From: Candidatus Peribacteria bacterium | GTDB taxonomy: Bacteria; Patescibacteriota; Gracilibacteria; Peribacterales; Peribacteraceae | Assembly: GCA_041691135.1 (NCBI GenBank) | Contig: JBEPVF010000003.1 | Coordinates: 32,001-96,000, forward strand | Reading direction: 5' to 3' | Length of the DNA stretch: 64,000 nt | Part shown: positions 1 through 64,000 of the stretch, piece by piece | How the letters are laid out: every line of letters begins with the position of its first letter | Position numbering within the stretch: the stretch's first letter is position 1 | Translations under genes and position numbers: made by a program | The notes under the pieces: generated by a model | What the model was told of the DNA's origin: nothing | The model's input: only the letters and a program-made list of their open reading frames with translations | Database searches by the model: none

Positions 1-112
1 GTACTCATCACCCACAGGCAAGCCGGCAGAAAAACTACGAGAGCAGTTCGTTTCATCCGGAAGATACTGTACTGAATGCGCAGGAAAAATTCGAGGAGAT
101 TCAAGCATAAGT

Positions 113-1075
113 TCAAACTGTTTCCGATTGAAATGCTTTGTCGAAAGACTGATCATCAATTTTGGTGACACTGCAAAGGATACTTGCTTTCCTTTCTCGT
201 TCCACATACCAACCGCCCGTAGCGTCGCCACCAATATCAAAGCGACGGTCCTTATCCGTATGTATCTCTCTTTGTAGGTTTTCCATCAAAGGCTGTGCTA
301 TTGAGATTGGTTCTTCCAATACAGTTGCCAATTCCATTAAAGTAAGCGCCGTTCCATCGCGCAAGTGACGATCAAAGAGCAGAGTAATAATTTCCAAGTA
401 GCTCTCGTTGTGCGCTTTCCTAATAGAGAGAAGGAATTCCTGAGCTAAGTGTCTGGCGTCACTATTTTGTCTAAAAGTGAATTTCTTCTTTTTATGAGAA
501 AGATGAATGTGCCAGTTCTGAGGTAAATGATTAGATTGCCAATGCTGCCATTTAGGAGGAAACCATTCTTTGCTTAGTTGAGGTCTTAACCTTGGATCCA
601 TACAAGCAGCCAGCTGTCCCCAAGCGCGTTGAGCGCTAATGCCAGCCCTTGCAGCAAGCTCATCTACATGTGTTAAGGTCGCATCTTGCACGACCAGTTT
701 CTCCAGGAACATGCCACAGGCAATACGTATGATTCTATCCTCAGTTAATCCTTCATTGATCCACTCCTTTAAGAAGAGAGCAGCTTTGCCAGTAAAAGCG
801 GCGTCCTTTGAAGAGGGATGTGCTGCTGCAGCTGGAACGACAAATACAGTTTTTGGCTGCTTTGGGTGCTGAAAATGACTATAGAAAGTTCGTCTTATGA
901 CTGACTCTATTGCGTGCAGACTGTATCTGTCAGGCCGGAGTGAGTCAGGCTTCGAGGCAACGAGATCCGTCTTTTTCCGAATATCTTCTGCTACTTCGCC
1001 TATAATGCGTTTCACTGCATCTTCGAGTGCCAAAGAGAATTCCTCATAGTGGCGTTGTCGCAAACTTTCTCTCAT
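113..1075 (-). CDS. hypothetical protein (320 aa), possibly DNA-binding
   Basis: Long ORF, lower GC than neighbours; two weak HTH-like segments (THVDELAARAGISAQRA; LTLMELATVLEEPIS). Confidence 0.6.
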   Translation of the reverse strand: MRESLRQRHYEEFSLALEDAVKRIIGEVAEDIRKKTDLVASKPDSLRPDRYSLHAIESVIRRTFYSHFQHPKQPKTVFVVPAAAAHPSSKDAAFTGKAALFLKEWINEGLTEDRIIRIACGMFLEKLVVQDATLTHVDELAARAGISAQRAWGQLAACMDPRLRPQLSKEWFPPKWQHWQSNHLPQNWHIHLSHKKKKFTFRQNSDARHLAQEFLLSIRKAHNESYLEIITLLFDRHLRDGTALTLMELATVLEEPISIAQPLMENLQREIHTDKDRRFDIGGDATGGWYVERERKASILCSVTKIDDQSFDKAFQSETV

Positions 1076-1177
1076 AGCGAATGCCTAGGAACGTTGGTTG
1101 ATAACCAAGACGGATCATGACACTTTAAATTACCCACTACTAAAGATTACAGTTTCATAAAGTTTCGGAACTCTGTT

Positions 1178-3229
1178 CTACTTCCCACCCAAAATTTCCT
1201 TTTCTTTCTCCAAGAACTTCAGCACCGTTTCGACATACGTTGAATGACTCCATGTGAGCGGTGCGACTGACAACGGCGCGCCGGTCATCGGATCCATCTG
1301 TTCGGGTAGAATGCCGCTCTTCGAAGCGCGCATCGCAACCCATTCGAGGATGGAATGTGCGGCGACGAGGTCCTGCACGGTGCGGGCGCGGGCGATGTAC
1401 CATTGGGCCAGCCACAGGGTGGTGATGATCCATGGGTTGCCGGGAACTTCTTTGCTGAGCGGAAGATTGCGGTGATAGACGTCGTTGGGATAGCGGGCCA
1501 GTCCGCCGATGCCCACTTTCACTTCCAGGTTTTGCTTCAGCTGGTCCATGGTCGAGATGATGCGTGGGTCATCGATTGGCAAAATATCCAGCATCCACAC
1601 GACCATGATGCTGGCGTCCGGCGTGTCGTCGCGTTCGATGGTCTCGCCGTTCTTGCGGCGTATTTTTTTGAGAAAACGGCCTTTTTCTTCGTCAAACAAA
1701 TGGAAGAGGAGTGCCTGCTTCATCGTATCTGCGGCGTGCTGATAGCGTTCGGAGTGCTTGTGATGGCCCAGAATATGGGCGATCTGTGCGGCGGCGTGCA
1801 GTCCGGCAATCGTCGTGGCCGTCGTATAGGTAAAGATGCCGCGATGCTCTTCCCATGGATCGTAGCTGGGCAACGGCAGGCCGGTGGCCTCCTCGCGGAA
1901 TTCGGTCATGAATTCAGCTGCTTTTTTGACGAACCTCTCGTACATGTTCTGCAGAAATTCGAAGTCCTGCACGTGTTCAAAGTGCTTCCAGATGGCGTAG
2001 ACGACCAGGGCAGTTTCATCCTCCTGGATCGGCAACTGCGGCTCTTCGTCGGCATACCACGGGTGCCACGATGATCCCAGCGACCCATCAGGATTGTATT
2101 TATGGAGCAGGTAACCGTCGGGCATCTGGGCCTTGGCACAGAACTCGAAGAAGTTGCGCGTCACTTCGCTGTAACCGGCACGGTCGAGAGCCAACGACAC
2201 AAAGGCGCCATCGCGCGGCCACACGTAGGTGTAGGTGTCGCGATTGAAGGCCATAATATCGCTGTCGGCTGCGGCGATGATGCCGCCATGACTGTCGACG
2301 TGTGTGCGGATCAGCAGTAGGCTGCGCTTGTATAGGTCCACCAGTGTTTCGTTGAGCGTGCTGAAGCTCTGGGTGTTCTTGTTCGACCAGCTCTTCCAGT
2401 AGTTGTGGCAGTTGCGGTGCAGACGCTCGGGTGTTTCGCTGAGTACCGTCTGTTGCAACGTGAGTACCTCGTTCAGTGTTTGGCCGATGCACAGCCACAG
2501 CACCACTTCGGTCTGTGTCGTCGGTTCCACTGTTGCATCGATGCTGATGGTCGAATCTACCGAACCTTGCTCAATCGGATTGCGCGACAAATGTCCGTCT
2601 TCGGCATCGCGCCACGTTCCTTCGAGCCCGCGGTATTCCGATTTCCCGGTCGTGAACGACGAAATGCCGCAGCTCTTGAGCTGTTCCATACTGGGCAGAA
2701 TCGATCCGTAGCGGCCGCCATGATGACCTACAAAGCACTTGTCCGATTTGTCGCACGTGCCGCCGACCAGGAAGTAGCGAGTCTGGCGGAAGTGAATCAC
2801 GCTGTTGGTGTACGGTTCGTAGAAGGCGGTGTCTTTTTGTTTGTCACCGTAGATGTGAAAGTCGTGATTGAAGAAGAAGCGGACGTTCTTGGTGCGGCCA
2901 TCGGTGCTGCGCACTTTGAAGTGCCGGAGCAGGATGTTGTGGACCGGATGGACGTAATCTTCGACGTTCATTTCGATGCCCAGTTTCTCATTTCGCAGGG
3001 TACTGTCACCGACCAGCGTATCGGGCCGGTAGCGCGCTTCGATTTGCCACGTGCCATCGTTCAGCCACGAAAAGCCGGTACCTTCGATATACACGCCCAC
3101 GCGGTGCAAGTGGCCGTACGTCGTCTGGTCCTCCATGCCGACGTATGGGTAGTACAGATCACGCAGCAGCAGGTGCTCGTCGAATGTCGCGAGGACGGAG
3201 CCGTTGCCGAGGACGAGGGAGCGGGGCAT
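1178..3229 (-). CDS. glycoside hydrolase family 15 (glucoamylase/trehalase-like)
   Basis: Motifs GGIIAA, YTYVWPRDG, QEDET, DPWEE, LPEQ, PLTWSH; start moved to MPRSLVLGNG at 3229 to avoid overlap with GH57. Confidence 0.92.
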   Translation of the reverse strand: MPRSLVLGNGSVLATFDEHLLLRDLYYPYVGMEDQTTYGHLHRVGVYIEGTGFSWLNDGTWQIEARYRPDTLVGDSTLRNEKLGIEMNVEDYVHPVHNILLRHFKVRSTDGRTKNVRFFFNHDFHIYGDKQKDTAFYEPYTNSVIHFRQTRYFLVGGTCDKSDKCFVGHHGGRYGSILPSMEQLKSCGISSFTTGKSEYRGLEGTWRDAEDGHLSRNPIEQGSVDSTISIDATVEPTTQTEVVLWLCIGQTLNEVLTLQQTVLSETPERLHRNCHNYWKSWSNKNTQSFSTLNETLVDLYKRSLLLIRTHVDSHGGIIAAADSDIMAFNRDTYTYVWPRDGAFVSLALDRAGYSEVTRNFFEFCAKAQMPDGYLLHKYNPDGSLGSSWHPWYADEEPQLPIQEDETALVVYAIWKHFEHVQDFEFLQNMYERFVKKAAEFMTEFREEATGLPLPSYDPWEEHRGIFTYTTATTIAGLHAAAQIAHILGHHKHSERYQHAADTMKQALLFHLFDEEKGRFLKKIRRKNGETIERDDTPDASIMVVWMLDILPIDDPRIISTMDQLKQNLEVKVGIGGLARYPNDVYHRNLPLSKEVPGNPWIITTLWLAQWYIARARTVQDLVAAHSILEWVAMRASKSGILPEQMDPMTGAPLSVAPLTWSHSTYVETVLKFLEKEKEILGGK

Positions 3230-3266
3230 GGGAGTTACTTGAGAATTGAAAATTGATAATTGAGAA

Positions 3267-4547
3267 TTATGAGAGTGATTCGGCACGCGGATCCTTCGTG
3301 AGTTTTTTGGATCCATCGATTCGTTCTCGGAGATCACACAGCGCGTGGCTAAAACGACGATATGCTTCGTAGGGAGAATCGTACGGGCTGAAGTATTTGT
3401 GCACGTCGCCGTCGCTCCAGTACTTGGTGCACATGTAGTAGAAGTGGTCGGAGGTCGAGAGTTTGCGCCAGGTTTCGAGCAACGAATCATCGCCGGTTGC
3501 CTTGATATCGTGCTCGAGGTCGAACAGCGCCTGCAGTGAGGCATCCTGGATCTTATTGCCCTGCCAAGCCGACAGGTCGCGCTCGATATCGGCCCACGAG
3601 ACGAACGAATGGGCGTCGAACACCTGCGAGTGTTTGGCCTGCCAGCCGTCGATCACTTCGGATGGGGTGGCGGTTTTGATGCCGCGGTCTTGCCACATTC
3701 TCGGCAATGCCCGTACGAAGTCGAAAATGCCGGTGTCGGCCCACTGGTGCTCGCCGAACGTTTCGTAGTCCATGAACAGGTTGATCGAGTGGCCGCCCGA
3801 TTGCATCAGCCAGTCGGTGAAGGTATCGGCATGCAGCGGAAAGCCGACCCACGATTTGTCCGAGAAGCGGAACGCAACGTCGTCGGAGAGCTTGTAGTTC
3901 TTCAGCAGCACTTGGATCGATTCAGAACGCTGGGGCAGGGGACGGAATTTCTGGATGATCGCTTCCTTGGATTTTGGCAGGCGGAACTTGGGTGGCACGA
4001 ACGGTTCGTTGGGACTGCGGCCATGCAGCACGTGGTCGGCGCCCTCGGCCAAAATGCCACGGAAGCCCATCAGGCGGGCGACATGGGCGATCTCGTTACT
4101 GTAGATCAGTTCGGTATTGCGGAACACACTTGGTATGACGCCGAACAGTTCCTGCAGTTTGCGCGTGTGTTTGGCCACCTGCTGCACGAACTCGGGCAGC
4201 GATTTTAGATAGCTCAGTGAGTGGTAGTAAGTTTCGGCCATGAACTCCACCTGTCCGGTGGCAGCCAGGGCACGGAACGAATCGAGCACATCCAGTCCGT
4301 ATTCCTGACATTGATCCAGGAACACACCCGATAGCGAGTAGCTGATATGGAACTCGGGATGAGCCCGCAACAGATCGAGCATCAGCGCATTCGCCGGAAG
4401 GTAACATTTCTCGGCTACTTTGCGGAACACGGCGTGGTTCTTCGCATCATCGAAGTACGTGGCGTCGCCCTTGCCGATATCCGTGATGCGCAGATCGCGG
4501 AGGCGGTAGGGTTGGTGGACCTGGAAGTAGAAACAAATCTGAGGCAT
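3267..4547 (-). CDS. glycoside hydrolase family 57 (alpha-amylase-like)
   Basis: FQVHQP, ETYYHS, FRNTEL, FMDYETFGEH and TSDHFYYM conserved regions. Confidence 0.95.
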   Translation of the reverse strand: MPQICFYFQVHQPYRLRDLRITDIGKGDATYFDDAKNHAVFRKVAEKCYLPANALMLDLLRAHPEFHISYSLSGVFLDQCQEYGLDVLDSFRALAATGQVEFMAETYYHSLSYLKSLPEFVQQVAKHTRKLQELFGVIPSVFRNTELIYSNEIAHVARLMGFRGILAEGADHVLHGRSPNEPFVPPKFRLPKSKEAIIQKFRPLPQRSESIQVLLKNYKLSDDVAFRFSDKSWVGFPLHADTFTDWLMQSGGHSINLFMDYETFGEHQWADTGIFDFVRALPRMWQDRGIKTATPSEVIDGWQAKHSQVFDAHSFVSWADIERDLSAWQGNKIQDASLQALFDLEHDIKATGDDSLLETWRKLSTSDHFYYMCTKYWSDGDVHKYFSPYDSPYEAYRRFSHALCDLRERIDGSKKLTKDPRAESLS

Positions 4548-4560
4548 AAAAAATTGAGAA

Positions 4561-5781
4561 TTAAGTGTTAATGAGATCTTGGTAAATCGATGAAACTTTG
4601 TTGGCCTGGTTCTTCCAGGTAAGGCGTTGCAATACGCGCGGTGCTTCGGCCCGGAGCTGCTCTGCCAACGGTTGCTCGCGCAGAATGGTCAGAATGCAGT
4701 CGGCCATTTTGTCGCTGTCCCAGAAGTCGACCTTGTACGCATGTTCGACGACTTCGGCGACACCCGATTGTTTGCTCAGCACCACGGGCGTGCCGTGGCT
4801 GATCGCTTCGAGCGCGACGAGCCCAAACGGTTCGCTAAGCGATGGCATCACGAAGCAGTCGGCTTTGCGGTACAGCTGATCGATCTCGCGCCCGGCGACT
4901 TTACCGGTGAACAGAACATTGTCGCTCAATCCCAACGAGCAAGCGCGTTCGATGAGCTCCGGCAACATGCCGCCGTCGCCGGCCATGACGAATTCGACAT
5001 CCGGATTGATGTCGTTGATTTTACGAGCGACATCCAGGAATGAGTGGGGATTCTTCTGTATCGTCATGCGACCCAAAAACAGGACCAGTGGTCGGCGTGT
5101 CGCATGATCGGTGAGAGAAGACGGACCGCGCGTTTCGATATACGACTGCTGATGGCCGTTGTGGACCACGGCAATTTTGTCGGCCGGGATGCCATAGTGC
5201 TCCACCAGAATGTTCTTGGTGTATTGACTGACGGCAATAATCCGATCGGCAGCCAACATCCCCAGTCGCTCACGTTCCATGATCCATTGGTTCGGTCCGA
5301 AATTCGTGCGGTCCAGTTCGGTGGCATGAATATGCGTGATCAACGGCTTGCCGTGGTAGTTCGCGGCACGCCGGCCGGCTTCGAAGGTCATCCAGTCGTG
5401 GCTGTGCACGACGTCGGGTGAAATATCGCGGGTCATCTCGATGGCCATGCTCGTGTAGTTCTCGACGGCCTGTCCCAAGTCGGGTCCGTAAAGGGCCGCA
5501 GTTTCGCGCGGAAGATGCGACAACTCCAGACGCAGCGCGTATTCATCAACATTGTCGTACGGTTGCAGTGCACTCTGAACCAGAATCGAATTCCAAACAC
5601 TGTCGGTGGGGAAGCGCACGCTCAAATTCTGTTCCTCGGATGCATGATTGTGGGGAAGCACGAGGGTCACTTGCACGCCGTTCTGCGTCAGTCCGCGGAC
5701 AAGACCCTGACACGCCACACCCAGACCTCCGGAGTGATGGGGAGGATACTCCCAGCCGAACATGAGTGTGTGCAGCGACAT
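4561..5781 (-). CDS. glycosyltransferase family 4 (glycogen synthase-like)
   Basis: GWEYPP..GGLG, HSHDW, HIHATE, PSLSEPFGLVALEA. Confidence 0.92.
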   Translation of the reverse strand: MSLHTLMFGWEYPPHHSGGLGVACQGLVRGLTQNGVQVTLVLPHNHASEEQNLSVRFPTDSVWNSILVQSALQPYDNVDEYALRLELSHLPRETAALYGPDLGQAVENYTSMAIEMTRDISPDVVHSHDWMTFEAGRRAANYHGKPLITHIHATELDRTNFGPNQWIMERERLGMLAADRIIAVSQYTKNILVEHYGIPADKIAVVHNGHQQSYIETRGPSSLTDHATRRPLVLFLGRMTIQKNPHSFLDVARKINDINPDVEFVMAGDGGMLPELIERACSLGLSDNVLFTGKVAGREIDQLYRKADCFVMPSLSEPFGLVALEAISHGTPVVLSKQSGVAEVVEHAYKVDFWDSDKMADCILTILREQPLAEQLRAEAPRVLQRLTWKNQANKVSSIYQDLINT

Positions 5782-6096
5782 GAGTGTGAGTTTTTGTTTT
5801 GCAGTTGTGGGTTTCCCGATCTCGGGACATCTCAGAATTATAGCAGAAATTCTCGTTTTCTTCAATGACTTTGCCACTCTAACAGGTATTGCAGAGGCAA
5901 TCAGATTTTATCTTCTATAAGCCAAAAGTGAGGGAGGCAGTCCCGACCCACGATGAAGGGATTTCGGTGCGCATTCGGTGAATAAAGAGATAGCGACATA
6001 TTTTTTATTTTTAATCAAGTGTTCGATTGCTCGTTGTGGTCCATCCGTGTGTTCGTCCTATTTGTTCTCCCTGCATGGGGCAGGTACCCTTTTTGC

Positions 6097-7389
6097 ATGA
6101 CCCCACTTCACCCACTTGCCGTCACTCTCAACGAGACCTTTCAGAAACAATCGCCACAAATTTTTTCGCTCTTATCCAAGCGTGGCGTGTCCGCATACTT
6201 TCCCAAGCTCGGTATTCTGAGCCAGGCGGCTGATGCCGATGGCAAGACGATCAATGCGACGATCGGTATTGCACTCGACGAGGACAAAACGCCGCTCCAT
6301 ACGTCCACGATTGCAAAGGCGGTGAACCTGCCGGCCAAGGACGTGTTTCCGTACACGCCGAGCTACGGAAAAAAGCCTCTGCGCGATAAGTGGCAGGAGG
6401 AGATCCGCAAAAAAAATCCGTCACTCAAAGCGGACATCAGTTTGCCGGTGGTGAATGCCGGACTTACGCACTCGCTGAGCGTTGCCGGTTACCTATTTCT
6501 CGATCCGGGCGAAGAGATCATTCAGCCCGACATGTACTGGGACAACTACGAACTCATTTTTGAAGAAGCGTACGGTGCCATACTGACGATGTTTCAGACG
6601 TTCGAAGGACAGCGATTCAATGTGGCAGGATTAAGAAAAACCCTTGAACAGAAGTCAGGAAAACAGGTTGTGTTCCTCAATTTTCCGAACAATCCCACCG
6701 GTTATACGCCACTCACATCGGAGATGCAGGATATCGCGCAGGCGTTGAAAGAAAGTGCCGAGCGCGGCAATAAAATCGTCGTTCTGATCGACGATGCGTA
6801 CTTTGGTTTGATTTACGACGAGGGTGTCTACACCGAGTCGCTGTTCTCGCTTGTGGCCGATCTGCACGAGAACATTCTGGCGGTGAAAGTGGACGGTGCG
6901 ACGAAAGAAGAATTTGCCTGGGGTATGCGCATTGGTTTTCTCACATACGCCGGAAAGGGGATGACCAAAGACACGCTGAAAGTGCTCGAAGAGAAAACGG
7001 CTGGTGTCGTGCGTGGCACGGTGAGCAACTGTTCGCATATGGCGCAGAGTCTGATCCTGCAGGCACTCCAGACGCCTGGCTATGAGGAGGAGAAGCATCA
7101 GAAGTTCGAACTGCTGAAAACGCGCTTCCAGAACGCAAAAAAAGAGGTGGCGAATCCGCAGTATCAGGACCAATTTACGATGCTACCCTGCAATTCGGGT
7201 TACTTCTTGTGCCTCAAATTACGCGATGGTCTGGATGCCGAGCTGGTGCGTCAGAAGCTGCTCCATGATTACTCCACCGGCATCATCGCGCTGGGCAGCC
7301 TGATTCGGGTTGCATTTTCGTCTGTCCCGAACAAAGATTTACCCACGCTGTTTTCGAATATTTACGCCGCGTGCCAGACGTTCTCATAA
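6097..7389 (+). CDS. PLP-dependent aminotransferase class I/II (aspartate aminotransferase-like)
   Basis: NFPNNPTG, IDDAY, DGATKEEFAWGMRIG; start taken at MTPLHP. Confidence 0.9.
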   Translation: MTPLHPLAVTLNETFQKQSPQIFSLLSKRGVSAYFPKLGILSQAADADGKTINATIGIALDEDKTPLHTSTIAKAVNLPAKDVFPYTPSYGKKPLRDKWQEEIRKKNPSLKADISLPVVNAGLTHSLSVAGYLFLDPGEEIIQPDMYWDNYELIFEEAYGAILTMFQTFEGQRFNVAGLRKTLEQKSGKQVVFLNFPNNPTGYTPLTSEMQDIAQALKESAERGNKIVVLIDDAYFGLIYDEGVYTESLFSLVADLHENILAVKVDGATKEEFAWGMRIGFLTYAGKGMTKDTLKVLEEKTAGVVRGTVSNCSHMAQSLILQALQTPGYEEEKHQKFELLKTRFQNAKKEVANPQYQDQFTMLPCNSGYFLCLKLRDGLDAELVRQKLLHDYSTGIIALGSLIRVAFSSVPNKDLPTLFSNIYAACQTFS

Positions 7390-7414
7390 TTTCTTCCCTC
7401 TCCTGATTTCTCCC

Positions 7415-9055
7415 ATGGATACTCTCGCTCAGTCTATCGACCAATTTTTGTCTTCTCATAAGAACGTCGCCACCAATTTGACGCGCTCCCAACTGATTCA
7501 GACATCCATCGATCGCCGTGAATGCATCGTCACCGAAAGTGGTGCAGTAGCCATCTGGAACCCGAAAAACGCGACTGGCCGCATTCCCAAAGATACGTAC
7601 ACCGTGCGTCATCCGGACAGCAAAATGAACATCGCGTGGGGCATGCCGAATAACATCGCGATGGAGCCGGCAATGTTCGAGAGCATGTTGCAAGATGCAT
7701 TGTCTACGCTGGGTCAAAAGGATCAATTGTTCGTTCTTGATCGCAGTGTGGGCGCCGATCCGAAATACACCCTGCCGGTGCGCACGATTTCACCGCGCGC
7801 TATCACGGAACTCTTTGCCGACAATATGTTCCGCGCACTGCCGGCCGATCTGAGCCAGAGTATTTTCAAAGATGATCGGTTCACCATCGTCGTGGTACCG
7901 ACCGACAAAGTGCAGACCGCCAAGTACAAGGGAAAACTGCGCGAAGAGAACGGCAAAATCGTCGACCACCTGATCGTCATGGATCTGGAGCGCCGAATTG
8001 GCATCGTGTACGGGACGCTGTACTGTGGCGCGGTGAAGAAGCTCGTGTTTACGGCGATGAATGCGTTATTGCCCACCAATGGCGTTCTATCGCTCCATTG
8101 CTCTGCATCGCAGGATACGGAGGGGAACGCTCACTTGTTTCTGGGCCTCTCGGGTACGGGAAAAACGACGCTTTCCGTCGATCCCAAGCGCTCTTTGATC
8201 GGCGACGACGAACATCTGTGGTCCGATGATGGTGTGGCGAATTTGGAGAACGGCTCGTATGCCAAGCTCATCAGGTTACGCAAAGATAAGGAACCAATGA
8301 TCTTCGAGGCGGTTTTCGGCAAGCGGCCGGTGCTGGAACATGGCTGCATTATCGAGAACACGATGGTCTATCCCGATGGATCGGTGGATGTCGACGATGA
8401 ACGCTTGGCCGAGAATTCACGTGCTGCCTTCCCGCTGTCGTTCGTTGGCAACGTGGTGACGAGTGCGCGCGGCGGTCATCCCAAAACAGTAGTGTTCCTG
8501 ACGGCTGATGCGAATGGCGTCCTGCCGCCGGTGGCGTCGCTCACGCACGAGCAGGCGATGTTATGGTTCCTGATGGGCTACACCAGCAAATTGGCCGGTA
8601 CCGAAGCCGGTGTCACGTCACCGACTACGACGTTCTCTCGCTTCTTCGGCGGACCATTCATGCCGCTTGCGTCGGAGGAGTACCTCAAACTGCTCAATGC
8701 CAAACTTAAAGACCATGGCACGAACGTCTATCTGATCAACACCGGATGGACGGGCGGTCCGTACGGCGTCGGCAAGCGCATGGATATCACGCTCACGCGC
8801 GCGGTGGTGGATGCGGCGCTGACGGGACAACTCGCGAACGTGGAATGCCGCGACGATCACCGCTTCCATCTGCGCGTACCAGTCACGTGTCCTGGCGTGG
8901 ATGCGACGGTGCTCGATCCCAAAGCAACATGGCCAGATAAGGACGCCTACGAAGCCGCTGCCAACAAGCTCTCCAGCGAGTTCGCCGCTCACTTCGACAA
9001 GATGTACAAGGGGCAGGTGCCGCCGGAAGTGGAGGCGATGTGTCCGGGGAAATAA
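7415..9055 (+). CDS. pckA: phosphoenolpyruvate carboxykinase (ATP)
   Basis: HCSA, GLSGTGKTTLS, LIGDDEH, ENSRAAFP, FLTADANGVLPP, YLINTGWTGG. Confidence 0.96.
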   Translation: MDTLAQSIDQFLSSHKNVATNLTRSQLIQTSIDRRECIVTESGAVAIWNPKNATGRIPKDTYTVRHPDSKMNIAWGMPNNIAMEPAMFESMLQDALSTLGQKDQLFVLDRSVGADPKYTLPVRTISPRAITELFADNMFRALPADLSQSIFKDDRFTIVVVPTDKVQTAKYKGKLREENGKIVDHLIVMDLERRIGIVYGTLYCGAVKKLVFTAMNALLPTNGVLSLHCSASQDTEGNAHLFLGLSGTGKTTLSVDPKRSLIGDDEHLWSDDGVANLENGSYAKLIRLRKDKEPMIFEAVFGKRPVLEHGCIIENTMVYPDGSVDVDDERLAENSRAAFPLSFVGNVVTSARGGHPKTVVFLTADANGVLPPVASLTHEQAMLWFLMGYTSKLAGTEAGVTSPTTTFSRFFGGPFMPLASEEYLKLLNAKLKDHGTNVYLINTGWTGGPYGVGKRMDITLTRAVVDAALTGQLANVECRDDHRFHLRVPVTCPGVDATVLDPKATWPDKDAYEAAANKLSSEFAAHFDKMYKGQVPPEVEAMCPGK

Positions 9056-9567
9056 CATTCATTCTCGTCGCCTTGAGTTCACCTTTGCACCATGAATGGG
9101 AGGAAAAAGTTCAATCGCTCCAGCTCCCCGAGCTGGTGACGGACGAAGCCCAAGTTCAGAAAGTTGTCGACCTACTTGACGACATCCAACGTACGGTAAA
9201 TGGCATACGTGTTGAAATAGCGAGCAGTGCGCAAATGTTGCTCTCGCGACTTGAGGGAAAATCCTTTGGTCCACATAATCGTGAGATTGCGACAAGAATT
9301 CAGCAAGTACTAATCGATCTTCAGCATCGGCTCGTCTGCCAGCATGAAGGCACGCGTGAGCGTTGTGCGAAGCCTTCAGTTCTTCGCTTCCAGGATAAAG
9401 GCCAGTACGGAACGTTCCATTTCGAGCATTGTGAAGCCGGTCGTAAAACGCGGCATCTCGGGCCGGCAAAGCTTCCCACGCTCATCCTCGTTCCAGCTAC
9501 TCCCAACCCCCTCCTTCGCCACTCCGTCGAGAGTAACGACGTGTTGACGCGCGCCTTAGACAAGTGA
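9040..9567 (+). CDS. hypothetical protein with Cys/His cluster
   Basis: 175-aa ORF filling the gap after pckA; start uncertain (overlaps the pckA end). Confidence 0.45.
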   Translation: MSGEITFILVALSSPLHHEWEEKVQSLQLPELVTDEAQVQKVVDLLDDIQRTVNGIRVEIASSAQMLLSRLEGKSFGPHNREIATRIQQVLIDLQHRLVCQHEGTRERCAKPSVLRFQDKGQYGTFHFEHCEAGRKTRHLGPAKLPTLILVPATPNPLLRHSVESNDVLTRALDK

Positions 9568-9704
9568 TGTTCCCCTCACTCGCCGTTTCTCCCGTATGAA
9601 GAAGAGTCGCTCCAGGCAAGCGTCGCTTGCCTTCGCGATGTTGTTTGAAGGCAGCGATATCCACTCGACATGACAATTAGCATCGTCCTTGTTATGCTTC
9701 TGTC

Positions 9705-10085
9705 ATGTCTGATGACAATGCAATCGGCGAGGGGATTTCTACTGATGCGAATTTGGTGGTCGGTGCCAGGACGACCAAGGCCTATCACTTCGTTTACTAC
9801 GTGCTCACGGTGCTCGAAATCCTGTTCGCGTTCCGTTTCTTTCTCAAGCTGTTGGCTGCCAGCCCGAACAATGTTTTTGCAGAGGTGGTGTATGGCATCA
9901 CCTATGTATTCCTGTTGCCGTTCGCCAGTCTGTTTCCCCCGGCCGTGACGACGGATGGCAAGATGCCCAGCGCATTTGAACCATCAACACTGGTGGCAAT
10001 GGTGTTCTATGCAATTTTGGCGTGGGCGGTCGCTAAATATATCGTCATTTCGAGGAGTCGATCGGACAAAGCGAAGAAGCGATAG
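9705..10085 (+). CDS. YggT-like membrane protein
   Basis: Hydrophobic helices, LEILFAFRFFLKLLAA..N.F..VYGIT..FLLPF pattern. Confidence 0.75.
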   Translation: MSDDNAIGEGISTDANLVVGARTTKAYHFVYYVLTVLEILFAFRFFLKLLAASPNNVFAEVVYGITYVFLLPFASLFPPAVTTDGKMPSAFEPSTLVAMVFYAILAWAVAKYIVISRSRSDKAKKR

Positions 10086-10125
10086 CTATGCTCTTTCCGC
10101 CCCTGAGGTACTAGGAGTAGCGAGA

Positions 10126-11052
10126 CTACGCTTTCCCAAGCGCCGGCACAGTTTCCCTGAACAGCGACGCAACGACGTCCAAGTCTTCATTCACGATCAA
10201 GTGATCGAAGAGATCGCGGCGTTCTTTGAAGAATGCCAGATCCAGTTCGGCGTTCTTGAGACGATCTTGAATGTTCTCTTCCGTCTCACGGCCACGGCCG
10301 CGAAGGCGGTGGAGCAGGGAACTGAGCATAGCGCGCTTGCTCTTGCCCGGCGGCAGCAGGCCGAAGCTGAGAATGGAGCGGCGGCCAAAGTGTTCGCCCA
10401 GGCCTTGAAGCAGGTGCATTTCTGTGATGACGATCGGCAGCAGTCCGGCGTTCCAGATAGCTTTGATATCGCTGGCGCGGTAGCCGTACCAACGGTCTTC
10501 GGATCGGGAGGGGATGTTGGTGGCGGCAATAATCTCACCGGCACGCTGTAGGCGGTCGAATTCTTTTTTGGTCATGTACACGTACTCGCCATCGTCGCCT
10601 TTCTTTTTCGTCCGCGTCGTCAGAATGGGGACATTGCGCGACGAGGTGCTGAACATCGAGACGAGCATGCGGGCGATCGTGGTCTTGCCGACGCCGGACG
10701 GTCCGGTCAGCGCGAGGATGTAGCCGGGGAAAGCGATGGTTTCTTCGCTTACCGGAGCGGTTTTCGTGGCAGGGATTTCGTACGCCACTTCGTAGATGCG
10801 CAGATGATCTTTGGCGACGTAACTCAGGCGCATGCGCGGAATAACCATCATGCCGATTGCTGGTTTGGAACCGGTCAGCGGAGCCATCACTTTCGATCCG
10901 TCAGCCAGCTTGATAAGTGCGATGCTGCGATGGCCGGCACCGAAATGTTCCGGCGGATGTGCGAGCGTCGTAAACGACAGGATCGTTCCTTCTTGCATTC
11001 TACGGCGTTCCTCGGCTTGTCGGCGGGCGATACTGGGTGATGATTCGGGCAT
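10126..11052 (-). CDS. fusion of DUF35-type OB-fold (no Zn ribbon) and guanylate-kinase-like P-loop domain
   Basis: N-term GTILSFT..HPP..F...IALIKLADG....IGM.V....R; C-term TGPSGVGKTT, TTR, WYG, RLRGRGRETEENIQDRL, IVNEDL; directly downstream of the thiolase. Confidence 0.85.
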   Translation of the reverse strand: MPESSPSIARRQAEERRRMQEGTILSFTTLAHPPEHFGAGHRSIALIKLADGSKVMAPLTGSKPAIGMMVIPRMRLSYVAKDHLRIYEVAYEIPATKTAPVSEETIAFPGYILALTGPSGVGKTTIARMLVSMFSTSSRNVPILTTRTKKKGDDGEYVYMTKKEFDRLQRAGEIIAATNIPSRSEDRWYGYRASDIKAIWNAGLLPIVITEMHLLQGLGEHFGRRSILSFGLLPPGKSKRAMLSSLLHRLRGRGRETEENIQDRLKNAELDLAFFKERRDLFDHLIVNEDLDVVASLFRETVPALGKA

Positions 11053-11066
11053 GGATCGGTGGGAGT

Positions 11067-12194
11067 TTACTGGAGATGTTCAAGAATGTGGAGGCCGCAG
11101 GTGGCTCCGGCACCGCCGAAATTATGGCTCAGTCCATAACGTGTGCCGGCTGCCTTTAGTTGTTTGGCGATGTCGATGAACTGCTTGATGCCCGTCGCGG
11201 CGACAGGGTGGCCGCAGGCTTTAAGACCTCCGCTTTTGTTTACCTGGAGGCCCATCATCGTCGGACGCTCATACAACTCGCGGTAGATGCTGATGCCGTC
11301 GCCTTCGTTGGCAAATCCCAAATCTTCCATGTTGATGACGGCGGCGATGGAGAAGCAGTCATGCGTTTCGACATGGCTGATTTCGTCGCGATCGATGGCG
11401 GCTTCGGCCAGGGCCTTCTCCATTGCTTTTTTTGAAGCGCTGAACGAGGTGAGGCTCGGGCGATCGGCCAGACTGAGTGTGTCGGTGGTGAGTTGTGACG
11501 CCGCTACGCGGAAGTTGCTCTGGTATTTGGTCGAGAGGATGCAGGCGGCCGCACCGTCGCTGATGGGAGAGCAGTCGAGGAGTCGCAGTGGGTCGGCGAT
11601 CGGCGAGCTTTTGGAGACGGCTTCAGGTTTCACTTCCATGCGAAACTGCGCGAAGGGGTTTTCCAATGCCTGACGATGATGCACAGCTGAAACCAAACTC
11701 AATTGGTCTCGCGTCAGACCATAGTCGTGCATGTAGCGTTGGGCGACGAGTCCAAAGATTCCCGGGAACGTGAGTCCGGCCGGCCGGTCCTGCTCGCTAT
11801 CGGCAGCGCCCATCAGGGCCGAGGCAATCTGATCGTTCGTCGCGTCGGTCATTTTTTCGGCACCGATGACGAGAATTGTCTGCGCTCGGTTCGATTCGAG
11901 TAAGGCGCAGGCAGTGTGAATAGCCACTGATCCGCTGGCACAGGCCGCTTCCACGCGAATGGCAGGAGGTTTGTGCGGCAGGAACGACGCGACCATGGCG
12001 CCCATATGCGCCTGATCCGATGCTACTTCGCCGATCATATTGGCGACGATCACCATATCGATGTCGAGTGCAGTGGCTGGAGAATGCTCGATGGCGCCAT
12101 CGACGACTTCGCGCGCCAGATCGCGCAGGCTTTTATCCCAATGCTCGCCGAAGCGGGTTTGAGATGAACCGATGAGAAAGAGGGGCTTTTCCAT
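11067..12194 (-). CDS. acetyl-CoA acetyltransferase (thiolase), archaeal/SCP2-like type
   Basis: VEAACASG, DCSPISDGAAA, ETHDCF, SGGLKACGHP, HNFGG. Confidence 0.93.
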   Translation of the reverse strand: MEKPLFLIGSSQTRFGEHWDKSLRDLAREVVDGAIEHSPATALDIDMVIVANMIGEVASDQAHMGAMVASFLPHKPPAIRVEAACASGSVAIHTACALLESNRAQTILVIGAEKMTDATNDQIASALMGAADSEQDRPAGLTFPGIFGLVAQRYMHDYGLTRDQLSLVSAVHHRQALENPFAQFRMEVKPEAVSKSSPIADPLRLLDCSPISDGAAACILSTKYQSNFRVAASQLTTDTLSLADRPSLTSFSASKKAMEKALAEAAIDRDEISHVETHDCFSIAAVINMEDLGFANEGDGISIYRELYERPTMMGLQVNKSGGLKACGHPVAATGIKQFIDIAKQLKAAGTRYGLSHNFGGAGATCGLHILEHLQ

Positions 12195-12204
12195 TATGAG
12201 AGAC

Positions 12205-12273
12205 GGAAAGCACGAAATTCGAAATTCGAAATTCGAATTTTTTTCGTGCTTCGTGCTTCGGATTTCGAATTTT
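12205..12273. repeat. heptamer tandem repeat with inverted arms (GAAATTC/GAAGCAC type)
   Basis: aagcacgaaattcgaaattcgaaattcgaa...ttcgtgcttcgtgcttcggatttcgaattt; similar copy at 23148-23222. Confidence 0.8.
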
Positions 12274-13314
12274 TCATGAATGAGCAGAAGAAAGAGCCTT
12301 GGTATGATTCAAATACTCAGCGTAGCTCAAGTAGGCAATGTCGCGATCATCGGGAGGAAGCAGCACTCCATTGCGCTGCATCGTCATCAGGAAGGCATCG
12401 GATCCGGCGCCGGATCCGTAACTCACCAATAGAATGGTTTCGGCTTTCTTGGCATGTTGCAGCACTTCCGTGAGTCCGAGCGGGGAGCAGGCGCTGTAGG
12501 TGTTGCCGATGCGCGGCACGATGAATCCGTGATGGCACTGCTCGTGCGTGAAGCCGAACTTCTTGAGGATGCGGGAGGGGAATTTGGCGTTCGGCATATG
12601 GATGACGACGTGGTCGATCTCCTCTACTTTCTTGCCCGTTACTTCCAGAATGCCGCGCAACGCTTCTTCGATATGGCGGAAGTAAGCCGGTTCGCCGGTA
12701 AAGCGCCCAGCATGGTTTGGATATTTTTCGCCGTTCGCACGCCAGAAATCAGGAGTATCGGTGGTAAAGCTGAGCGTGTGATCGATGCGACAGAGCGCAT
12801 TCTTGGCACCACTTGAGCCAATCACGAAGGCAGCGGCGCCAGCGGCAGCCGTGTATTCCAGTGCATCGCCCGGTCTGCCTTGTGCCGTATCTGTTCCAAT
12901 CGCCAGGCCATACTGGATCTGTCCGCTGCGCACGAACGTGTCCACGATCTGCATGGCGGCCGTGCCGGCTTTGCAGGCAAATTCCAGATCCGCAGCGTGC
13001 GAAAAAGGATGGAGGTTCAGCGCGGCAACGAGCATGCCGCTCGTTGGTTTGACGGCGTACGGATGACTCTCGGAGCCGACGAAACACGCCGAGACCTCGC
13101 TCGATTCAATGCCGGCAATCTCGATTGCCTGACGGGCGGCTTCGAAGGCCATGGTAAAACTGTCTTCATCCTTGCCGGGAACCGTCTTTTCCTCAATACC
13201 CAATGTCTTTGCGGTCTCCTCGCCGTCTTGCTGCCAATGCTGGGCGATGGCGGCTGTCTTCAGTCGGAAGGCAGGCAGGTAGCGGCCGAAACCGATGATG
13301 CTGGAAGGCGTCAT
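12274..13314 (-). CDS. hydroxymethylglutaryl-CoA synthase, archaeal type
   Basis: GSESHPYAVKP, DLEFACKAGT, GRFTGEPAYF, IGNTYSA, SYGSGAGSDAF. Confidence 0.95.
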   Translation of the reverse strand: MTPSSIIGFGRYLPAFRLKTAAIAQHWQQDGEETAKTLGIEEKTVPGKDEDSFTMAFEAARQAIEIAGIESSEVSACFVGSESHPYAVKPTSGMLVAALNLHPFSHAADLEFACKAGTAAMQIVDTFVRSGQIQYGLAIGTDTAQGRPGDALEYTAAAGAAAFVIGSSGAKNALCRIDHTLSFTTDTPDFWRANGEKYPNHAGRFTGEPAYFRHIEEALRGILEVTGKKVEEIDHVVIHMPNAKFPSRILKKFGFTHEQCHHGFIVPRIGNTYSACSPLGLTEVLQHAKKAETILLVSYGSGAGSDAFLMTMQRNGVLLPPDDRDIAYLSYAEYLNHTKALSSAHS

Positions 13315-13627
13315 GAGACGAGAGGATAGCAAAAAACGGGCCAGAAGTCAGCGAAAGGCGGCTTCTTTCTCTTACAGTGGCTATTCTTGTGGCAATGCGC
13401 TATCTGCCTGTGGAAGCGGTATAGGAAGCAGCCGTATTCGCATTGCTGCCACAGGTTCATCACGTGGTACTTGTAACTCAACCAAACTTGTCGTTTTGGC
13501 ATCAGACGTCGGCTGCGCAAAGGCAGTTCCGATAGTGGCTCCTATTTGGTTGCGAGTATGAAAGGGTTTTCTACTTTTCACATCATGCGTGGTTCGTTGG
13601 CTCACGATGAAGGAAAAATCTGCCTCA

Positions 13628-14353
13628 TCAGGTCTTGGTTGATAGATTAATGGTCTTTGAATGCGTTTGCGTATCGACTGAGCCTTTTCCTCCTTCCATT
13701 TTCAATACTTCCGGTCCTACCTCATGTTCTTGTGCCATAAGTAATCTGGGCGTGCCTTTTTTATGCGGGTCCCATCCATTGAACGTCTCTTGTATGTCCC
13801 CGGAAGGGAGTGTCTCTCGCAAAAGTGGTATATCGCCGACACGTGTCACAAAAACGATCTGCTCAGTTTTTTCTCCCGACGCCATGACGATGTTCCCACG
13901 TCCATCGGAGCACAGTTGATTGAAGTCATTGGTGCGATGCAGGTTACGGGGATCGGTAAAGTTAAAAACGACGAAACCAAATTGCCGGCCCGGTTCAAGG
14001 TAAACGCAATAGTGTGGTGTGGCTTCGTCAGCTCCCTCAAGCGTGAACGGTTCGACAGAGTGCTGTTGAAGAGCAGCGTTTTCATCGTCTGGATTCATCG
14101 AGAGGAACTTTATTCCCACAACGCCGCCGTCAAATTTCTGAACCAAACTTCCATTAAGCATGAGGGGCATGGTCTGATCAATGATCTTTTCCTCCGGGAG
14201 GCCTTTGAGTATCTGGTTCCTCGCTTCAAGTTGTCGAATTATGTTTGGGTTGTGTTCAATAAGGTGCATCGTCGGATGCTCGCTTTGGTCTGCCAGTATG
14301 AGTGATCTGTTCATAAGGTATAGAACGAAAAAGGATTCATAGTGCCAAGGCAA
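13628..14353 (-). CDS. hypothetical protein inserted in the mevalonate cluster
   Basis: 241-aa ORF with lower GC; real start probably one of the downstream Met codons. Confidence 0.55.
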   Translation of the reverse strand: MPWHYESFFVLYLMNRSLILADQSEHPTMHLIEHNPNIIRQLEARNQILKGLPEEKIIDQTMPLMLNGSLVQKFDGGVVGIKFLSMNPDDENAALQQHSVEPFTLEGADEATPHYCVYLEPGRQFGFVVFNFTDPRNLHRTNDFNQLCSDGRGNIVMASGEKTEQIVFVTRVGDIPLLRETLPSGDIQETFNGWDPHKKGTPRLLMAQEHEVGPEVLKMEGGKGSVDTQTHSKTINLSTKT

Positions 14354-14375
14354 TGGGGGAAGTCAAAATATTTCT

Positions 14376-15533
14376 TCACCGGCCATGTTCCTTATGCGCC
14401 TTTGCCAATGTATGGCTCGCTTGGGCCGCTAGGAGTGAAATTTCTCCGGCCAGTACGGCTGCGCCAATACTTTCGGCCAATTGTTGGGTGGGCGACAGAG
14501 ATGTTGGGCTTTTCAGGAGCAAGTGCAGACATTGCTGCTGCGTGGGGAGTGCCGTGCCGCCGCCGCGAATACCGACGAGAAGAGCGGGAAGTCGCACATA
14601 TACTTTTAAGCCTTCATCCGTCAGCTCGACGCCGGTCGTGGCCATCGATCCCTCTACGGTGTGGGCGACGTCCTGCCCGGTTGCCAGATAAAGTGCGGCG
14701 ATGATATTGGCGACATGCAGATTGCGTCCAAGCATGCCGGCGACATCGGATCCGGCGATGAGTTTTGCATTGGCGACGGCGATCATTGTTTCGGCCGAAG
14801 ATTTTAACGACTCCTGCATCACTGCATGGGCGAGTGTTGCCTCAGCCGTCACTTCGTAGCCGCGCCCGCGCTGAATGGTGCGGAGGCTGGGCTTTTTGTC
14901 GCTGTCGACGTTGCCGGCGACAGTGATGAACTCGGCGATCTTCATGTCATTGCCGATCCATTCGCCGATGGCCTGTGCGGCGATGGTCACCATATTCATG
15001 CCCATGGCTTCGCCGGTATCGCAGAAAATAGTCAGGAAGACGAACTCCTCCTCCTCGTCCAGATCGAAAGTCAGAATCTTCAGATGGCTGCTCGTCGCTT
15101 CGCCTATTTTTGTCCATTCATCCTTGTGTCGAGTAATCAGGCGAATCGCCGAACGCGGATCCACGGACCGGAAGGCGATGGAACGGTTGGTGCCATGATG
15201 AATCGAGGAGGTGCGGACACCGCCGCTCTGCGTGAGCGCTTTGCAACCGCGGTTCACACTGGCTACCAGTGCGCCTTCGGTGGTGGCGAGCGGCAGATGG
15301 AGTGAAGACTCTTCGCCGGAACTGAACTGCACAGCCAGTGGTCCCGCGTAGCCGACAGGAACCGATACGATGCCGAACATCTGCTCGCAGTTCTTCTCGT
15401 CGGCCTGGCCGATATGCTGTTCATCCGCTTCCAGGAGAGACAGGTCGATGCCCAGTTCCTGTTCGATCAGCCGCCGACGTGCGGTGACGCGTTGCTCAGA
15501 AGACAGATCGGGTGGTAGGGAGCGGAGATCCAT
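14376..15533 (-). CDS. hmgA: HMG-CoA reductase (class I, NADPH type)
   Basis: NCEQMFG, PLATTEGALVASVNRG, EAMGMNM, GNVDSDKK, ATGQD, GGGT; start at MDLRSL. Confidence 0.93.
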   Translation of the reverse strand: MDLRSLPPDLSSEQRVTARRRLIEQELGIDLSLLEADEQHIGQADEKNCEQMFGIVSVPVGYAGPLAVQFSSGEESSLHLPLATTEGALVASVNRGCKALTQSGGVRTSSIHHGTNRSIAFRSVDPRSAIRLITRHKDEWTKIGEATSSHLKILTFDLDEEEEFVFLTIFCDTGEAMGMNMVTIAAQAIGEWIGNDMKIAEFITVAGNVDSDKKPSLRTIQRGRGYEVTAEATLAHAVMQESLKSSAETMIAVANAKLIAGSDVAGMLGRNLHVANIIAALYLATGQDVAHTVEGSMATTGVELTDEGLKVYVRLPALLVGIRGGGTALPTQQQCLHLLLKSPTSLSPTQQLAESIGAAVLAGEISLLAAQASHTLAKAHKEHGR

Positions 15534-15555
15534 TGTGATGAAAGATTCAAGAGGT

Positions 15556-16554
15556 TTAGAGCAGCGAGGCACCGGTGCCGGCTTGGGCTTCGAAGATGGT
15601 GCAGTTGGTTTGTTGTTTGGCATAGCCACGGATGGCTTCTACTGCTTCCTGGGTGCAGATCAGATGGACGGTCGCACCGGCATCCATGGTATAGAGGACA
15701 GGCAGATGCTGCGTGCGTCGCAGTTCGTTGATCTCGTCGACGATGCGGTTGGTGTCGGGCGTCAGGTAATTGAGTGATGGCGTACTGGTGCGCATCACGT
15801 CGTGCATGTTCAGACAGTCTTCCTCGGCGATGATTTGCAGCTTCTCAAAATCCTGCTGCTGGATGGCGTCGATGCATTCTTCCTGGCGGTGCGGAATCGA
15901 GGCGACGCGCCCGGCGAACAGGGGACTGCTCGGGGCGAACGTATGTCCTTCGGTGGAACCGTACTGCTTCTCGTTCATGCTGGGCGCGATGATGATGTCG
16001 TACAGGATCCAATAATCTTCCGGTGCAATCTGCACGGCGTACGCGCCGTCGATACTATCGTTTTCCACATGCATGGCACTGTACCCGCCGAACACGCCGC
16101 GACAGGCTGACCCACTGCCCAGACGAGCCAGGATACTGATCTGTTCCGATGTCAGTTCGATGTGTTCCTTGATCAGTCCGGCATACGCCGTTGCGACACA
16201 GCTAAATACAGCAGCCGACGAAGCGAGGCCGATAGCCGGTGGAATGTGCGACCGGATGGTGAGTGATACGGCCTGTGGCAGCACATCCGGTTGATCGAGC
16301 GTCGCCAGATAATGGCGGCAGAGTTCGAGGTGCTTCTGGAAGCGTTGCGTGTCTTTTTCTCGCAGTACTTTCGGTTTGCCATCAGCGTCGTACGAATCGA
16401 TATGCCATTGATCATGGGGTTCCACGCTGATGTCGACGGTGGGATTCGACAGCGTCATCGACAGCGAATCGGCGGCCGGAATGCGGAGCTCGGCATTGCG
16501 GTTTCCCCAGTATTTGATGAGGGCGATGTTGGGTGTGGAGCGGGCGGTAACCAT
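15556..16554 (-). CDS. mvaD: (di)phosphomevalonate decarboxylase
   Basis: NIALIKYWG, GLASSAA, ARLGSGSACR, YTMDAG. Confidence 0.93.
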   Translation of the reverse strand: MVTARSTPNIALIKYWGNRNAELRIPAADSLSMTLSNPTVDISVEPHDQWHIDSYDADGKPKVLREKDTQRFQKHLELCRHYLATLDQPDVLPQAVSLTIRSHIPPAIGLASSAAVFSCVATAYAGLIKEHIELTSEQISILARLGSGSACRGVFGGYSAMHVENDSIDGAYAVQIAPEDYWILYDIIIAPSMNEKQYGSTEGHTFAPSSPLFAGRVASIPHRQEECIDAIQQQDFEKLQIIAEEDCLNMHDVMRTSTPSLNYLTPDTNRIVDEINELRRTQHLPVLYTMDAGATVHLICTQEAVEAIRGYAKQQTNCTIFEAQAGTGASLL

Positions 16555-16587
16555 CGGAATTGAAAATTGAAGAATGGAATTTTTACT

Positions 16588-17457
16588 TCATCGATGCTCG
16601 ATGAGTGAGTAATCGTAGCGTTTTGCGATCGTCTGAACCACATCTGATTCCCGGTGCAGTGTCATCACCATGCCTCCGCCACCGGTTCTGGCTCCGGCAC
16701 CGATGATTTTGGCGACGCCGCCTTGGACTTCGATATCGGCGATGAGGCGTTGCACTGGCTCGGGGACAACTCCCAATTCCACTTGGGCCCGGTGATGATC
16801 CGGAATAACGGTCTGTGGAGACTCACCCTTCAGGAGTCGCTCAGTGCATTGACCTATGGCTTGAAGAGCGGGTTCAAGCATTGCCGCATGCTCCTTTACC
16901 CAGTCGACCAATGCCGGTGTCGTTTCGCCGGGTTTGCCCGTGTCGATGAGTATCGCGTTTGCCAAAAAATCGGTGCTGATGGGTGCCGATTGTACTGTCT
17001 CTCCGCGGCGGAAAAGGATGGGCTGATTGCGCCAGATGACCTCGAAATCAATGCCGCTGTGTCCGGGATTGAACTGATTTTCCATTTGCCGGCAAGCAGC
17101 TTCACAGTCATCGCCCAGGAGTGCTCTGCCGATTGCGATCAGAAGGGCGGTCGAGGACCCCATGCCACGCCCAAGTGGAAGAGCGTTGTCGATTGTGAGT
17201 ACTCCACTGAATTTTTCCCCCGCGTGTTCTTCGCAGGCAATAATCAGTCCGCTCACATATTTCTGCCATTCTTTACTCCATGGAATACCGGTCTGCCTGA
17301 TTTCCAGCCCCTTGGTTTCTGGTTTCTGGTTTCTGGTCTCGTCGTAACAAACCTGCATTCCCATCACAGATGGCGCCGCAATTCCCCGATGTCCGAATAC
17401 CACGGCATATTCACCGCTGAGGATGATCTTGCCGGAGGCGACACCGGTGCGGATCAT
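16588..17457 (-). CDS. mvk: mevalonate kinase (GHMP family)
   Basis: GKIILSGEYAVV, PLGRGMGSS, SGID, KIIGAG..GGG. Confidence 0.88.
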   Translation of the reverse strand: MIRTGVASGKIILSGEYAVVFGHRGIAAPSVMGMQVCYDETRNQKPETKGLEIRQTGIPWSKEWQKYVSGLIIACEEHAGEKFSGVLTIDNALPLGRGMGSSTALLIAIGRALLGDDCEAACRQMENQFNPGHSGIDFEVIWRNQPILFRRGETVQSAPISTDFLANAILIDTGKPGETTPALVDWVKEHAAMLEPALQAIGQCTERLLKGESPQTVIPDHHRAQVELGVVPEPVQRLIADIEVQGGVAKIIGAGARTGGGGMVMTLHRESDVVQTIAKRYDYSLIEHR

Positions 17458-18131
17458 GAGCCGAATCGGCGTGTCCGTTTGGAAAAATCGTCAACTGCAT
17501 GGGCCAGATCCTCAGTCGTGAAATCGGGGAAGAATTTGTCGATGAACAGCCACTCGGCGTAGGCGCTCTGCCACAGAAAAAAGTTGCTGGTGCGCTGCTC
17601 GCCCGATGTGCGAATGATGAGGTCGATGTCGGTGAGTTCGGGATGATCTAGTTGTATGTGTATCGATTCTTCTGTTGCGGTTGAGGGGTCGGGAAGCTTG
17701 TGAATGGCACGAATCAGCTCATCTTTGCCGCCGTAGTCGACAGCCAAATGCAGCGTGAGTTCGGTTTGATCCTTCGTTTCCTCGGTAATGTCGCGGATCA
17801 AGTTGGCGAGTGACGAGGGGATCCGATCGAGACGGCCCGAATGCACGAAGCGCGTTTTGTTCTGCAGAAATACCTGGCGCTCGCGTCGCAGATAGTCTTC
17901 CAGCAGCGTCATCAGATGGGCCACTTCGTCAGGATCCCGTTTCCAGTTCTCAGTCGAAAAGCACCACACGGTGAGGGTCTGCACCCGCGGATCGTCTTGA
18001 CACCACTCGGTAAGCGTGCGGAAGTTTTCTACTGCTCGTTCGTGGCCCTTCCACGGAAACAGCGTTCGTTGCTTGGCCCAGCGGCGATTGCCGTCGGGGA
18101 TGATGGCGATATGGAGCGGAGAATCGGGCAT
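17454..18131 (-). CDS. uppS: undecaprenyl/polyprenyl diphosphate synthase
   Basis: HIAIIPDGNRRWA, FSTENWKR, IRTSGEQRTSNF. Confidence 0.96.
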   Translation of the reverse strand: MPDSPLHIAIIPDGNRRWAKQRTLFPWKGHERAVENFRTLTEWCQDDPRVQTLTVWCFSTENWKRDPDEVAHLMTLLEDYLRRERQVFLQNKTRFVHSGRLDRIPSSLANLIRDITEETKDQTELTLHLAVDYGGKDELIRAIHKLPDPSTATEESIHIQLDHPELTDIDLIIRTSGEQRTSNFFLWQSAYAEWLFIDKFFPDFTTEDLAHAVDDFSKRTRRFGS

Positions 18132-18133
18132 GG

Positions 18134-18685
18134 TCAGTTCCAGGTAACGGCAGGGGATTCGATGATCATGCGCAGACCGAGGTGGAACCACGGCGCATAG
18201 TCGAGCGCATGTTCTTTCATATCAGTGCCGAGTTCGTCGAGATCGATCCATTTCCACTCGGCGACTTCATGGGGATCGGCATTGATGCGGATGTTCTCGT
18301 CGGCTTCACCGATCAGGAGAGTGACGTATTCGTGTTCGATACCTCGCTGCTGCGGATCTTCGGCGCGGTACACGAAAGACAGATGAGGGCGGAGGGGGAC
18401 GGAGAAACCCAGTTCCTCACCCAGTCGGCGTTCACCGGCTTGCTCCGGTGCTTCATGGTCCTGCGGATGACTGCAGCAGGTGTTGGCCCAAATGAGCGGC
18501 CAGAGCATTTTTTTGGCACTGCGTCGTTGGATCAGTATTTTGGATCGGTCGGCATTGAAGACATAGACCGAAAAAGCCAAATGCAAAGAGCCTTCGCCGG
18601 TGTGTGCCTGCACGATCTCCATCGATCCGGTGGGCATGCCATTCGGATCACTCAGTATCACCGTCCTTTTGGCCTGGGGTTCCAT
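18134..18685 (-). CDS. idi: isopentenyl-diphosphate delta-isomerase type 1
   Basis: LHLAFS, WANTCCSHP, RRLGEELG, IEHEY, PWF. Confidence 0.95.
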   Translation of the reverse strand: MEPQAKRTVILSDPNGMPTGSMEIVQAHTGEGSLHLAFSVYVFNADRSKILIQRRSAKKMLWPLIWANTCCSHPQDHEAPEQAGERRLGEELGFSVPLRPHLSFVYRAEDPQQRGIEHEYVTLLIGEADENIRINADPHEVAEWKWIDLDELGTDMKEHALDYAPWFHLGLRMIIESPAVTWN

Positions 18686-18876
18686 AATTGAAGCATGCGG
18701 CAGCGCCGAAGCTTTTGCAATAACCCTTTCATCATTATCTGCTTTTCACCTCCACTTTTTTTGGGTTTTCTGCCCGCGAATGCTCACCCTTCACCCTCAT
18801 CTGTAGCAGCAGCCGTCCCCGGCTGCGGTGTCTGAGATATTCCCCGGCACAAACTTCTCCAGTCACCACTGGTGTC

Positions 18877-19011
18877 CTTTCTTTTGTCTCCCCGCGACAA
18901 AAGAAAGTACCAAAGAAAAACGCACCGCCTATGACCCACCTCACTTCCTTGTCGCGCCTAACGGCATGCGACAAGGAAGTTCGTAACCACTCATCCCCAC
19001 CACATAGGCGG
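18877..19011. repeat. multi-hairpin structured intergenic element
   Basis: Stems ctttcttttgtc/gacaaaagaaag and ccgcctatg/cataggcgg, the latter enclosing acttccttgtcgc/gcgacaaggaagt. Confidence 0.6.
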
Positions 19012-19108
19012 AGGGACTGTTCCCTGGAATAGCGAAGGTACGAAGAGGCTCGGCGGCCTCTAGCCGCCTGGGAGTAGTGGAGAGTTCGTAAAAACAAAAC
19101 ACACACAT

Positions 19109-19158
19109 CTCCCTCTCCCGGCAGGGCGGGCGGAGGGAGAGGGCCGGGGTGAGGGGGG
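19109..19158 (-). repeat. REP-like element CCCTCACCCCGGCCCTCTCCC...GGGAGAGGG
   Basis: Matches a widespread GC-rich bacterial intergenic palindrome family, recognised from memory. Confidence 0.65.
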
Positions 19159-19178
19159 CCAGGCGGATGGGTTATAAC

Positions 19179-19208
19179 AAAAAAAGAGCTCCTACTGGAG
19201 CTCTCTTT
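19179..19208 (-). terminator. intrinsic terminator of the H1-like gene
   Basis: aaagagagctcc-agta-ggagctc followed by a T run on the minus strand. Confidence 0.75.
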
Positions 19209-19215
19209 AAGCTAT

Positions 19216-19839
19216 TTAGCGTCGGCTCTTCTTCTTACCCTTGCCGCCCTTCTTCGCTGCCGCTTCCTTAGCCGGCTTGCTGCGCTTCGCTGCTTTCTTG
19301 AGTGGCTTCTTCGTTTTCTTGGCCGCTTTCTTCATGGTCTTCGTTACTTTCTTGGCGGCTTTCTTTACGGGCTTCTTCGCTTTGGTCGGTCGCTTCACTG
19401 TCTTTTTGATAGCCTTTTTCTTGGCGACTGGCTTCGTTGCCTTCTTTGCTTTGGCAGCAGCTTTCTTGACCGGAGCTTTCGTGGGCTTCTTGGCCGGGGT
19501 CATTTTCGGGACCGGTACTTTGATCGTCTTCGGTGCGGCGATGCCGGACTTGGCTGTGTCGTCGAACATGGTGCCACCGGCATTGTTTGCCTGCTTGTCA
19601 CCTTTTTCTCCGTCATCAGGCGACGATGTGCCGACACGCGGCTTCACACTGCCTGCCTGCTTCGGTTGTTTGTCGGTGAAGGGCGACAGATCATTTTTGG
19701 AGGTGGCATTGTCGGAGTCGCTGCGTCCCGTGTCTTTGTAGTCGAAGCTCTGGCCCGGTCCATCCGTAGGCGGGTTGGCATTGGGCGTATTCTTGAAAAT
19801 AGACTGGAAAGGCCGTTGCTGTGGTTGATCGGAGAACAT
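19216..19839 (-). CDS. histone H1-like Lys/Ala-rich protein
   Basis: C-terminal half made of PAKK/KKAA/KKTK repeats; start at MFSDQP. Confidence 0.75.
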   Translation of the reverse strand: MFSDQPQQRPFQSIFKNTPNANPPTDGPGQSFDYKDTGRSDSDNATSKNDLSPFTDKQPKQAGSVKPRVGTSSPDDGEKGDKQANNAGGTMFDDTAKSGIAAPKTIKVPVPKMTPAKKPTKAPVKKAAAKAKKATKPVAKKKAIKKTVKRPTKAKKPVKKAAKKVTKTMKKAAKKTKKPLKKAAKRSKPAKEAAAKKGGKGKKKSRR

Positions 19840-19935
19840 GGGTGTTGAGAGTAAAAGTAGGTAAAGAACTCTATGCCTCGCGATGAACTGAAACAAGCCT
19901 TTGAGTGAATATGTTCAAAAAAAGAGCACAAGGCT

Positions 19936-21462
19936 CTATGTGTTGGCAGACAAATCGGCACTGGACGGGCCATTGATCACAGTCCCATCCGTTTCGTACC
20001 GCGAGCCGTGACACGGGCAGTCCCATGTTTTTTCGGTGGGATTCCAGGCAACAATGCAGCCTTTATGCCGACAGACTGCCGACAACTCGTGCTTTGCACC
20101 TTTGGTATCGCAGTAGATGGCGATGCGCTTGAGGCCGCGGCGGACGACCCGGCCGCTGTCCGGCTGCATCTGATCCTCTGATTCTCCCGGTTTCACCCAT
20201 TCGAGCAATTCGGTTGCCACATTTGCGCTCTCTTTCAGGAATTCCTTGGCACTGCGTACATTTACCCGGCTGGGATCGTACAGATCCTGCCAGGGGTTTT
20301 TGCGATCCAGGATCAGATCGCGGAGCAACATGCCGGCGATCGTGCCGTGTGTGATGCCGTTGCCCGAATCGCCGGTCGCAATGAAGATATTCTCGGCATC
20401 CAGCGGATTGCGGCCGATGAAGGCTAATCCATCAATCGGTTCCATTACCTGTCCCGACCAGCTGTAGAGCAACTCCTGTGCCTGTGGAACACGCGTGCGT
20501 GCCCACGTTTCGAGACGCGAGAAGCGCAAGCCGCCATCCGTTGCTTGACCGGTCTTGTGATCTTCGCCCCCTACAATAAGCACGTCATGATCTTCCTCAT
20601 GAGCGATGCGCATGTAGTGGTATGGATCAGCAGTATCCCAGTAGAGCGCTTTGCGTACCGCCCCTTTGGGAATTTTCAGTCCTACAACGTATGTACGGTA
20701 GGGTGCCTGACGCGTGTATATGGCAAAATTATCGTTGATCGGTGCATTGGTGGCGATCACCACGCTGTCGGCGCGCACCGTGTGCCCATCCTTGGTAGTG
20801 ACAGTTGCCTGTTTGTCGCCTTCCACCGACGACACATGCGTGCCCTGATACACACGCCCGCCTTGTTTCTCGATGCTCTTGGCGACGGCGAACAGATAGT
20901 GGAGTGGATTGAACTGCGCCTGATGCGGGAAGTGGAGCGTGACACCCAGATCGTACGTATTGAGGGCCGCAGTCGTTTGTAGTTTGATGTCCTTCAGGCC
21001 GGCTCGGTGTGCCGCAGCCAGTTCTTTTTCCAGTACGTCTGTCGATTGGTCCGGCGGTACGAACAAATAACCGTCGACCCGCTCGAAATCGCACGCGATT
21101 TTTTCCTGCTTTACGATCCGTTCGATCTCATTGATGGCTGCCGTATGGCTGCTTGCGGCCAGCTTGCTCCCGAATTCACCGTGCAGTCGTTCCAGTTCAT
21201 AATATCTATCATCCAACGCATTGGTGATGTGTGCCGTGGTGCGCTGCGTTTCGCCACTGACAATTTTTCCATCCTCCAACACAGTGACCTTTTTGCCTTC
21301 GACTGCCAGCAGGTAGGCCGTCGTGAGCCCGGCAATACCGGCGCCGACCACGCAGACGTCCGTCTCGGTATTTTCTTTGAGACTCGGGAAGGTCGGTGTC
21401 GCTGCCGTCTGGCTCCAGTAGGGAGTCGTGGCGCCTGCCGAAGAATTCAGAGACAGGTTCAT
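19936..21462 (-). CDS. FAD-dependent oxidoreductase with C-terminal Rieske [2Fe-2S] domain (YhfW-like)
   Basis: VVGAGIAG; CRHKGC and WDCPCHGSRY Rieske motifs. Confidence 0.92.
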   Translation of the reverse strand: MNLSLNSSAGATTPYWSQTAATPTFPSLKENTETDVCVVGAGIAGLTTAYLLAVEGKKVTVLEDGKIVSGETQRTTAHITNALDDRYYELERLHGEFGSKLAASSHTAAINEIERIVKQEKIACDFERVDGYLFVPPDQSTDVLEKELAAAHRAGLKDIKLQTTAALNTYDLGVTLHFPHQAQFNPLHYLFAVAKSIEKQGGRVYQGTHVSSVEGDKQATVTTKDGHTVRADSVVIATNAPINDNFAIYTRQAPYRTYVVGLKIPKGAVRKALYWDTADPYHYMRIAHEEDHDVLIVGGEDHKTGQATDGGLRFSRLETWARTRVPQAQELLYSWSGQVMEPIDGLAFIGRNPLDAENIFIATGDSGNGITHGTIAGMLLRDLILDRKNPWQDLYDPSRVNVRSAKEFLKESANVATELLEWVKPGESEDQMQPDSGRVVRRGLKRIAIYCDTKGAKHELSAVCRHKGCIVAWNPTEKTWDCPCHGSRYETDGTVINGPSSADLSANT

Positions 21463-21571
21463 TGGGTGCTCTGACGTGGGGTTGAGCGCGTACTTACAGC
21501 CATACTCAAAAATAAAAAACGGCTGTTGCTCCCAATTTCTTTGTAAGAATTTGATAGTTGGTCGGCAAGCG

Positions 21572-22372
21572 TCAGTATTTCTTTTTCAAGGCCAAACTGC
21601 CTAAAAATAACGCCAGTGCCACCAGTACGATGGTGCCGCCGCTGGGCAGGTTCCATTGATACGAAAGGACAAGTCCGGTGAGGACCGAGAAGAGAGACAG
21701 AAGAACAGCCAGAATCGTCGTGCGCCGAAAACTGCCCGACAACTGCATGGCGGTGAGAACAGGGATCACCATCAGTGCGCCGATCAACAGAATGCCGACG
21801 ATGCGCATCGACAGCGATACGGTGATGGCGGCGAGTGCCACCAGCAAAATATTGAAAACACTGGAACGAATGCCGCCCGATGTGGCCAATTCCTCGTCGA
21901 GTGACAGAAGGAAGAGGGGACGGCGGGCAATGATCACGACGAGCAACACGATCAACCCAAGGCTGCCGATGAGCCAGAGGTCCGATGCTGAGACGGTTGT
22001 GATGCTGCCGAACAGATAGCTGAGCACGCTGGTATTCAGATTGTGTGCCAGACTCATCAGTACGACGGCGAGGGCCAGGCTGCCGGATAGGAAGAGCGCG
22101 AGCAGTGATTCACTCTGCGCGGCGCGGCGCATGCGCAGGTACTCGATGCCGACTGCGCCCAGCACCGAGACGATGATGGCGGTGACGAGCGGCTGGAGCC
22201 CTGCAAGAAAGCCGATGGCCACACCGGCCAACGCGATATGCGACAGCGTATCGGCCATCAGTGAGTAACGGCGAGTCACAAGATACGTGCCGATAATGGG
22301 CGCAATGATGCCGATGAAGATGCCGGCGGCGAACGCCCGTTGCATAAAGCCGTACTGGAGGATGGCAAACAT
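21572..22372 (-). CDS. znuB: Zn/Mn ABC transporter permease (ZnuB-like)
   Basis: ADTLSHIALAG, YLFGSI, IVGILLIGALMVIP; TGATG overlap with the ATPase gene. Confidence 0.9.
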   Translation of the reverse strand: MFAILQYGFMQRAFAAGIFIGIIAPIIGTYLVTRRYSLMADTLSHIALAGVAIGFLAGLQPLVTAIIVSVLGAVGIEYLRMRRAAQSESLLALFLSGSLALAVVLMSLAHNLNTSVLSYLFGSITTVSASDLWLIGSLGLIVLLVVIIARRPLFLLSLDEELATSGGIRSSVFNILLVALAAITVSLSMRIVGILLIGALMVIPVLTAMQLSGSFRRTTILAVLLSLFSVLTGLVLSYQWNLPSGGTIVLVALALFLGSLALKKKY

Positions 22373-23118
22373 CAATGAACGTGTGGAAGGGCGCCGGTCA
22401 CATGACGCGTGACATGATCGTGGCGGTGCAGTTCTTCGGTGGAACACTGACACAGAGATCCTTCCTGCAGGCACAGCATGCAGGTCACTTCTTTCATGAG
22501 GGCGTGCGTATCGTGCGAGACGAAGAGAATGGTCATGTTGCGTTCATCATTCAGCTTCTGCAGAAAGCCGTAGAAGATTTCCTGCGATTCGGTGTCGATG
22601 CCGACCGTGGGTTCATCCAGAACCAGGATTGCCGGTTCGCCGGCCAATGCGCGCGCCAAAAAAGCGCGTTGGCGCTGTCCGCCCGACAGCTGATCGATGC
22701 GCCGTTGCCGTAAGTCGCCCAGATTGGTGGCGGTGAGCGCGTTCTCCACTGCTATTCGATCCACATCCGTCGCGCGCTTCAGCATGCCCAGATGTGGCGT
22801 CCGGCCGCTCCACACGATTTCTTCGACCGTGGCTGGAAAAAAGAAATCCGATTGTGCGATGCGCTGCGGAACGTAGCCGATGATGCGCCGTGCGGTCGGG
22901 TCTTTCGTATTTTTGCCGAACAGCAGTATCTCGCCGCTGGTCGGTTGCAGAATGCCCAAAATCAGCTTGAGGAGGGTGGTTTTACCACTGCCGTTCGGTC
23001 CGATGATGCCGGCATACTCACCGGCGGGGACCGACAAGTTCAGTGACTGAAAAATAGTCTGTGATCCGTAGCGGAATTCCAGATGACGAACCTCAATAGC
23101 GGGAACGGATGAAGACAT
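22372..23118 (-). CDS. znuC: Zn/Mn ABC transporter ATPase (ZnuC-like)
   Basis: GPNGSGKT, LSGGQRQR, LDEPT, His/Cys-rich tail. Confidence 0.9.
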   Translation of the reverse strand: MSSSVPAIEVRHLEFRYGSQTIFQSLNLSVPAGEYAGIIGPNGSGKTTLLKLILGILQPTSGEILLFGKNTKDPTARRIIGYVPQRIAQSDFFFPATVEEIVWSGRTPHLGMLKRATDVDRIAVENALTATNLGDLRQRRIDQLSGGQRQRAFLARALAGEPAILVLDEPTVGIDTESQEIFYGFLQKLNDERNMTILFVSHDTHALMKEVTCMLCLQEGSLCQCSTEELHRHDHVTRHVTGALPHVH

Positions 23119-23147
23119 TGCAGTTTGATGATAACAAGGTCCTGATC

Positions 23148-23222
23148 GAAAAGCACGAAGCACGAAATCCGAGTTTCGAAAATCGTCATCATTTTCGTAT
23201 TTCGTACTTTGAATTTAGAATT
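23148..23222. repeat. heptamer tandem repeat with inverted arms
   Basis: aagcacgaagcacgaaatcc...ttcgtatttcgtactttgaatttagaattt; same family as 12205-12273. Confidence 0.75.
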
Positions 23223-23266
23223 TACCCGGTCTGTTCTTCTCTTCTGTCTCATTCTATAGTGCCTCC

Positions 23267-23794
23267 ATGAACATCCACCCGCTCCTCGTTCACTTTCCCA
23301 TCGCTCTCCTTACCCTCTATTCCATGATGGAAATTGGGCGATTCCCGGCATTCACGCGTCAACCGTACTGGTTCTTCACCAAAGCCATTCTGTGCATTGT
23401 GGGGTCGTTCAGCGGGATACTGACGATTATCAGTGGGAAGATGATTGTCGATCAGTTTCTGGGCGGCAGCCGCGACAAGCTCATCAATGCCCATGAGAAT
23501 TTTGCCATACTCTCGATCTGTGTATTCCTGATTCTTGCCATTTCGTATCTTATTCTGTGGTGGAATCGTTCGAGGGAGGCCCGTCTGACAGGCCAACAGC
23601 AGCCGAGGAACGGCCTCTGGAACGTACTTCTTCGTGTTGCGCGATTCGTCGTCGAAACGCCGTTGTCGATTCTTTTAGCGATCATTGGTTTTATTGCCCT
23701 GACAATTACCGGCGCCTTGGGTGGTGCCACTGTCTACGGTCCTGATATCGATCCGGTGGTGCGGTTGGTCTATGGGATCGTGATAGGACAATAA
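23267..23794 (+). CDS. DUF2231-like membrane protein
   Basis: N-terminal HPLLVHFPIAL, internal HE, TG.LGG..VYG. Confidence 0.8.
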   Translation: MNIHPLLVHFPIALLTLYSMMEIGRFPAFTRQPYWFFTKAILCIVGSFSGILTIISGKMIVDQFLGGSRDKLINAHENFAILSICVFLILAISYLILWWNRSREARLTGQQQPRNGLWNVLLRVARFVVETPLSILLAIIGFIALTITGALGGATVYGPDIDPVVRLVYGIVIGQ

Positions 23795-23862
23795 CAAGTG
23801 GCCAGAAGACTAGTCAGATTTTACTAAAAAATTCCTTCTTTGCTGACCACTGACCGCTCATT

Positions 23863-25068
23863 TTATTTCACGAACGTTTCCAGTGCGGGCGTCGTTTCTT
23901 TGGTGATCTGAAATGGGAGGGTGATGATGAAGGTCGTCCCTTTGTTCTCTTCGGATCGGAAGGTGATGGTGCCGCGCAGCAGCTCGATCAGATTTTTGAC
24001 CAGGTATAATCCCAAGCCGTTGCCCGTGTTTTCGATGTAGCGGACATTGTCGCCGCGGAAGAATTTACTGAACACTTTGTCCTGTTGGCGCGCGAGAATT
24101 CCGTAGCCGGTGTCCTGCACTTCGATCAACACCTGATCATCTTTGCGTGTTGCCCGTAACGTCATCGTGCCTTTGGCGGGCGTGTACTTCACCGAGTTGT
24201 TGAGCAGGTTGGAAAGGACTTCCTTCAGCAGGGCCGGATCGGTGGAAAGGGTCATAGTAGCCGGACAGTCGATGGTGATCTGCTGCTCTTTCTTCAGATA
24301 CTCCGGCAGCTGTTCGCTGCGCACTGTTTCGAACAGCGTCACTAGCTCCACTTGGGTGAAATTCGGCTGCGTCTTGCCCACTTCCAAGTTCGACAGTTGC
24401 ATCAGTGTATCGATCGTTTCGGCCATCCGTTTGCTGCTGCGATGCGTGCTGCCGATGAGCGTACTGATCTGGTCCGGAGGCAATTTGCGCAGGTCGATGT
24501 CCTGCAGGATTTCCAGATTCCAGATGATGGACGTGAGCGGCGTACGCAGCTGGTGCGAAACCAGTGACACGAATTCCGATTTGGACGTGTCGGAGATCTT
24601 GCGGGCGGTGATGTCCTGCTGCAGAGCGACGAAATGCCGTGCCGTGCCGTTCTCATTAGCCGGGTAAAGATGCAGCGACACGTAATATTCTGTTCCGTCT
24701 TTGCGGTGATGGACCAAATCGTCCGATCCAAACTGCGTGTGATTGCGCAGCGCCTCGTCCAGCGCTTGTGATGTGCCGATACTGGTCTTGTTGCTGCGGA
24801 GCATCGACAAATCCTTTCCGATCGACTCCTGAGAAGTATAACCGGTGAGGGTTTGCCATGAAGGGTTCGTGTAAGTGATCATTCCTTTGTCGTCCAGGAT
24901 GGCGACGGCATCGGCAGATGATTCAGCAGCCTTCTGAAAAATGAGCGAATCGGCGATTTGGCGTTCGTAAGCGGCATCGATTTTTGCCAGCAAATCCTGC
25001 ACATCTTTGGGAAGTGATTCGAGTGTAATTCCTGCCAGCTTCAGTTGTTCGAGCAGCAGAGCGTGCAT
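23863..25068 (-). CDS. PAS-domain sensor histidine kinase
   Basis: PAS/PAC domain, SHQLRTPL, NLLNNSVKY, DTGYG, GNGLGL. Confidence 0.93.
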   Translation of the reverse strand: MHALLLEQLKLAGITLESLPKDVQDLLAKIDAAYERQIADSLIFQKAAESSADAVAILDDKGMITYTNPSWQTLTGYTSQESIGKDLSMLRSNKTSIGTSQALDEALRNHTQFGSDDLVHHRKDGTEYYVSLHLYPANENGTARHFVALQQDITARKISDTSKSEFVSLVSHQLRTPLTSIIWNLEILQDIDLRKLPPDQISTLIGSTHRSSKRMAETIDTLMQLSNLEVGKTQPNFTQVELVTLFETVRSEQLPEYLKKEQQITIDCPATMTLSTDPALLKEVLSNLLNNSVKYTPAKGTMTLRATRKDDQVLIEVQDTGYGILARQQDKVFSKFFRGDNVRYIENTGNGLGLYLVKNLIELLRGTITFRSEENKGTTFIITLPFQITKETTPALETFVK

Positions 25069-25256
25069 GGGTGTTGGTATTACCTTATATTATAGCATAT
25101 TGGCGGATAAATGGCTATATGACGAGATGACCGGATTGAACAAGGTGACAGGCGTGACCGACGAGAAGGATTTGAGGGCTTGTTCAGTCTTCTGACTTCT
25201 GCGGTCGGCCTAAATTCAGCTGTGACCCGCACTGATTTTTTTGCTATACTATCTGC

Positions 25257-25649
25257 ATGTCACAACCCGCACCGTTACGGAAAATGTTGATCGTGGAGGA
25301 TGAAAAGATGCTGGCCAAAGCTATGGATTTGCATTTTCAGAAACATGGATTTCAGACCACCGTCTGTTACGACGGACAGTGCGGCATTGATGCGCTCCAG
25401 CAACAGAAATTCGATTCCGTTCTGCTGGATCTGATTCTGCCCATCCGCGATGGGTACGCGGTGCTGGAAGAGCGCAAGAAAACGATCAACAAAGACGTGC
25501 CGGTCTTCGTGCTCACCAATCTGAGCCAGGAAGAAAGTTTGACCCGCGCCGAAGCGATGGGTGCCACCAAGTGCTTCATCAAGGCGAAGGTGTCGCTCAA
25601 CGAAGTGATCGACGAAATCGAAGCCATCACGAAAGAGATGAACAAGTAG
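25257..25649 (+). CDS. single-domain response regulator
   Basis: IVEDE, LLDLILP..DG, LTN, FIK. Confidence 0.92.
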   Translation: MSQPAPLRKMLIVEDEKMLAKAMDLHFQKHGFQTTVCYDGQCGIDALQQQKFDSVLLDLILPIRDGYAVLEERKKTINKDVPVFVLTNLSQEESLTRAEAMGATKCFIKAKVSLNEVIDEIEAITKEMNK

Positions 25650-25715
25650 ACTGATCGGTGAGTCCTTAGTGTCTTAGTCTGCGGTTCCGTCGGATTCATC
25701 GGAAACCTCATGGAA

Positions 25716-28058
25716 TTAAGCGCTCATTTTCGCGAAGGCGAAGAATGCTGCAGCGAACAGAAGTCCCATAAAGACCGGTGCCAGCTCGGAGACGATGTCG
25801 TTTCGGTGCGGTGTGAAACGGCGCAGCAACAGGGAGTTGGTGACGACCGAGACGGAACTCATGGCCATGGCCAGGCCGGCGAGCTCGGGGCGCAGAAGAA
25901 TGTCCCAGTGTACGAAGGCGCGGGCGGCGATGGGAATGCCGATGATGTTGTAGGCCAGAGCGAAGAACAGATTTTGACGGATCTTCGTCATCGCTGCACG
26001 GCTGAGTGCGAGCGCGGTTGCCACATCCCGCAGGTCGCTGCGGACAAGCACGATGTCGCCGGTATCCATAGCGATATCGGTGCCACTGCCCATGGCGATA
26101 CCCAGGTTTGCTTTGGCCAGAGCAGGACTGTCGTTGATGCCGTCACCCACCATCGCCACGATGCGTCCGTTCTTTTGCAATTCTCGTATTTTTGCCGCCT
26201 TCTGTTCGGGTAACACGTCCGCCAATACGGTGACAATGCCCACTTGTTTGGCGATTGCCTGTGCCGTGCGAAAGTTATCGCCGGTGATCATGTACGGTGT
26301 CAGACCCATGCGCTTCAGTTCGGTCACCGCTTCTTTCGATGTCTCTTTAAGAGTGTCCATGGCAGCGACGATTCCGATCACATGCGTTTCGTCGGCGACG
26401 ATCATCGCGGTCTTCCCCGTGTCCTCCAGAAAAAAGAGTTTCTGTTCGACACTTGCATCTACAGAGATGTTACGATGTGCCATCATCGTGCGATTCCCAA
26501 GCAGATATTGTTTGCCATTGATTGTCCCTTCAATCCCTTGGCCGGCTACGGCAAGGAAGTCCTCCACTGGCGCAAGTTCCAGATTGGTCGCGGCAGCGTG
26601 GCGCACGATACTGGCAGCGAGCGGGTGTTCCGATGGCCGTTCCAGACTCGCCGCGATATGCATGATGGCCAATGGATTCATCATCGGATCAAGGACGACT
26701 ACATCCGTCACCTCCGGTTTGCCATGGGTGAGGGTGCCTGTCTTATCGAACACGATGGTGTCGACGTTCTCGGCTGCCTGTAGGGGCTGTCCGCCGCGAA
26801 TCAGGATGCCAAGTTCCGCACCGCGTCCGGTCGCAACCATGATGGCGGTGGGGGTGGCCAAGCCCAGTGCACAGGGGCAGGCGATCACGATTACCGAGAC
26901 GAATGCGAGCAGCGAAAAAGTAAGATCTGCGCCCAGCAGCAGCCATATAACCAAAGTGAGCACTGCGCTTCCGATCACCAGTGGAACGAACCAGCTGGCC
27001 ACCCGGTCGGCGAAGTCCTGCAGCGGCGCCCGCGAACTCTGGGCTTCCTCCACGAATCGCACAATGCGTGCCAGCGCGGATTCACTTCCCAGTCGTTCGG
27101 CTCGCAATTCGAGCGCGCCATTGCCATTCATGGTGGCGCCGTACACGCGGTCGCCATTCTTTTTTTCCACCGGCATGCTCTCGCCGGTCAGCATCGATTC
27201 ATCCACCGACGAAGAGCCGCCTATCACGATGCCGTCGACCGCAATCTTTTCGCCGGGTCGTACGTGCACGGTGTCACCGACCATAACCTCTTCCATCGGA
27301 ATATCGATTGTCTGGCCGTTGCGGACCACCCGCGCCGTTTTGGGCTGCAGGGCAACGAGGCTCTGGATGGCCATGCTGGTGTGGCCTTTGGCACGCGCTT
27401 CCAGCCACTTGCCCAGCAAAACGAACGTAATCAGAAGCGCCGATACTTCGAAGTACAGATCATGCATGGGCACCAGGATTGTCCGTTCCATAAGGGCATG
27501 TCGCAGCAGGTTGATCACGCTGAACACGTACGCTGTAGTGGTGCCGATAGCGACGAGGCTGTCCATGGTGAAGGTTCGCATCCGCAGTGCCGACCAGGCA
27601 CCGCGATAGAATCCGCGTGCCAGATAAAATTGCACCGGCGTCGCCAGCAGGAACGACACAATGCCCATCCAATTTTCCACGGCACTCAGCAGAGGAGAAG
27701 GCAGAGCTGAAACCGGCAGGAGCGAGAGCACCATAAAGAACACCAGCGGCGTACTCATCACGGCGCTGAGCGTAAAAGTGTTGCGATAGGCGCGTACTTC
27801 CGCCTGTCGCCGCTTCTGTTCGCCGTCACGGTCTGTATCGTCGGCAATAATTCCGTCGTAGCCAGCTTTGCGGATGGCCGCGATCAGATCCGGTGGCGTT
27901 GCTTGCCGATCGTCAAAACGAATGTGAGCCCGGCTGGTCGCATAATTTACCGTCGCTTCCTGCACGCCCGGTGTTTCGTTTAATTTGCGCGTAATGAGGG
28001 CCGCACAGTTGGCGCAGTGCATGCCGGTAATGGATACGATAGTGCGTACGGGAGGCAT
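25716..28058 (-). CDS. copA: Cu(+)-type heavy-metal P1B ATPase
   Basis: GMHCANC, TGES, CPC, DKTGT, SEHP, GDGIND, YN...P, MAMSS. Confidence 0.93.
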
Positions 28059-28155
28059 CAGAGTTGCATCATAGGATACTCATCTCGGAATCGCGATGGT
28101 TCGTTTGATCGGTGAAAAAACGGTCAATAATTCATGCGAAGCCAATGACTACGAC

Positions 28156-28620
28156 TTACTCTTGGCCGGTGTACTTCAAGGCAGGCAGACCCTGATACGT
28201 CGTGGGCACCGCATTCAGCGTTACAGATTGTCCGGACGTCAGTGTCTGTATCACTGTATCCGGCACATCGACCACCAGCGATTCATCGGCATGCAATGTA
28301 GCTGCTCGATGGACCGGATCGAGCGCACGGTTTGTTTCTACCGTGGCCGACAGCACCACGTAGCCGGAATCGGCGGGACAAGGTGCAGGGGCGGGAGTCG
28401 GTTTTGAGGTATGGAACATGCAGGATGTTGTTTTGAAAATCACGTACCCGGAAACGGGCCACGAGATGGCGCTCAACGTATTGCCCGCCGATGACGGAGA
28501 TACTGCCGAGTTATCCGAAGAAGAATCGGCTTTCGTCGAATCAGACGACATGGCGGGGGATTGGCATGCCGCAAGGACGAGACAGGCAATCATCGCCAGC
28601 GTTGCGTGTATTGGTTTCAT
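28156..28620 (-). CDS. putative lipoprotein
   Basis: Lipobox LAAC and Ser-rich linker. Confidence 0.7.
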   Translation of the reverse strand: MKPIHATLAMIACLVLAACQSPAMSSDSTKADSSSDNSAVSPSSAGNTLSAISWPVSGYVIFKTTSCMFHTSKPTPAPAPCPADSGYVVLSATVETNRALDPVHRAATLHADESLVVDVPDTVIQTLTSGQSVTLNAVPTTYQGLPALKYTGQE

Positions 28621-28886
28621 CCTTCTGATTGTACGTGACACTGAAAGAAAAGATCAATTTCGCGATCAAGTTCCGCTTGCCACAGTCGTCTTGTTTCTTC
28701 CTCCACGTGGATCGAATACTCATCATCTTTTTCAGACCAGCCGCGATCTTTAATTATTTCTGCTGCTTGTTCTCGAGCAGTTTGCCATCGTACGAGATCT
28801 GTTTCTATCGCGTGCTCGATCTGTTCGTCGGAGATGTCGGGGTACATCGGAAGTGGGGAAAGAATATCCACAGTATCGTTGTGCAT
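28617..28886 (-). CDS. small acidic hypothetical protein
   Basis: 89-aa ORF with ATGA overlap to the next gene. Confidence 0.55.
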   Translation of the reverse strand: MHNDTVDILSPLPMYPDISDEQIEHAIETDLVRWQTAREQAAEIIKDRGWSEKDDEYSIHVEEETRRLWQAELDREIDLFFQCHVQSEG

Positions 28887-29047
28887 TCGAAGATAAATCT
28901 ACGGATCCGCACCAGGATAAAATTGCGGCTAGACTTTTTTGTCTCAAAGCAGAGATAAAAAGCGTTCCATGGATACATAGAACAGCCGAAGAGTTTGTGT
29001 CGCTGTGAATGTTTACCAAAAGGCAAATCGGCACTATGATGCATTCT

Positions 29048-29644
29048 ATGAGAAAAGTTATCGTCCTATCGTTCATCACGCTCGACGGCGTCATGCAGGC
29101 ACCCGGCGGTCCAGAAGAGGATACCTCCGGCGGCTTTGCGTACGGTGGATGGACGGTGCCCTACATGGACGAAGCTTCCGGCGACATCATGCAAGAGCAG
29201 ATGAAGCTTCCTTTTGCCTTGCTGCTTGGCAGAAAGACCTATGACATCTGGGCGGCGTACTGGCCGCAACATGCAGAGTTCTGGCCCGGCATCAATGACG
29301 TCAAAAAGTACGTCGCATCACATACCCCCAAGGTATTGGAGTGGAGTCATTCGATTCTTTTGAAAGACGATGTTGTGGAAGAAGTACGAAAACTTAAAGC
29401 TGAGGATGGTCCTAACCTTCATGTGTACGGCAGCGGCAACTTCTTGCAAACACTTTTCAAGCATGATCTCGTGGATGAGCTCTGGCTCAAGATATTCCCC
29501 ATTACGCTCGGTAGGGGAAAGCGCCTCTTCGCCGAAGGGACGATTCCGGCTGCTTTCAAAATGTCCACTAGCAACGTATTAAAGACGGGTGTCATTTTCG
29601 CCAATTACGAGCGTGCAGGCGACGTGAAGACGGGATCGTTTTGA
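29048..29644 (+). CDS. dihydrofolate reductase family / RibD C-terminal domain protein
   Basis: TLDGVMQAPGG, LLLGRKTY, GSGN, LVDE, LGRGKRLF. Confidence 0.9.
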   Translation: MRKVIVLSFITLDGVMQAPGGPEEDTSGGFAYGGWTVPYMDEASGDIMQEQMKLPFALLLGRKTYDIWAAYWPQHAEFWPGINDVKKYVASHTPKVLEWSHSILLKDDVVEEVRKLKAEDGPNLHVYGSGNFLQTLFKHDLVDELWLKIFPITLGRGKRLFAEGTIPAAFKMSTSNVLKTGVIFANYERAGDVKTGSF

Positions 29645-29678
29645 AGTAAGATTAGTGGATAGTTGTCATTCCAATCCT

Positions 29679-30350
29679 CTACTTCAGAGTGAAAAATGAG
29701 TCGCCCGTATCGCTTGCAATGAGCTGAGTTATAAACGGTTTAGAATAATCTGATTGGGTTCCGCTCGTGTCAGGCGACAGGATTTTTTCGCCGTCAAATT
29801 TATCATACCCATCGGTTAAAATATCCACAGGACCTTCGAGACCATTACTTGGCCTCTTGTCGCGTATCAAGAAAAGCACTTTATAGTGTCCGCCAGGAGG
29901 CGCTTGCACAGATGTATCAAGCCCGCCCCAATGCTGAAGTTTTTCGGGGTGCCAGACAAAATATGTTGCCGAAAGGTCAGTAACTCCCGTTATATAACCT
30001 TCAATTAAGCCATCGGGTTTGAGTAAGTATAGTTCTTCAAGTGTGTCTTTTGTTATTTTCTTCTTAAGCGTTTCGCTGAGTGTAAAACGAATAGTAATGT
30101 CAGATGTCATGCTAAAGTTTTCTTCGTCGTTTGGGTACAAGATAGAAATATCAGGAGAATGCATGGTGGGCTGAATTGTTATTGATGCCTGTGTACCTGA
30201 TTGCATTGCCTCAGTGCTTGCAGAAAACGAAGAGATGGAAGAACTAGAGACAGCATCCTGTGTAACGAACACTGATTGCTGTTTTTGACAGCTGATGAGC
30301 AGTAAAAGCGGCACAATGAGCAAAAATCTTTTCAAGCGAGAGTGAGTCAT
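29679..30350 (-). CDS. putative lipoprotein
   Basis: MTHSRLKR..LLLISC lipobox and Ser-rich linker. Confidence 0.7.
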   Translation of the reverse strand: MTHSRLKRFLLIVPLLLLISCQKQQSVFVTQDAVSSSSISSFSASTEAMQSGTQASITIQPTMHSPDISILYPNDEENFSMTSDITIRFTLSETLKKKITKDTLEELYLLKPDGLIEGYITGVTDLSATYFVWHPEKLQHWGGLDTSVQAPPGGHYKVLFLIRDKRPSNGLEGPVDILTDGYDKFDGEKILSPDTSGTQSDYSKPFITQLIASDTGDSFFTLK

Positions 30351-30390
30351 AAATAAAGTCGGGGAACTATGACAACCGTGATGTGTGGTT

Positions 30391-31584
30391 CTAGGCGTGT
30401 ATATCCATGAGTATGGCGTTACTTTTGTTCGGGAGAAGCGCAAAGAAGATGATAGAGACAAGAGCGCATAGTGCGGCGAAGAGAAATGTGGCTGAAGAGC
30501 CGATGCTCGACCACAATAATCCGCCAATCAATGATGCAAAAAATGTGGCTATGCCCATAAGCATTTGCATCGTTCCGTAAGCTCCTGCGGCTTTTTCTTT
30601 AGCAATAAAGTCACTTGCGAGCGCTTTGGATATGCCATCGGTGAGTGCTATGTATCCTCCGTAGATTGCAAAAAGTGGCCAGATTGCCAATGAATTGGTC
30701 GTAAAAGCAAAGCCAAGATACACGAGTATGTAGATCATAATCCCAAGAAGCATCACCTTTTTGGCACCCAAACGGTCACTCACTTGTCCTGCGGGGACAG
30801 AAAGCAAAGAGTAGACGGCGTTATAGACGACGTAGGCAAGTGTTACGGTAATGAGGCTCATTCCAAGATTCTTTGCCTTAAGAATGAGAAACGCATCGGA
30901 GCTGTTTCCTAGAGAAAAGATAAAAAGACCGGCGAGCAGGAACTGAAATTTTCCTGTAAAGCCATCAAAGGAGAAGTTGAAGACGGTTGTGGATGCTTGG
31001 GGCACGCGATGTTTTTCTTTTATCAAGAGAAAAAGGAAAATGCTTCCCAAAGCGGGAATGGCCGCAATCCAGAGGACAAACCGAATGTCGTAACCGGAAT
31101 GTAATAAAAGAACGGCAATGAGTGGGCCAAATACTGCTCCTGCTGAGTCCATGGCACGATGAAGACCAAAAACCAGACCACGATTGTTCTCGTTGGAGGC
31201 ATCAAGCAACATAGCGTCTCGTGCGCCTGTTCTCAGTCCCTTTCCAAAACGGTCTACCGTTCTTCCCAATAAGACAAGTGGCCATGTTCCACTAAGCGCA
31301 ATGATGATTTTGCTTATTGCTGAACTTGAATACCCGGCAACAACGAATGATTTTCTTATGCCGAGCTTGTCCGAAAGACGCCCAAAGATGCCCTTAAAAA
31401 TCGATGCCGATCCTTCGGCAATTCCTTCAATCAATCCAACGATTGCCACGGGCGCACCAAGAATTTGCGTGAGGAAAATCGGTAAAATGGGGTAGAGCAT
31501 TTCAGAGGCAATATCGTTGAAGAAGCTTACAAAACCCAAGAGCCAAACCTGACGAGGAATCTTATTTTGAAGAATAGTTTCCAT
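30391..31584 (-). CDS. MFS transporter
   Basis: About 12 TM segments; SFFNDIASEM, GRLSDKLG.RK, DRFGKGLR, HRAMD. Confidence 0.92.
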   Translation of the reverse strand: METILQNKIPRQVWLLGFVSFFNDIASEMLYPILPIFLTQILGAPVAIVGLIEGIAEGSASIFKGIFGRLSDKLGIRKSFVVAGYSSSAISKIIIALSGTWPLVLLGRTVDRFGKGLRTGARDAMLLDASNENNRGLVFGLHRAMDSAGAVFGPLIAVLLLHSGYDIRFVLWIAAIPALGSIFLFLLIKEKHRVPQASTTVFNFSFDGFTGKFQFLLAGLFIFSLGNSSDAFLILKAKNLGMSLITVTLAYVVYNAVYSLLSVPAGQVSDRLGAKKVMLLGIMIYILVYLGFAFTTNSLAIWPLFAIYGGYIALTDGISKALASDFIAKEKAAGAYGTMQMLMGIATFFASLIGGLLWSSIGSSATFLFAALCALVSIIFFALLPNKSNAILMDIHA

Positions 31585-31657
31585 AGAAAGATGTTAGCAG
31601 TGATTGGTCTGCTTCATCATTTCTTTTTCGTCCACTAAGAGCTGACATGCAAAAATC

Positions 31658-32104
31658 TTATTCAGACTTTGTGAGCCTAGTCATATTCTGATGTGCTTCT
31701 GTAATGGAAGCATTAAGAGTCGTTGCAATTGGATCATCTGGCTTCAGACCCAATAGATATTTGAGGTATTGTATTTTAGCTGCATATATTTCGGCAGGAG
31801 CCTCTTCTTCTTCATTATCGAGTAGTATTCCTCCCAATCTTTGTATATTGCGGAGTGCTTCCTCTATCTTGAATAAGAGAGCGAAGCGAACTGCTGGATC
31901 TGTTGCTAAAGCGAGCTCTTGCTCAAAATATTCGAGACGAAGTTTCCACATCGCAACAGCAGGCTGTAAGCCGTCTGTTGTCGCATTGATTGTATTTATA
32001 TCAATCTGTCCCTCAAAGTATTGGACTGTAAGTGTGCGTCCCGCATGAAGAGCCTCGTCTGTAAGGTTGTTTTGTTTTGGAGATTCGATAGCGTCAGAGG
32101 ACAT
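31658..32104 (-). CDS. hypothetical protein with two short internal helical repeats
   Basis: KLRLEYF..ELAL..DP and KIQYL..LLGL..DDP; TTGACA-type promoter upstream. Confidence 0.6.
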   Translation of the reverse strand: MSSDAIESPKQNNLTDEALHAGRTLTVQYFEGQIDINTINATTDGLQPAVAMWKLRLEYFEQELALATDPAVRFALLFKIEEALRNIQRLGGILLDNEEEEAPAEIYAAKIQYLKYLLGLKPDDPIATTLNASITEAHQNMTRLTKSE

Positions 32105-32324
32105 GAAGATACAATAATGTTTAATTTATAATCTGTCAATGTATCGGCTTGCTGGAATCTAGTACAACTGTGATGAGTGCTTCTAGGAGTTTGTGTCCAT
32201 GACTTTATAAACAACTTTCTATGATTCCCATCAGTTCGTGTCGAATTCCGATTATCCGTTTTGCTTTAAAACAGCTCAAACGGCTAAATAGGCTATTTTG
32301 CGAAAATATGATATAATATTCATT

Positions 32325-33338
32325 ATGACGCATCCTCTTCAACCTGAACGTCCTTCCGATCTTCCAGTTGCTCCGGCCAAAGAGACACAATCGCCGGTCT
32401 TATCGGAGAGAGAGGTGGTAGCAGAAGGCATGAAAGAATTATTGCGTACTGAAACCATTACAGATCCTACTGACCAAAGAATCCTGAACGCTGCTTCTGT
32501 TTTTCTTCAAACTCCATCCTTAGATCGTGCATTGGTTGAAAAGCATCAATCGAATGTTGCGGAAGTGGTGGCCGGTTATGAAATGCAGCAAATAGTGGTG
32601 CCGAATGAAATTCTGGCAATCCATGATCAGCTTGGTCGCCTGCATCAGGAGATCATGAAAGATGCAGAGAAACACCTTGAGAAGGAGCCCCTCACGTCCG
32701 TGCAGCTATTAGCGAAAGTACAAAACCTGGATTGTCATGACAAGCCTTTTGAGCGCAAAAATAACGATAAAATTGCGGAAATGGTTGGTCTTATGGAACG
32801 TTTAGCTCGTTCTTATTTGAAAGACTTGGAGGGGGAACTTGCGAAGGCCACGCCCGATATTGCTGCCAGTAAGAAATTGATGAATTTGGCCTACCAACAG
32901 GCGCGACTCCTTGAAATGGGCAATGCTAATAACGCTACAGCCATGCAAGAGCTGAAGGAGTGGCAGGTATCAGTGGTTGTGAATTATCCCCAAGCAATCG
33001 CGCAACTAGCTCAGACGTATGTCGATGCCATCAACAAGGATGTTGCAGAGCCAAAATCAGAGCCCATTATGCTTAGACAATGGATAGGCTTAGCTGTGGG
33101 TTTTGATCCTAGCCTTGCCCAGGAATTGCAGGAAAAATATCTACAAGCGATCCATAAAAATTGCATGTACTTTCTTACGCAGGCAGAAGCAGAGCTTCGC
33201 AAAGAGCGGCCTGACTTTGCGGCGATAGAGCGGTATATTATTGTTCCACCCAAGTATTACACAGAGCTAGCCGTAGGAAGCGGCATTCCTGAAAAAGTAC
33301 AGGAATTACAGCAGCTCCTTGAGGCTCGTCGTAAGTAG
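32325..33338 (+). CDS. hypothetical alpha-helical protein
   Basis: 337-aa ORF preceded by TGaTATAAT; internal repeat L...E.EL.K..PD.AA. Confidence 0.7.
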   Translation: MTHPLQPERPSDLPVAPAKETQSPVLSEREVVAEGMKELLRTETITDPTDQRILNAASVFLQTPSLDRALVEKHQSNVAEVVAGYEMQQIVVPNEILAIHDQLGRLHQEIMKDAEKHLEKEPLTSVQLLAKVQNLDCHDKPFERKNNDKIAEMVGLMERLARSYLKDLEGELAKATPDIAASKKLMNLAYQQARLLEMGNANNATAMQELKEWQVSVVVNYPQAIAQLAQTYVDAINKDVAEPKSEPIMLRQWIGLAVGFDPSLAQELQEKYLQAIHKNCMYFLTQAEAELRKERPDFAAIERYIIVPPKYYTELAVGSGIPEKVQELQQLLEARRK

Positions 33339-33367
33339 TAAGAGGAGGGCAAGCAGAACCTCGAATG

Positions 33368-33387
33368 TGGAGCGGGTTACTGGAATC
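33368..33387 (-). repeat. tRNA-Gly 3'-end remnant (att-like)
   Basis: Minus strand GATTCCAGTAACCCGCTCCA versus tRNA GATTCCCGCTACCCGCTCCA. Confidence 0.7.
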
Positions 33388-33410
33388 TATGGCAATCAAG
33401 ATGCGTGCGT

Positions 33411-33977
33411 CTAGGAGTTTGTAGCCGTGAGCGGAGCATATCGTAGGATGATACCGCCCGTCTTGAGTGGGCGATCCTCTAGCAATGTAAATTTCTGGGA
33501 GGGGACACCCGATGGGAAGAGAGGATTTCCTTTACCCAGAATCACTGGAGCAACGAGAAGTCGGTACTCGTCGAAAAGCCCTTCTTTGGTCAGGGTTTGA
33601 GAGAGGTTGCCACTACCGAAGACGAACATGTCGCCATCACCCTCCTCCTTCAGCTTCGGAATCTCTAGCGCCGCATCCCGCACGATCTCCGTATTATTCC
33701 AATCGGCAGTCTGAAGACTGTGTGAGCAGACAATCTTGCGAATGCTATTCATATATTCTGTCGTTTCGCCTTCGTCCTTTGCGGTCTGCCAATACGCCGC
33801 CATGCCCTCATAGGTTGTTTTCCCAAAAACGAGCATATCCGCATTTCTTAGTTGCTCGAGGCCAAACTGCTCCACTTCGTCATTCCAAATAACATTGTGA
33901 AACGATAGGTCCCATTTCTTTTCACCCTCGAAGTACCCATCGAGTGTGATGACATTCCACATGATAAGTTTTCTCAT
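33411..33977 (-). CDS. dihydrofolate reductase family / RibD C-terminal domain protein
   Basis: TLDGYF, FGKTTY, GSGNL, FDEYRL, LGKGNPLF. Confidence 0.9.
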   Translation of the reverse strand: MRKLIMWNVITLDGYFEGEKKWDLSFHNVIWNDEVEQFGLEQLRNADMLVFGKTTYEGMAAYWQTAKDEGETTEYMNSIRKIVCSHSLQTADWNNTEIVRDAALEIPKLKEEGDGDMFVFGSGNLSQTLTKEGLFDEYRLLVAPVILGKGNPLFPSGVPSQKFTLLEDRPLKTGGIILRYAPLTATNS

Positions 33978-34076
33978 ACAGATAGACAGAAACAACTGCA
34001 CAAGTGTACATCCTTAGTGGTTGTATTTCCACTTACCTGTACAAAATAAAATGACTTTCATAAGCCATGAACTAGT

Positions 34077-34093
34077 TGGAGCGGGATACGGGA
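34077..34093 (-). repeat. tRNA-Gly 3'-end remnant (att-like)
   Basis: Minus strand TCCCGTATCCCGCTCCA versus tRNA TCCCGCTACCCGCTCCA. Confidence 0.7.
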
Positions 34094-34098
34094 GCTTA

Positions 34099-35085
34099 TC
34101 AGGTGCCAGTTCGAACTTCTTCGTTAGGGATCAAGTGAACTAATGCAAATGACAACGCGCTTATATGCTCATAAAGTTCATGCTGTACTTCTTTCACAAT
34201 GTTATTCCCTTCTTTAATGGAAAGAGAAGGATCAATAGAAATCGTCAATTGAGCATGTAGCTCGTGGCCGATCCATCTGGCCCGTACATCGCGGATATTT
34301 TTCACACCTGCTACATGCTTTGCTGCATGCTCAAGTTCATCGAGGATCCCAGCTTCAACTCCATCTAATGCACGGACAAAGACGGTTTTCATTGAGTCCC
34401 ATACAATAAAGAAGATCGCGATTGTAATACCAAGTCCAATGACCGGGTCGGCGAGTGGATAGCCGAAGTAGACGCCTACAGCTCCGATTAGGACGGCAAG
34501 GCTTGTCCAGCCATCGGTGCGGGCATGGTAGCCATCCGCAATTAGCGCAGCGCTGTGAATTTGTTTCCCCACACGAATGCGGAAAACTGCGACAGTTTCA
34601 TTTCCCAAGAAACCAAGAACAGAAGCTGCTAAAACGGCTCCTATGTGTGATATGGATTGCGGGTGAAGAAACCGATTAATTGCTTCGTAGCCGGCAGTCA
34701 GAGCGCTGAAAAGAATAATGAGGACTACTGCCATGCCCGCCAGATCTTCCACGCGTCCGTAGCCATAGGAAAAGCGTTTAGTGGGCTTGAGCCTGCTAAT
34801 AGAAAATGCAATGCCGAGCGGAATGGCAGTCGATGCGTCCCCAAAATTGTGGATGGTATCTGCAAGAAGAGCAATGCTCCCCGACAGAAAAACGACCATA
34901 ACCTGCAGGCAGGCCGTGACGAACAAGATAATAAATGACCATTTCACTGCCCATAATCCTTTCTCAGATGAAATAATCGACGGATCGATAGTGCCGTGTG
35001 CATGTCCGTGATCGCCAGTAGGTCTATGGCTATGTGAATCATGAGCGTGACTATGATCATGATGATCTTGCCGTAGAGAGGTCAT
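34099..35085 (-). CDS. cation diffusion facilitator (CDF) transporter
   Basis: His-rich N-terminus, ADTIHNFGD, YGYGRVED, ADGYHARTD. Confidence 0.93.
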   Translation of the reverse strand: MTSLRQDHHDHSHAHDSHSHRPTGDHGHAHGTIDPSIISSEKGLWAVKWSFIILFVTACLQVMVVFLSGSIALLADTIHNFGDASTAIPLGIAFSISRLKPTKRFSYGYGRVEDLAGMAVVLIILFSALTAGYEAINRFLHPQSISHIGAVLAASVLGFLGNETVAVFRIRVGKQIHSAALIADGYHARTDGWTSLAVLIGAVGVYFGYPLADPVIGLGITIAIFFIVWDSMKTVFVRALDGVEAGILDELEHAAKHVAGVKNIRDVRARWIGHELHAQLTISIDPSLSIKEGNNIVKEVQHELYEHISALSFALVHLIPNEEVRTGT

Positions 35086-35167
35086 AAATATTCTTTAAGA
35101 AGAAAGTGCGTTACTTTGATATGGTATACATTATCGAGGATGTAAGTGCAGTGTTTGTTTGTTTCAT

Positions 35168-35241
35168 TGGAGCGGGTAGCGGGAATCGAACCCGCATCCT
35201 CAGCTTGGAAGGCTGATGTACTACCACTGTACGATACCCGC
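35168..35241 (-). tRNA. tRNA-Gly (TCC)
   Basis: GCGGGTA acceptor stem, anticodon arm TCAGC-CTTCCAA-GCTGA, GGTTCGATTCC, encoded CCA. Confidence 0.96.
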
Positions 35242-35331
35242 AGAGCACAGGGATTATACCGAAGTAGTGATGAAGAGAAAGGCTCTAAGATGAATATTTG
35301 GCATAGATATCGAGGGTGGTATCATGTTCGC

Positions 35332-35751
35332 ATGCCTGACATTAAGAGCATTACTGTGGAAGCAACCGTAGAAGCACCCATTGCGAAAGTATGGCAATAC
35401 TGGACCGAGCCTGAGCACATCATGCAGTGGAATAACGCTTCGGATGATTGGCACACACCCAGGGCAACTATGGATTTACAAGAAGGTGGCCGGTTTAACT
35501 CTCGTATGGAAGCGAAAGACGGTAGCGAGGGATTTGATTTCAATGGAGTGTTCACGAAGGTCGTACCCCACAAGCAATTGGAGTACACAATGGAAGGAGG
35601 CCGCACAGTCTCGATTACTTTCGATGAGCGAGATGGAACAACCCACGTTGTCGAAACCTTTGAAGCAGAAAACGAGAATCCTTTAGAAATGCAGCAACAG
35701 GGATGGCAGTCGATTCTCCATAATTTCAAGACCTACGTCGAAACGCATTGA
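35332..35751 (+). CDS. SRPBCC/AHSA1-like protein
   Basis: APIAKVWQYWT.PEHI..WN, RMEAKDGS.GFDF, GWQSIL. Confidence 0.9.
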   Translation: MPDIKSITVEATVEAPIAKVWQYWTEPEHIMQWNNASDDWHTPRATMDLQEGGRFNSRMEAKDGSEGFDFNGVFTKVVPHKQLEYTMEGGRTVSITFDERDGTTHVVETFEAENENPLEMQQQGWQSILHNFKTYVETH

Positions 35752-35825
35752 TTGCTAAGAACGCTTACTAAAGCCCGAATGTCTGCCCATATTGACATTA
35801 TTTTAAAATGTATTATATTTTTCAC

Positions 35826-36416
35826 ATGGCTGAGGCTGCCCCAAGAGAAACGGCCGGAGGTTTCCCAGTCGAACGAATTAACGCAATTTTAATTGCGGAC
35901 CAAATTGCCGATATAATCCTTACACAACGTCCTCAGCTTGCGGGGGCAATTTTTGCAAGACGGTTAGCGAGAGAAACATTTGTAGGTATTGCAAAAGCAG
36001 AATCCAATGCTCTTCAGGAAATAGGGGCTAAAACAGACGCAGTAAGATTTAGTGTTGTTCAAAGGGTGTGTAACAGTGGATTAGCTTCAGAGCTGGGAAG
36101 CAGAGTGAAAAGCGAAATTCGTTCTCGCATGATGAGGAAAAGACCATTCAATCCTGAGGGTCAAGCAAAAGCGGCCAAGGCTACACGTATTCATGAATGG
36201 ACAAATGAAGATAACGCGGAACTCGTGCGCCTTGCAGAAACTATGCTCCACAGGATCGGGTCACACACGGGCATGCCGGATTGGAAAAGCATTGCAGAAA
36301 TCATGAACGACAGATCCAAAACAAGTTTTACAGCTGCGCAATGGAGAGGCCGTTTTCAACATCTCCAAAAATACAATCCAGCCACACCGGCTGCTGATCA
36401 AGAAAATATCCGGTAG
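35826..36416 (+). CDS. hypothetical protein with C-terminal Myb/SANT-like domain
   Basis: WTNEDN..L ... DWKSIAE.M ... TAAQWRGRF. Confidence 0.65.
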   Translation: MAEAAPRETAGGFPVERINAILIADQIADIILTQRPQLAGAIFARRLARETFVGIAKAESNALQEIGAKTDAVRFSVVQRVCNSGLASELGSRVKSEIRSRMMRKRPFNPEGQAKAAKATRIHEWTNEDNAELVRLAETMLHRIGSHTGMPDWKSIAEIMNDRSKTSFTAAQWRGRFQHLQKYNPATPAADQENIR

Positions 36417-36456
36417 CCGATTGATAACGCCTCCTAAAATCTGATACAGTCAGGGC

Positions 36457-36891
36457 ATGCCAATGAATCCTGTTGTTCACTTCGAAATGCCGTCCGGCGA
36501 TCAGAAACGCATGGTCGATTTCTATTCAAATGTGTTTGGATGGAAGACACAACAGTTGGGTCCCGCGATGGGGGACTACGTCGTCGTCACGACGTCCGAG
36601 TTGGATGAGAAAGGTTTTCCAACCAAGCCGGGAAGAATCAATGGCGGATTTTACAAGAAAACGGATGACAAAATATCGCAGGCTCCGTCGGTGGTTATCG
36701 CGGTCGACGATATTCGTGAGCACATGAAGAAAGTCGAAGCAGCCGGCGGCAAAATACTCGGTGGACAGGTAAGCGGCGAGCCCGATGACATCCCCGGTAT
36801 CGGTTTGTACGTCTCCTTCGTGGATACGGAAGGCAATCGTGTCAGCATGATCCAGCCGTCGATGGGCATGGAGATGCACAAAGAAGCGTAG
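36457..36891 (+). CDS. VOC/glyoxalase family protein
   Basis: VVHFE, FYSNVFGW, INGG, VEAAGG, DTEGN. Confidence 0.92.
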   Translation: MPMNPVVHFEMPSGDQKRMVDFYSNVFGWKTQQLGPAMGDYVVVTTSELDEKGFPTKPGRINGGFYKKTDDKISQAPSVVIAVDDIREHMKKVEAAGGKILGGQVSGEPDDIPGIGLYVSFVDTEGNRVSMIQPSMGMEMHKEA

Positions 36892-36968
36892 TCACCGCGT
36901 ATAAATGGGAACCTATTTAGCGGTTGTTTTTTACTTATACATCAAAATACACCTGATACACTTGTGCC

Positions 36969-37427
36969 ATGAGAATACGCCGGGCACGGGATACAGATTA
37001 TGCCGAGATTGCCCGCTTGCGCAGGCAGACAATTCGCAGCGTGAACTCCAAAGATTATCCGGAAGACGTCATTCATAGCTGGTCAGCCAAAGCGGGTGCG
37101 CGAAGTTTTAGGGAAAGTGCCGATACATGCAAACGATGGGTTGCGCTGGAAAAAGAGAAAATCGTCGGTTTTTGCGAACATTCCTTTGAGTGTGAGCTCT
37201 CCAGGATTTATGTACACAAAGATGCTCTACGGAAAGGGGTTGGCTCTCGATTGCTGGGAGTTGCTGAAGCGTCGCTTCAAAAACAGGGCTGCAAAGTAGT
37301 CATCCTTGAATCAACCATCACCGCCAAAGAATTTTACAAGAAAAATGGATACAAGGTTTTGTCGAAGACTTTTTATCAAGAAAAAGAGAACGAGCCCGTC
37401 TACAAAATGTCCAAAAAGCTGTCATAG
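36969..37427 (+). CDS. GNAT acetyltransferase
   Basis: IYV....RKGVGSRLL, A..FYKKNGY. Confidence 0.9.
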   Translation: MRIRRARDTDYAEIARLRRQTIRSVNSKDYPEDVIHSWSAKAGARSFRESADTCKRWVALEKEKIVGFCEHSFECELSRIYVHKDALRKGVGSRLLGVAEASLQKQGCKVVILESTITAKEFYKKNGYKVLSKTFYQEKENEPVYKMSKKLS

Positions 37428-37478
37428 AATCTCTTTTAGCAGCTCTGGTATCAACGTACTATAGCTGCCCTTTCGCCC

Positions 37479-38930
37479 ATGCTTATGTCTATGAATAGCG
37501 ATACTCATAATAGCCGCACTCGTTGGATTGCGCTGATTGTTCTCTGTCTTGGCTCACTGATGATCGTGCTCGATACGACCATCGTGAATGTCGCGTTGCC
37601 GTCGATCAGACAGGATCTTGGCTTTTCCGAAACATCGCTCGCGTGGATCGTGAATGCATACATGCTCACATTCGGCGGATTCCTCCTACTGGGTGGTCGG
37701 CTTGGTGATCTGTTCGGTCATCGCAAACTCTTCCTGATTGGCATCGTTCTGTTTGTATTCGCGTCACTCGCTTGTGGCATGGCGAATTCACGGATATTGC
37801 TCATAGCGGCGCGGGCGGTACAGGGACTCGGCGGTGCGGTGGTGTCTGCTGTCGCATTGTCACTGCTCATGAATATGTTTACTGAGGAAGGGGAGCGAGC
37901 CAAAGCTATGGGCGTGTATGGCTTCGTGTCTGCTGGCGGCGGAAGCATCGGCGTGCTGCTCGGCGGCGTGCTCACGAGCACGCTCAATTGGCATTGGATT
38001 TTTCTGGTGAATATTCCGGTCGGTATTCTCGTCTTCATTCTTTCGCTCCTCATACTCCCGGCTCCGCAAAACCTTGCTACCAGCAGGCACATCGATGTGG
38101 CCGGTGCGGTTACCGTCACCACGTCGCTCATGCTGGCCGTGTATGCGATCGTGAACGGCAACGGGGCTGGGTGGACTTCCGGCATTACTCTCGGCTTACT
38201 GGCTGCAGCCGCGCTGCTCATGGCGCTTTTTGTGTGGATCGAATCGCGCATTCATTCGCCACTCGTACCGCTCAGTCTGTTTCGTCTGCGCAATGTGACT
38301 GTCTCGAATATCGTCGGTGTCCTGTGGGCCGCAGCGATGTTCGCCTGGTTCTTCCTGTCCGCTCTCTATTTGCAATTGGTTCTTGGCTACAGTCCGCTGA
38401 TGGTTGGCCTGGCGTTCCTGCCCGCCAACTTGATCATGGCTGCATTCTCTCTCGGCCTGTCGGCCAAGATCGTTATGCGCTTTGGTATCCGTGGGCCACT
38501 CTCGATCGGCTTATTCCTGGCGGCCTCCGGTCTCGCATGGCTTGGACGAGCGCCTATTGGCGGGCACTACGTTCTGGATGTGCTGCCGAGCATGATCGTC
38601 CTCGGCGTCGGCGCCGGTACTGCGTTTAACCCGATGCTCCTCGCTGCCATGAGTGATGTTCCGCCTGACGAATCCGGTCTGGCCTCAGGAGTCGTGAATA
38701 CGTCGTTCATGATGGGCGGTGCTCTCGGACTCGCAATCCTCGCCAGTCTCGCCGCCGCACACACCAGCAGTTTGGTCGCTTCTGGCACCGATCAACTGGT
38801 TGCACTCACCAGCGGGTATCACATCGCATTCTTCGTCGGTGCCATCTTCGCCGCTCTCGCCGCGACACTTGCTGCTGTCTTATTGCGCAAAACAAATGTA
38901 GTAGCTGATGGTCACGTGGGAGGCATTTGA
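37479..38930 (+). CDS. DHA2 (EmrB/QacA-type) MFS efflux transporter
   Basis: LDTTIVNVALPSI, GGRLGDLFG, ARAVQGLG, WHWIFLVNIP. Confidence 0.93.
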   Translation: MLMSMNSDTHNSRTRWIALIVLCLGSLMIVLDTTIVNVALPSIRQDLGFSETSLAWIVNAYMLTFGGFLLLGGRLGDLFGHRKLFLIGIVLFVFASLACGMANSRILLIAARAVQGLGGAVVSAVALSLLMNMFTEEGERAKAMGVYGFVSAGGGSIGVLLGGVLTSTLNWHWIFLVNIPVGILVFILSLLILPAPQNLATSRHIDVAGAVTVTTSLMLAVYAIVNGNGAGWTSGITLGLLAAAALLMALFVWIESRIHSPLVPLSLFRLRNVTVSNIVGVLWAAAMFAWFFLSALYLQLVLGYSPLMVGLAFLPANLIMAAFSLGLSAKIVMRFGIRGPLSIGLFLAASGLAWLGRAPIGGHYVLDVLPSMIVLGVGAGTAFNPMLLAAMSDVPPDESGLASGVVNTSFMMGGALGLAILASLAAAHTSSLVASGTDQLVALTSGYHIAFFVGAIFAALAATLAAVLLRKTNVVADGHVGGI

Positions 38931-38950
38931 AAGAAATAATTCTATGGTCT

Positions 38951-38981
38951 TCCACCCAGCGCCCGCGAGGGGCTGGGTGGA
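38951..38981 (-). terminator. hairpin downstream of the 75-aa small gene
   Basis: tccacccagc...gctgggtgga; core resembles the hairpin at 39438-39468. Confidence 0.55.
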
Positions 38982-39000
38982 GAGACAGGATCGATGGTGG

Positions 39001-39228
39001 TCATTTGCCCTGGTTTTTCTTGTGCTCATCCCACTGTTGCTTGAGAACCATTGCCCGCAAAGCAGACTGGCTTTTTTCGTCCAACTGAATCTGCTCCGCC
39101 TGAGAGACTTGCTGAGTTGGTGCTTCGGAAGGCGACGAGGTTGCGTACCATATAGCGCCCATTGCGACTGCCGCACCGGCCAGCATGCAAGCCACCACGA
39201 TAGCGGCGCTCTTTTGTGGAATCGTCAT
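39001..39228 (-). CDS. small single-TM protein (75 aa)
   Basis: GAGGAG Shine-Dalgarno before ATG 39228; MTIPQKSAAIVVACMLAGAAVAMGAIWYATSSPSEAP... Confidence 0.7.
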   Translation of the reverse strand: MTIPQKSAAIVVACMLAGAAVAMGAIWYATSSPSEAPTQQVSQAEQIQLDEKSQSALRAMVLKQQWDEHKKNQGK

Positions 39229-39294
39229 TCGGTGCTCCTCAAACAGACGTAGGGATCTCCGCCGACGCCGACGTGGCGATCGCACAGAGCTTCT

Positions 39295-39338
39295 GACTGC
39301 AGCCTCTTGAGCACATGAATACTCAAAAAGCTGCAGTC
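39295..39338 (-). promoter_or_regulatory. 20-bp 5'-leader RNA hairpin, copy 1
   Basis: gactgcagctttttgagtat-tcat-gtgctcaagaggctgcagtc; fully paired with 4 G-U on the minus strand. Confidence 0.75.
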
Positions 39339-39437
39339 TGGCGTATTTACCAATCGATCCTGTCAATGATCTCTCGAAACATATACGTATCAAGAAAGCC
39401 TATTATAGAATAATATTTAAATAAAGCAATGTTTGAT

Positions 39438-39468
39438 AAAAAGCCAGCACCCGCGAAGGGTGCTGGAC
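39438..39468 (-). terminator. intrinsic terminator of the 44-aa gene
   Basis: ccagcaccc-ttcgc-gggtgctgg-cttttt on the minus strand. Confidence 0.75.
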
Positions 39469-39492
39469 AAAGGACAGGACGACAGCGGTGGT

Positions 39493-39627
39493 TCATTCGA
39501 CTGTTTCGGTCGGAGCCGGTTCTGGCGCCGACTCCACGGCGGAGAAATACATGATGCCGCCGATGACTGAGGCCCCTAGTACGATGAGGCCTACAACAAT
39601 CAGCAAAATTTTTTTCCAGGAGAGCAT
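39493..39627 (-). CDS. small single-TM protein (44 aa; not in the ORF track)
   Basis: Hand translation MLSWKKILLIVVGLIVLGASVIGGIMYFSAVESAPEPAPTETVE*; GGAGG Shine-Dalgarno upstream, terminator downstream. Confidence 0.75.
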   Translation of the reverse strand: MLSWKKILLIVVGLIVLGASVIGGIMYFSAVESAPEPAPTETVE

Positions 39628-39674
39628 CCGCGTTTCCTCCGAAGATCATTTTGAGACCGACGTGATAACTACGC

Positions 39675-39718
39675 AACTGCAGCACTCTAGATACACCTAT
39701 ATCCAGAGCGCCGCAGTC
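39675..39718 (-). promoter_or_regulatory. 20-bp 5'-leader RNA hairpin, copy 2
   Basis: gactgcggcgctctggatat-aggt-gtatctagagtgctgcagtt; fully paired with 5 G-U on the minus strand. Confidence 0.75.
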
Positions 39719-39822
39719 CGATGAGCTCACCTGTCTATCCTGTCAATGAACGCTTGAAACTATGTGTCTCAAGAACGCTTATTATAGAATACTATTCAAC
39801 AAAGACAATAATTGATGTGCCT

Positions 39823-40860
39823 TCACAACTCGATTCCCAGTTCTGCACCCACCTCTTTAATTGCTTCTGTAACGTGATGCAAAACAGTCGCGCCGTCTGC
39901 GTTATTGTCGAAGTCGCCTTGTATGCGCCATTTGCCCTGTTCGATATATACCTGCACTCCCATGCTCGCTACCTCACTGCGTTGTAGCCGTCTGCCGATT
40001 TGCGAGAGTACGGCAAAGCGGGCAACAGGATCGGTATGGAACTGCGCTGGATGAACAGGCACACCGTATCTCTGTGCCAGCTGCGTATGTAGAGGGATAT
40101 CTTCCTGCAGGTATTGCGTTATAAAGCCCGGTGCATCGGCTCCCGAATATTTTACTTTTCGCTCCAACGTCACCGGTTCTTTTTCTTGCTCGAACAATGC
40201 TGTCATCTGCTGACGTTGCGGGAGGGTAATCGACGCGAGTTCAGCATCGTAGAGCGGATCGACCTCATTGTGTACCCACCATTCATAGGCAGCCACAATG
40301 TCTTTCTCTGGAACCTTCAGCTGCGCAGCGCGCTCGGAAAAGTCCGCTTGGACGAATGTCGGCCTATGGAGCAGGAACTGAGTGCTGGGATAGGAGAGCC
40401 GTTCTTTGCCCTGGGAAAAAAGAACATGCGCAGCGCTTGCGGCCACGGATGTCGCCAGCGTTTCGATTCCTTCGCTACCGGCTATGCGATTCATATACTG
40501 CGAAAACATGCGCTGAACAGACACTCCGCCCCCGCGTGAATTTATGAGTACGGTTATATCAAATCTTTTTTCCAGCAGCACCCGCAGTAAAGGTGCGGGA
40601 ATTCGTTGGTGTGATGCTTGGACACAGTTTTCTACTGTCGCCTGGATGTTTGGTTCCAGATACTGCAGTCGGTCGATTTCAGCTTGAGGAAAGTTGAATC
40701 CACACACTGGCAGGGCAGCACCAAAAGATTTGTAGGCATTGTCTCGATATCTATGAATGGCAACTTCAGCCGTATTCAAAGCAGTTGCATCGAGCTTGGA
40801 ATTAATGCACCAGAACATCCTTCCTTCAGCATCTGGGGACCGGAGTGCAATAGCAGACAT
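39823..40860 (-). CDS. divergent ClpP/S14-like serine peptidase-domain protein
   Basis: INSRGG.V, AASAA (Ser), R...PSTQFLLHRP (His), with long N- and C-terminal extensions. Confidence 0.7.
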   Translation of the reverse strand: MSAIALRSPDAEGRMFWCINSKLDATALNTAEVAIHRYRDNAYKSFGAALPVCGFNFPQAEIDRLQYLEPNIQATVENCVQASHQRIPAPLLRVLLEKRFDITVLINSRGGGVSVQRMFSQYMNRIAGSEGIETLATSVAASAAHVLFSQGKERLSYPSTQFLLHRPTFVQADFSERAAQLKVPEKDIVAAYEWWVHNEVDPLYDAELASITLPQRQQMTALFEQEKEPVTLERKVKYSGADAPGFITQYLQEDIPLHTQLAQRYGVPVHPAQFHTDPVARFAVLSQIGRRLQRSEVASMGVQVYIEQGKWRIQGDFDNNADGATVLHHVTEAIKEVGAELGIEL

Positions 40861-40949
40861 AATAAAATTAATTTAAAACATTATAGTAATTTAGTCAATA
40901 ATCTTCATTTCATGACGATACATTTACGACTGCATTTTATGCTGACACT

Positions 40950-40986
40950 AAAACCGGAGGCTCGTCTTTCGACGAGCCCCCTGGTT
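40950..40986 (-). terminator. terminator hairpin downstream of the 390-aa gene
   Basis: ggctcgtc-tttc-gacgagcc core with flanking aacc/ggtt. Confidence 0.65.
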
Positions 40987-41016
40987 CTTTTCTACGGCTG
41001 GTTGCCCCCCAGGGGC

Positions 41017-42189
41017 TTAGGCGATGAGGCCCTGCCGCTTGAGGGCGGCCTCGGCGACGGCTGTGTGCCACACGGCGGTACCGGTTTTGCCCTGACGGAT
41101 CACGGTGTAACCCGTGCCGCCCGAGTTGGGGTAGTTAGCAGCGGATGGATCGACGATGGCGGGATTCCCGTTAACGTTGGTCACGACCACGCCGAATTCC
41201 TTGTGCCAAGGTTCGTCCATGTAGTGGACGCCACCCATGGCCGTCACCGCCCGAACGAAGATCCGGTTGGCGTCCCGGATCCGAACCCATTGCCCCTTGG
41301 TGAATGACGCTCCGCCGTTGTAGCCGATTTGGCGGAAGTGCTCTGTCAGACGGGGATCTTCCTTGATCTTGGCGTGCAAGACGTCGAAGTTGCCCTCGTC
41401 TTCTGTGAACAGCAATCCCGTCACTGTGGTGTCGGGGTAGTCAAACGGGACAGGGCTCATGATCCATCCTGCCTTGTCGATGATCATGCCGTCGAAGGCT
41501 CCGCCTCCGTGCACGATGTGCGAGGCAGGCATCGACACACCTGCGTCGATGCCTTCACGCAGGTCGAGGCAGGCCAGGATGCCTGCGTATTCCTCGACCA
41601 GCGCAGTGCTGACGGGGTCGCGAGGGTCGTTGGCGTCGCGGAGCTGGCCCACGAGGTCAGCCTGCGAGCTGAGACGATCGACGAGCTGCGCGAAGTTATT
41701 GTCTTTCGTTGGACGCGGCCGCGAGAAGATGCGATCAGCCTTGCGGCTGGAGAGCAAAATCTGTGCCGGAGTCAGATCACCGCCGTCACCAACGATTTGC
41801 AGGAACGTTTTCTGATGGCCCGCACGCTGGCGGGCCGGACGCCGGAGGACTTCGAAGGCGCAGTAGGCGAACTCGCCATCCGAGGCCTCCTGAATGAGAG
41901 CATCCATGCGCTCGATGCCGCGAATGACGGTCTCAACGCCAATGACTTTGCCATTCTTGACACCACCACCCAGCTTCATGCTGGAGTTGGCGTTGGCGTA
42001 GATATCGACCCTGCCCTCGTACACCGGTCGCGTCATGCAGCCGGTGAGCTCCGCCATCACGACAGTGTCGTTCTGGGGGAGCAGCTGAACGTCCGTGTAG
42101 CCGTCATCATCATCCATGATGCCTTCCTTGGCCTTGTCGAGCGGGGTCGTCCGCCAATCCTTGACGGGAACCAGATAGGACTTTCTCAA
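41017..42189 (-). CDS. hypothetical protein (390 aa)
   Basis: GGAGGTGA Shine-Dalgarno before a TTG start; GC-rich third positions; own terminator. Confidence 0.8.
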   Translation of the reverse strand: MRKSYLVPVKDWRTTPLDKAKEGIMDDDDGYTDVQLLPQNDTVVMAELTGCMTRPVYEGRVDIYANANSSMKLGGGVKNGKVIGVETVIRGIERMDALIQEASDGEFAYCAFEVLRRPARQRAGHQKTFLQIVGDGGDLTPAQILLSSRKADRIFSRPRPTKDNNFAQLVDRLSSQADLVGQLRDANDPRDPVSTALVEEYAGILACLDLREGIDAGVSMPASHIVHGGGAFDGMIIDKAGWIMSPVPFDYPDTTVTGLLFTEDEGNFDVLHAKIKEDPRLTEHFRQIGYNGGASFTKGQWVRIRDANRIFVRAVTAMGGVHYMDEPWHKEFGVVVTNVNGNPAIVDPSAANYPNSGGTGYTVIRQGKTGTAVWHTAVAEAALKRQGLIA

Positions 42190-42371
42190 GAGTCACCTCC
42201 ACTGAATCTGCGCTTCCGTTCAGGTAACTCTCTCCGCCACAGCTTTTTGGTTTAAAAAACCAGCCGATGGCGAAAAGAACTTTGTTATTTTCACATAAAA
42301 TGTTATAAATGTCAATATATGCCAATAAAATGCACATATTGGCTAAAATGAGTGTTTTAAGCATTCCACAG

Positions 42372-43133
42372 TTAGGCATCCATTCTTACCTCTTTAGTTC
42401 CTCGGTGTTCTATATCTCCGGCCAGAATAATGTAATCGCCGACAAATTTGACGATGATCTCTTTGCCCGTTGGCTGTGTAATCGTGAATGACGATTCGCT
42501 GCTCCTGTCGTTAAGTACTGCCGCCAGTGCAATGCTGCCCGAGCCGCACGATGTTTCGTGAATCAACGTATCGGTGTCGCGCACGTACACGTACGGGTCG
42601 ATCACTACCGTGTTGCCTTCTTCCCGTGCATAGATCACGCCGACGGCCGGCAGATGTTTGTAGTCTTTGATCAACTCCTGGGTCAGTTGTTCGTTCGGCT
42701 CGGCCCAGCATAGGATGTGCGTGATACCTTTGAGTTCCACGATGGAGCTATTTTCGTCTACATGATCAATGTTCTGTATCAATGACAATGGCAGGTGTAC
42801 AGAACTGTCTGTGGGAGAGGCGAAGGCAGGGATAAGTTCATCGATGCCTGAAGTCCGCAGCGTGATGCGATCTTTACCGATTTTGTTGGCCCAGTAGAAG
42901 GCAGTCGAGCGTGTGGCATTGCCGCAGAATTCTCCGCCCATCATCTGCAGCTGCACGTCTATCTCACCGGTCGGGTCAGTCTGCAGAAAACCCACTTGTT
43001 CGATCTCCGGATATTCCTTCATGATCGTACTCGCCACCTGCGCCCGGTCTTCGGATGCGATGGGTATTTCGACGAGCGCCGTGGTATTGCCGCCCGGCCA
43101 CAGTATCTGAAAGGGGATGGTCGATGGTGCCAT
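42372..43133 (-). CDS. PLP-independent amino-acid racemase/epimerase (DapF fold; histidine racemase CntK-like)
   Basis: PGGNTTALV, EQVGF, MMGGEFCGNAT, ETSCGSGS; both catalytic Cys present. Confidence 0.8.
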   Translation of the reverse strand: MAPSTIPFQILWPGGNTTALVEIPIASEDRAQVASTIMKEYPEIEQVGFLQTDPTGEIDVQLQMMGGEFCGNATRSTAFYWANKIGKDRITLRTSGIDELIPAFASPTDSSVHLPLSLIQNIDHVDENSSIVELKGITHILCWAEPNEQLTQELIKDYKHLPAVGVIYAREEGNTVVIDPYVYVRDTDTLIHETSCGSGSIALAAVLNDRSSESSFTITQPTGKEIIVKFVGDYIILAGDIEHRGTKEVRMDA

Positions 43134-43138
43134 AGTTG

Positions 43139-44761
43139 TTATAGAGATGCGCAGGGGGCAATCTTTTCGCGCAGGTTGGTATGGCGCGTGATGTCCTCCG
43201 CGGAAATGGTGAGGAGTTCTTTATTGCGTTCGGCTTCGGGATAAATGATGGAATACAGTTCGGGCATCATCGGATTCATCGCTTCTGTCAGCGAGATATT
43301 CTTCGATTCCTCGACGAACAGCTGCCACCAATTTTCTTTGCCGTAGAGCAACAGGTCGATGCCGGTTGCCGGCACGAGCTCGCCGGCGGCAGTCTCGAGG
43401 AATGCCACGTTCACGTCGCCGACAATCTCTTTGGTCTGGGCGCGGGCACAGACTTCGATACTGCGGTACTTGCCGCGATCCACCTGCATCTTGATGTAGG
43501 CATTCTTCATGAAGGTGAGGTAATTCACCTGACTAAAGCCGCCGAGGCATTTGAGACCGTAGTAGAAGCACAATACGGTGTACACAAGCATGCTGCTCGG
43601 GATCAATTCCTTGCTTAAAAGTCCCTCACGAATGGCTTCCGGTGTGATGTCGTACGAGTATTTGCCATCGTCGGTCACCAGTTTGTTGCCTATTTTCTTC
43701 AGGCCCATTCGGTACCGTTCGCCCTTGGGCAGTGCCCAGAACATGTACGTTCCCCAATTGTCGGCAACGGAGAATGTTCCGGTGATACCCTGGAAATACT
43801 CATTGATGAGCGGATCACACTCTGGATCGAACAGGAAGTGATTGATCGTTGTGTCTTCGTTGAGGTGAAATTCTAGGATCAGCTGCGACACGATGCTCTC
43901 GATTTCCAGATAAACAAGGTTCGGAACGCGCGTTGTTCCTTTGCTACTGCCCAGCAATTTTTTCCACAGCGTGTAATTCGTCTTCGTCACCTGGTCGCCG
44001 TAGGATTTGCAACTCAAGATGTCATCTTGCTCATAAATCTCTGCAAAAATGTCGTTGAATTTGTTGGCAGTCGCCTGATCCATGCAGCCGCTCTTGACCC
44101 TTTCGGCGATGCCTTTGTGTAAATTCTTTAGGTCGTTCTTGTCGTATGGCTTGAAGTTATAGACGGGGCACAATCTGTACTGAGCTGCAAAAAACGCAGT
44201 TGAGTTAAAATGTGTACTGCCATCATCGGCCTTACTGTGGAATACCACACCGCGCGGGAAGGATGAGTTGTTTTGCGAGACTGCCGCGCAGGCCAGAACA
44301 ATCACGTTATCGAGTGTTTCGTTGTATTCGCCGAATGGTGTTGCAATCAGCAGGTTGGAATTGATGAAAAACGGATGCGTGAGTGGACCATGATGGTCAG
44401 CTGTACTCACGAAGTAGTACTGACTCAATTGTTTGACGACGCTGGCCGCCACTTTGGGTCCAAGTAGGCGCGAGGTTTCCTTTTCTACAACAGATAACAG
44501 TTGCTCCTGTCGCAGGGCGATCGGCGGATTCAGGTTCACATCGATGTAATCTTTGGCGTAGTCGTAAAGCATCTTGTGGCCATGCTTCTCCAAGATTTCC
44601 TTGAGCACGGGCTTCTTGGCCAGTACCGCGTCTTTTAAGCCGGTGAACAGTTTATCAAACGCATTCTCACTGAGAGAACTGCCGGTAAGTTCCATACAGG
44701 AAACATGGCCGGTCGCGTCGGTAGTTCCTTCGCTGATAAGGCTAGAGGTGGCTGGTCCCAT
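43139..44761 (-). CDS. hypothetical protein (540 aa), putative enzyme co-transcribed with the racemase
   Basis: 5-nt gap to the racemase gene; STADHHGP and LIPS...LGGFSQVNYL motifs; start uncertain. Confidence 0.75.
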   Translation of the reverse strand: MGPATSSLISEGTTDATGHVSCMELTGSSLSENAFDKLFTGLKDAVLAKKPVLKEILEKHGHKMLYDYAKDYIDVNLNPPIALRQEQLLSVVEKETSRLLGPKVAASVVKQLSQYYFVSTADHHGPLTHPFFINSNLLIATPFGEYNETLDNVIVLACAAVSQNNSSFPRGVVFHSKADDGSTHFNSTAFFAAQYRLCPVYNFKPYDKNDLKNLHKGIAERVKSGCMDQATANKFNDIFAEIYEQDDILSCKSYGDQVTKTNYTLWKKLLGSSKGTTRVPNLVYLEIESIVSQLILEFHLNEDTTINHFLFDPECDPLINEYFQGITGTFSVADNWGTYMFWALPKGERYRMGLKKIGNKLVTDDGKYSYDITPEAIREGLLSKELIPSSMLVYTVLCFYYGLKCLGGFSQVNYLTFMKNAYIKMQVDRGKYRSIEVCARAQTKEIVGDVNVAFLETAAGELVPATGIDLLLYGKENWWQLFVEESKNISLTEAMNPMMPELYSIIYPEAERNKELLTISAEDITRHTNLREKIAPCASL

Positions 44762-45024
44762 TAGTGGAGAGGGGAATATGCAAAACGAACCGCCGTTCCA
44801 GATTCGGGGTGGAATCGGACGATTGCTTGAGCGGTTGTCTTCGAGGCAGGGGGTGTCCTCATAAAAATTGACAATCTAGTTTAGTGAAGGGCAAGCCGAA
44901 ATTCAATGGTTCCTTCAGGTTTTCTTTAATTGCCCAAGCGGGCAAGTTTTGGCGCTTAAACTGGTAAATGTCGCTTAACTTTTAGCGTGGGCTGGTTCGA
45001 TAGTTCCTGTTATAGTTCTGAACT

Positions 45025-45633
45025 ATGAAGCGACTTCTCCTATTTGCCACTGCGTTTACCCTCGTGGCTTGCCAGACTCAGACTGAGCCAGAAATTTCTG
45101 ACAAGATTACTTCTTCGGATGTGAGCAGCACCGTTTTGTCGGTTTCGTCCGCGAAGATGCAAACCTATACCAGTCAAAAAAATGGATTCACCTTCCACTA
45201 TCCAGCCGATTGGAAAGTGGCAGACGCGAGCGACGCTGAAGCAGGATTCAATATCATCGCGTGGGTCTACACGCCGAAAGCAGCGGTTGCGGTTGATACG
45301 TGCCAACGGATGCATAAGAAAGCTGAGTGGCGTATGGAGTGTGGTTCTGTTCAGGCAGACTCGGCGATTGGTGTCTATCGTTCTGACTTCATTCGCTATG
45401 ATTCTCTCAGCGAAACTGACAAACAGAATTATCCGGGCTATAAGAAACTGACTATGGGGGATGCAGATGTCTTTGCATACTCCGAAGCGACTAACGCGCT
45501 GACTCAGAATTTCCACATCAATAATCCATCCGGAAAGTCAGGTGTGACGGTTACGGTATTTGCGAAGGATGAGCAAAATTTGTCGGTGGCTCAGCAAATC
45601 CTTTCGACTTTTACGTTCACGACGAATAAGTAA
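45025..45633 (+). CDS. lipoprotein, PsbP-like
   Basis: Lipobox LVAC; TY.....GFTFHYPADW...QILSTFTF. Confidence 0.75.
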   Translation: MKRLLLFATAFTLVACQTQTEPEISDKITSSDVSSTVLSVSSAKMQTYTSQKNGFTFHYPADWKVADASDAEAGFNIIAWVYTPKAAVAVDTCQRMHKKAEWRMECGSVQADSAIGVYRSDFIRYDSLSETDKQNYPGYKKLTMGDADVFAYSEATNALTQNFHINNPSGKSGVTVTVFAKDEQNLSVAQQILSTFTFTTNK

Positions 45634-45645
45634 TAAGAGGTGGAT

Positions 45646-45933
45646 TTACTCCACGCCCAGTACTTTTCGTATTTTCCTCTCGTCCGGTTTTCGCCACGGA
45701 TGACACGTCAGCACTCTGAGGAATGCCATGATGCTTCCACGCACGAATCCCTTCCGTTCCAACTGCAGTTTCGCGTATGCCGAACACGTCGGTTCGTGGC
45801 GACAGTAGCCGTACGGATGCAGGTGGCGCAGAGGACCATGGTCCGGCGAGAGTGTGTGTTGGTACAGCGTGACGAGTGTCATCGATGCGTTCCTCGGTAG
45901 ATGCCAGAGTTGTAGCAAGAACCTTTTTGGCAT
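45646..45933 (-). CDS. yidD: membrane protein insertion efficiency factor
   Basis: YQ..LSP, CRHEPTCSAY, RVLTCHPW. Confidence 0.88.
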   Translation of the reverse strand: MPKRFLLQLWHLPRNASMTLVTLYQHTLSPDHGPLRHLHPYGYCRHEPTCSAYAKLQLERKGFVRGSIMAFLRVLTCHPWRKPDERKIRKVLGVE

Positions 45934-46007
45934 ACTTTGCATGTCAGTACATTGAAGAATTCCGTCTTAGACTGTAGATTCATCGTACTCTTTTTCCTCT
46001 GCGACGT

Positions 46008-46265
46008 ATGCCATTCACCTACGAACAAGCGCTCATGTTCCTCTACATGCTCGTTGCCGTGATGCTGATTATTGTCCTCTACCATGCCCTCTTCATTGTG
46101 GTCGATCTGCGAAAAATCATGCGGCGCGCGCAGAACGTGACGACTGAGGTCGAGAAGGTGATCCTGCGGCCGCTGTCGATGGCCGATCAGATTATGGATT
46201 TCGTGATGGACCTGATCAATCAGAAGAAGCATGCCCATAAGAAGAAATTGCCTTCCGATGAATAA
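46008..46265 (+). CDS. small membrane protein
   Basis: N-terminal TM helix followed by an amphipathic helix. Confidence 0.7.
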   Translation: MPFTYEQALMFLYMLVAVMLIIVLYHALFIVVDLRKIMRRAQNVTTEVEKVILRPLSMADQIMDFVMDLINQKKHAHKKKLPSDE

Positions 46266-46270
46266 TCGCC

Positions 46271-46561
46271 ATGGCGACCAAGAAAGTACCGGCACCGAAG
46301 AAGCCAGATCTTGATGCGCTCAAAAAAATTCAGATCGGTCTGGAGGAGCTGCCGGATCAGTTTCAGAATGCATTCAGCCCGTGGCGTCAGCTTTTCTTCA
46401 ATTATCTTAAAGGCATTGCCGGAGGTCTCGGTGCCATCACGGCACTGGCCATCGTCATCCCGCTCATGCTCTGGCTCCTGCGCAGTTTTCAGTGGGTTCC
46501 GCTGGCCGGCAAAGTGGTCACGGAGATTGTGAATCAGGTGGAAGATGCGAGAAAAAGGTGA
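46271..46561 (+). CDS. small membrane protein (DUF5665-like)
   Basis: FFNYLKGIAGGLG...VPLAG pattern. Confidence 0.7.
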   Translation: MATKKVPAPKKPDLDALKKIQIGLEELPDQFQNAFSPWRQLFFNYLKGIAGGLGAITALAIVIPLMLWLLRSFQWVPLAGKVVTEIVNQVEDARKR

Positions 46562-46680
46562 CCGAAGAAGCAGAGGTGACCGAGGTTGCAGAGGATTAGG
46601 AAAATGAGGAGAATATTTCATTATCCTCTTAACTCTTTTTCATGGGTTACCTCTGCCACCTCGGTCACATCGGTCACCTT
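46555..46680. repeat. MITE/REP-like element with 9-nt-periodic inverted arms
   Basis: aaggtgaccga...tcggtcacatcggtcacctt; second copy at 49344-49466. Confidence 0.8.
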
Positions 46681-46681
46681 T

Positions 46682-47191
46682 TTATAGCACTGGTTGTTTA
46701 TCAATAAACACCCGCACGAATATTCTCTTCAGCACATCGTATGATGCTTCCAGAATGCTTGCTAGGAGTGAGTTGAGACGACGGATACGGGCGTAGATGT
46801 TATTCAGTTGATGGGCCGCGCCTGGTTTGTTGCTCGTGTGAGCCAGAGCTTTGGCCTGTTTGGAAAGAACTTCGACCTCCTGCTTAATATGGGTCTGGAT
46901 TTGCTTCTGCAGAACAAGCGGATCGGTCGCTACCGCCGCAATAGCCAGATCGCGTGCAGATTGTCCTTTGGTCGCGGCAGCACCCTTGGTTCCCGTACCG
47001 GAGCCGGCGCCACCAAGGTCGCCCGAACGGTCTTCGCCGGACTGCTCACTCACTTTGTTGGAAAAGCTCTCGAACGTCATCAGTAAATCATTCAACTCCC
47101 GCATCTTGGCCGGCTGCGTCACGATCAACTTGCTCGTCTCGACGGAGGTGCTGAGAGCCAGGTCTGTTTCTGGAGAGGACGAGGTAGACAT
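46682..47191 (-). CDS. hypothetical protein
   Basis: 169-aa ORF with a TTGACT-type promoter upstream. Confidence 0.7.
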   Translation of the reverse strand: MSTSSSPETDLALSTSVETSKLIVTQPAKMRELNDLLMTFESFSNKVSEQSGEDRSGDLGGAGSGTGTKGAAATKGQSARDLAIAAVATDPLVLQKQIQTHIKQEVEVLSKQAKALAHTSNKPGAAHQLNNIYARIRRLNSLLASILEASYDVLKRIFVRVFIDKQPVL

Positions 47192-47400
47192 GTGTGAGAG
47201 TTATTGTTGTTTTTTCTGTGCGAAAGTCAATGAATCAGCACTTGTTTATCCGGCAGGCTCACATCCTTTCATCAGCTGAATCCATATGATTATATGTGAT
47301 GGATTCCTTCTATTATAGCACAAAGAAGCCGTACGAACCATATCGCGATCGGCCACGCCGGGCGATTGCCGCCGTGTTCTGCTGCTCGTATGATCGTCAC

Positions 47401-47727
47401 ATGTCCGAACCGACCATCTTCCATAAAATCCGCGACAAGCAGATTCCGGCCGATATCGTGTACGAAGACGATGTCGTGCTTGCGTTCCGGGACATCCATC
47501 CCAAAGCACCGACACACCTGCTCTTCATTCCCAAAACATTCGTCGCATCCATTGCCGAATGCCATGGTGAGCATGCAGACATTCCCGGCCTCCTTATAGA
47601 AACAGCGCGCAAGTTCGCCGAAGAGAAGGGGATTGAGGGCTACAAATTAACGTTCCATGTCGGACCCAAAGGCGGACAAGAGGTGATGTACGTGCATTTG
47701 CACTTTCTGAGCGATCAGACCCTGTGA
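47401..47727 (+). CDS. HIT family protein (HinT-like)
   Basis: TIFHKI, AFRDIHPKAPTH, GQEVMYVHLHF (first His of the triad replaced by Tyr). Confidence 0.9.
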   Translation: MSEPTIFHKIRDKQIPADIVYEDDVVLAFRDIHPKAPTHLLFIPKTFVASIAECHGEHADIPGLLIETARKFAEEKGIEGYKLTFHVGPKGGQEVMYVHLHFLSDQTL

Positions 47728-47866
47728 GGATTTGGAAGATCTGGAGAGATTTCCGAAGAAACCGATGGCGCCGATGGCGCCGATGAAGCCAATGATACTT
47801 TCATGTAAAAAAGAAACCGAGGATTGTCCTCGGTTTCTTCGGAGTTATCGGCGCCGTCGGAGTCCT

Positions 47867-49228
47867 CTACGCTTCAAATCCTCCCGTCACTGCCTCCTCT
47901 TCCGTTGCGAAGTGCACGCGGTTCTCGGCTTTGATCTTCTTGCCGGCAGTCGAATCAGCCGGGTAGTACTTTTTGCCCGTCTTGGATGCGACGAACCCGG
48001 TAGTGGGAGCATCCGCATCGCTCTCATCGGTTTCTTCGGATGCATCGCTTCCCTTGGCTTCCTTTTTCGCTGTCGCCTCTTCTTCCTCGCGCTCCCTCTT
48101 CAGGCGTTCCATTGTCTCTTTGTCGATCGGCTGCAATGCCTTGATCGAGAGACCGATGCGGCGCTCGTCGACGTCGATGTTGATCACCTGGGCATCGACT
48201 TTCTGGCCGATGGTGAGGACTTCGGCTGGGTCGGTCACTTTGTGATGAGCCAGTTCACTCAAGTGCACCAATCCGTTGATTTCCTTTTCGAGTTTGAGGA
48301 ACGCGCCGTAATCGGCGAAGCGAATGACCGTGCCTTGTACCTTCTTGCCGACGGGGTAACGCTCGGCGATCTCTTCCCACGGATCCTTCGTCAGCTGTTT
48401 GATCGACAGGCTCAGTTTCTCGCCGTCGATGCCGATCACCTTCACTTTCACGCGGTCGCCCGGCTCAGCGTACTCGGAGGGGTTCTTCACATGGCCCCAG
48501 GCGATTTCGGAGATGTGCACCAATCCTTCCAAGCCGTCGAAGGCGACGAACAGACCGAACTTCACAATACCGCTCACGATGCCTTCCTTCACGTCGCCGG
48601 CATGCAATTGCTCCAGCGACTTCGAGCGTTCCTCGCTCATGGCCTCGCGCTCCGATACGACGATCTTGCCGGCATCTTCGTCCATCGTGATGATTTTGAC
48701 GGTGAAGGTGTGGCCGATGAACTTCTGCAAACGAGTGATGATCTCGCTGGCATCGGCGTTATTGACGCGCGGGTAATTGACCGGAGCCAGTTGAGACACA
48801 GGCAGGAAGGTGCGAATGCCGTCGATGTTGGCGAGCAGTCCGCCTTTGTTGGCTTCCTGCGCCGTGAACTTCATTGTTGCATCCTGCTCCACCAGTTTGT
48901 GGAAACGGTCCCACGCTTTCTGCTGGCTGGCCATGCGAAGACTCATCACGATCATGCCTTCCTCGTTCTCTTCTTCGAGTACGAGTGCATTTACCAGATC
49001 ACCGGTGTGGAGTTCCTTGAACGTGTTAAACGAGTCGCGCAGCTCACGCCCCGAAATAATACCGGTGGCCACGCCATCGATATCCATGAGCAGTTTGTTC
49101 TTTCCTTTAAAGACGACAGTCCCTTCGCGCAGTTCGCCGGGGTGGACGCGCAGGACGGCAGGGGATTCTTTGAGCAGTGCATCCATCACGGAAGACTGCG
49201 GTTTCTTGTTTTTCGAAGCAGTTGCCAT
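47867..49228 (-). CDS. rpsA: 30S ribosomal protein S1 (four S1 domains) with extra C-terminal domain
   Basis: NKGGL, FLPVSQL, GLVHISEIAW, LSLSIKQL..DPW, RIGLSIK. Confidence 0.92.
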   Translation of the reverse strand: MATASKNKKPQSSVMDALLKESPAVLRVHPGELREGTVVFKGKNKLLMDIDGVATGIISGRELRDSFNTFKELHTGDLVNALVLEEENEEGMIVMSLRMASQQKAWDRFHKLVEQDATMKFTAQEANKGGLLANIDGIRTFLPVSQLAPVNYPRVNNADASEIITRLQKFIGHTFTVKIITMDEDAGKIVVSEREAMSEERSKSLEQLHAGDVKEGIVSGIVKFGLFVAFDGLEGLVHISEIAWGHVKNPSEYAEPGDRVKVKVIGIDGEKLSLSIKQLTKDPWEEIAERYPVGKKVQGTVIRFADYGAFLKLEKEINGLVHLSELAHHKVTDPAEVLTIGQKVDAQVINIDVDERRIGLSIKALQPIDKETMERLKREREEEEATAKKEAKGSDASEETDESDADAPTTGFVASKTGKKYYPADSTAGKKIKAENRVHFATEEEAVTGGFEA

Positions 49229-49343
49229 ACAAAAACAGGGGTGCGAGGGAAGGAGTAAAAAAGAAGGGGGAGCGCTCTCGCACGAGCAGCGCAATTCAAG
49301 GAAATTATTCCAGAGAGTGAGAGATATGTCAAAAGCGCATATA

Positions 49344-49466
49344 AAGGTTACCGAGGTGGCAGAAGTGACCGATGTGACCGATGAAGGGAATGCAAAAGAT
49401 TCAGAGGAATACCCTCAAAATCCCTTCTTCTGCCATCTCTGCCCCCTCGGTCACATCGGTCACCTT
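49344..49466. repeat. MITE/REP-like element with 9-nt-periodic inverted arms
   Basis: aaggttaccgaggtggcagaagtgaccgatgtgaccga...tcggtcacatcggtcacctt. Confidence 0.8.
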
Positions 49467-49468
49467 CT

Positions 49469-50191
49469 TTAAAGGACGTTTCTTGCAATCTTCATCTGCC
49501 CCTCCTCCGCCAGCTTCTGTTCCTGGCTCGTGGCGGGGTTGTAGATCTGGTAGTACAGCTCGATCAATTCCTGTGTCGTCAGACGATGGCTTTGAAGTCC
49601 GATATTTTCGAGTCCGGCCTGTATCAGGTTCATGCGTTCCTTGAGGATGCGGCTGTTGAAGGCGAAGTCGCGTTCGCGCTGGACGGCTTTGGACATCGAG
49701 TCGTCGGGACTGATCCAGCCGAAGAACTGTTCGACCAGGGTTTTCTTGTGAGCGGCGGCATCCATGGGGATGACGACGAAGAAACGCTTCTGACGGATAT
49801 CGGCCACATCGATCAGCTTCTCCACAAAGTCGGCGTACGAAAGAGTCTGATCTTTCAGGAGTTCATTCGTTTGCGTGCCGCCGATGGTGCGGAGATCGGC
49901 GAGGTACGGATCAATGTTCATCTTGGACGAACGGATGATGATCTGCAGCGGAAAGCTGATTGTGTTCACGAACGATTCGTAGCCGGCGATGATGCCCTGC
50001 TGTTCCGTCTCGCTCTTCAGGCTGAAGTTGAGCGCCTCCACCTGCAACACGGCACGATGGCCGCCGTTCTTCAGAAGCACAGTGTCGTTGCGGATTTCGG
50101 CGATAGGCAGGAAGCGCTGCGTAGAACTCAGCGGACTTTTTTTGCGCTGCTTCACCGTATCCTTGGCCTTTGGTTGCGTCGTCTCGTCCAT
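49469..50191 (-). CDS. TraC/VirB4-associated protein typical of CPR
   Basis: STQ.FLPIAEI, NFSLKSE.EQ, FPLQI, FFVVIP, ELIELYY..YNP. Confidence 0.75.
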   Translation of the reverse strand: MDETTQPKAKDTVKQRKKSPLSSTQRFLPIAEIRNDTVLLKNGGHRAVLQVEALNFSLKSETEQQGIIAGYESFVNTISFPLQIIIRSSKMNIDPYLADLRTIGGTQTNELLKDQTLSYADFVEKLIDVADIRQKRFFVVIPMDAAAHKKTLVEQFFGWISPDDSMSKAVQRERDFAFNSRILKERMNLIQAGLENIGLQSHRLTTQELIELYYQIYNPATSQEQKLAEEGQMKIARNVL

Positions 50192-50838
50192 TAGTCGTGT
50201 TGTGGGAAGATATCTCGAAAGACAGACAAGTCGGATAGCTGCATCGAACCCGCCGGCATGTCGGTCTTGATACGCGTCGGATCAACCGGCAGGGAAATGG
50301 GCTCAGTGGCATTCACTTCATCATTGATCGAAATTTCGGCTGCGGCCGGTTCGGATTCTTTTACTGCCGTCAGCAATGCAGGTGATACCTCCATTGTCGT
50401 GACGCCGCGATCGAGTACAGAACTAAGTTCTTCAATTTTCTTCTGTGTCGTTGCGAGTTCCGGATTCGGTGTCTGATCCGATCCTTGCTTCGAAATAGCG
50501 GCGCTCGTGCGGATGTGGATGGCCAGACCGCGACGTGGGCCATACATGCGCTGGGCAGGTTTGTTCACACGCTCAAGCATCAAGAAGCAGATACGTGCGA
50601 TGGAGAGGTCGTTGATCTTTACCAGTGCGACAATCGCCGATATCAATGCCGGCAACCAGACCAGTACTGTCACCACTATATTCGGCGGACCGCCGTAGGA
50701 TTTTGCAAGACTGGCGTACAGCGCATAACTGAATCCGCCGCCCACGGCGATGATGATGATCTGTCGCAGGGTGAGTGGACCGACAATGCGGTCCTCGATG
50801 TACACGTTCTGCGGGATTTTGACAGGATCGATGGGCAT
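50191..50838 (-). CDS. PrgI family protein
   Basis: IPQNV..EDRIVGPLTLRQ plus two TM helices. Confidence 0.8.
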   Translation of the reverse strand: MPIDPVKIPQNVYIEDRIVGPLTLRQIIIIAVGGGFSYALYASLAKSYGGPPNIVVTVLVWLPALISAIVALVKINDLSIARICFLMLERVNKPAQRMYGPRRGLAIHIRTSAAISKQGSDQTPNPELATTQKKIEELSSVLDRGVTTMEVSPALLTAVKESEPAAAEISINDEVNATEPISLPVDPTRIKTDMPAGSMQLSDLSVFRDIFPQHD

Positions 50839-51071
50839 GAGTGTTTGTTGATTGAATCTCTCTATTATAGCCTTTTTTGAGCTTTTTCTCAATAACGAGA
50901 AGAAACCGACGGCTGCGAGGGAACCGATGAAACCGAGGATGAGAAATTTTGATTCAAATTCACTTTTTAAGCCATTTTTAAATATTTCTAGTATCGGCTG
51001 TCTGTCAGTCATTTACTAAAAGAAACCGATGATCATCGGTTTCTTTGGTTCCATCGGTTGCCTCGGTTCCG

Positions 51072-53678
51072 TCAGGCCGTAGCCATTTCTTCCTCTTTCT
51101 GCGGAGCAGCGAGCAGCGGTTTCTTATCGCCGGGCAGGAAATCGAAGTGGCCTTTGTCCTTCTTGACGATCTTGATGGTGTCGCCGTCTTGGAAGATGCC
51201 ACGGAGAATGTGTTCGGCTATTTCGGATTCGATCAGATCCTGGATCACGCGGCGGACGGGACGTGCGCCGTACTCGGGGTCGAATCCTTCCTCGGCCAGC
51301 AGGTTGATCACCTTCTGATCGTACTCAAGGTTGTAGCCCTGATCCTGCAAACGCTTCTCGAGTTCATCGATATGGATCTTCACGATCTTGCGGATGTGCT
51401 GTTGGTTCAGCGCATTGAAGACGATGATGTGGTCGACGCGGTTGAGGAACTCGGGACGGAGATTGTCTTTCAGTTCGCCGATCACTTCCGCGCACTTCTC
51501 TTCGTACGCGTGCTCTTCGGCCTGTGCTTCCTCGTGTAACTTGAAGCCGATCTTGGCGGCCTGCTTGGTCAATTTTTCGGCGCCGATGTTGCTGGTCATC
51601 ACGATGATCGTATTGGTGAAGTCGACCGTCTTGCCCGTGCCGTCCGTCAACTGACCGTCTTCCAGAATTTGGAGCAGGAGATTGAAGAATTCGGGGTGAG
51701 CCTTCTCGATTTCGTCGAACAGGATCACCGAGTACGGCTTGCGGCGGACCGACTCGGTCAGCTGGCCGCCTTCTTCGTAGCCGACGTAACCGGCGGTGGT
51801 GCCGATCAGGCGCGACACGTTGTGGCGTTCCATGAACTCGGACATGTCGATCTTGATCAGTGCATCTTCGCGGTTGAAGACTTCTTTGGCGATGGTGCGG
51901 ACGAGTTCGGTCTTGCCGACGCCGGTGGGTCCGAGGAAGAGAAACGAGCCGATCGGACGGCGTGAGTCGCCGATGCCGACGCGGCTGCGGCGGATGGCGC
52001 GGGCCACCTTCTTGATCGCTTCGTCCTGTCCCACGATGCTCTTGCGCAGTACGACTTCCAGATTAGTCAGGCGCTTGGCTTCCGATTTGAGCAGTTTCGT
52101 TACCGGAATGCCGGTCATGCGGCCGATCACGTTGGCGATATCATCGTCAGTGATCGACAGGGGAGTGCGGCGATCGCCGTCGGCAGATGACTTCATCTTC
52201 TCGATGTCTTCCTTCAATGTCTGTTGTTCCTGCTTCAGGCGCAGGGCCAGATGGTATTTCTGCTCCTTCACGGCCTGTTGCTGCTTGGCGAGCAGCGTTT
52301 CCATCTTTCCTTCCATCTTCTTCAGTTCCGGTGATCCGCCTGAGTGCTGGAGACTTTTGCCGGCGGCTGCTTCGTCGATCACATCGATCGCTTTGTCCGG
52401 CAGATAGCGTTCGGTGATGTAGCGCTTGCCGAGCGTCACAGCCGCCTCAATCGCCTCGTCGGTGATGGAGAGGTGGTGGAACTGCTCAAAGCTCTCGCGG
52501 ATGCCATGCAGGATCTTGATGGCATCTTCCACGCTTGGTTCGTTGACCATGATCGACTGGAACCGGCGCTCGAGAGCACGATCTTTTTCCACCGTGCGGA
52601 ATTCGTCCACCGTGGTGGCACCGATCACGCGCAAAGCACCGCGACTGAGCGCAGGCTTGAGAATATTGGCGGCATCCAGCGATCCTTCGGCTGAGCCGGC
52701 ACCGACGACGGTGTGAATCTCGTCGATGAACAGAATGATTTCGTTGTCGCTCTTAGCTGCTTCTTTAATGATGTCATCGAAGCGTTGCTCAAACTCGCCA
52801 CGGTACTTGGTACCGGCGACCAGTGATCCCATGTTGAGGACGAGTAGTCGCTTGCCGCGCAGGGAATCGGGGACCGTGCCGGCGACGATGCGCTGCGCAA
52901 GGCCTTCGACGATGGCCGTCTTGCCGACGCCCGGTTCGCCGATGAGCACCGGATTGTTCTTGGTCTTGCGGTTCAGGATGCGGATCAGACGCTCGATCTC
53001 TTCGTCGCGGCCGATGATCGGATCGATCTTCTTCTCTTTTACTTTGGCGATCAGGTCATCCGTAAAATAATCCAGCACGGGTGTCTTGCTCTTGCTGTCG
53101 CCCTTCTTGCGCTTGAGGCCTTCGGGCTCGGCGGCACCCTGCTGATTCTGCATGTTGCCGACAATCACTCCCTGCAGGCCGCTGAAGAATGCCTCAAGCG
53201 ATTGCTCGAGGTTGCGGTTCTGCTGTTTGAACTGACTGATCTGACCGAACATTTCCTCCACGCGCAGGCGGAGGTCTTCGGGATCGACCTGCATATTTTC
53301 CAGGATCAAGGTGGCCGCATTCTTTCCGGTTGATACCAGCGAGTGGAGCAAGTGCTCGGTTCCCACGTTCGCGTGGCGGAACTTATGTGCCGTCACGACG
53401 CTCTGTTCAATCACCGTATGCAAATAAGTCGACAGACCGTGCTTCACATGTTCGCCCTCGATGGCGGTCGTCTTCATCGCCTTCATCAGAATACGGACGT
53501 TCTCTTGGGTTACACCGGCTCCCGTGAATATGGAGAAGCCGAGTGATTTTGGAATGCTGAGTAATCCGAGCAGCAAGTGCTCAGTGCCAATGTACGAACT
53601 CTTGAGATTCTTCGCCTCCTGCTCGGCGATCTGCAGCGCGAGCTTGGCATTGGGTGTGAAACGATCGAACGGGTGCAT
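51072..53678 (-). CDS. clpC: ATP-dependent Clp protease ATP-binding subunit
   Basis: Clp-N repeats, [18 protein letters not shown]-like middle domain, [14 protein letters not shown]. Confidence 0.95.
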
Positions 53679-53704
53679 GAGAGATAAGGGTAATGAATGA
53701 CTCC

Positions 53705-53731
53705 TTATCAGTCTATCAACGTGAGTGATAA
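53705..53731 (-). promoter_or_regulatory. CIRCE-like operator upstream of clpC
   Basis: TTATCACTC-N9-GACTGATAA versus consensus TTAGCACTC-N9-GAGTGCTAA. Confidence 0.65.
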
Positions 53732-53885
53732 CTGTCGAAAGGAATCTTTAGATTTTAACTGATGTATTTTAAAAGTGAAGAGACGCACACCTTCTAATTA
53801 TGGTTTTATGAATAAATGTTAGGTAACAATGACAAGAATACTTTTCATTCTTCTCATAAAAGAAGTGCATCGTTGCTTTCGACCT

Positions 53886-55133
53886 TTACCTCTTCGTCCG
53901 CATCTCGCGCAGATCTTCCAGGAAAATAGAGATGATGGAGGTCACCGGGACGGATAGCATCACGCCCAAGATCGGATGGATGAGCGTGGGGAAGCTGATG
54001 CCGACCATGATAGCGAACAGGATGGCGATGGGTGACAGGCCGACGGCGCGCTTCATAATCAGCGGAACGAGCAGGTTGTTCTCGCACCACTGGATGACGT
54101 AGTAGACGACGGCAACGACCACTCCCCACAGCAATCCTTTGGCGGTCACGGCGATGAGGACAGAAGGGATGGCGGCGATCAGCGGACCGACAACGGGGAT
54201 GAATTCGGTGAAGCCGGCGAGTATCGCGAGAGTGAGCGCGTACGGCATTCCCAGGATCCACAAGGCGATGAACACGAGGATGGCGATGGACAGACATAAC
54301 AGCAGTTGTCCGCGCGCCCATTGCGCCAGTTTGTAGTGGATCATCTCGGACTTATCGTCGACGTAGGAGCGGTAATGCATCGACAGGAACCCGCGCAGCC
54401 AACTGATAATTTTCTCTTTCTCCAGCTGCAAAAAGAAGGCGAGTACGAAGACGGTGATGGCCTGGAGTACAAAGTTGACCAGCGAACCGGCGATCTGAGC
54501 CGCGAAGATGAGCGAACCCTGGGCGGCGGTGTTCAGGTTCTGGCCAAACTGGGTCAGGGCATCCGTGATTTTCGTGATGTTCAGATTCTGCAACGTCGAT
54601 TGGACGAAGACAGTCAATCGCGTGTTCACGTCGCTCGTCAGGAACGGGAAGTGCACCTCGGGGTTCTTGAGGAATACATTGGTCTGATCGTTGATCAACA
54701 CCGCAATCTGCTGAATCTGTTCGGCGATGATCGGGATCAGCGATACGAGCAGGAAAACGATGAGAAACAGGGCGATGAAGTAATCCAACAGCACTGCAAT
54801 AATCCTTGGAATGCCCCAGCGCTGCATGGTCTGTACGCTGGGATCAATAATGGTGGCGATGAAGATGCCGAGCAGCAGCAGGATGATCTTGTCGGCGAGC
54901 ATGTATAGCATGATCACACCGATGCCCACGGCCAGAATGGCGAGTGTGGCTTTGACGATGCTGCCGATAGACAAATGAACCAGAATTTCATCCTGTTTTG
55001 CCGGAGGCGGGAGTTTAACGCCCTGCTTCATCGGATGGCTCTCGTTCATCTGCTTTGCTTTGGCCAGCAACTTTTGCGCTTTCTCGCCGATGATACGCAG
55101 CGATGTGAACGATGGTTTGACGGGTTTTTTCAT
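53886..55133 (-). CDS. AI-2E family transporter
   Basis: WARGQ, EFIPVVGP, QWCENNLLVP, GLSP. Confidence 0.9.
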   Translation of the reverse strand: MKKPVKPSFTSLRIIGEKAQKLLAKAKQMNESHPMKQGVKLPPPAKQDEILVHLSIGSIVKATLAILAVGIGVIMLYMLADKIILLLLGIFIATIIDPSVQTMQRWGIPRIIAVLLDYFIALFLIVFLLVSLIPIIAEQIQQIAVLINDQTNVFLKNPEVHFPFLTSDVNTRLTVFVQSTLQNLNITKITDALTQFGQNLNTAAQGSLIFAAQIAGSLVNFVLQAITVFVLAFFLQLEKEKIISWLRGFLSMHYRSYVDDKSEMIHYKLAQWARGQLLLCLSIAILVFIALWILGMPYALTLAILAGFTEFIPVVGPLIAAIPSVLIAVTAKGLLWGVVVAVVYYVIQWCENNLLVPLIMKRAVGLSPIAILFAIMVGISFPTLIHPILGVMLSVPVTSIISIFLEDLREMRTKR

Positions 55134-55525
55134 GAGGCGGGAGTAGCGGGAGTGGTGAGAGCGAGAAGAGCGGTATCGATAATGGCGAAGGCAAACACAG
55201 AGACGGCCAATCCCAGCAGAGCGTACAAGATGCGCATGCGCGGACCAGACGTATCACCCCCCTGCAATCCGCCGAAGGCGATCTGATAGCCCGAATAGAT
55301 GATCTCGGTCAGGGCGATACCGGCGGCAAAACCGAACAGGATTTTCATGAGCATTCCAATATAGATCGGCACGCAGTGGAAGCCGAACTCGCCGGTGATG
55401 AAGTTGCAGCCCGGGGCAAGCAGGCCGTTCTCCGGAATTAGATTAGGGTTTTGTGCCATGGCAATGGCTGGAATCATCACCAGGAGCCCGACGGAAAAAC
55501 GACTGCGCAGCTGCATCGCCTCCAT
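55130..55525 (-). CDS. pilin-like (TrbC/VirB2-type) membrane protein
   Basis: Signal peptide, Cys pair, IIYSGY ... I.YALLGL pattern. Confidence 0.65.
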   Translation of the reverse strand: MEAMQLRSRFSVGLLVMIPAIAMAQNPNLIPENGLLAPGCNFITGEFGFHCVPIYIGMLMKILFGFAAGIALTEIIYSGYQIAFGGLQGGDTSGPRMRILYALLGLAVSVFAFAIIDTALLALTTPATPAS

Positions 55526-55639
55526 TCTGGCTAATAGATGCCGAATGGCCTATTGCGTAATTGTTAAATTGTTCAATTGTTAGGTAACATCTGTACAGAT
55601 CGCTTGCGAATACCTGAACAATTTAGCAATGTAGCACTG

Positions 55640-56635
55640 ATGACCTCCTTCAACTGGCAAACCACCCGTCGGCCGATCCTCGCACTTGCCCCCATGGCAG
55701 GTGTCACTGATGCGTCATACCGCCAGCTGATCAAGAGTATTGCGCCGACGACCATTGTCTACACCGAATTTCTCAGTACCGATGCCATCGCGTACGGTGC
55801 CAAAAAGACCATCAGCATGCTGCATTTCAATGCGGAGCTCGAGTGCCCCTTTATTGTGCAAGTGTTTGGCAAGGATCCGGATCATTTCCTGGAGGCGGCC
55901 AAAGTCATCGAACAGATGGGAGCCGATGGCATCGATATCAATATGGGATGCCCGGCGGCGAAAGTGGTGTCGTCGTGCCATGGATCGGCATTGCTCAAGG
56001 ATCCGAAGTTGGCGGCGGAGCTGGTGCATGCGACCAAGAAGGCCGTCTCCATTCCGGTGAGCGTGAAGACACGCCTCGGATGGGATGCTAAAGAAGCACT
56101 CATCCCGTTCTGCCAGGGACTGATTGAAGCAGGTGCCGAAGCACTCGCCATTCATGGCCGGCGTTATTGCGATAAATTCGGCGGCAAAGCGGATTGGGAT
56201 CCGATTTATGCGCTCAAGAACGCGGTCTCCGTTCCGGTCATCGGCAACGGCGATATTTTTACGGCAGCTGACGCGATCGAGAAGATCAGAAACCTGGACG
56301 GTGTGATGGTGGGGCGGGGGACCTTTGGAAACCCGTGGGTGATGGGGGATATTGAGAAAGCATTTGAAACTTTGGGGACGGATGATCAGAGACCGGTTAT
56401 CAGTGATCAGATTGCTGCGCCGACGGTGGCTTCTTTGAAATTCGAAGAGAAAATTCCATTCATTTTGATGCATTGTGAACTGGCCGTGTCGCAGAAGGGC
56501 GAGAAGCGGGGCATGCTCGAGATGCGCAGGCATTTGTCGAGTTATGTCAAAGGATTCGACGGTGCGCGCGAGATGCGCGATAAATTGGTGCGGGTGGAGA
56601 CTCTGGCAGAAGCAAAAACTATTCTAGTTGCTTAA
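55640..56635 (+). CDS. dusB: tRNA-dihydrouridine synthase (DusB-like)
   Basis: LAPMAGVTD, DINMGCP, VSVKTRLG, HGR, GNGDI, GVMVGRG. Confidence 0.93.
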   Translation: MTSFNWQTTRRPILALAPMAGVTDASYRQLIKSIAPTTIVYTEFLSTDAIAYGAKKTISMLHFNAELECPFIVQVFGKDPDHFLEAAKVIEQMGADGIDINMGCPAAKVVSSCHGSALLKDPKLAAELVHATKKAVSIPVSVKTRLGWDAKEALIPFCQGLIEAGAEALAIHGRRYCDKFGGKADWDPIYALKNAVSVPVIGNGDIFTAADAIEKIRNLDGVMVGRGTFGNPWVMGDIEKAFETLGTDDQRPVISDQIAAPTVASLKFEEKIPFILMHCELAVSQKGEKRGMLEMRRHLSSYVKGFDGAREMRDKLVRVETLAEAKTILVA

Positions 56636-56784
56636 AGAGCGCCGTCTCACAGCGCAATGCGGAGACCTAAGTTATTTCGAAGTTTCTTCCATTTTCATCA
56701 GTATGGCGCTATCGCTTTCTGCGCGGCTTCTACAAGAAAGCATATGCATCGCCGGCGTGTACCGCCCAATAGGTGTTTGTACTT

Positions 56785-56814
56785 AAAAGGGCATCGTGAC
56801 GATGCCCTTTATTT
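56785..56814. terminator. bidirectional terminator between dusB and rplA
   Basis: aaaagggcatcg-tga-cgatgccctttattt. Confidence 0.7.
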
Positions 56815-56830
56815 ACGTCTATAAAATTGC

Positions 56831-57532
56831 TTAGAATTCCACCTTCAGGGCTGGGCCCATGGTGGGCGAGACGGACACGCTCTTGATGTATTCGCCTTTG
56901 ATGCCGCTGGGCTTGGCTTCGTTGATGGCCTGCATCAGCATCGTCAAGTTCTCTTCCAATTTTTTGCCGCCGAACGAGATCTTACCGAAGATCACGTGGA
57001 TGATGCCTTGCTTGTCCATACGGACTTCGATGCGTCCTTTCTTCAGCTCATCGATCGTCTTGGCGATCTTGTCGGTTACTGTGCCGGCTTTGGGCGATGG
57101 CATCAGTCCTTTTTGTCCAAGAGTCTTGGCCACTTTTCCCAGGTCTTTCATCACTTTGGGACTGGCAACCGCGACGTCAAAATCGATCTTGCCTTCCTCG
57201 ATCTGCTTGATCAGATCTTCGTTGCCCGCCAGATCCGCGCCTGCTTTTTTGGCGGCATCGATCTGGTCGTCAGGGACGAACGCAGCGATACGGATAGTTT
57301 TGCCGGTGCCGTGTGGCAGGGCAACTGTCGTACGAATAAGCTGATCGGCCTGGGTGGTATCGGCGTTGATGCGGATGTGCACCTCGGCGCTGCCGTCGAA
57401 CGAACTGACGCTCAGTTTCGTCAATAATTCCGTTGCTTCGGCAATCGGATAACTGGGCTTCGTGACGAGCGCCTTGCGCTCAGCGTACTTTTTGCCTTTC
57501 TTCCGCGCGAGCGGGCTTGTTTTACCGGACAT
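56831..57532 (-). CDS. rplA: 50S ribosomal protein L1
   Basis: LPHGTGK, LGQKGLMPSPKAGTV, SPTMGP. Confidence 0.97.
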   Translation of the reverse strand: MSGKTSPLARKKGKKYAERKALVTKPSYPIAEATELLTKLSVSSFDGSAEVHIRINADTTQADQLIRTTVALPHGTGKTIRIAAFVPDDQIDAAKKAGADLAGNEDLIKQIEEGKIDFDVAVASPKVMKDLGKVAKTLGQKGLMPSPKAGTVTDKIAKTIDELKKGRIEVRMDKQGIIHVIFGKISFGGKKLEENLTMLMQAINEAKPSGIKGEYIKSVSVSPTMGPALKVEF

Positions 57533-57679
57533 GATGATAAGGGGGAACGTGGTAGAAATCAGCGAAGTGCTGAGTATGGGCGCCCGGATGAGGCTGACAA
57601 ATGTCACCCTAAACTTGTCGAAGGGCTCCCACGAACCGGGATGATTGTGCAGATAAAGGAGGACGTGCGCAAGGCCTCC

Positions 57680-58498
57680 CTATGCCTTTTTCTTCTTGGC
57701 AGCTGGCTTTTTCTTGGCACTGGAAGCCTTTTCGTCCGCTTTGGGTGGAGTCAGATTAGAACCCGTCGTAGCCGAGAAAGATTCAGCTGGTTTGGCCGCA
57801 GCGACCATAGAGGCCGTGGTCAGGACTTTACCGGGGATAATCGGCTTTGATGGTGATGGGACCGGATCGGGTGGTGTTGCCCGGGCGATCATCGCGGCAG
57901 CGGGCGTGGGTGCAGGGCGAGGAACAGGTACTTTTTGCGGACTGAGGCCCAGAGTGTCCAAGCGGGTGCAGTACGACAGGATCAATCCGTAGACCAGAAT
58001 AATGACCGGCATGATCCACCAGCCGGGTGTAATGCTGGCAACGCCGAAGAGCATGCTCAACAGTAGCGTGAGACAACCGAAGAGGGTGGCGACGAAGCCG
58101 ATAATCTTGAACGTGAAGAAGTAGATGGCGTAGGGGATGGCGCGAGACGGTTCATCGATAGTGCGAGCCAGGTGTTCATGCATTAAGAAAATCAGACCGC
58201 CGACGGCGAACACAATCAGAAGACCCAAATAGGTATTGGTGGAAAACGCCGCCGCACCGACGACCTGACTGGAGAGGACGGAGAAGAGCGAAGGCAGCGC
58301 GCCCATGCTCATCATGATGATGCCCAGGCCCTGCATCAGAAAACTGTAGATCGCTTTTCCGACCGACAACGATCGTGCGCCCGCTGTCAAAATACTGGGG
58401 ATAAACAAGAAGGCGAGCAGCTGCAGCAGAAGGATCGGCAAGATCAAGGCGTAGAGAAGGCCGATCGTTCCAATCGACAAGAAGGGATCACTGATCAT
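57680..58498 (-). CDS. multi-pass membrane protein with Pro/Lys-rich tail
   Basis: About 5 TM helices and a low-complexity C-terminus. Confidence 0.75.
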   Translation of the reverse strand: MISDPFLSIGTIGLLYALILPILLLQLLAFLFIPSILTAGARSLSVGKAIYSFLMQGLGIIMMSMGALPSLFSVLSSQVVGAAAFSTNTYLGLLIVFAVGGLIFLMHEHLARTIDEPSRAIPYAIYFFTFKIIGFVATLFGCLTLLLSMLFGVASITPGWWIMPVIILVYGLILSYCTRLDTLGLSPQKVPVPRPAPTPAAAMIARATPPDPVPSPSKPIIPGKVLTTASMVAAAKPAESFSATTGSNLTPPKADEKASSAKKKPAAKKKKA

Positions 58499-58631
58499 TC
58501 GTAAAAGCGGAAAGGTCGTTGAAAAGTCTACTCATGATGATGAAATGGTGCACGATAAATGCGTTGCGCATGTGAAAAGAAGTGATCAGAAGACAGTGGT
58601 CAGTGTATCTCTGACTACCTGACTTTCATGT

Positions 58632-59054
58632 TTACTCAACCGTCACTCCCATGCTTCTGGCTGTTCCCATCACGGTTGCCATAGCTCCTTCCAGATCGTT
58701 GGCGTTCAAGTCCGGCATCTTGATCGTGGCAATTTCTTCCACCTGCTTCTTCGTGATCTTGCCGACTTTTTTCTTGTTCGGTTCGCCGCTGCCGCTCTCG
58801 ATCTTGGCTGCTTCCTTGATCATGGCCGATACGGCCGGCTGCTTTACCTTAAAGGAGAAGCTGCGATCGTCGTAGACCGTAATCACGACCGGAAGCATCT
58901 TGCCCATGCGATCCTTGGTTTTGTCATTAAACTGCGTGCAGAATCCACTGATATCCACGCCGGCCTGACCGAGCGCCGGTCCGAGAGGAGGAGCGGGATT
59001 CGCCTGGCCGCCACGGGCCATTACTTTGATGACTTTCTTGATCACTTTTGGCAT
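58632..59054 (-). CDS. rplK: 50S ribosomal protein L11
   Basis: [32 protein letters not shown]. Confidence 0.97.
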
Positions 59055-59126
59055 AGCCGGGGCACTGTATAAGAGACAGTAGGCGTTGACAAGGGCGAAT
59101 AAGGCCTTAAAGGCAGTTTTTAAGGA

Positions 59127-59218
59127 GAGGCCAGAAACCAGATACCAAATACCAGAAGCCGGGAATCCAGATCGTACGAGAATTGCTCATTGGACTTTGG
59201 TATCTGGTTTCTGGCCCT
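59127..59218. repeat. heptamer repeat with inverted arms (GAAACCA/TGGTTTC)
   Basis: gaaacca gatacca aatacca ... tggactt tggtatc tggtttc tggccct. Confidence 0.75.
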
Positions 59219-59806
59219 TTACATTGATAATGCTTCCATCAACCCCTGTACGTCCATTTCTTTTCCCGGAGCCACATGGAACTCGTACAGCCGATCCTGG
59301 ACGCGCATCAGGATGATTTTTTCGTCGCTGATCTGTGGATCGAGGAAGCTGAGCACATCGCGTACCGGTTTACCTGGATCAGCCACCCGGTCGTCGTGCA
59401 GATCGCGCACGCCAGGCGAGAAGGATTTGAGGAGAGCCGTGCGCATGGCATTGAAATACTCCTTCACATTGGCGGACTGCGTCCACGAAAAGAGAGCCAC
59501 GCGATCGTTGTCCTTGAGCAGGACATAGGTCTGTACCGTGGCAGGATCAGTGATGATGCGCGACAAAAGACTGCCATTACCCGTTCCGTCGCTGGTGGGA
59601 GTCAGGTGTTGTGATTGCAAAATCCCGGTCACATCAGGTCCGGTATGGATATCGACCCCTGATGACGCATCATTCCCGTTACTATGCGGTTGCAATGCCA
59701 TCACCGCGCCGACATCGCTTGGCAGGAGTAGTGCATCGAGGGTGCCCAATGTTCCCAGTGCGCCGATGAACACAACAGTGACGAAAATCTTCCAGACGCG
59801 AGGCAT
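59219..59806 (-). CDS. membrane-anchored/secreted hypothetical protein
   Basis: N-terminal hydrophobic helix starting at MPRVWK. Confidence 0.7.
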   Translation of the reverse strand: MPRVWKIFVTVVFIGALGTLGTLDALLLPSDVGAVMALQPHSNGNDASSGVDIHTGPDVTGILQSQHLTPTSDGTGNGSLLSRIITDPATVQTYVLLKDNDRVALFSWTQSANVKEYFNAMRTALLKSFSPGVRDLHDDRVADPGKPVRDVLSFLDPQISDEKIILMRVQDRLYEFHVAPGKEMDVQGLMEALSM

Positions 59807-59892
59807 ACCCCGAGTGTAGCGGAACAGGAGTCGTGCTGGAATTTTCTTCATTCTTCTCTTGTCGTTCAGTCTCTCTGCTATCATTCCTTCCT

Positions 59893-60936
59893 ATGGTGAT
59901 TCAGCGGATACAGACGGAGCCGGTGACGCAGCCTGAAAAGACGAGTGCGGATACGAATGTGTTTGAACAATCGTTGCGGCCGCGGATGCTGAGCGAGTAC
60001 ATCGGGCAGGGGAGGATCAAAGGCCATTTGTTGCTGCACATTCAGGCGGCCAAAGCGCGTAAGGAGCCGCTGGGACATATTCTGCTCAATGGTCCGCCAG
60101 GGCTGGGCAAGACGACGCTGGCGCACATCATGGCGCGTGAGATGGAATCGCAGATCCGGATTACCAGCGGGCCGGTGCTCGAAAAACCGGGTGATCTGGC
60201 ATCCATCCTCACTAATCTGCAGGCCGGCGATGTGTTATTCATCGACGAAATTCACCGTCTGCGGCCGGTGGTGGAAGAGATGCTGTACTCCGCGATGGAA
60301 GATTGTGCGTTGGATCTGGTGATCGGCAAAGGGCCGACTGCACGATCGATGCGGCTCACGCTTCAGCCGTTCACACTCATCGGTGCCACCACCAAAGCCG
60401 GAGCCATCAGCGCGCCGTTGCGTGATCGCTTTCTGCATCAGTATAAGTTGTCGTTCTACGATTTAAATGAGATGGAATTGATCGTCGAACGGAGCGCCGC
60501 CATTCTCTCGATCTCGTTTGAAGAAAAAGCGGCCCGGCGCATTGCCCAGAGCAGCCGCTCAACGCCGCGCATCGCCAACCGTTTGATCCGCGCCGTGCGC
60601 GATTTTGCACAGGTGGCCGGAAAGTCGCTCGTCGATCGTGCATCGGTCGAGACGACACTCGACGCGCTTGAAATCGATGCCGAAGGGTTGGATGCCACAG
60701 ACCGCGCACTGCTCCTTTCGATTGTCGACAGCTTCGGTGGCGGACCGGTAGGTCTCTCGACACTTGCTGCGGTACTTGCCGAGGAAGAGCAGACGATTGA
60801 AGACGTGTATGAGCCGTACTTGATGCAGCAGGGGTATCTGCAGCGCACGCCGAAGGGTCGCATTGCGACGAGGAAAACATTTGAAAAACTGGGCAGAAAG
60901 TTGCCGGAGGGAGCGCAGGCGAGCCTGTTTGTGTGA
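59893..60936 (+). CDS. ruvB: Holliday junction branch migration helicase RuvB
   Basis: SLRP, GPPGLGKTT, FIDEIHR, GATT, EPYL, RTPKGR. Confidence 0.97.
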   Translation: MVIQRIQTEPVTQPEKTSADTNVFEQSLRPRMLSEYIGQGRIKGHLLLHIQAAKARKEPLGHILLNGPPGLGKTTLAHIMAREMESQIRITSGPVLEKPGDLASILTNLQAGDVLFIDEIHRLRPVVEEMLYSAMEDCALDLVIGKGPTARSMRLTLQPFTLIGATTKAGAISAPLRDRFLHQYKLSFYDLNEMELIVERSAAILSISFEEKAARRIAQSSRSTPRIANRLIRAVRDFAQVAGKSLVDRASVETTLDALEIDAEGLDATDRALLLSIVDSFGGGPVGLSTLAAVLAEEEQTIEDVYEPYLMQQGYLQRTPKGRIATRKTFEKLGRKLPEGAQASLFV

Positions 60937-60971
60937 AGAAGAAACCGACGGAACCGAAGAAGTCGAGGATT

Positions 60972-62078
60972 TTATTTCATCGTGTTCTTCACTTCTTGCT
61001 TTATTGCCTCCTCGAATTTCTTACGAGAGAACTCTTTGGCGTGAGCGTGCAAAGTTGCGGGATCGAAGAGGGATCGATCGAAAGTGTAGATGGCATGTGC
61101 CAGTGACTCGGCGGTCGGCTCGTCGAAGAAGATACCGGTTTTCGGTATCACGGTTTCCTTAGCGCCGCCGCGGCCGTAGGCGATCACCGGTGTGCCGCAG
61201 GCCATGGATTCGAGCGGTACCAAGCCAAAATCTTCTTCGCCGGGAAACAGGGTTGCCGTGGCGTTGGCGTAGAGGTTCCTCAGCTCTTCATGTGATCGGT
61301 AGCCAAGGAATTCGATCGTCGGTCCGGCGAGACGCTTGAGCGCGGGTAACGCCGGGCCTTCGCCGACGATTTTCAGTGGCAGCTTCAGTTGGTTACATGC
61401 AGCGATGGCCAGATCGATGCGTTTGTAATCGGCGAGCGTTGAGACGATGAGAAAATATAATGCAGGCTTCTGGTCTCTCGCTTCTGGCTTTTGCTCCAGC
61501 CATGCATCATCGATAGGCGGGTGCACCACCGTGGATTCGCGTCGCCAGTACAGCTCGATGCGCCGTTGTACTTCCTTTGATGGAGCAAGTAATGCGTCCG
61601 GTCGATCAGCCGCTTCGCTGTCCCAGATACGGAGGCGATGGAACGTTCGAGAGAGATACCAGCGTTTGAGCCGGCCGAAGAGGCCGTGACCTGCGCGTTC
61701 CTGTACATCGTGCGTGCGGTCCCACAGATAGCGGGCAGGGGATTGGACATAGCACAGGTGCTTGGGTTGTCCGTTGGTGATGATGCCGTGAGTGAAGGCC
61801 GATGACGACGAGATCACCAGCTCAAAGTCAGAAAAATCCCACGCTTCCACAGCGGCAGGAAAATGCTTCAGATATAGATGATGGTTGGTTGAGAGCCAGG
61901 CCCATTTCTGCAGTTTGCTGGTTACGACTCGATCCTTGGGAAACCACTCGCCCAGCTTTTGCTCGTCGTACAGCAGCGTGTAAATCGGTGCGTCGGGGTA
62001 CATGTCGGCGAGCACGCGTAGAACTCGCTCGGCACCGCCGCGCATGGTCAAGAGTTCGTGGACGAGGGCTACTTTCAT
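60972..62078 (-). CDS. glycosyltransferase family 4 (mannosyltransferase-like)
   Basis: MKVALVHE...GGAE, YKRID, EEDFGLVPLESMACG. Confidence 0.92.
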   Translation of the reverse strand: MKVALVHELLTMRGGAERVLRVLADMYPDAPIYTLLYDEQKLGEWFPKDRVVTSKLQKWAWLSTNHHLYLKHFPAAVEAWDFSDFELVISSSSAFTHGIITNGQPKHLCYVQSPARYLWDRTHDVQERAGHGLFGRLKRWYLSRTFHRLRIWDSEAADRPDALLAPSKEVQRRIELYWRRESTVVHPPIDDAWLEQKPEARDQKPALYFLIVSTLADYKRIDLAIAACNQLKLPLKIVGEGPALPALKRLAGPTIEFLGYRSHEELRNLYANATATLFPGEEDFGLVPLESMACGTPVIAYGRGGAKETVIPKTGIFFDEPTAESLAHAIYTFDRSLFDPATLHAHAKEFSRKKFEEAIKQEVKNTMK

Positions 62079-62236
62079 TGCAGATATACTATCGATCAAC
62101 GTCTGATATTCCTATGACGTTCCTTTACACAGCTTTCTGCGCAAAACAGACATTGCTCACATTGCTCGCTCCCATTCTTATATAACCGATATATTGTCCA
62201 ACTTGAGCAAAAAAAGCCCCACTGGAGAGGCAAAGG

Positions 62237-62311
62237 TGGTGGGTCAGGTGGGATTTGAACCCACGGCCAATGCCTTAAAAGGGCACTGCTCTACCGCTGA
62301 GCTACTGACCC
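62237..62311 (-). tRNA. tRNA-Lys (TTT)
   Basis: GGGTCAG acceptor stem, anticodon loop CTTTTAA, GGTTCAAATCC, CCA. Confidence 0.96.
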
Positions 62312-62379
62312 ATGTACATGGAGCCAGCAAACTATAAAGCATCGCGCCTTGAATACAACCTTCTGTATCCTCTATTTAT

Positions 62380-63144
62380 ATGATCGATTCCCATTGTCAT
62401 TTAGCCGATGCAAAATTTGAGTCGGATTTGTTGCAGGTACTGGAACGTGCCAAGGACCGAGGCGTAACGCAGATGATCACCATCGCCGATTCCGTGGCGG
62501 AATCTGAAAAGTGTGTGGACCTGGCGCGGCGTTACAAACAACTGTTCTGCGCTGTCGGCGTGCATCCGCACCATGCCTCGCAGTGGAATGATGACGCTGA
62601 GCGGCGACTGCTAGCGCTGACGACCTATTCCGATCGGGTGAAGGCGGTGGGGGAGATTGGGCTCGATTATCACTATGATTTTTCGCCGCGTGATGTGCAG
62701 CGCGATGCCTTTATCGCGCAGCTCAAATTTGCCGGCTGCGAAGGATTTCCTGTCGTCGTGCATTGCCGCGAAGCAATTGAAGATGTGCGACAGATTGTCG
62801 AGCAGATCAAACCCGAAAAATTAGTCCTGCACTGCTGCAGCGAGACATTTGCCGATGTCGTCCCGTTACTTGAGCGCGGTTATTTTCTGTCTTTCACCGG
62901 CATTGCCACGTTCCCAAAATCTCAGGATATCCGCGAGACCATCCGGCGTACGCCCATTGAACAGATCATGGTCGAGACCGATGCGCCGTACTTGGCACCT
63001 GTTCCATACCGAGGTAAAAGAAATGAGCCGGCGTACGTAGTGGAAGTGGCCCAGTGTATTGCTGATATCAAGGGTTTGTCCTTGGAAGAAGTGGATGCCA
63101 TCACCACCAAAAATGCGGTAGAGTTCTTCCAATTGCGCTCGTAG
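62380..63144 (+). CDS. tatD: TatD family hydrolase
   Basis: IDSHCHL, GVHP, GEIGLDY, VHCREA, ETDAPY, NEP. Confidence 0.95.
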   Translation: MIDSHCHLADAKFESDLLQVLERAKDRGVTQMITIADSVAESEKCVDLARRYKQLFCAVGVHPHHASQWNDDAERRLLALTTYSDRVKAVGEIGLDYHYDFSPRDVQRDAFIAQLKFAGCEGFPVVVHCREAIEDVRQIVEQIKPEKLVLHCCSETFADVVPLLERGYFLSFTGIATFPKSQDIRETIRRTPIEQIMVETDAPYLAPVPYRGKRNEPAYVVEVAQCIADIKGLSLEEVDAITTKNAVEFFQLRS

Positions 63145-63211
63145 CTCAACTGGATAGAGCGTCGGCCTCCGAAGCCGAAGGTTGTGGGTTCAATTCCCGC
63201 CGAGCGCACCA
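63135..63211 (+). tRNA. tRNA-Arg (CCG)
   Basis: GCGCTCG acceptor stem, TCGGC-CTCCGAA-GCCGA anticodon arm, GGTTCAATTCC, CCA. Confidence 0.95.
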
Positions 63212-63436
63212 TTCGGCTTCGCGACGAGGGAGCGACGATCTTGGGGTTGCCTAGGAATGCGTCTGGCCGGCGATCTCGCTACGCCGCAATGGTGTTCGGC
63301 TCACCGGTTTACTAGTTCTAAAACTTCAAATAACCCTTCTGATCTATGCCGCGTAGCCGTATACGATGAAGGAGAAGCGGAGTGATTCGAATGCTCCGCT
63401 TCTCCTGAATGTTGTCGATAGCTTTTAATTACTAAG

Positions 63437-63682
63437 TTAGGCTGTTCGTCGGAAGGCGTTGACGATGAACAGCAGTACCACTGCTCCCACTACTGCCGTG
63501 ATGAGCGAGCCGATCAGTCCATAGGTGGTGACACCAAACAGACCGAAGATGTATCCGCCGATCACAGCGCCGATGACGCCGACGACCAGGTTGCCGACGA
63601 GGCCGAAGCCATTGCCGCGCATCAATTCGCCGGCGATCCAGCCGGCTGCAATACCGATGATAAGAAACCAAAGGAGACTCAT
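63437..63682 (-). CDS. GlsB/YeaQ/YmgE family stress-response membrane protein
   Basis: IIGIAAGWIA, GVIGAVIGG, AVVGAVVLL. Confidence 0.92.
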   Translation of the reverse strand: MSLLWFLIIGIAAGWIAGELMRGNGFGLVGNLVVGVIGAVIGGYIFGLFGVTTYGLIGSLITAVVGAVVLLFIVNAFRRTA

Positions 63683-63866
63683 GGAATAAGGGGGAAGAAA
63701 TCTGATAACACACCCTATGACGCTGCTATGGGCAGGGGATTACCGAATTGCATTTGACATTTCCTTTTGATGAATGTGCAGGTTATTTCGTCCCTAAACG
63801 GTAATAACGGCAAATACAGCAGGACTTGCATCAGATATCAATCCTCCGTAGCATCCTCTGGCTCTT

Positions 63867-63942
63867 GCGGATGTAGCTCAGTTGGTAGAGCGGCGCCTTG
63901 CCAAGGCGCAGGTCGCGGGTTCGAGCCCCGTCATCCGCTCCA
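63867..63942 (+). tRNA. tRNA-Gly (GCC)
   Basis: GCGGATG acceptor stem, GCGCC-TTGCCAA-GGCGC anticodon arm, GGTTCGAGCCC, CCA; TTGCAT-N17-TAGCAT promoter upstream. Confidence 0.96.
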
Positions 63943-64000
63943 TCCGGCTTCGCGGAATTCCTCAGAATGTCTTCTAGTTTGTTGAGAAGCTTCTGATCGT

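Follow-up and report, generated by a model that had tools for sequence, protein, structure and literature searches.

The window, a stretch of 64,000 nucleotides from a Peribacteraceae (CPR) genome of 1.74 Mb (35 contigs, 92.3% complete), carries a mevalonate (MVA) pathway cluster in which all genes lie on the minus strand in the order IDI-UppS-MVK-decarboxylase-HMGR-HMGCS-thiolase-fusion. The terminal gene of the cluster encodes a protein of 308 aa in which part of a DUF35 protein is joined to a guanylate-kinase (Gmk)-like domain. The features are as follows:

10126..11052, (-): fusion gene, DUF35 OB-fold plus Gmk-like P-loop kinase
10153..10731, (-): Gmk-like kinase domain, about aa 108-300, from PF00625 and motif residues
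10681..10704, (-): P-loop GPSGVGKT, aa 117-124
10768..11001, (-): OB-fold, C-terminal half of DUF35, about aa 18-95, without the zinc ribbon
11067..12194, (-): archaeal-type acetoacetyl-CoA thiolase (NF004720, 376.6 bits), 14 bp upstream of the fusion gene
12274..13332, (-): archaeal-type HMG-CoA synthase, HMGCS (NF003274, 430.3 bits, cut-off 244)
14376..15629, (-): class-I HMG-CoA reductase, HMGR (PF00368, 313 bits)
15556..16554, (-): GHMP decarboxylase with the phosphomevalonate-decarboxylase signature YWGN...LRIP...GSTEGH, nearest solved structure 6n0x
16588..17457, (-): CPR-type mevalonate kinase, MVK (TIGR00549, 80.3 bits, below the cut-off of 163), the only GHMP kinase of the genome
17454..18191, (-): UppS, cis-prenyltransferase (TIGR00055, 208.6 bits)
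18134..18685, (-): type-1 IPP isomerase, IDI-1 (NF002995, 159.6 bits, cut-off 127)

These profile matches recover, on the same strand, the neighbours that the initial annotation had listed from the sequence, and the same order (IDI-UppS-mvk-pmd-HMGR-HMGCS-thl-fusion) recurs among the loci of the family. Pfam profiles place OB_ChsH2_C (PF01796) at aa 20-70 of the fusion (29.4 bits, cut-off 27.1) and Guanylate_kin (PF00625) at aa 114-295 (45.7 bits, cut-off 25.2), both above cut-off, which bears out the earlier proposal that DUF35 and a Gmk-like domain are fused in this gene. No match to NF040647 (AA-kinase), PF00288, or PF04275 is seen for the fusion among the Pfam and NCBIfam profiles. The long start of the protein is favored because residues before Met19, such as Arg10, show a conservation of 90% or more in the family alignment. 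Database relatives, of which there are several hundred, are named "guanylate kinase", "OB-fold domain-containing protein", or "hypothetical protein".

The whole genome contains two GHMP proteins, one kinase and one decarboxylase, and both are encoded in the MVA cluster. AA-kinase genes number three in this genome (proB and two pyrH genes), none of which encodes an isopentenyl-phosphate kinase (IPK), and the profile of animal-type phosphomevalonate kinase (PMK), PF04275, has no match in the genome even at E <= 1. The absence of a second GHMP kinase, a PMK, and an IPK, claimed initially for the cluster, therefore extends to this whole-genome search. None of the 121 family genomes has an IPK above cut-off, the best score (68 bits) being obtained on proB-like ORFs, and an AA-kinase of genome G210 that we considered as a possible IPK is proB-like instead. 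We also looked for a kinase hidden in or near the clusters. Neither Pfam nor NCBIfam gives a match for the 241-aa ORF at 13628-14353, which lacks an equivalent in 85 other clusters, and none of ten variable ORFs, located in the clusters of relatives either between HMGCS and HMGR or behind the incoming gene pair described below, has a kinase domain; five are without a Pfam match, and the other five are an IS200-like transposase, an inositol monophosphatase, a HAD hydrolase, a HalD-like protein, and a weakly matched zinc finger. A canonical gmk (198 aa; PF00625, 88.2 bits; TIGR03263, 134.8 bits) is present on another contig, and all five of the other family genomes tested likewise have a separate canonical gmk. 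Thus the arrangement that would tell against a repurposed kinase, a fusion serving as the only gmk of a genome with a PMK or IPK elsewhere, is not what this genome contains. The same gap was evident in five closed Peribacteria genomes described in 2016, for which the covered passages report genes for the steps leading to MVA-5-P and for those starting at MVA-5-PP in a "near-complete" pathway (PMC4736985), and the fusion is a candidate gene for the step left vacant since then. The portions of the literature covered for a precedent of the fusion or the kinase, among them passages of PMC13001223 and PMC12960953, yielded no paper on a Gmk-like MVA kinase; PMVK/IPK calls for individual genomes or an annotation of this gene may be given in the supplements of PMC6107057 and PMC4736985.

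We aligned 123 family members with six canonical Peribacteraceae Gmk sequences. The P-loop, G117-K123, is almost invariant in the family (V121 in 99%, the six other positions in 100%), and the motifs of the kinase domain comprise TTR145-147, Y157, Y189-G-Y191, and the LID residues R249/R251/R253/R255/R264. Among the 123 sequences, T145 (99%), T146 (95%), R147 (100%), Y157 (100%), Y189 (99%), G190 (98%), R253 (99%), and R264 (100%) are retained; positions that are invariant in Gmk are replaced (S142P, 99%; A143I, 99%; E176A, 80%; T191Y, 100%; D211E, 98%), and conserved arginines appear anew at 187, 224, 225, 240, 249, 251, and 255. Relative to Gmk, FLE becomes I(I/V)A, YGT becomes YGY, and (E)VD(V)QG becomes (V)ITEMH(L). 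The replaced Ser, Glu, Thr, and Asp positions are presumably the guanine-binding sites of Gmk. Residue calls that had been made by eye hold in this alignment, with the TTR Arg, the Tyr that follows GE/GD, and the Tyr of YG kept and the base-recognition positions changed, and the description of the domain as a diverged Gmk paralog, distinct from the genome's own gmk product, agrees with the score of only 74.8 bits on the guanylate-kinase equivalog TIGR03263 (NCBIfam; cut-off 160.45). It is scarcely credible that the protein is simply a second guanylate kinase incidentally fused to DUF35. Although PF00625 is over cut-off, the nearest solved relatives are guanylate kinases, and some relatives carry that name, the equivalog score lies far under its cut-off, Gmk-invariant residues are replaced, a canonical gmk occurs in every genome tested, and loss or decay of the gene tracks MVA gene content, not nucleotide metabolism.

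The fusion is present in 89 of the 121 family genomes and in 84 of the 86 that possess HMGR, one of the two misses being explained by a contig end inside the thiolase gene. Among 151 class genomes searched, it is seen only in Peribacteraceae; other CPR have an IPK or a second GHMP kinase instead, and in G093 and G273 (same class and phylum) an IPK gene is found in the equivalent cluster, without the fusion. Co-occurrence of the fusion with PMK-less MVA clusters across CPR, for which the initial annotation had proposed a test, does not extend beyond this family in the class genomes searched. Two genomes with neither HMGR nor IspH carry intact kinase-only homologs as part of a UppS - His-phosphatase - kinase row, and three MVA-less genomes have UppS and no such kinase. 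Genome G092 has an intact kinase-only copy yet no UppS, IDI, HMGR, or GHMP gene, and in G007 the fusion is present with no decarboxylase at all.

A natural experiment is provided by 58 clusters of known gene context, in which 12 key residues of the kinase domain were scored. In nine of these clusters, the native decarboxylase is replaced by an inverted pair consisting of an MVK-like GHMP kinase and a decarboxylase, and all nine have lost between two and five of the 12 residues (R147 to A, L, C, or H; also Y157, Y189, R253/R255, and R264), whereas all 49 clusters without the pair show zero or one change; over all clusters that gained the pair, losses range from two to six. When whole genomes are considered, the incoming kinase type is found in 16 of 18 genomes with a degenerate domain and in 2 of 65 with an intact one, the key residues being strictly conserved in 65 of the 83 assessable fusions. 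Loss of these residues upon arrival of a third GHMP kinase is what would be predicted if the domain were the missing monophosphate-to-diphosphate kinase, and this pattern supports the original suggestion that a kinase was repurposed for the missing step. Fast-evolving lineages do not account for the change in the kinase: identity of the thiolase to that of the window is 63.9 in the group with the pair versus 64.0 in the group without it, HMGCS, HMGR, and the OB domain are likewise equally conserved in both groups, and kinase-domain identity to the window protein is 48.8 for degenerate versus 62.5 for intact copies. On a thiolase+HMGCS tree, which represents neighbouring genes and not species, the trait changes seven times and all five independent supported pairs agree (sign test, p = 0.0625). 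A single genome, G198, combines the incoming pair with an intact kinase.

In other CPR, the incoming pair belongs to three-GHMP operons that have no IPK, the incoming kinase outscores the co-resident MVK on PMK models, and the incoming decarboxylase has Lys or Arg at position 21. The pair therefore looks like a PMK together with a diphosphomevalonate decarboxylase (MDD), with the PMK identity taken from context. By HMM cut-off (TIGR00549, 189.8 versus 163) and by its solved relatives, the incoming GHMP kinase is a mevalonate kinase, and the native kinase scores just 80.3 bits on the same model, its conserved positions being the same whether or not the pair is present. These observations would suit a scheme in which the Gmk-like domain replaces mevalonate kinase by phosphorylating the 5-OH group, the native GHMP kinase performs the monophosphate-to-diphosphate step, and the incoming MVK makes the domain redundant. 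We regard this scheme as very improbable, however, because the only GHMP kinase in an IPK-bearing relative, necessarily an MVK, is more similar to the native kinase than to the incoming one (median 54.7 versus 29.1 bits), and because the incoming type stands beside a second MVK-like kinase in other CPR. Moreover, members of the Gmk family are known to transfer phosphate onto a phosphate, not onto a hydroxyl, and the scheme leaves the kinase-only copies in MVA-less genomes unexplained. MVK and PMK may differ in a motif that would read GEH in the former and GEY in the latter; in 56 rows of native kinases this position is Y in 50, H in 4, F in 1, and a gap in 1.

The degenerate kinase domains are themselves under constraint. 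Five close pairs give dN/dS values of 0.05-0.17, which rules out neutral decay. Of ten native pairs computed, eight have unsaturated dS; seven of these give values of 0.04-0.07 and the remaining one gives 0.22. All but one of the 18 degenerate copies retain the P-loop Lys, and purifying selection together with retention of this residue implies that the kinase domain has some further role. It might accordingly be proposed that the main role of the Gmk-like domain is structural or regulatory, within a thiolase/HMGCS/DUF35 particle and perhaps as a sensor of ATP or a phospho-metabolite, or that it is a kinase for some other phosphate ester, such as longer prenyl phosphates or a cofactor, the missing kinase then being one not yet recognised. 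The domain is never deleted, selection persists despite loss of key residues, the P-loop Lys gives way to Arg or Thr in fusion relatives that are more distant, and the pathway inventory of G007 is incompletely understood, as would be consistent with such a role; so would the copy in G092, a genome without any isoprenoid genes. There is also a precedent in the guanylate-kinase-like domains of MAGUK proteins, which derive from Gmk and have been retained after losing catalysis, and MAGUK matches are seen for the family profile. Nevertheless, we consider a mainly non-catalytic or unrelated function decidedly unlikely, given that catalytic-type residues are strictly conserved in most of the assessable fusions, that they are lost in step with arrival of the GHMP kinase/decarboxylase pair, and that no other conserved candidate kinase lies in or near the clusters.

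Whether the missing kinase would act before or after decarboxylation depends on the type of decarboxylase. The window enzyme gives 178.9 bits against 6n0x, the A. thermophila phosphomevalonate decarboxylase (PMD) treated in passages of PMC9254496, compared with at most 116.4 for classical MDDs; sequence differences between 6n0x and 6n0z were taken into account as well. Overall similarity to PMD does not discriminate, the incoming decarboxylase being even nearer to 6n0x (261.6 bits), and the His/Met position of these enzymes is inconsistent across the calibration set. At position 21, all four CPR decarboxylases from operons without IPK (three of them confirmed three-GHMP operons) have Lys and both from IPK-bearing clusters have Gln or Thr, a rule that is calibrated on these six enzymes with the route taken from context, and that has three exceptions; Table 4 of PMC3857490 agrees with the pattern. 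The N/R/H signature is found in 47 of 49 native decarboxylase orthologs, the other two sequences being cut, and Asn occupies position 21 in 47 of the 49 native Peribacteraceae enzymes. Asn in place of Lys21, as in the PMD type, makes the missing step likelier to be IP to IPP than MVAP to MVAPP. The monophosphate-to-diphosphate role put forward in the initial annotation is thus supported by the Gmk ancestry, the lack of any PMK or IPK found, and the pattern of residue loss, but its headline of a phosphomevalonate kinase gives way to an IP kinase as the likelier assignment.

A PMK that converts MVA-5-P into MVA-5-PP, with the native decarboxylase acting on the diphosphate, is nonetheless an alternative that we judge unlikely but worth weighing, and the gap, the cluster linkage, and the natural experiment fit it equally well. 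The window decarboxylase passes the diphosphomevalonate decarboxylase HMM (178.1, cut-off 171.35), and the many extra conserved arginines could suit a carboxylate-bearing substrate. In addition, the clusters of G164, G171, and G192 have a Lys21-type decarboxylase and one GHMP kinase beside a Gmk-like domain that is fully intact, there being no third GHMP protein, so that by the calibration a PMK would be needed there. On the other hand, Asn21 is the residue of the solved PMD and prevails among native decarboxylases, whereas Lys is found in the four CPR enzymes from operons without IPK. The decarboxylase is swapped together with arrival of an extra GHMP kinase in nine of nine context-known cases, and only a change in the order of steps would require such an exchange. 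Finally, kinase-only copies stand beside UppS in genomes without MVK or decarboxylase, where MVA-5-P would not exist.

The N-terminal domain of the fusion is the sole match to PF01796 in the genome, and in 83 of 85 loci the thiolase gene immediately precedes the fusion gene, the remaining two being cut by contig ends. Homology and adjacency suggest that the OB domain may tether the fusion to the thiolase/HMGCS pair. In the literature passages covered, a DUF35-HMGS fusion is already in print and no DUF35-kinase fusion was found.

On balance, we think it probable that a Gmk-derived domain that no longer recognises GMP performs the monophosphate-to-diphosphate step of the lower MVA pathway, most likely IP to IPP, and that the OB domain represents the DUF35 scaffold half that anchors the fusion on the thiolase/HMGCS pair. 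We infer substrate, catalysis, and physical tethering from sequence comparisons. In the route that we propose, MVA would be converted to MVA-5-P by the CPR-type MVK and MVA-5-P to IP by the PMD-type decarboxylase; the kinase domain of the fusion would then make IPP from ATP and IP, and IPP would pass onward to IDI and UppS, with the OB domain predicted to hold the fusion on the thiolase and HMGCS encoded upstream. In a broader and more tentative form of this proposal, which is plausible although we would stop short of calling it probable, the Gmk-derived IP kinase would be a third, independently evolved family for the monophosphate-to-diphosphate step, built into the thiolase/HMGCS particle through a zinc-less DUF35 such that the first and last steps share one complex, and free copies would make IPP from scavenged IP for UppS in relatives that no longer have the pathway.

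Were the assignment as an IP kinase correct, the second phosphorylation would have a new enzyme family beside the GHMP PMK, the animal P-loop PMK, and the AA-kinase IPK, a housekeeping nucleotide kinase would have been recruited into lipid-precursor synthesis, and the scaffold of the entry complex would carry, by fusion, an enzyme from the end of the pathway. Several hundred database proteins would have to be reannotated, and a small P-loop IP kinase might become available for isoprenoid engineering. Repeated replacement by the GHMP pair would amount to switching, inside one bacterial family, between a decarboxylate-then-phosphorylate and a phosphorylate-then-decarboxylate route.

Several known systems resemble parts of this arrangement. 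In the archaeal thiolase/HMGCS complex, a DUF35 chain is matched by the family profile (6esq_E/6et9; E 8.7e-5, residues 48-111 of 130), and the fusion gene comes after a thiolase and an HMGCS of archaeal type, but the fusion has only the OB half and an additional kinase domain. A zinc ribbon is not matched by Pfam in the fusion, the alignment with 6esq_E begins at chain residue 48, and there is no Cys in the entire protein, another difference from the archaeal scaffold. With Gmk, the kinase domain shares its fold family (the family profile matches 1ex6/1gky, E 4e-18) as well as the P-loop, the TTR Arg, the two Tyr, and the LID Arg; it differs by inserts of three and five residues, seven extra conserved Arg, fusion to DUF35, location in an MVA cluster, and a score below the equivalog cut-off. 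MAGUK domains, which are eukaryotic and bind proteins, resemble the degenerate copies, yet 65 of 83 fusion copies keep all catalytic-type residues. Ribose 1,5-bisphosphate phosphokinase, PhnN, belongs to the Gmk family and forms a diphosphate on a phosphate ester other than a nucleotide, a chemistry in keeping with the reaction proposed here; its profile (TIGR02322) matches the family weakly, at 24-30 bits and far under the cut-off of 156, and context and motifs differ. Animal-type PMK (PF04275) has a P-loop fold like that of NMP kinases and also transfers phosphate onto phosphate in the MVA pathway, but the origin of the fusion kinase from Gmk would be independent and its substrate is more likely IP. 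The AA-kinase IPK (NF040647) shares the proposed reaction and pathway position with the fusion kinase, to which it is unrelated in fold and has no sequence similarity.

The DUF35::guanylate kinase (Gmk)-like fusion recognized in the initial annotation at the end of the mevalonate (MVA) cluster is real, as judged from its open frame (308 codons), its Pfam matches, and its place as the final gene in a row that runs in one direction:

18134-18685, minus strand: IDI-1, first in the MVA row
17454-18191, minus strand: UppS, second in the MVA row
16588-17457, minus strand: GHMP kinase
15556-16554, minus strand: MVD-like decarboxylase
14376-15629, minus strand: class-I HMGR
12274-13332, minus strand: archaeal-type HMGCS
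11067-12194, minus strand: archaeal-type thiolase, directly before the fusion
10126-11052, minus strand: DUF35::Gmk-like fusion

Pfam places the DUF35 OB domain (PF01796) at aa 20-70 (29.4 bits; cut-off 27.1) and Guanylate_kin (PF00625) at aa 114-295 (45.7 bits; cut-off 25.2), and the fusion scores 74.8 bits on the NCBIfam guanylate-kinase equivalog model, the cut-off of which is 160.45. The protein has no cysteine, Pfam detects no zinc-ribbon domain in it, and PF01796 has no other match in the whole genome. The HMGR and decarboxylase frames, as called, share 74 bp (15556-15629), and the HMGR start, a GTG at 15629, is probably placed too far upstream because Pfam aligns the protein only from aa 48 onwards. 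Among relatives, the gap between HMGCS and HMGR accepts variable insertions and holds an IS200-like transposase (genome G160), an inositol monophosphatase (G178), a HAD hydrolase (G197), or a HalD-like gene (G187); in the window it holds a 241-aa ORF (13628-14353, minus strand) with no Pfam or NCBIfam match and a counterpart in 0 of 85 related clusters. A 226-aa ORF at 19216-19896 (minus strand) has a long, Lys/Ala/Pro-rich C-terminal half with KKAAKK-type repeats that recall the tails of histone-H1-like or DNA-binding proteins.

The fusion kinase family is well defined by sequence comparison. A word-indexed search returned 569 relatives of the fusion at E ≤ 0.001, the best 120 of which have 285-334 aa, 56-100% identity and, in nearly all cases, both domains. 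When the kinase part was searched exhaustively on its own, 19 representative clusters passed E ≤ 1e-30, comprising fusions (~300 aa) and free kinases (~200 aa), beyond which scores drop to generic Gmk-like proteins. When 123 family sequences are aligned with six canonical Gmk proteins from the same bacterial family, the P-loop, TTR, Y157, Y189-G190, R253, and R264 are conserved in 95-100% of the 123. Positions invariant in the canonical enzymes are altered (S142P 99%, A143I 99%, E176A 80%, T191Y 100%, D211E 98%), and these are positions that we take, from the yeast enzyme structure, to bind guanine. The family also carries two inserts relative to canonical Gmk and its own conserved arginines (187, 224, 225, 240, 249, 251, and 255). 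In distant metagenomic fusion relatives the P-loop Lys is replaced by Arg or Thr. Among solved structures, the family profile matches guanylate kinases best in its kinase part (E ~4e-18) and, in its N-terminal part, 6esq_E/6et9 (E 8.7e-5), a DUF35 chain from the archaeal thiolase/HMGCS complex, aligned over residues 48-111 of 130, which form the OB half.

Whether the fusion is the sole gmk of the source genome (1.74 Mb, 35 contigs, completeness 92.3%, contamination 3.8%) was set beforehand as a refutation test of the proposal that it supplies a missing phosphomevalonate kinase (PMK) or isopentenyl phosphate (IP) kinase (IPK); a second, canonical gmk is present on a different contig (198 aa; PF00625 88.2 bits, TIGR03263 134.8), as is the case in all five Peribacteraceae genomes tested. 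Genome-wide searches for GHMP proteins (two, both within the MVA cluster), amino-acid kinases (three genes, proB and two pyrH), the IPK model (best score 37.6; cut-off 120), and the animal PMK family PF04275 (no match at E ≤ 1) found no canonical PMK or IPK elsewhere. Both pyrH copies are full-length and bacterial (L006:1495-2199 on contig C20 and L007:1402-2199 on contig C1; 333.9 and 311.4 bits on TIGR02075); having two reflects either gene duplication or the 3.8% contamination. The kinase gap does not stem from the way this genome was assembled, because the report on five closed Peribacteria genomes describes genes that yield mevalonate and mevalonate-5-P and that convert mevalonate-5-PP onwards, in a pathway termed 'near-complete' (PMC4736985).

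Co-occurrence with PMK-less MVA clusters, proposed at the outset as a check across the CPR, holds within Peribacteraceae, where 84 of the 86 HMGR-bearing genomes also have the kinase (89 of 121 genomes at E ≤ 1e-20), but strong matches are confined to this family among 151 genomes sampled across the class, those outside it reaching canonical gmk level only. HMGR is found in 11 of the 151, ten in Peribacteraceae and one (G093) in a different family. In one of the two HMGR-only genomes (G176) the contig stops within the thiolase gene; the five kinase-only genomes divide into two with incomplete assemblies and three (G092, G159, G163) whose free kinase lacks the OB domain. No IPK above the cut-off is present in the 121 genomes, the top score of 68 bits coming from proB-like frames; G210 has an IPK candidate of 261 aa, which was rejected as proB-like. 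Thiolase is the gene immediately upstream of the fusion in 83 of 85 fetched loci, the other two ending at contig edges, and the commonest order, IDI-UppS-mvk-decarboxylase-HMGR-HMGCS-thiolase-fusion, is found whole in 38 loci and in part in many others. The 100% complete genome G007 (L013, G007:C1:28000-44000) has IDI-UppS-mvk-HMGR-HMGCS-thiolase-fusion with an intact kinase but an MVD-like decarboxylase in no part of the genome, and thus no recognized enzyme for its step from MVA-5-P to IP/IPP. Two close relatives in public records are labelled Kaiserbacteria and Saccharibacteria (P0053; L028) against hundreds from Peregrinibacteria, which probably reflects binning or labelling error and not wider distribution.

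The native decarboxylase bears on which phosphate is the acceptor. Among solved structures it is closest to 6n0x/6n0y (178.9 bits, against at most 116.4 for the classical diphosphomevalonate enzymes); according to PMC9254496, 6n0x is the Anaerolinea thermophila phosphomevalonate decarboxylase with MVA-5-P bound, the specificity of which was switched via mutagenesis. It shares YWGN...LRIP and GSTEGH with wild-type 6n0x, whereas these two motif positions are Lys and Met in the variant chain 6n0z, as in classical enzymes. Overall similarity to 6n0x is not diagnostic, however, as the decarboxylase of an incoming gene pair found in some relatives scores 261.6 bits. Diphospho enzymes conserve Lys21 (S. 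epidermidis numbering), and monophospho enzymes have another residue there (PMC3857490, Table 4). We calibrated this position on CPR clusters, with the route inferred from context: it is Lys in operons without an IPK over the cut-off (G445, G527, G600, and G288; two GHMP kinases confirmed in three, one recovered in G288), Gln (G273) or Thr (G093) in IPK-bearing clusters, and Asn in 47 of 49 native Peribacteraceae enzymes (two cut). The His/Met position fails to follow pathway context. On the decarboxylase evidence, the native route would run MVA -> MVA-5-P -> IP, and the missing enzyme would be an IP kinase. Three clusters (G164, G171, G192) combine a Lys21-type decarboxylase and an intact kinase with no third GHMP protein; in these, either the kinase would need to serve as a PMK or the position-21 rule does not hold.

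In nine context-readable clusters (L008, L040, L043, L045, L046, L048, L053, L063, L074) the native decarboxylase is replaced at the same site by an inverted pair, in which a GHMP kinase exceeding the mevalonate-kinase (MVK) cut-off is joined by a decarboxylase whose position 21 is Arg. The lineages concerned are dispersed across the thiolase/HMGCS tree, which suggests repeated transfer or recombination of the pair within the family. The native GHMP kinase is co-present in all eight pair clusters whose contig extends that far, with 1-2 conservative changes over 46 conserved positions. It is the MVK because it is closer than the incoming kinase to the MVK of the IPK-bearing G093 (median 54.7 vs 29.1 bits). 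Elsewhere in the CPR, the incoming type stands second in operons of the form MVK-like - incoming type - decarboxylase, and exceeds its neighbour on PMK models (TIGR01220 93-105 vs 48-71; archaeal PMK 80-98 vs 31-36). The simplest reading of these sequences is that the pair is PMK plus diphospho decarboxylase (MDD), which would substitute for monophospho decarboxylase (PMD) plus the Gmk-like kinase.

All nine pair clusters have a Gmk-like domain that has lost 2-5 of 12 otherwise fixed residues (R147 to A, L, C or H; Y157; Y189; R253/R255; R264), against 0-1 changes in all 49 pair-free clusters of known context. Genome-wide, the incoming kinase type occurs in 16 of 18 genomes with a degenerate domain, the exceptions (G175, G231) being fragmented genomes that show the pair's opposite gene orientation, and in two of 65 with an intact domain: G198, whose sister G244 retains the native set, and G201, with one key change plus others. 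Median identities to the window's proteins, degenerate versus intact, are alike for thiolase (63.9 vs 64.0), HMGCS (67.7 vs 68.6), HMGR (59.9 vs 59.5), and the OB domain (45.5 vs 47.3), and fall for the kinase domain (48.8 vs 62.5). On a FastTree tree of thiolase plus HMGCS, which follows linked genes and not species, pair and degeneracy each need seven changes, and the two traits agree in each of the five independent pairs that have branch support (p = 0.0625 by sign test, the minimum attainable with five pairs). Arrival of PMK plus MDD would release the acceptor and catalytic residues of the Gmk-like kinase from constraint. Kinase-domain dN/dS is 0.05-0.17 in five close sequence pairs from genomes with the incoming genes; ten native pairs were computed, and of the eight with unsaturated dS seven give 0.04-0.07 and one 0.22. 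The P-loop Lys is retained in 17 of 18 degenerate copies. These ratios and the retained Lys show that the degenerate domain does not drift freely and must still serve some function, perhaps a structural one.

In G159 and G163, which lack HMGR and IspH, an intact free kinase stands in the row UppS - histidine phosphatase - kinase - UDP-GlcNAc 2-epimerase, a context that would fit IP salvage. The PF00300 gene between UppS and kinase (L031:5150-5779 and L030:8570-9178, both minus strand) may make this row a small operon for handling prenyl phosphates. Two other patterns among MVA-less relatives count against the proposed role: G092 has the kinase but neither UppS nor IDI, and G102, G039, and G149 have UppS without the kinase. 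The same holds for the three clusters with a Lys21-type decarboxylase and an intact kinase, the decarboxylase-less G007, the constraint still acting on degenerate domains, and the P-loop Lys substitutions in distant relatives.

We infer activity and binding of the fusion protein throughout. The initial proposal is supported in its general form, that a Gmk paralog was recruited for a monophosphate-to-diphosphate step and attached to a DUF35 scaffold, but IP is a better guess for its substrate than MVA-5-P. The literature records and article passages searched gave no description of a DUF35-kinase fusion or of a Gmk-like kinase in the MVA pathway. The excerpted text of Hoshino and Gaucher reports MVK, PMVK, DPMD, and sometimes IPK across the CPR, and names Peregrinibacteria merely as MVA carriers (PMC6107057). 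Compared with known systems, the fusion kinase would do the job of IPK (or PMK) but belongs to neither family; it shares the fold family of Gmk but not its equivalog score or base-site residues; and its OB domain resembles that of DUF35 proteins but is without the zinc ribbon described for them (PMC2954200; PMC12960953).

Follow-up and report, generated by a model that had tools for sequence, protein, structure and literature searches.

The window, that is, the whole stretch of 64,000 nucleotides analysed here, comes from a Candidatus Peribacteria genome (G000 below). Two tandem units, A and B, lie on its minus strand, offset by about 380 bp. The aligned units have a mean column identity of 72%, and conservation is higher in the leader than in the open reading frame (ORF). 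Each unit has a promoter-like site, a 44-nt hairpin of 20 pairs, a Shine-Dalgarno (SD) sequence, an ORF for a protein with a single transmembrane (TM) span, and a terminal hairpin that is related in the two units. Two offset minus-strand units with this common order had been described in an initial annotation of the DNA, and the coordinates, the alignment and the folding agree with it. They are tandem paralogues, and each is probably transcribed separately to give a small single-TM protein.

All features listed here are on the minus strand. The promoter-like site of unit A, TTGTCT-16-TATAAT (39781–39808), is a consensus match only, at 10 of 12 positions. It is followed by a small 8-bp hairpin near the 5' end, CUUGAGAC...GUUUCAAG (39753–39773), present in both the minimum free energy (MFE) and centroid folds, and then by the 5' arm, GACAGGAUAGACAGGUGAGCUCAUCG (39719–39744). 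The arm contains most of a block, TCATTGACAGGAT (39749–39737), which is exact in both units; taken alone, this block is within chance once mismatches are allowed. Next is the 20-bp hairpin with its 4-nt loop (39675–39718), which folds with −32.0 kcal/mol, scores 53.1 bits with model R1 and is supported by covariation. Downstream are a second shared block, CACGTCGG (39657–39664), recognised by sequence and unit alignment, and the SD GGAGG (39640–39636) with the 44-aa ORF (39627–39493, stop included), which together occupy 39493–39640. The 3' arm, UCGAAUGAACCACCGCUGUCGUCCUGUC (39473–39500), overlaps the stop codon and was identified from folds, duplex and position rank. A terminator scan places an intrinsic terminator, with a 9-bp stem and U-run, at 39437–39466.

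Unit B has TTGCTT-16-TATAAT (39402–39429), read from the sequence and aligning with the promoter-like site of unit A. The −35 element has only 3 of 6 consensus matches and thus falls below the promoter scan listing; with that reservation, the promoter-like pairs originally annotated are borne out in both units. A small hairpin near the 5' end (39372–39395; MFE and centroid folds) is again followed by the 5' arm, GACAGGAUCGAUUGGU...GCC (39339–39364), which in the folds pairs with 39009–38984, and by the 20-bp hairpin with a 4-nt loop (39295–39338; −32.1 kcal/mol, 55.2 bits with model R1). Small hairpins analogous to those at the 5' ends are found 5' of the leader block in other loci too. The shared CACGTCGG block (39268–39275; sequence and unit alignment) precedes the SD GAGGAG (39240–39235) and the 75-aa ORF (39228–39001, stop included; 39001–39240 with the SD), and the 3' arm, GGC...ACCACCAUCGAUCCUGUC (38984–39009; folds, duplex and position rank), again overlaps the stop codon. 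The last element is a GC-rich hairpin (38952–38980; sequence, alignment and fold), convergent with a MFS gene ending at 38930. It is related to the terminator of unit A, as had been claimed, but only that of unit A is followed by a U-run. The two shared blocks, and the strong SD upstream of each ATG start, stand as first reported. Transcription is predicted to start about 7 nt after each TATAAT box, near 39774 (A) and 39395 (B); from predicted start to ATG the leaders are about 147 and 166 nt long. The stretch is listed for one DNA run, a freshwater sediment metagenome, and for no RNA run. The DNA run contains one contig identical to the window, in a single orientation and without joints; contigs drop rare variants.

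The 44-aa and 75-aa ORFs are paralogous, with 36% identity over 39 aa (pairwise E 2e-6). Each protein has one hydrophobic span, in agreement with the single-TM assignment, and an acidic, Pro-rich tail. A search for homologues in a public protein collection returned self hits only, that for the 44-aa ORF being the window's own product. Pfam and PHROGs gave only sub-threshold matches for the small proteins, including a weak resemblance of the 75-aa ORF to DUF6023 below the Pfam cut-off. The neighbouring 390- and 540-aa proteins have no Pfam or PHROG family.

The 20-bp hairpin and its relatives

Both hairpins consist of 20 uninterrupted pairs and a 4-nt loop, in agreement with the initial annotation. 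Their folding z-scores are −8.5 (A) and −7.7 (B), with none of 200 shuffles folding as well, and the opposite strand reaches only −18.2 (A) and −19.2 (B) kcal/mol. Uninterrupted stems of at least 20 bp occur at six loci in the 1.74-Mb genome, two of these being units A and B. Five pairs are changed on both sides between the two copies. There are five G-U pairs in copy A and four in copy B, and no A-C pairs, so the earlier observation is correct that the upper stems diverge yet stay fully paired, with every non-Watson-Crick pair being G-U on the coding strand.

In G000, only these two copies were recovered by pattern and covariance-model searches; 12 related genomes, each with one or two, contributed a further 15, giving 17 loci in all. 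Three of the related genomes were recovered by a pattern specifying the lower stem only; the upper stem is paired through a different sequence in two of them, and in G145 four of the 11 upper pairs are mismatched. In an alignment of 14 copies, 91.4% of cells are paired and 16 of the 20 pairs change on both sides, the copies found with covariance models being biased towards paired stems. None of 500 shuffles reaches this level of pairing, and slid controls are 25–50% paired. The sense strand forms the more stable hairpin in all 13 of 13 loci, with a mean difference of 9.7 kcal/mol, an asymmetry that a transcribed RNA explains and duplex DNA does not. The proposal made from the two copies, that selection acts on an RNA hairpin of the sense (coding) strand, is strongly supported by the covariation over the 14 aligned copies and by this strand preference.

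Bases G1, G8, C9 and G36 of the stem are invariant, U14, G15, C37 and U38 are nearly so, and a 1x1 mismatch at pair 13 recurs in 8 of the 14 copies. Stability alone is not a sufficient explanation for conserved sequence within the stem.

Outside the hairpin, a [TC]C[TA]TT[GCT] block is found 21–35 nt before it in 14 of the 17 loci, the corresponding control value (1–4 of 17 windows) referring to a closely related motif set chosen after looking and not to this exact pattern. The block opening the 5' arm is TCATTG in the window units and usually CTCTTTG elsewhere. CACG, a motif also chosen after looking, is present in the 45 nt that follow the hairpin at 6 of 17 loci, compared with 0–2 of 17 control windows. 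Some candidate functions for these sequences were rejected. TTGACA within the block was considered as a sigma-70 promoter, but there is no −10 element at the right spacing, and its distance to the hairpin varies between 16 and 25 nt. CUCUUUG as an anti-SD was discarded because the sequence is absent from the window units. The hairpin lies 25–120 nt from the start codons and is followed by no consistent U-run, on which account an attenuator reading was dropped.

Several hits were left out of the family: G122 and G123, which are pattern hits with an unpaired upper stem; G044 and G173, which are model hits (E 0.024–0.028) in sequence that by eye is apparently coding; and G142 (E 0.044), a plausible hairpin with no clear downstream ORF. 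No DNA relatives of the window units were found in 40 relatives, nor did the three-part pattern of these units find relatives in a metagenome collection. A general palindromic pattern matched 103 metagenome stretches, of which 80 were listed as loci; among those listed, only L140 belongs to the family, and its hairpin is identical to that of G045. The other metagenome loci with the pattern are mostly unrelated conserved marine sequence or unrelated hairpins. The pattern also matched 77 stretches of viral contigs, none with a family-like full stem.

A comparison with Rfam 15, which the initial annotation had suggested, matched no family. For positions 36000–43000 the sole match at E ≤1 was mir-49, with 25.5 bits against a gathering score of 60, and the 12 related loci gave tRNAs, one sub-threshold plastid motif over a tRNA, and nothing else. 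No such element was found in the available parts of the literature on Peribacteria hairpins and on cis-regulatory or covarying RNA motifs of CPR bacteria.

Genes linked to the hairpin

The initial annotation had proposed a small-membrane-protein system, a reading that fails: in related genomes, homologous hairpins and the same upstream block precede genes for xylose-isomerase-like TIM-barrel enzymes (355–392 aa), secreted, membrane or lipoprotein-like proteins, and orphans, further linked proteins there being 140 to 380 aa long. A membrane protein in G022 has no significant similarity to the window peptides. Homologous hairpins unlinked to small TM genes, scattered genome-wide as REP-like repeats, had been named as an outcome that would speak against the proposal: the lack of linkage is observed, whereas the repeats are not, the genome having two copies only. 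The first reading is thereby corrected. The small membrane proteins are cargo of the RNA module and do not define it.

PF01261 TIM barrels, in three subfamilies, make up 7 of the 17 linked genes. The sharing of the leader by three subfamilies is a hint of a regulon with a specific regulator, as opposed to general stabilisation. The PF01261 fold is expanded in planctomycetes. The P0001-type TIM-barrel gene is 72–83% identical to planctomycete genes, and this one cargo gene was apparently acquired from planctomycetes. The hairpin accompanies the TIM-barrel gene in both of the two 'Candidatus Peribacteria' records and in none of 78 planctomycete-type records. Among 135 genomes of the same class but of other families, a single one has it. 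The UTR architecture is specific to one lineage, which is probably the Candidatus Peribacteria (CPR).

Complementarity between the leader and the 3' UTR

A feature absent from the initial annotation is that the leader, in its part directly 5' of the hairpin, has a complement in the 3' UTR, in the segment that separates stop codon and terminator. Full-length folding of both units (z −6.8 and −6.5) gives MFE and centroid structures that each contain a helix between 5' arm and 3' UTR. In the folds of unit A, 39719–39744 pairs with 39500–39473, which is the best complement of 76 windows, the duplex energy alone being not significant (22 of 200 shuffles are as good). The duplex of unit B has a z-score of −2.8, with 1 of 200 shuffles as good, and ranks first of 99 windows. 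Across the family, when 76–288 windows per locus are ranked by complementarity to the leader, the one at the stop codon comes first in 11 of 16 loci and 8th to 33rd in the remaining five. When each leader was shuffled 200 times, its pairing with the stop-proximal region was equalled by no more than 7 shuffles in 8 of 13 loci; the G045 row was disregarded in this test, and L140 represents the G045 locus in arm comparisons. The arms vary between loci yet match within each locus, they lie between promoter-like and terminator-like sites wherever both are recognisable, and their outermost block is their most conserved part. Complementarity between leader and 3' UTR is, at the level of sequence, a recurrent and position-specific feature of these loci.

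The mismatches in the arms comprise 13 of sense type, 9 of antisense type and 17 transversions, with no clear bias of G-U over A-C, and isolated mismatches split 5 to 1 between sense and antisense type, with 3 transversions. The sense duplex is the more stable in only 7 of the 13 loci. With no clear G-U bias, RNA-level selection on the arms is not proven. Nor is end pairing general in this genome: at 352 terminator-like sites of G000 there is no general excess of upstream complementarity, with 16 sites against 15 in the control at a score of ≥22, and 5 against 0 at ≥26. In a census of inverted repeats in G000, other repeats dominate. The predicted end pairing leaves the SD out, and predicted access to the SD is equal with and without the 3' arm.

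Possible functions and known systems

On the basis of these observations, we hypothesise that the lineage-specific UTR architecture may be an mRNA stability or processing module. We hold this reading tentatively, at a little under an even chance, the function being one that we infer. The mRNA would begin with the small 5' hairpin and a 5' arm opening with the conserved block, directly abutted by the hairpin of about 43 nt and 20 bp. A spacer, the SD and the ORF would follow, then a 3' arm that is complementary to the 5' arm and lies on the stop or immediately behind it, and lastly the terminator hairpin. In the full-length transcript the arms would pair and form a panhandle beside the 20-bp hairpin, which would close the message and so bury both mRNA ends in helices. 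The module could then protect against 5'-end-dependent decay by RNase J and RNase Y and against 3' exonucleases, or it could present long double-stranded RNA (dsRNA) to RNase III for maturation or decay. With the 3' arm on or shortly behind the stop codon, the panhandle would be opened by ribosomes as they terminate, and this could couple stability to translation. G000, a 92%-complete genome, encodes RNase III (PF14622, 141.7 bits in a 250-aa ORF), RNase Y and RNase J, and no RNase E/G was found in it. With a 20-bp stem and the enzyme both present, the suggestion that the hairpin is an RNase III or other processing site is plausible.

A bolder version of this idea, which we think improbable, is that Peribacteria-type CPR bacteria possess a dedicated RNA 'wrapper' that gates horizontally acquired or accessory genes, among them the TIM-barrel gene with about 80% identity to planctomycete genes, via a specific dsRNA-recognising factor, or that a new system for capturing gene cassettes has left the architecture as its transcribed footprint. 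Such a wrapper would comprise the conserved 5' arm, the 20-bp hairpin and the matching 3' arm, its reader being RNase III or an unknown protein. Almost nothing is known of post-transcriptional control in CPR bacteria, which are not growable alone. A compact, covariation-backed motif that is absent from Rfam, in which a long leader hairpin is combined with UTR-UTR pairing around whole genes, and which is found on unrelated accessory genes, is a testable handle on the ways in which these reduced genomes keep selected messages stable, process them or regulate them, and possibly also on how they domesticate foreign genes.

It is also conceivable, if unlikely, that the element is a cis-regulatory leader, in which the hairpin would be read by a protein that binds RNA sequence-specifically, or with lower probability by a ligand, and this reader would co-regulate a small regulon of TIM-barrel sugar-type enzymes and envelope proteins. 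Such a reader would fit the invariant stem bases, which are conserved beyond what pairing requires, as well as the recurrent mismatch at pair 13, the conserved flanking blocks, and the three PF01261 subfamilies among the linked genes. However, the PF01261 excess may just mirror the donors, given the identity of the P0001-type gene to planctomycete genes, and a long near-perfect helix with variable loops presents no obvious ligand pocket. From the distance between hairpin and start codon and the lack of a consistent U-run, neither SD masking nor attenuation is evident.

The lack of a clear G-U bias in the arms, together with the fact that conservation is highest in their outermost block, would suit a different arrangement, in which the arms are DNA-level inverted repeats of a mobile or invertible cassette and the hairpin is a site of recombination or single-stranded DNA structure. 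The genomic context has some of the marks of mobility: the cargo is accessory (5 of 200 family genomes have the TIM-barrel ortholog, which is planctomycete-like), units adjoin tRNA genes in G060 and G078, the window units lie at the edge of a segment absent from same-genus genomes, and two of the five TIM-barrel loci have no flank in common with the others. We nevertheless regard this reading as quite unlikely. The hairpin is better on the sense strand in all 13 loci, and the arms are enclosed by the promoter and terminator of the apparent transcription unit. Between units or orthologs, homology extends from the 5' hairpin or promoter through the terminator, and not from arm to arm; the same internal mismatch loops persist in three orthologs, unlike the outcome of gene conversion. 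G000 has only two copies, no target-site duplication was seen by eye in four loci, this contig carries no recombinase gene (serine and tyrosine recombinase genes are on other contigs), and the one assembly that holds the stretch has it in a single orientation, which is weak evidence as it comes from contigs only.

A type I toxin-antitoxin-like system, in which peptide toxins would be encoded by an inert folded mRNA under processing and antisense control, as in hok/Sok and aapA/IsoA, had been offered in the initial annotation, and we consider it very unlikely. The tandem small single-TM peptides, the long leaders and the pairing of the 5' and 3' ends are what would be expected of it, and each SD is predicted to pair with ORF-internal pyrimidine tracts, with an unpaired probability of 0.02/0.16 against 0.24/0.47 when codons are shuffled. 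This sequestration, however, falls short of significance, 10% and 7% of shuffles giving values equally low, and the SD lies outside the end pairing, removal of the 3' arm leaving its predicted access unchanged. No sigma-70-like site was found on the plus strand between 38700 and 40000, in a scan that a weak or unusual promoter could escape. The peptides have acidic, Pro-rich tails and no homologues, and the same architecture is found on the 355- to 392-aa enzymes and the 140- to 380-aa proteins. A thermosensor, another of the original suggestions, is unlikely because 47–120 nt separate the hairpin from the start codons.

Several known systems resemble the proposed stability or processing module in part. 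Integron attC sites and REP or MITE palindromes are associated with accessory genes and conserve structure and stem base around a variable central sequence. The present family shares the conserved structure and stem base, the variable centre and the tandem accessory genes. Unlike attC, it has no GTTRRRY/RYYYAAC core, its hairpin is located between a promoter-like site and the gene, on the 5' side of the latter, extrahelical bases are absent from the units tested, and the contig has no integrase; with the GTTRRRY core absent and the tyrosine recombinase genes on other contigs, the units were not recognised as attC sites or integron gene cassettes. REP and MITE elements differ from it as well, the family having one or two copies per genome, and no target-site duplications seen by eye at four loci.

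The 5' and 3' flanks of 16S and 23S rRNA precursors pair to form processing stalks. Here too complementary flanks enclose a whole RNA and are predicted to bring both ends into one helix, but what they enclose are protein-coding messages of 44 to 392 codons. Leader hairpins cut by RNase III are found in the phage lambda N leader, the rnc and pnp leaders and T7 R1.1. In common with these, the present leaders have about two helical turns of near-perfect dsRNA, plus a predicted long-range intramolecular duplex. Known RNase III substrates have little primary-sequence conservation between genes, whereas the stem sequence of this hairpin is recognisable across genes and genera. In B. subtilis, cleavage by RNase III is reported to occur frequently within duplexes that span more than 100 nt (PMC11780869).

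In hok and aapA mRNAs, a 3' element serves as an anti-SD and keeps translation silent until the 3' end is trimmed, and the DNA opposite the leader encodes an antisense RNA (PMC6733600). The window units share with hok/Sok and aapA/IsoA a small hydrophobic ORF behind a long structured leader, an occurrence in tandem or in several copies, and a 5'–3' interaction, which here is predicted. They differ in that the arms miss the SD, an antisense promoter was not found, and the architecture extends beyond small peptides.

A further parallel is the B. subtilis hbs mRNA, in which a 14-bp interaction of the 5' and 3' UTRs is reported to modulate cleavage by RNase Y (Braun, Durand & Condon 2017, PMC5737220). 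Like hbs, the present messages are ordinary mRNAs with a highly structured 5' UTR that is complementary to their own 3' UTR, in sequence and in predicted folds only, and like B. subtilis the host has RNase Y and RNase J, with no RNase E found. The hbs interaction comprises 14 bp and is known from one gene. The arms here are about 20–30 nt long with internal loops, they lie beside a conserved 20-bp hairpin, and the predicted design is shared by no fewer than 11 unrelated gene families of a single CPR lineage.

The tandem units and their hairpins

The minus-strand sequence and ORF list of window 38700-40100 confirm that two tandem units are present, unit A encoding a 44-aa and unit B a 75-aa single-TM peptide. 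The units align with a mean column identity of 72%, conservation being highest in the promoter and early leader and lowest in the coding region. Unit A has a promoter-like site (TTGTCT-16-TATAAT) and a canonical terminator; unit B has a weaker -35 than unit A, and a terminal hairpin with no U-run. The peptides are paralogues (36% identity over 39 aa, pairwise E 2e-6), and no further homologue of either was found in a collection of 5.8 billion proteins.

The 20-bp leader hairpins described in the initial annotation were recovered by folding at 39718-39675 and 39338-39295, each with 20 uninterrupted pairs and a 4-nt loop (-32.0 and -32.1 kcal/mol; z -8.5 and -7.7; 0/200 shuffles as good). Five pairs differ on both sides between the two units. 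All non-Watson-Crick pairs are indeed G-U on the coding strand, and the opposite strands therefore fold more weakly, at just -18.2 and -19.2 kcal/mol. The source genome G000 (1.74 Mb, 35 contigs, 92% complete) contains only these two copies, which are among its six loci with an uninterrupted stem of at least 20 bp.

Homology to the same-genus genomes G003 and G001 ends at about 38855, at the end of an MFS gene, and both units and the genes that follow (38931-45000) are specific to G000 among the four same-genus genomes searched. The following genes encode a ClpP-like 345-aa protein (39823-40860) and unknown proteins of 390, 253 and 540 aa. Within the ClpP-like ORF, towards its 3' end, 23 nt (40025-40047) are 74% complementary to the leader segment just 5' of the unit B hairpin (39341-39363), which could reflect pairing in read-through transcripts, or chance. 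Window 30001-36000 has a G+C of 0.44-0.46, against about 0.53-0.55 in the rest of the window, and adjoins cation-efflux, GNAT, glyoxalase and MFS genes.

The hairpin family and the genes it precedes

A pattern covering the lower stem alone was searched first, in 200 genomes belonging to the family of G000, which is the only family in its order. It matched on both strands in three more genomes (G045, G139 and G145), with two chance-like single-strand matches; the reversed control pattern gave two matches. All three have the hairpin 94-108 nt 5' of an orthologous gene that they share, in the orientation in which the wobbles read G-U. G139 and G045 form paired upper stems from sequence that differs; in G145, 4 of the 11 upper pairs are mismatched. 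One covariance model added G078 (two loci), G067, G189, G211, G022, G017, G135 and G136, and a second added G060 (two tandem units) and G309, from another family of the same class. The total is 17 loci in 13 genomes, not counting G122, G123, G044, G173 and G142. Of the 135 genomes searched in the remainder of the class, one has a match.

Dozens of metagenome contigs (L123-L202, several labelled marine) carry a 42-nt sequence with the ends of the hairpin, GACTGCAGC...GCTGCAGTC. Its centre is unpaired, and it was rejected as unrelated to the family.

An alignment of 14 copies has 91.4% of cells paired and both-sided changes at 16 of 20 pairs; copies found by the models are biased towards pairing, a bias that does not extend to the upper stems in the three copies from the pattern search. 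None of 500 shuffles reached the observed values, and slid controls were 25-50% paired. A 1x1 mismatch at pair 13 recurs in 8 of the 14 copies. In 13 of 13 loci the sense hairpin folds more stably than the antisense, the mean difference being 9.7 kcal/mol.

The proposal that the hairpin is specific to small proteins did not hold, as related hairpins precede several kinds of gene, including large enzymes. Five are orthologues of a 388-392-aa xylose-isomerase-like TIM barrel (PF01261), and those in G189 and G211 encode two other PF01261 proteins. Judged by eye from their N-termini, the products in G017, G309, G022 and one G078 locus (G078a) look secreted, lipoprotein-like or membrane-anchored. 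The genes in G067, G136 and G060 (twice) are orphans, matching no Pfam family. The excess of PF01261 and the conserved stem bases would suit a factor-specific regulatory leader, but the helix geometry and the hairpin's distance from the Shine-Dalgarno sequence speak against this, and we consider it unlikely.

The G060 genes form a second tandem pair (L120 / L122, G060:C2:127670-129473), directly downstream of a tRNA gene. They are paralogous and 1027 nt apart (225 aa; second ORF open for 136 aa, as far as L120 extends), and the promoter-like site, leader block and hairpin are common to both.

The TIM-barrel orthologue occurs in 5 of the 200 family genomes (G139, G078, G135, G145 and G045; loci L309-L313), with the hairpin in all five. 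Of 80 public loci encoding the protein (L039-L118), 78 have planctomycete-type record names (72-83% identity) and two are named 'Candidatus Peribacteria'; the hairpin is present in those two only. The 392-aa gene looks to have been recently transferred between Planctomycetota and Peribacteria-type CPR.

Complementarity between leader and 3' UTR

When the two window units are folded at full length, the leader segment that separates the conserved block from the base of the hairpin (5' arm) pairs with the 3' UTR immediately ahead of the terminator (3' arm). The pairing appears in both MFE and centroid structures (z -6.8 and -6.5), through sequences that differ between the units (AGACAG/CUGUCG in A, CGAU/AUCG in B). 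For 8 of 13 loci, no more than 7 of 200 shuffled leaders equalled the native one in pairing with the stop-proximal 160 nt; unit A, at 22/200, was not significant. In sliding windows (neutral DNA scoring, 76-288 overlapping windows per locus), the stop-codon window complemented the 50 nt that precede the hairpin better than any other window in 11 of 16 loci, and ranked 8, 10, 17, 21 and 33 in the remaining five. The 3' arm starts at -11 to +20 nt relative to the stop codon; a GC-rich hairpin comes after it in each of the 13 loci inspected by eye. In 14 of 17 loci the 5' arm opens, at a distance of 21-35 nt from the hairpin, with a block chosen post hoc, [TC]C[TA]TT[GCT]. Comparison of the orthologous TIM-barrel loci shows arms that co-vary while retaining the same internal loops.

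Mismatches in the arms comprise 13 sense-type, 9 antisense-type and 17 transversions; isolated ones split 5 to 1, plus three transversions, and the sense duplex is better in just 7 of 13 loci. The complementarity is robust as a feature of the sequence, but because the arms have no clear strand signal, RNA-level selection on them is something that we infer from their position between promoter and terminator and from their co-variation. This lack of G-U bias, the accessory cargo, the tRNA neighbours and the G000-specific segment holding the units would also fit a DNA-level cassette or inverton. We regard that as rather improbable, given that the hairpin is strand-asymmetric, the arms lie inside the apparent transcription unit, no target duplications were seen by eye at four loci, no recombinase gene lies on the contig, and the one assembly holding the stretch has a single orientation.

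For 352 terminator-like sites in G000, upstream complementarity of moderate score was no more frequent than in the control, so the feature is not general among G000 messages. Other long inverted repeats in this genome (C2:155617-156320, outside the window; C12:21518-21742; C8:53269-53863; C1:268227-268832) flank 166-551 nt, the longest having 82-nt arms around 541 nt; three of these also score highest when sequence upstream of terminators is tested for complementarity.

A possible role in mRNA fate

The peptides and architecture resemble hok and aapA (PMC6733600), but a type I toxin-antitoxin is the least probable reading, since no antisense promoter-like site was found on the plus strand of window 38700-40000, the Shine-Dalgarno sequence lies outside the end pairing, and large enzymes have the same architecture.

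Genes for RNase III, RNase Y and RNase J are present in G000 and none for RNase E/G was found in the 92% complete assembly; the decay apparatus is Bacillus-type. According to two studies in B. subtilis, RNase Y cleavage of hbs mRNA is modulated by a 14-bp 5'/3'-UTR pairing (PMC5737220), and duplexes spanning >100 nt are frequently cut by RNase III (PMC11780869). On the strength of the RNase set and these precedents we favour, while stopping short of calling it probable, a module that sets mRNA fate, made up of the hairpin and the panhandle, the predicted helix of the two arms that closes the message. The message ends would both be buried in helices, formed by the 5' hairpin, by the terminator and by a panhandle that stacks on the 20-bp hairpin. 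The long helices would offer candidate sites for RNase III, and the panhandle would be opened by terminating ribosomes. Predicted Shine-Dalgarno masking by ORF-internal tracts was not significant, and is independent of the panhandle.

No Rfam family matched the element, either in window 36000-43000 or at 12 related loci, no paper on a Peribacteria hairpin was found, and broader literature searches, at the level of their listings, gave nothing comparable. We found no precedent for the conserved combination, which in this CPR lineage recurs across accessory genes that are unrelated; its single elements, leader hairpins, 5'-3' UTR pairing and RNase III stems, are already known.
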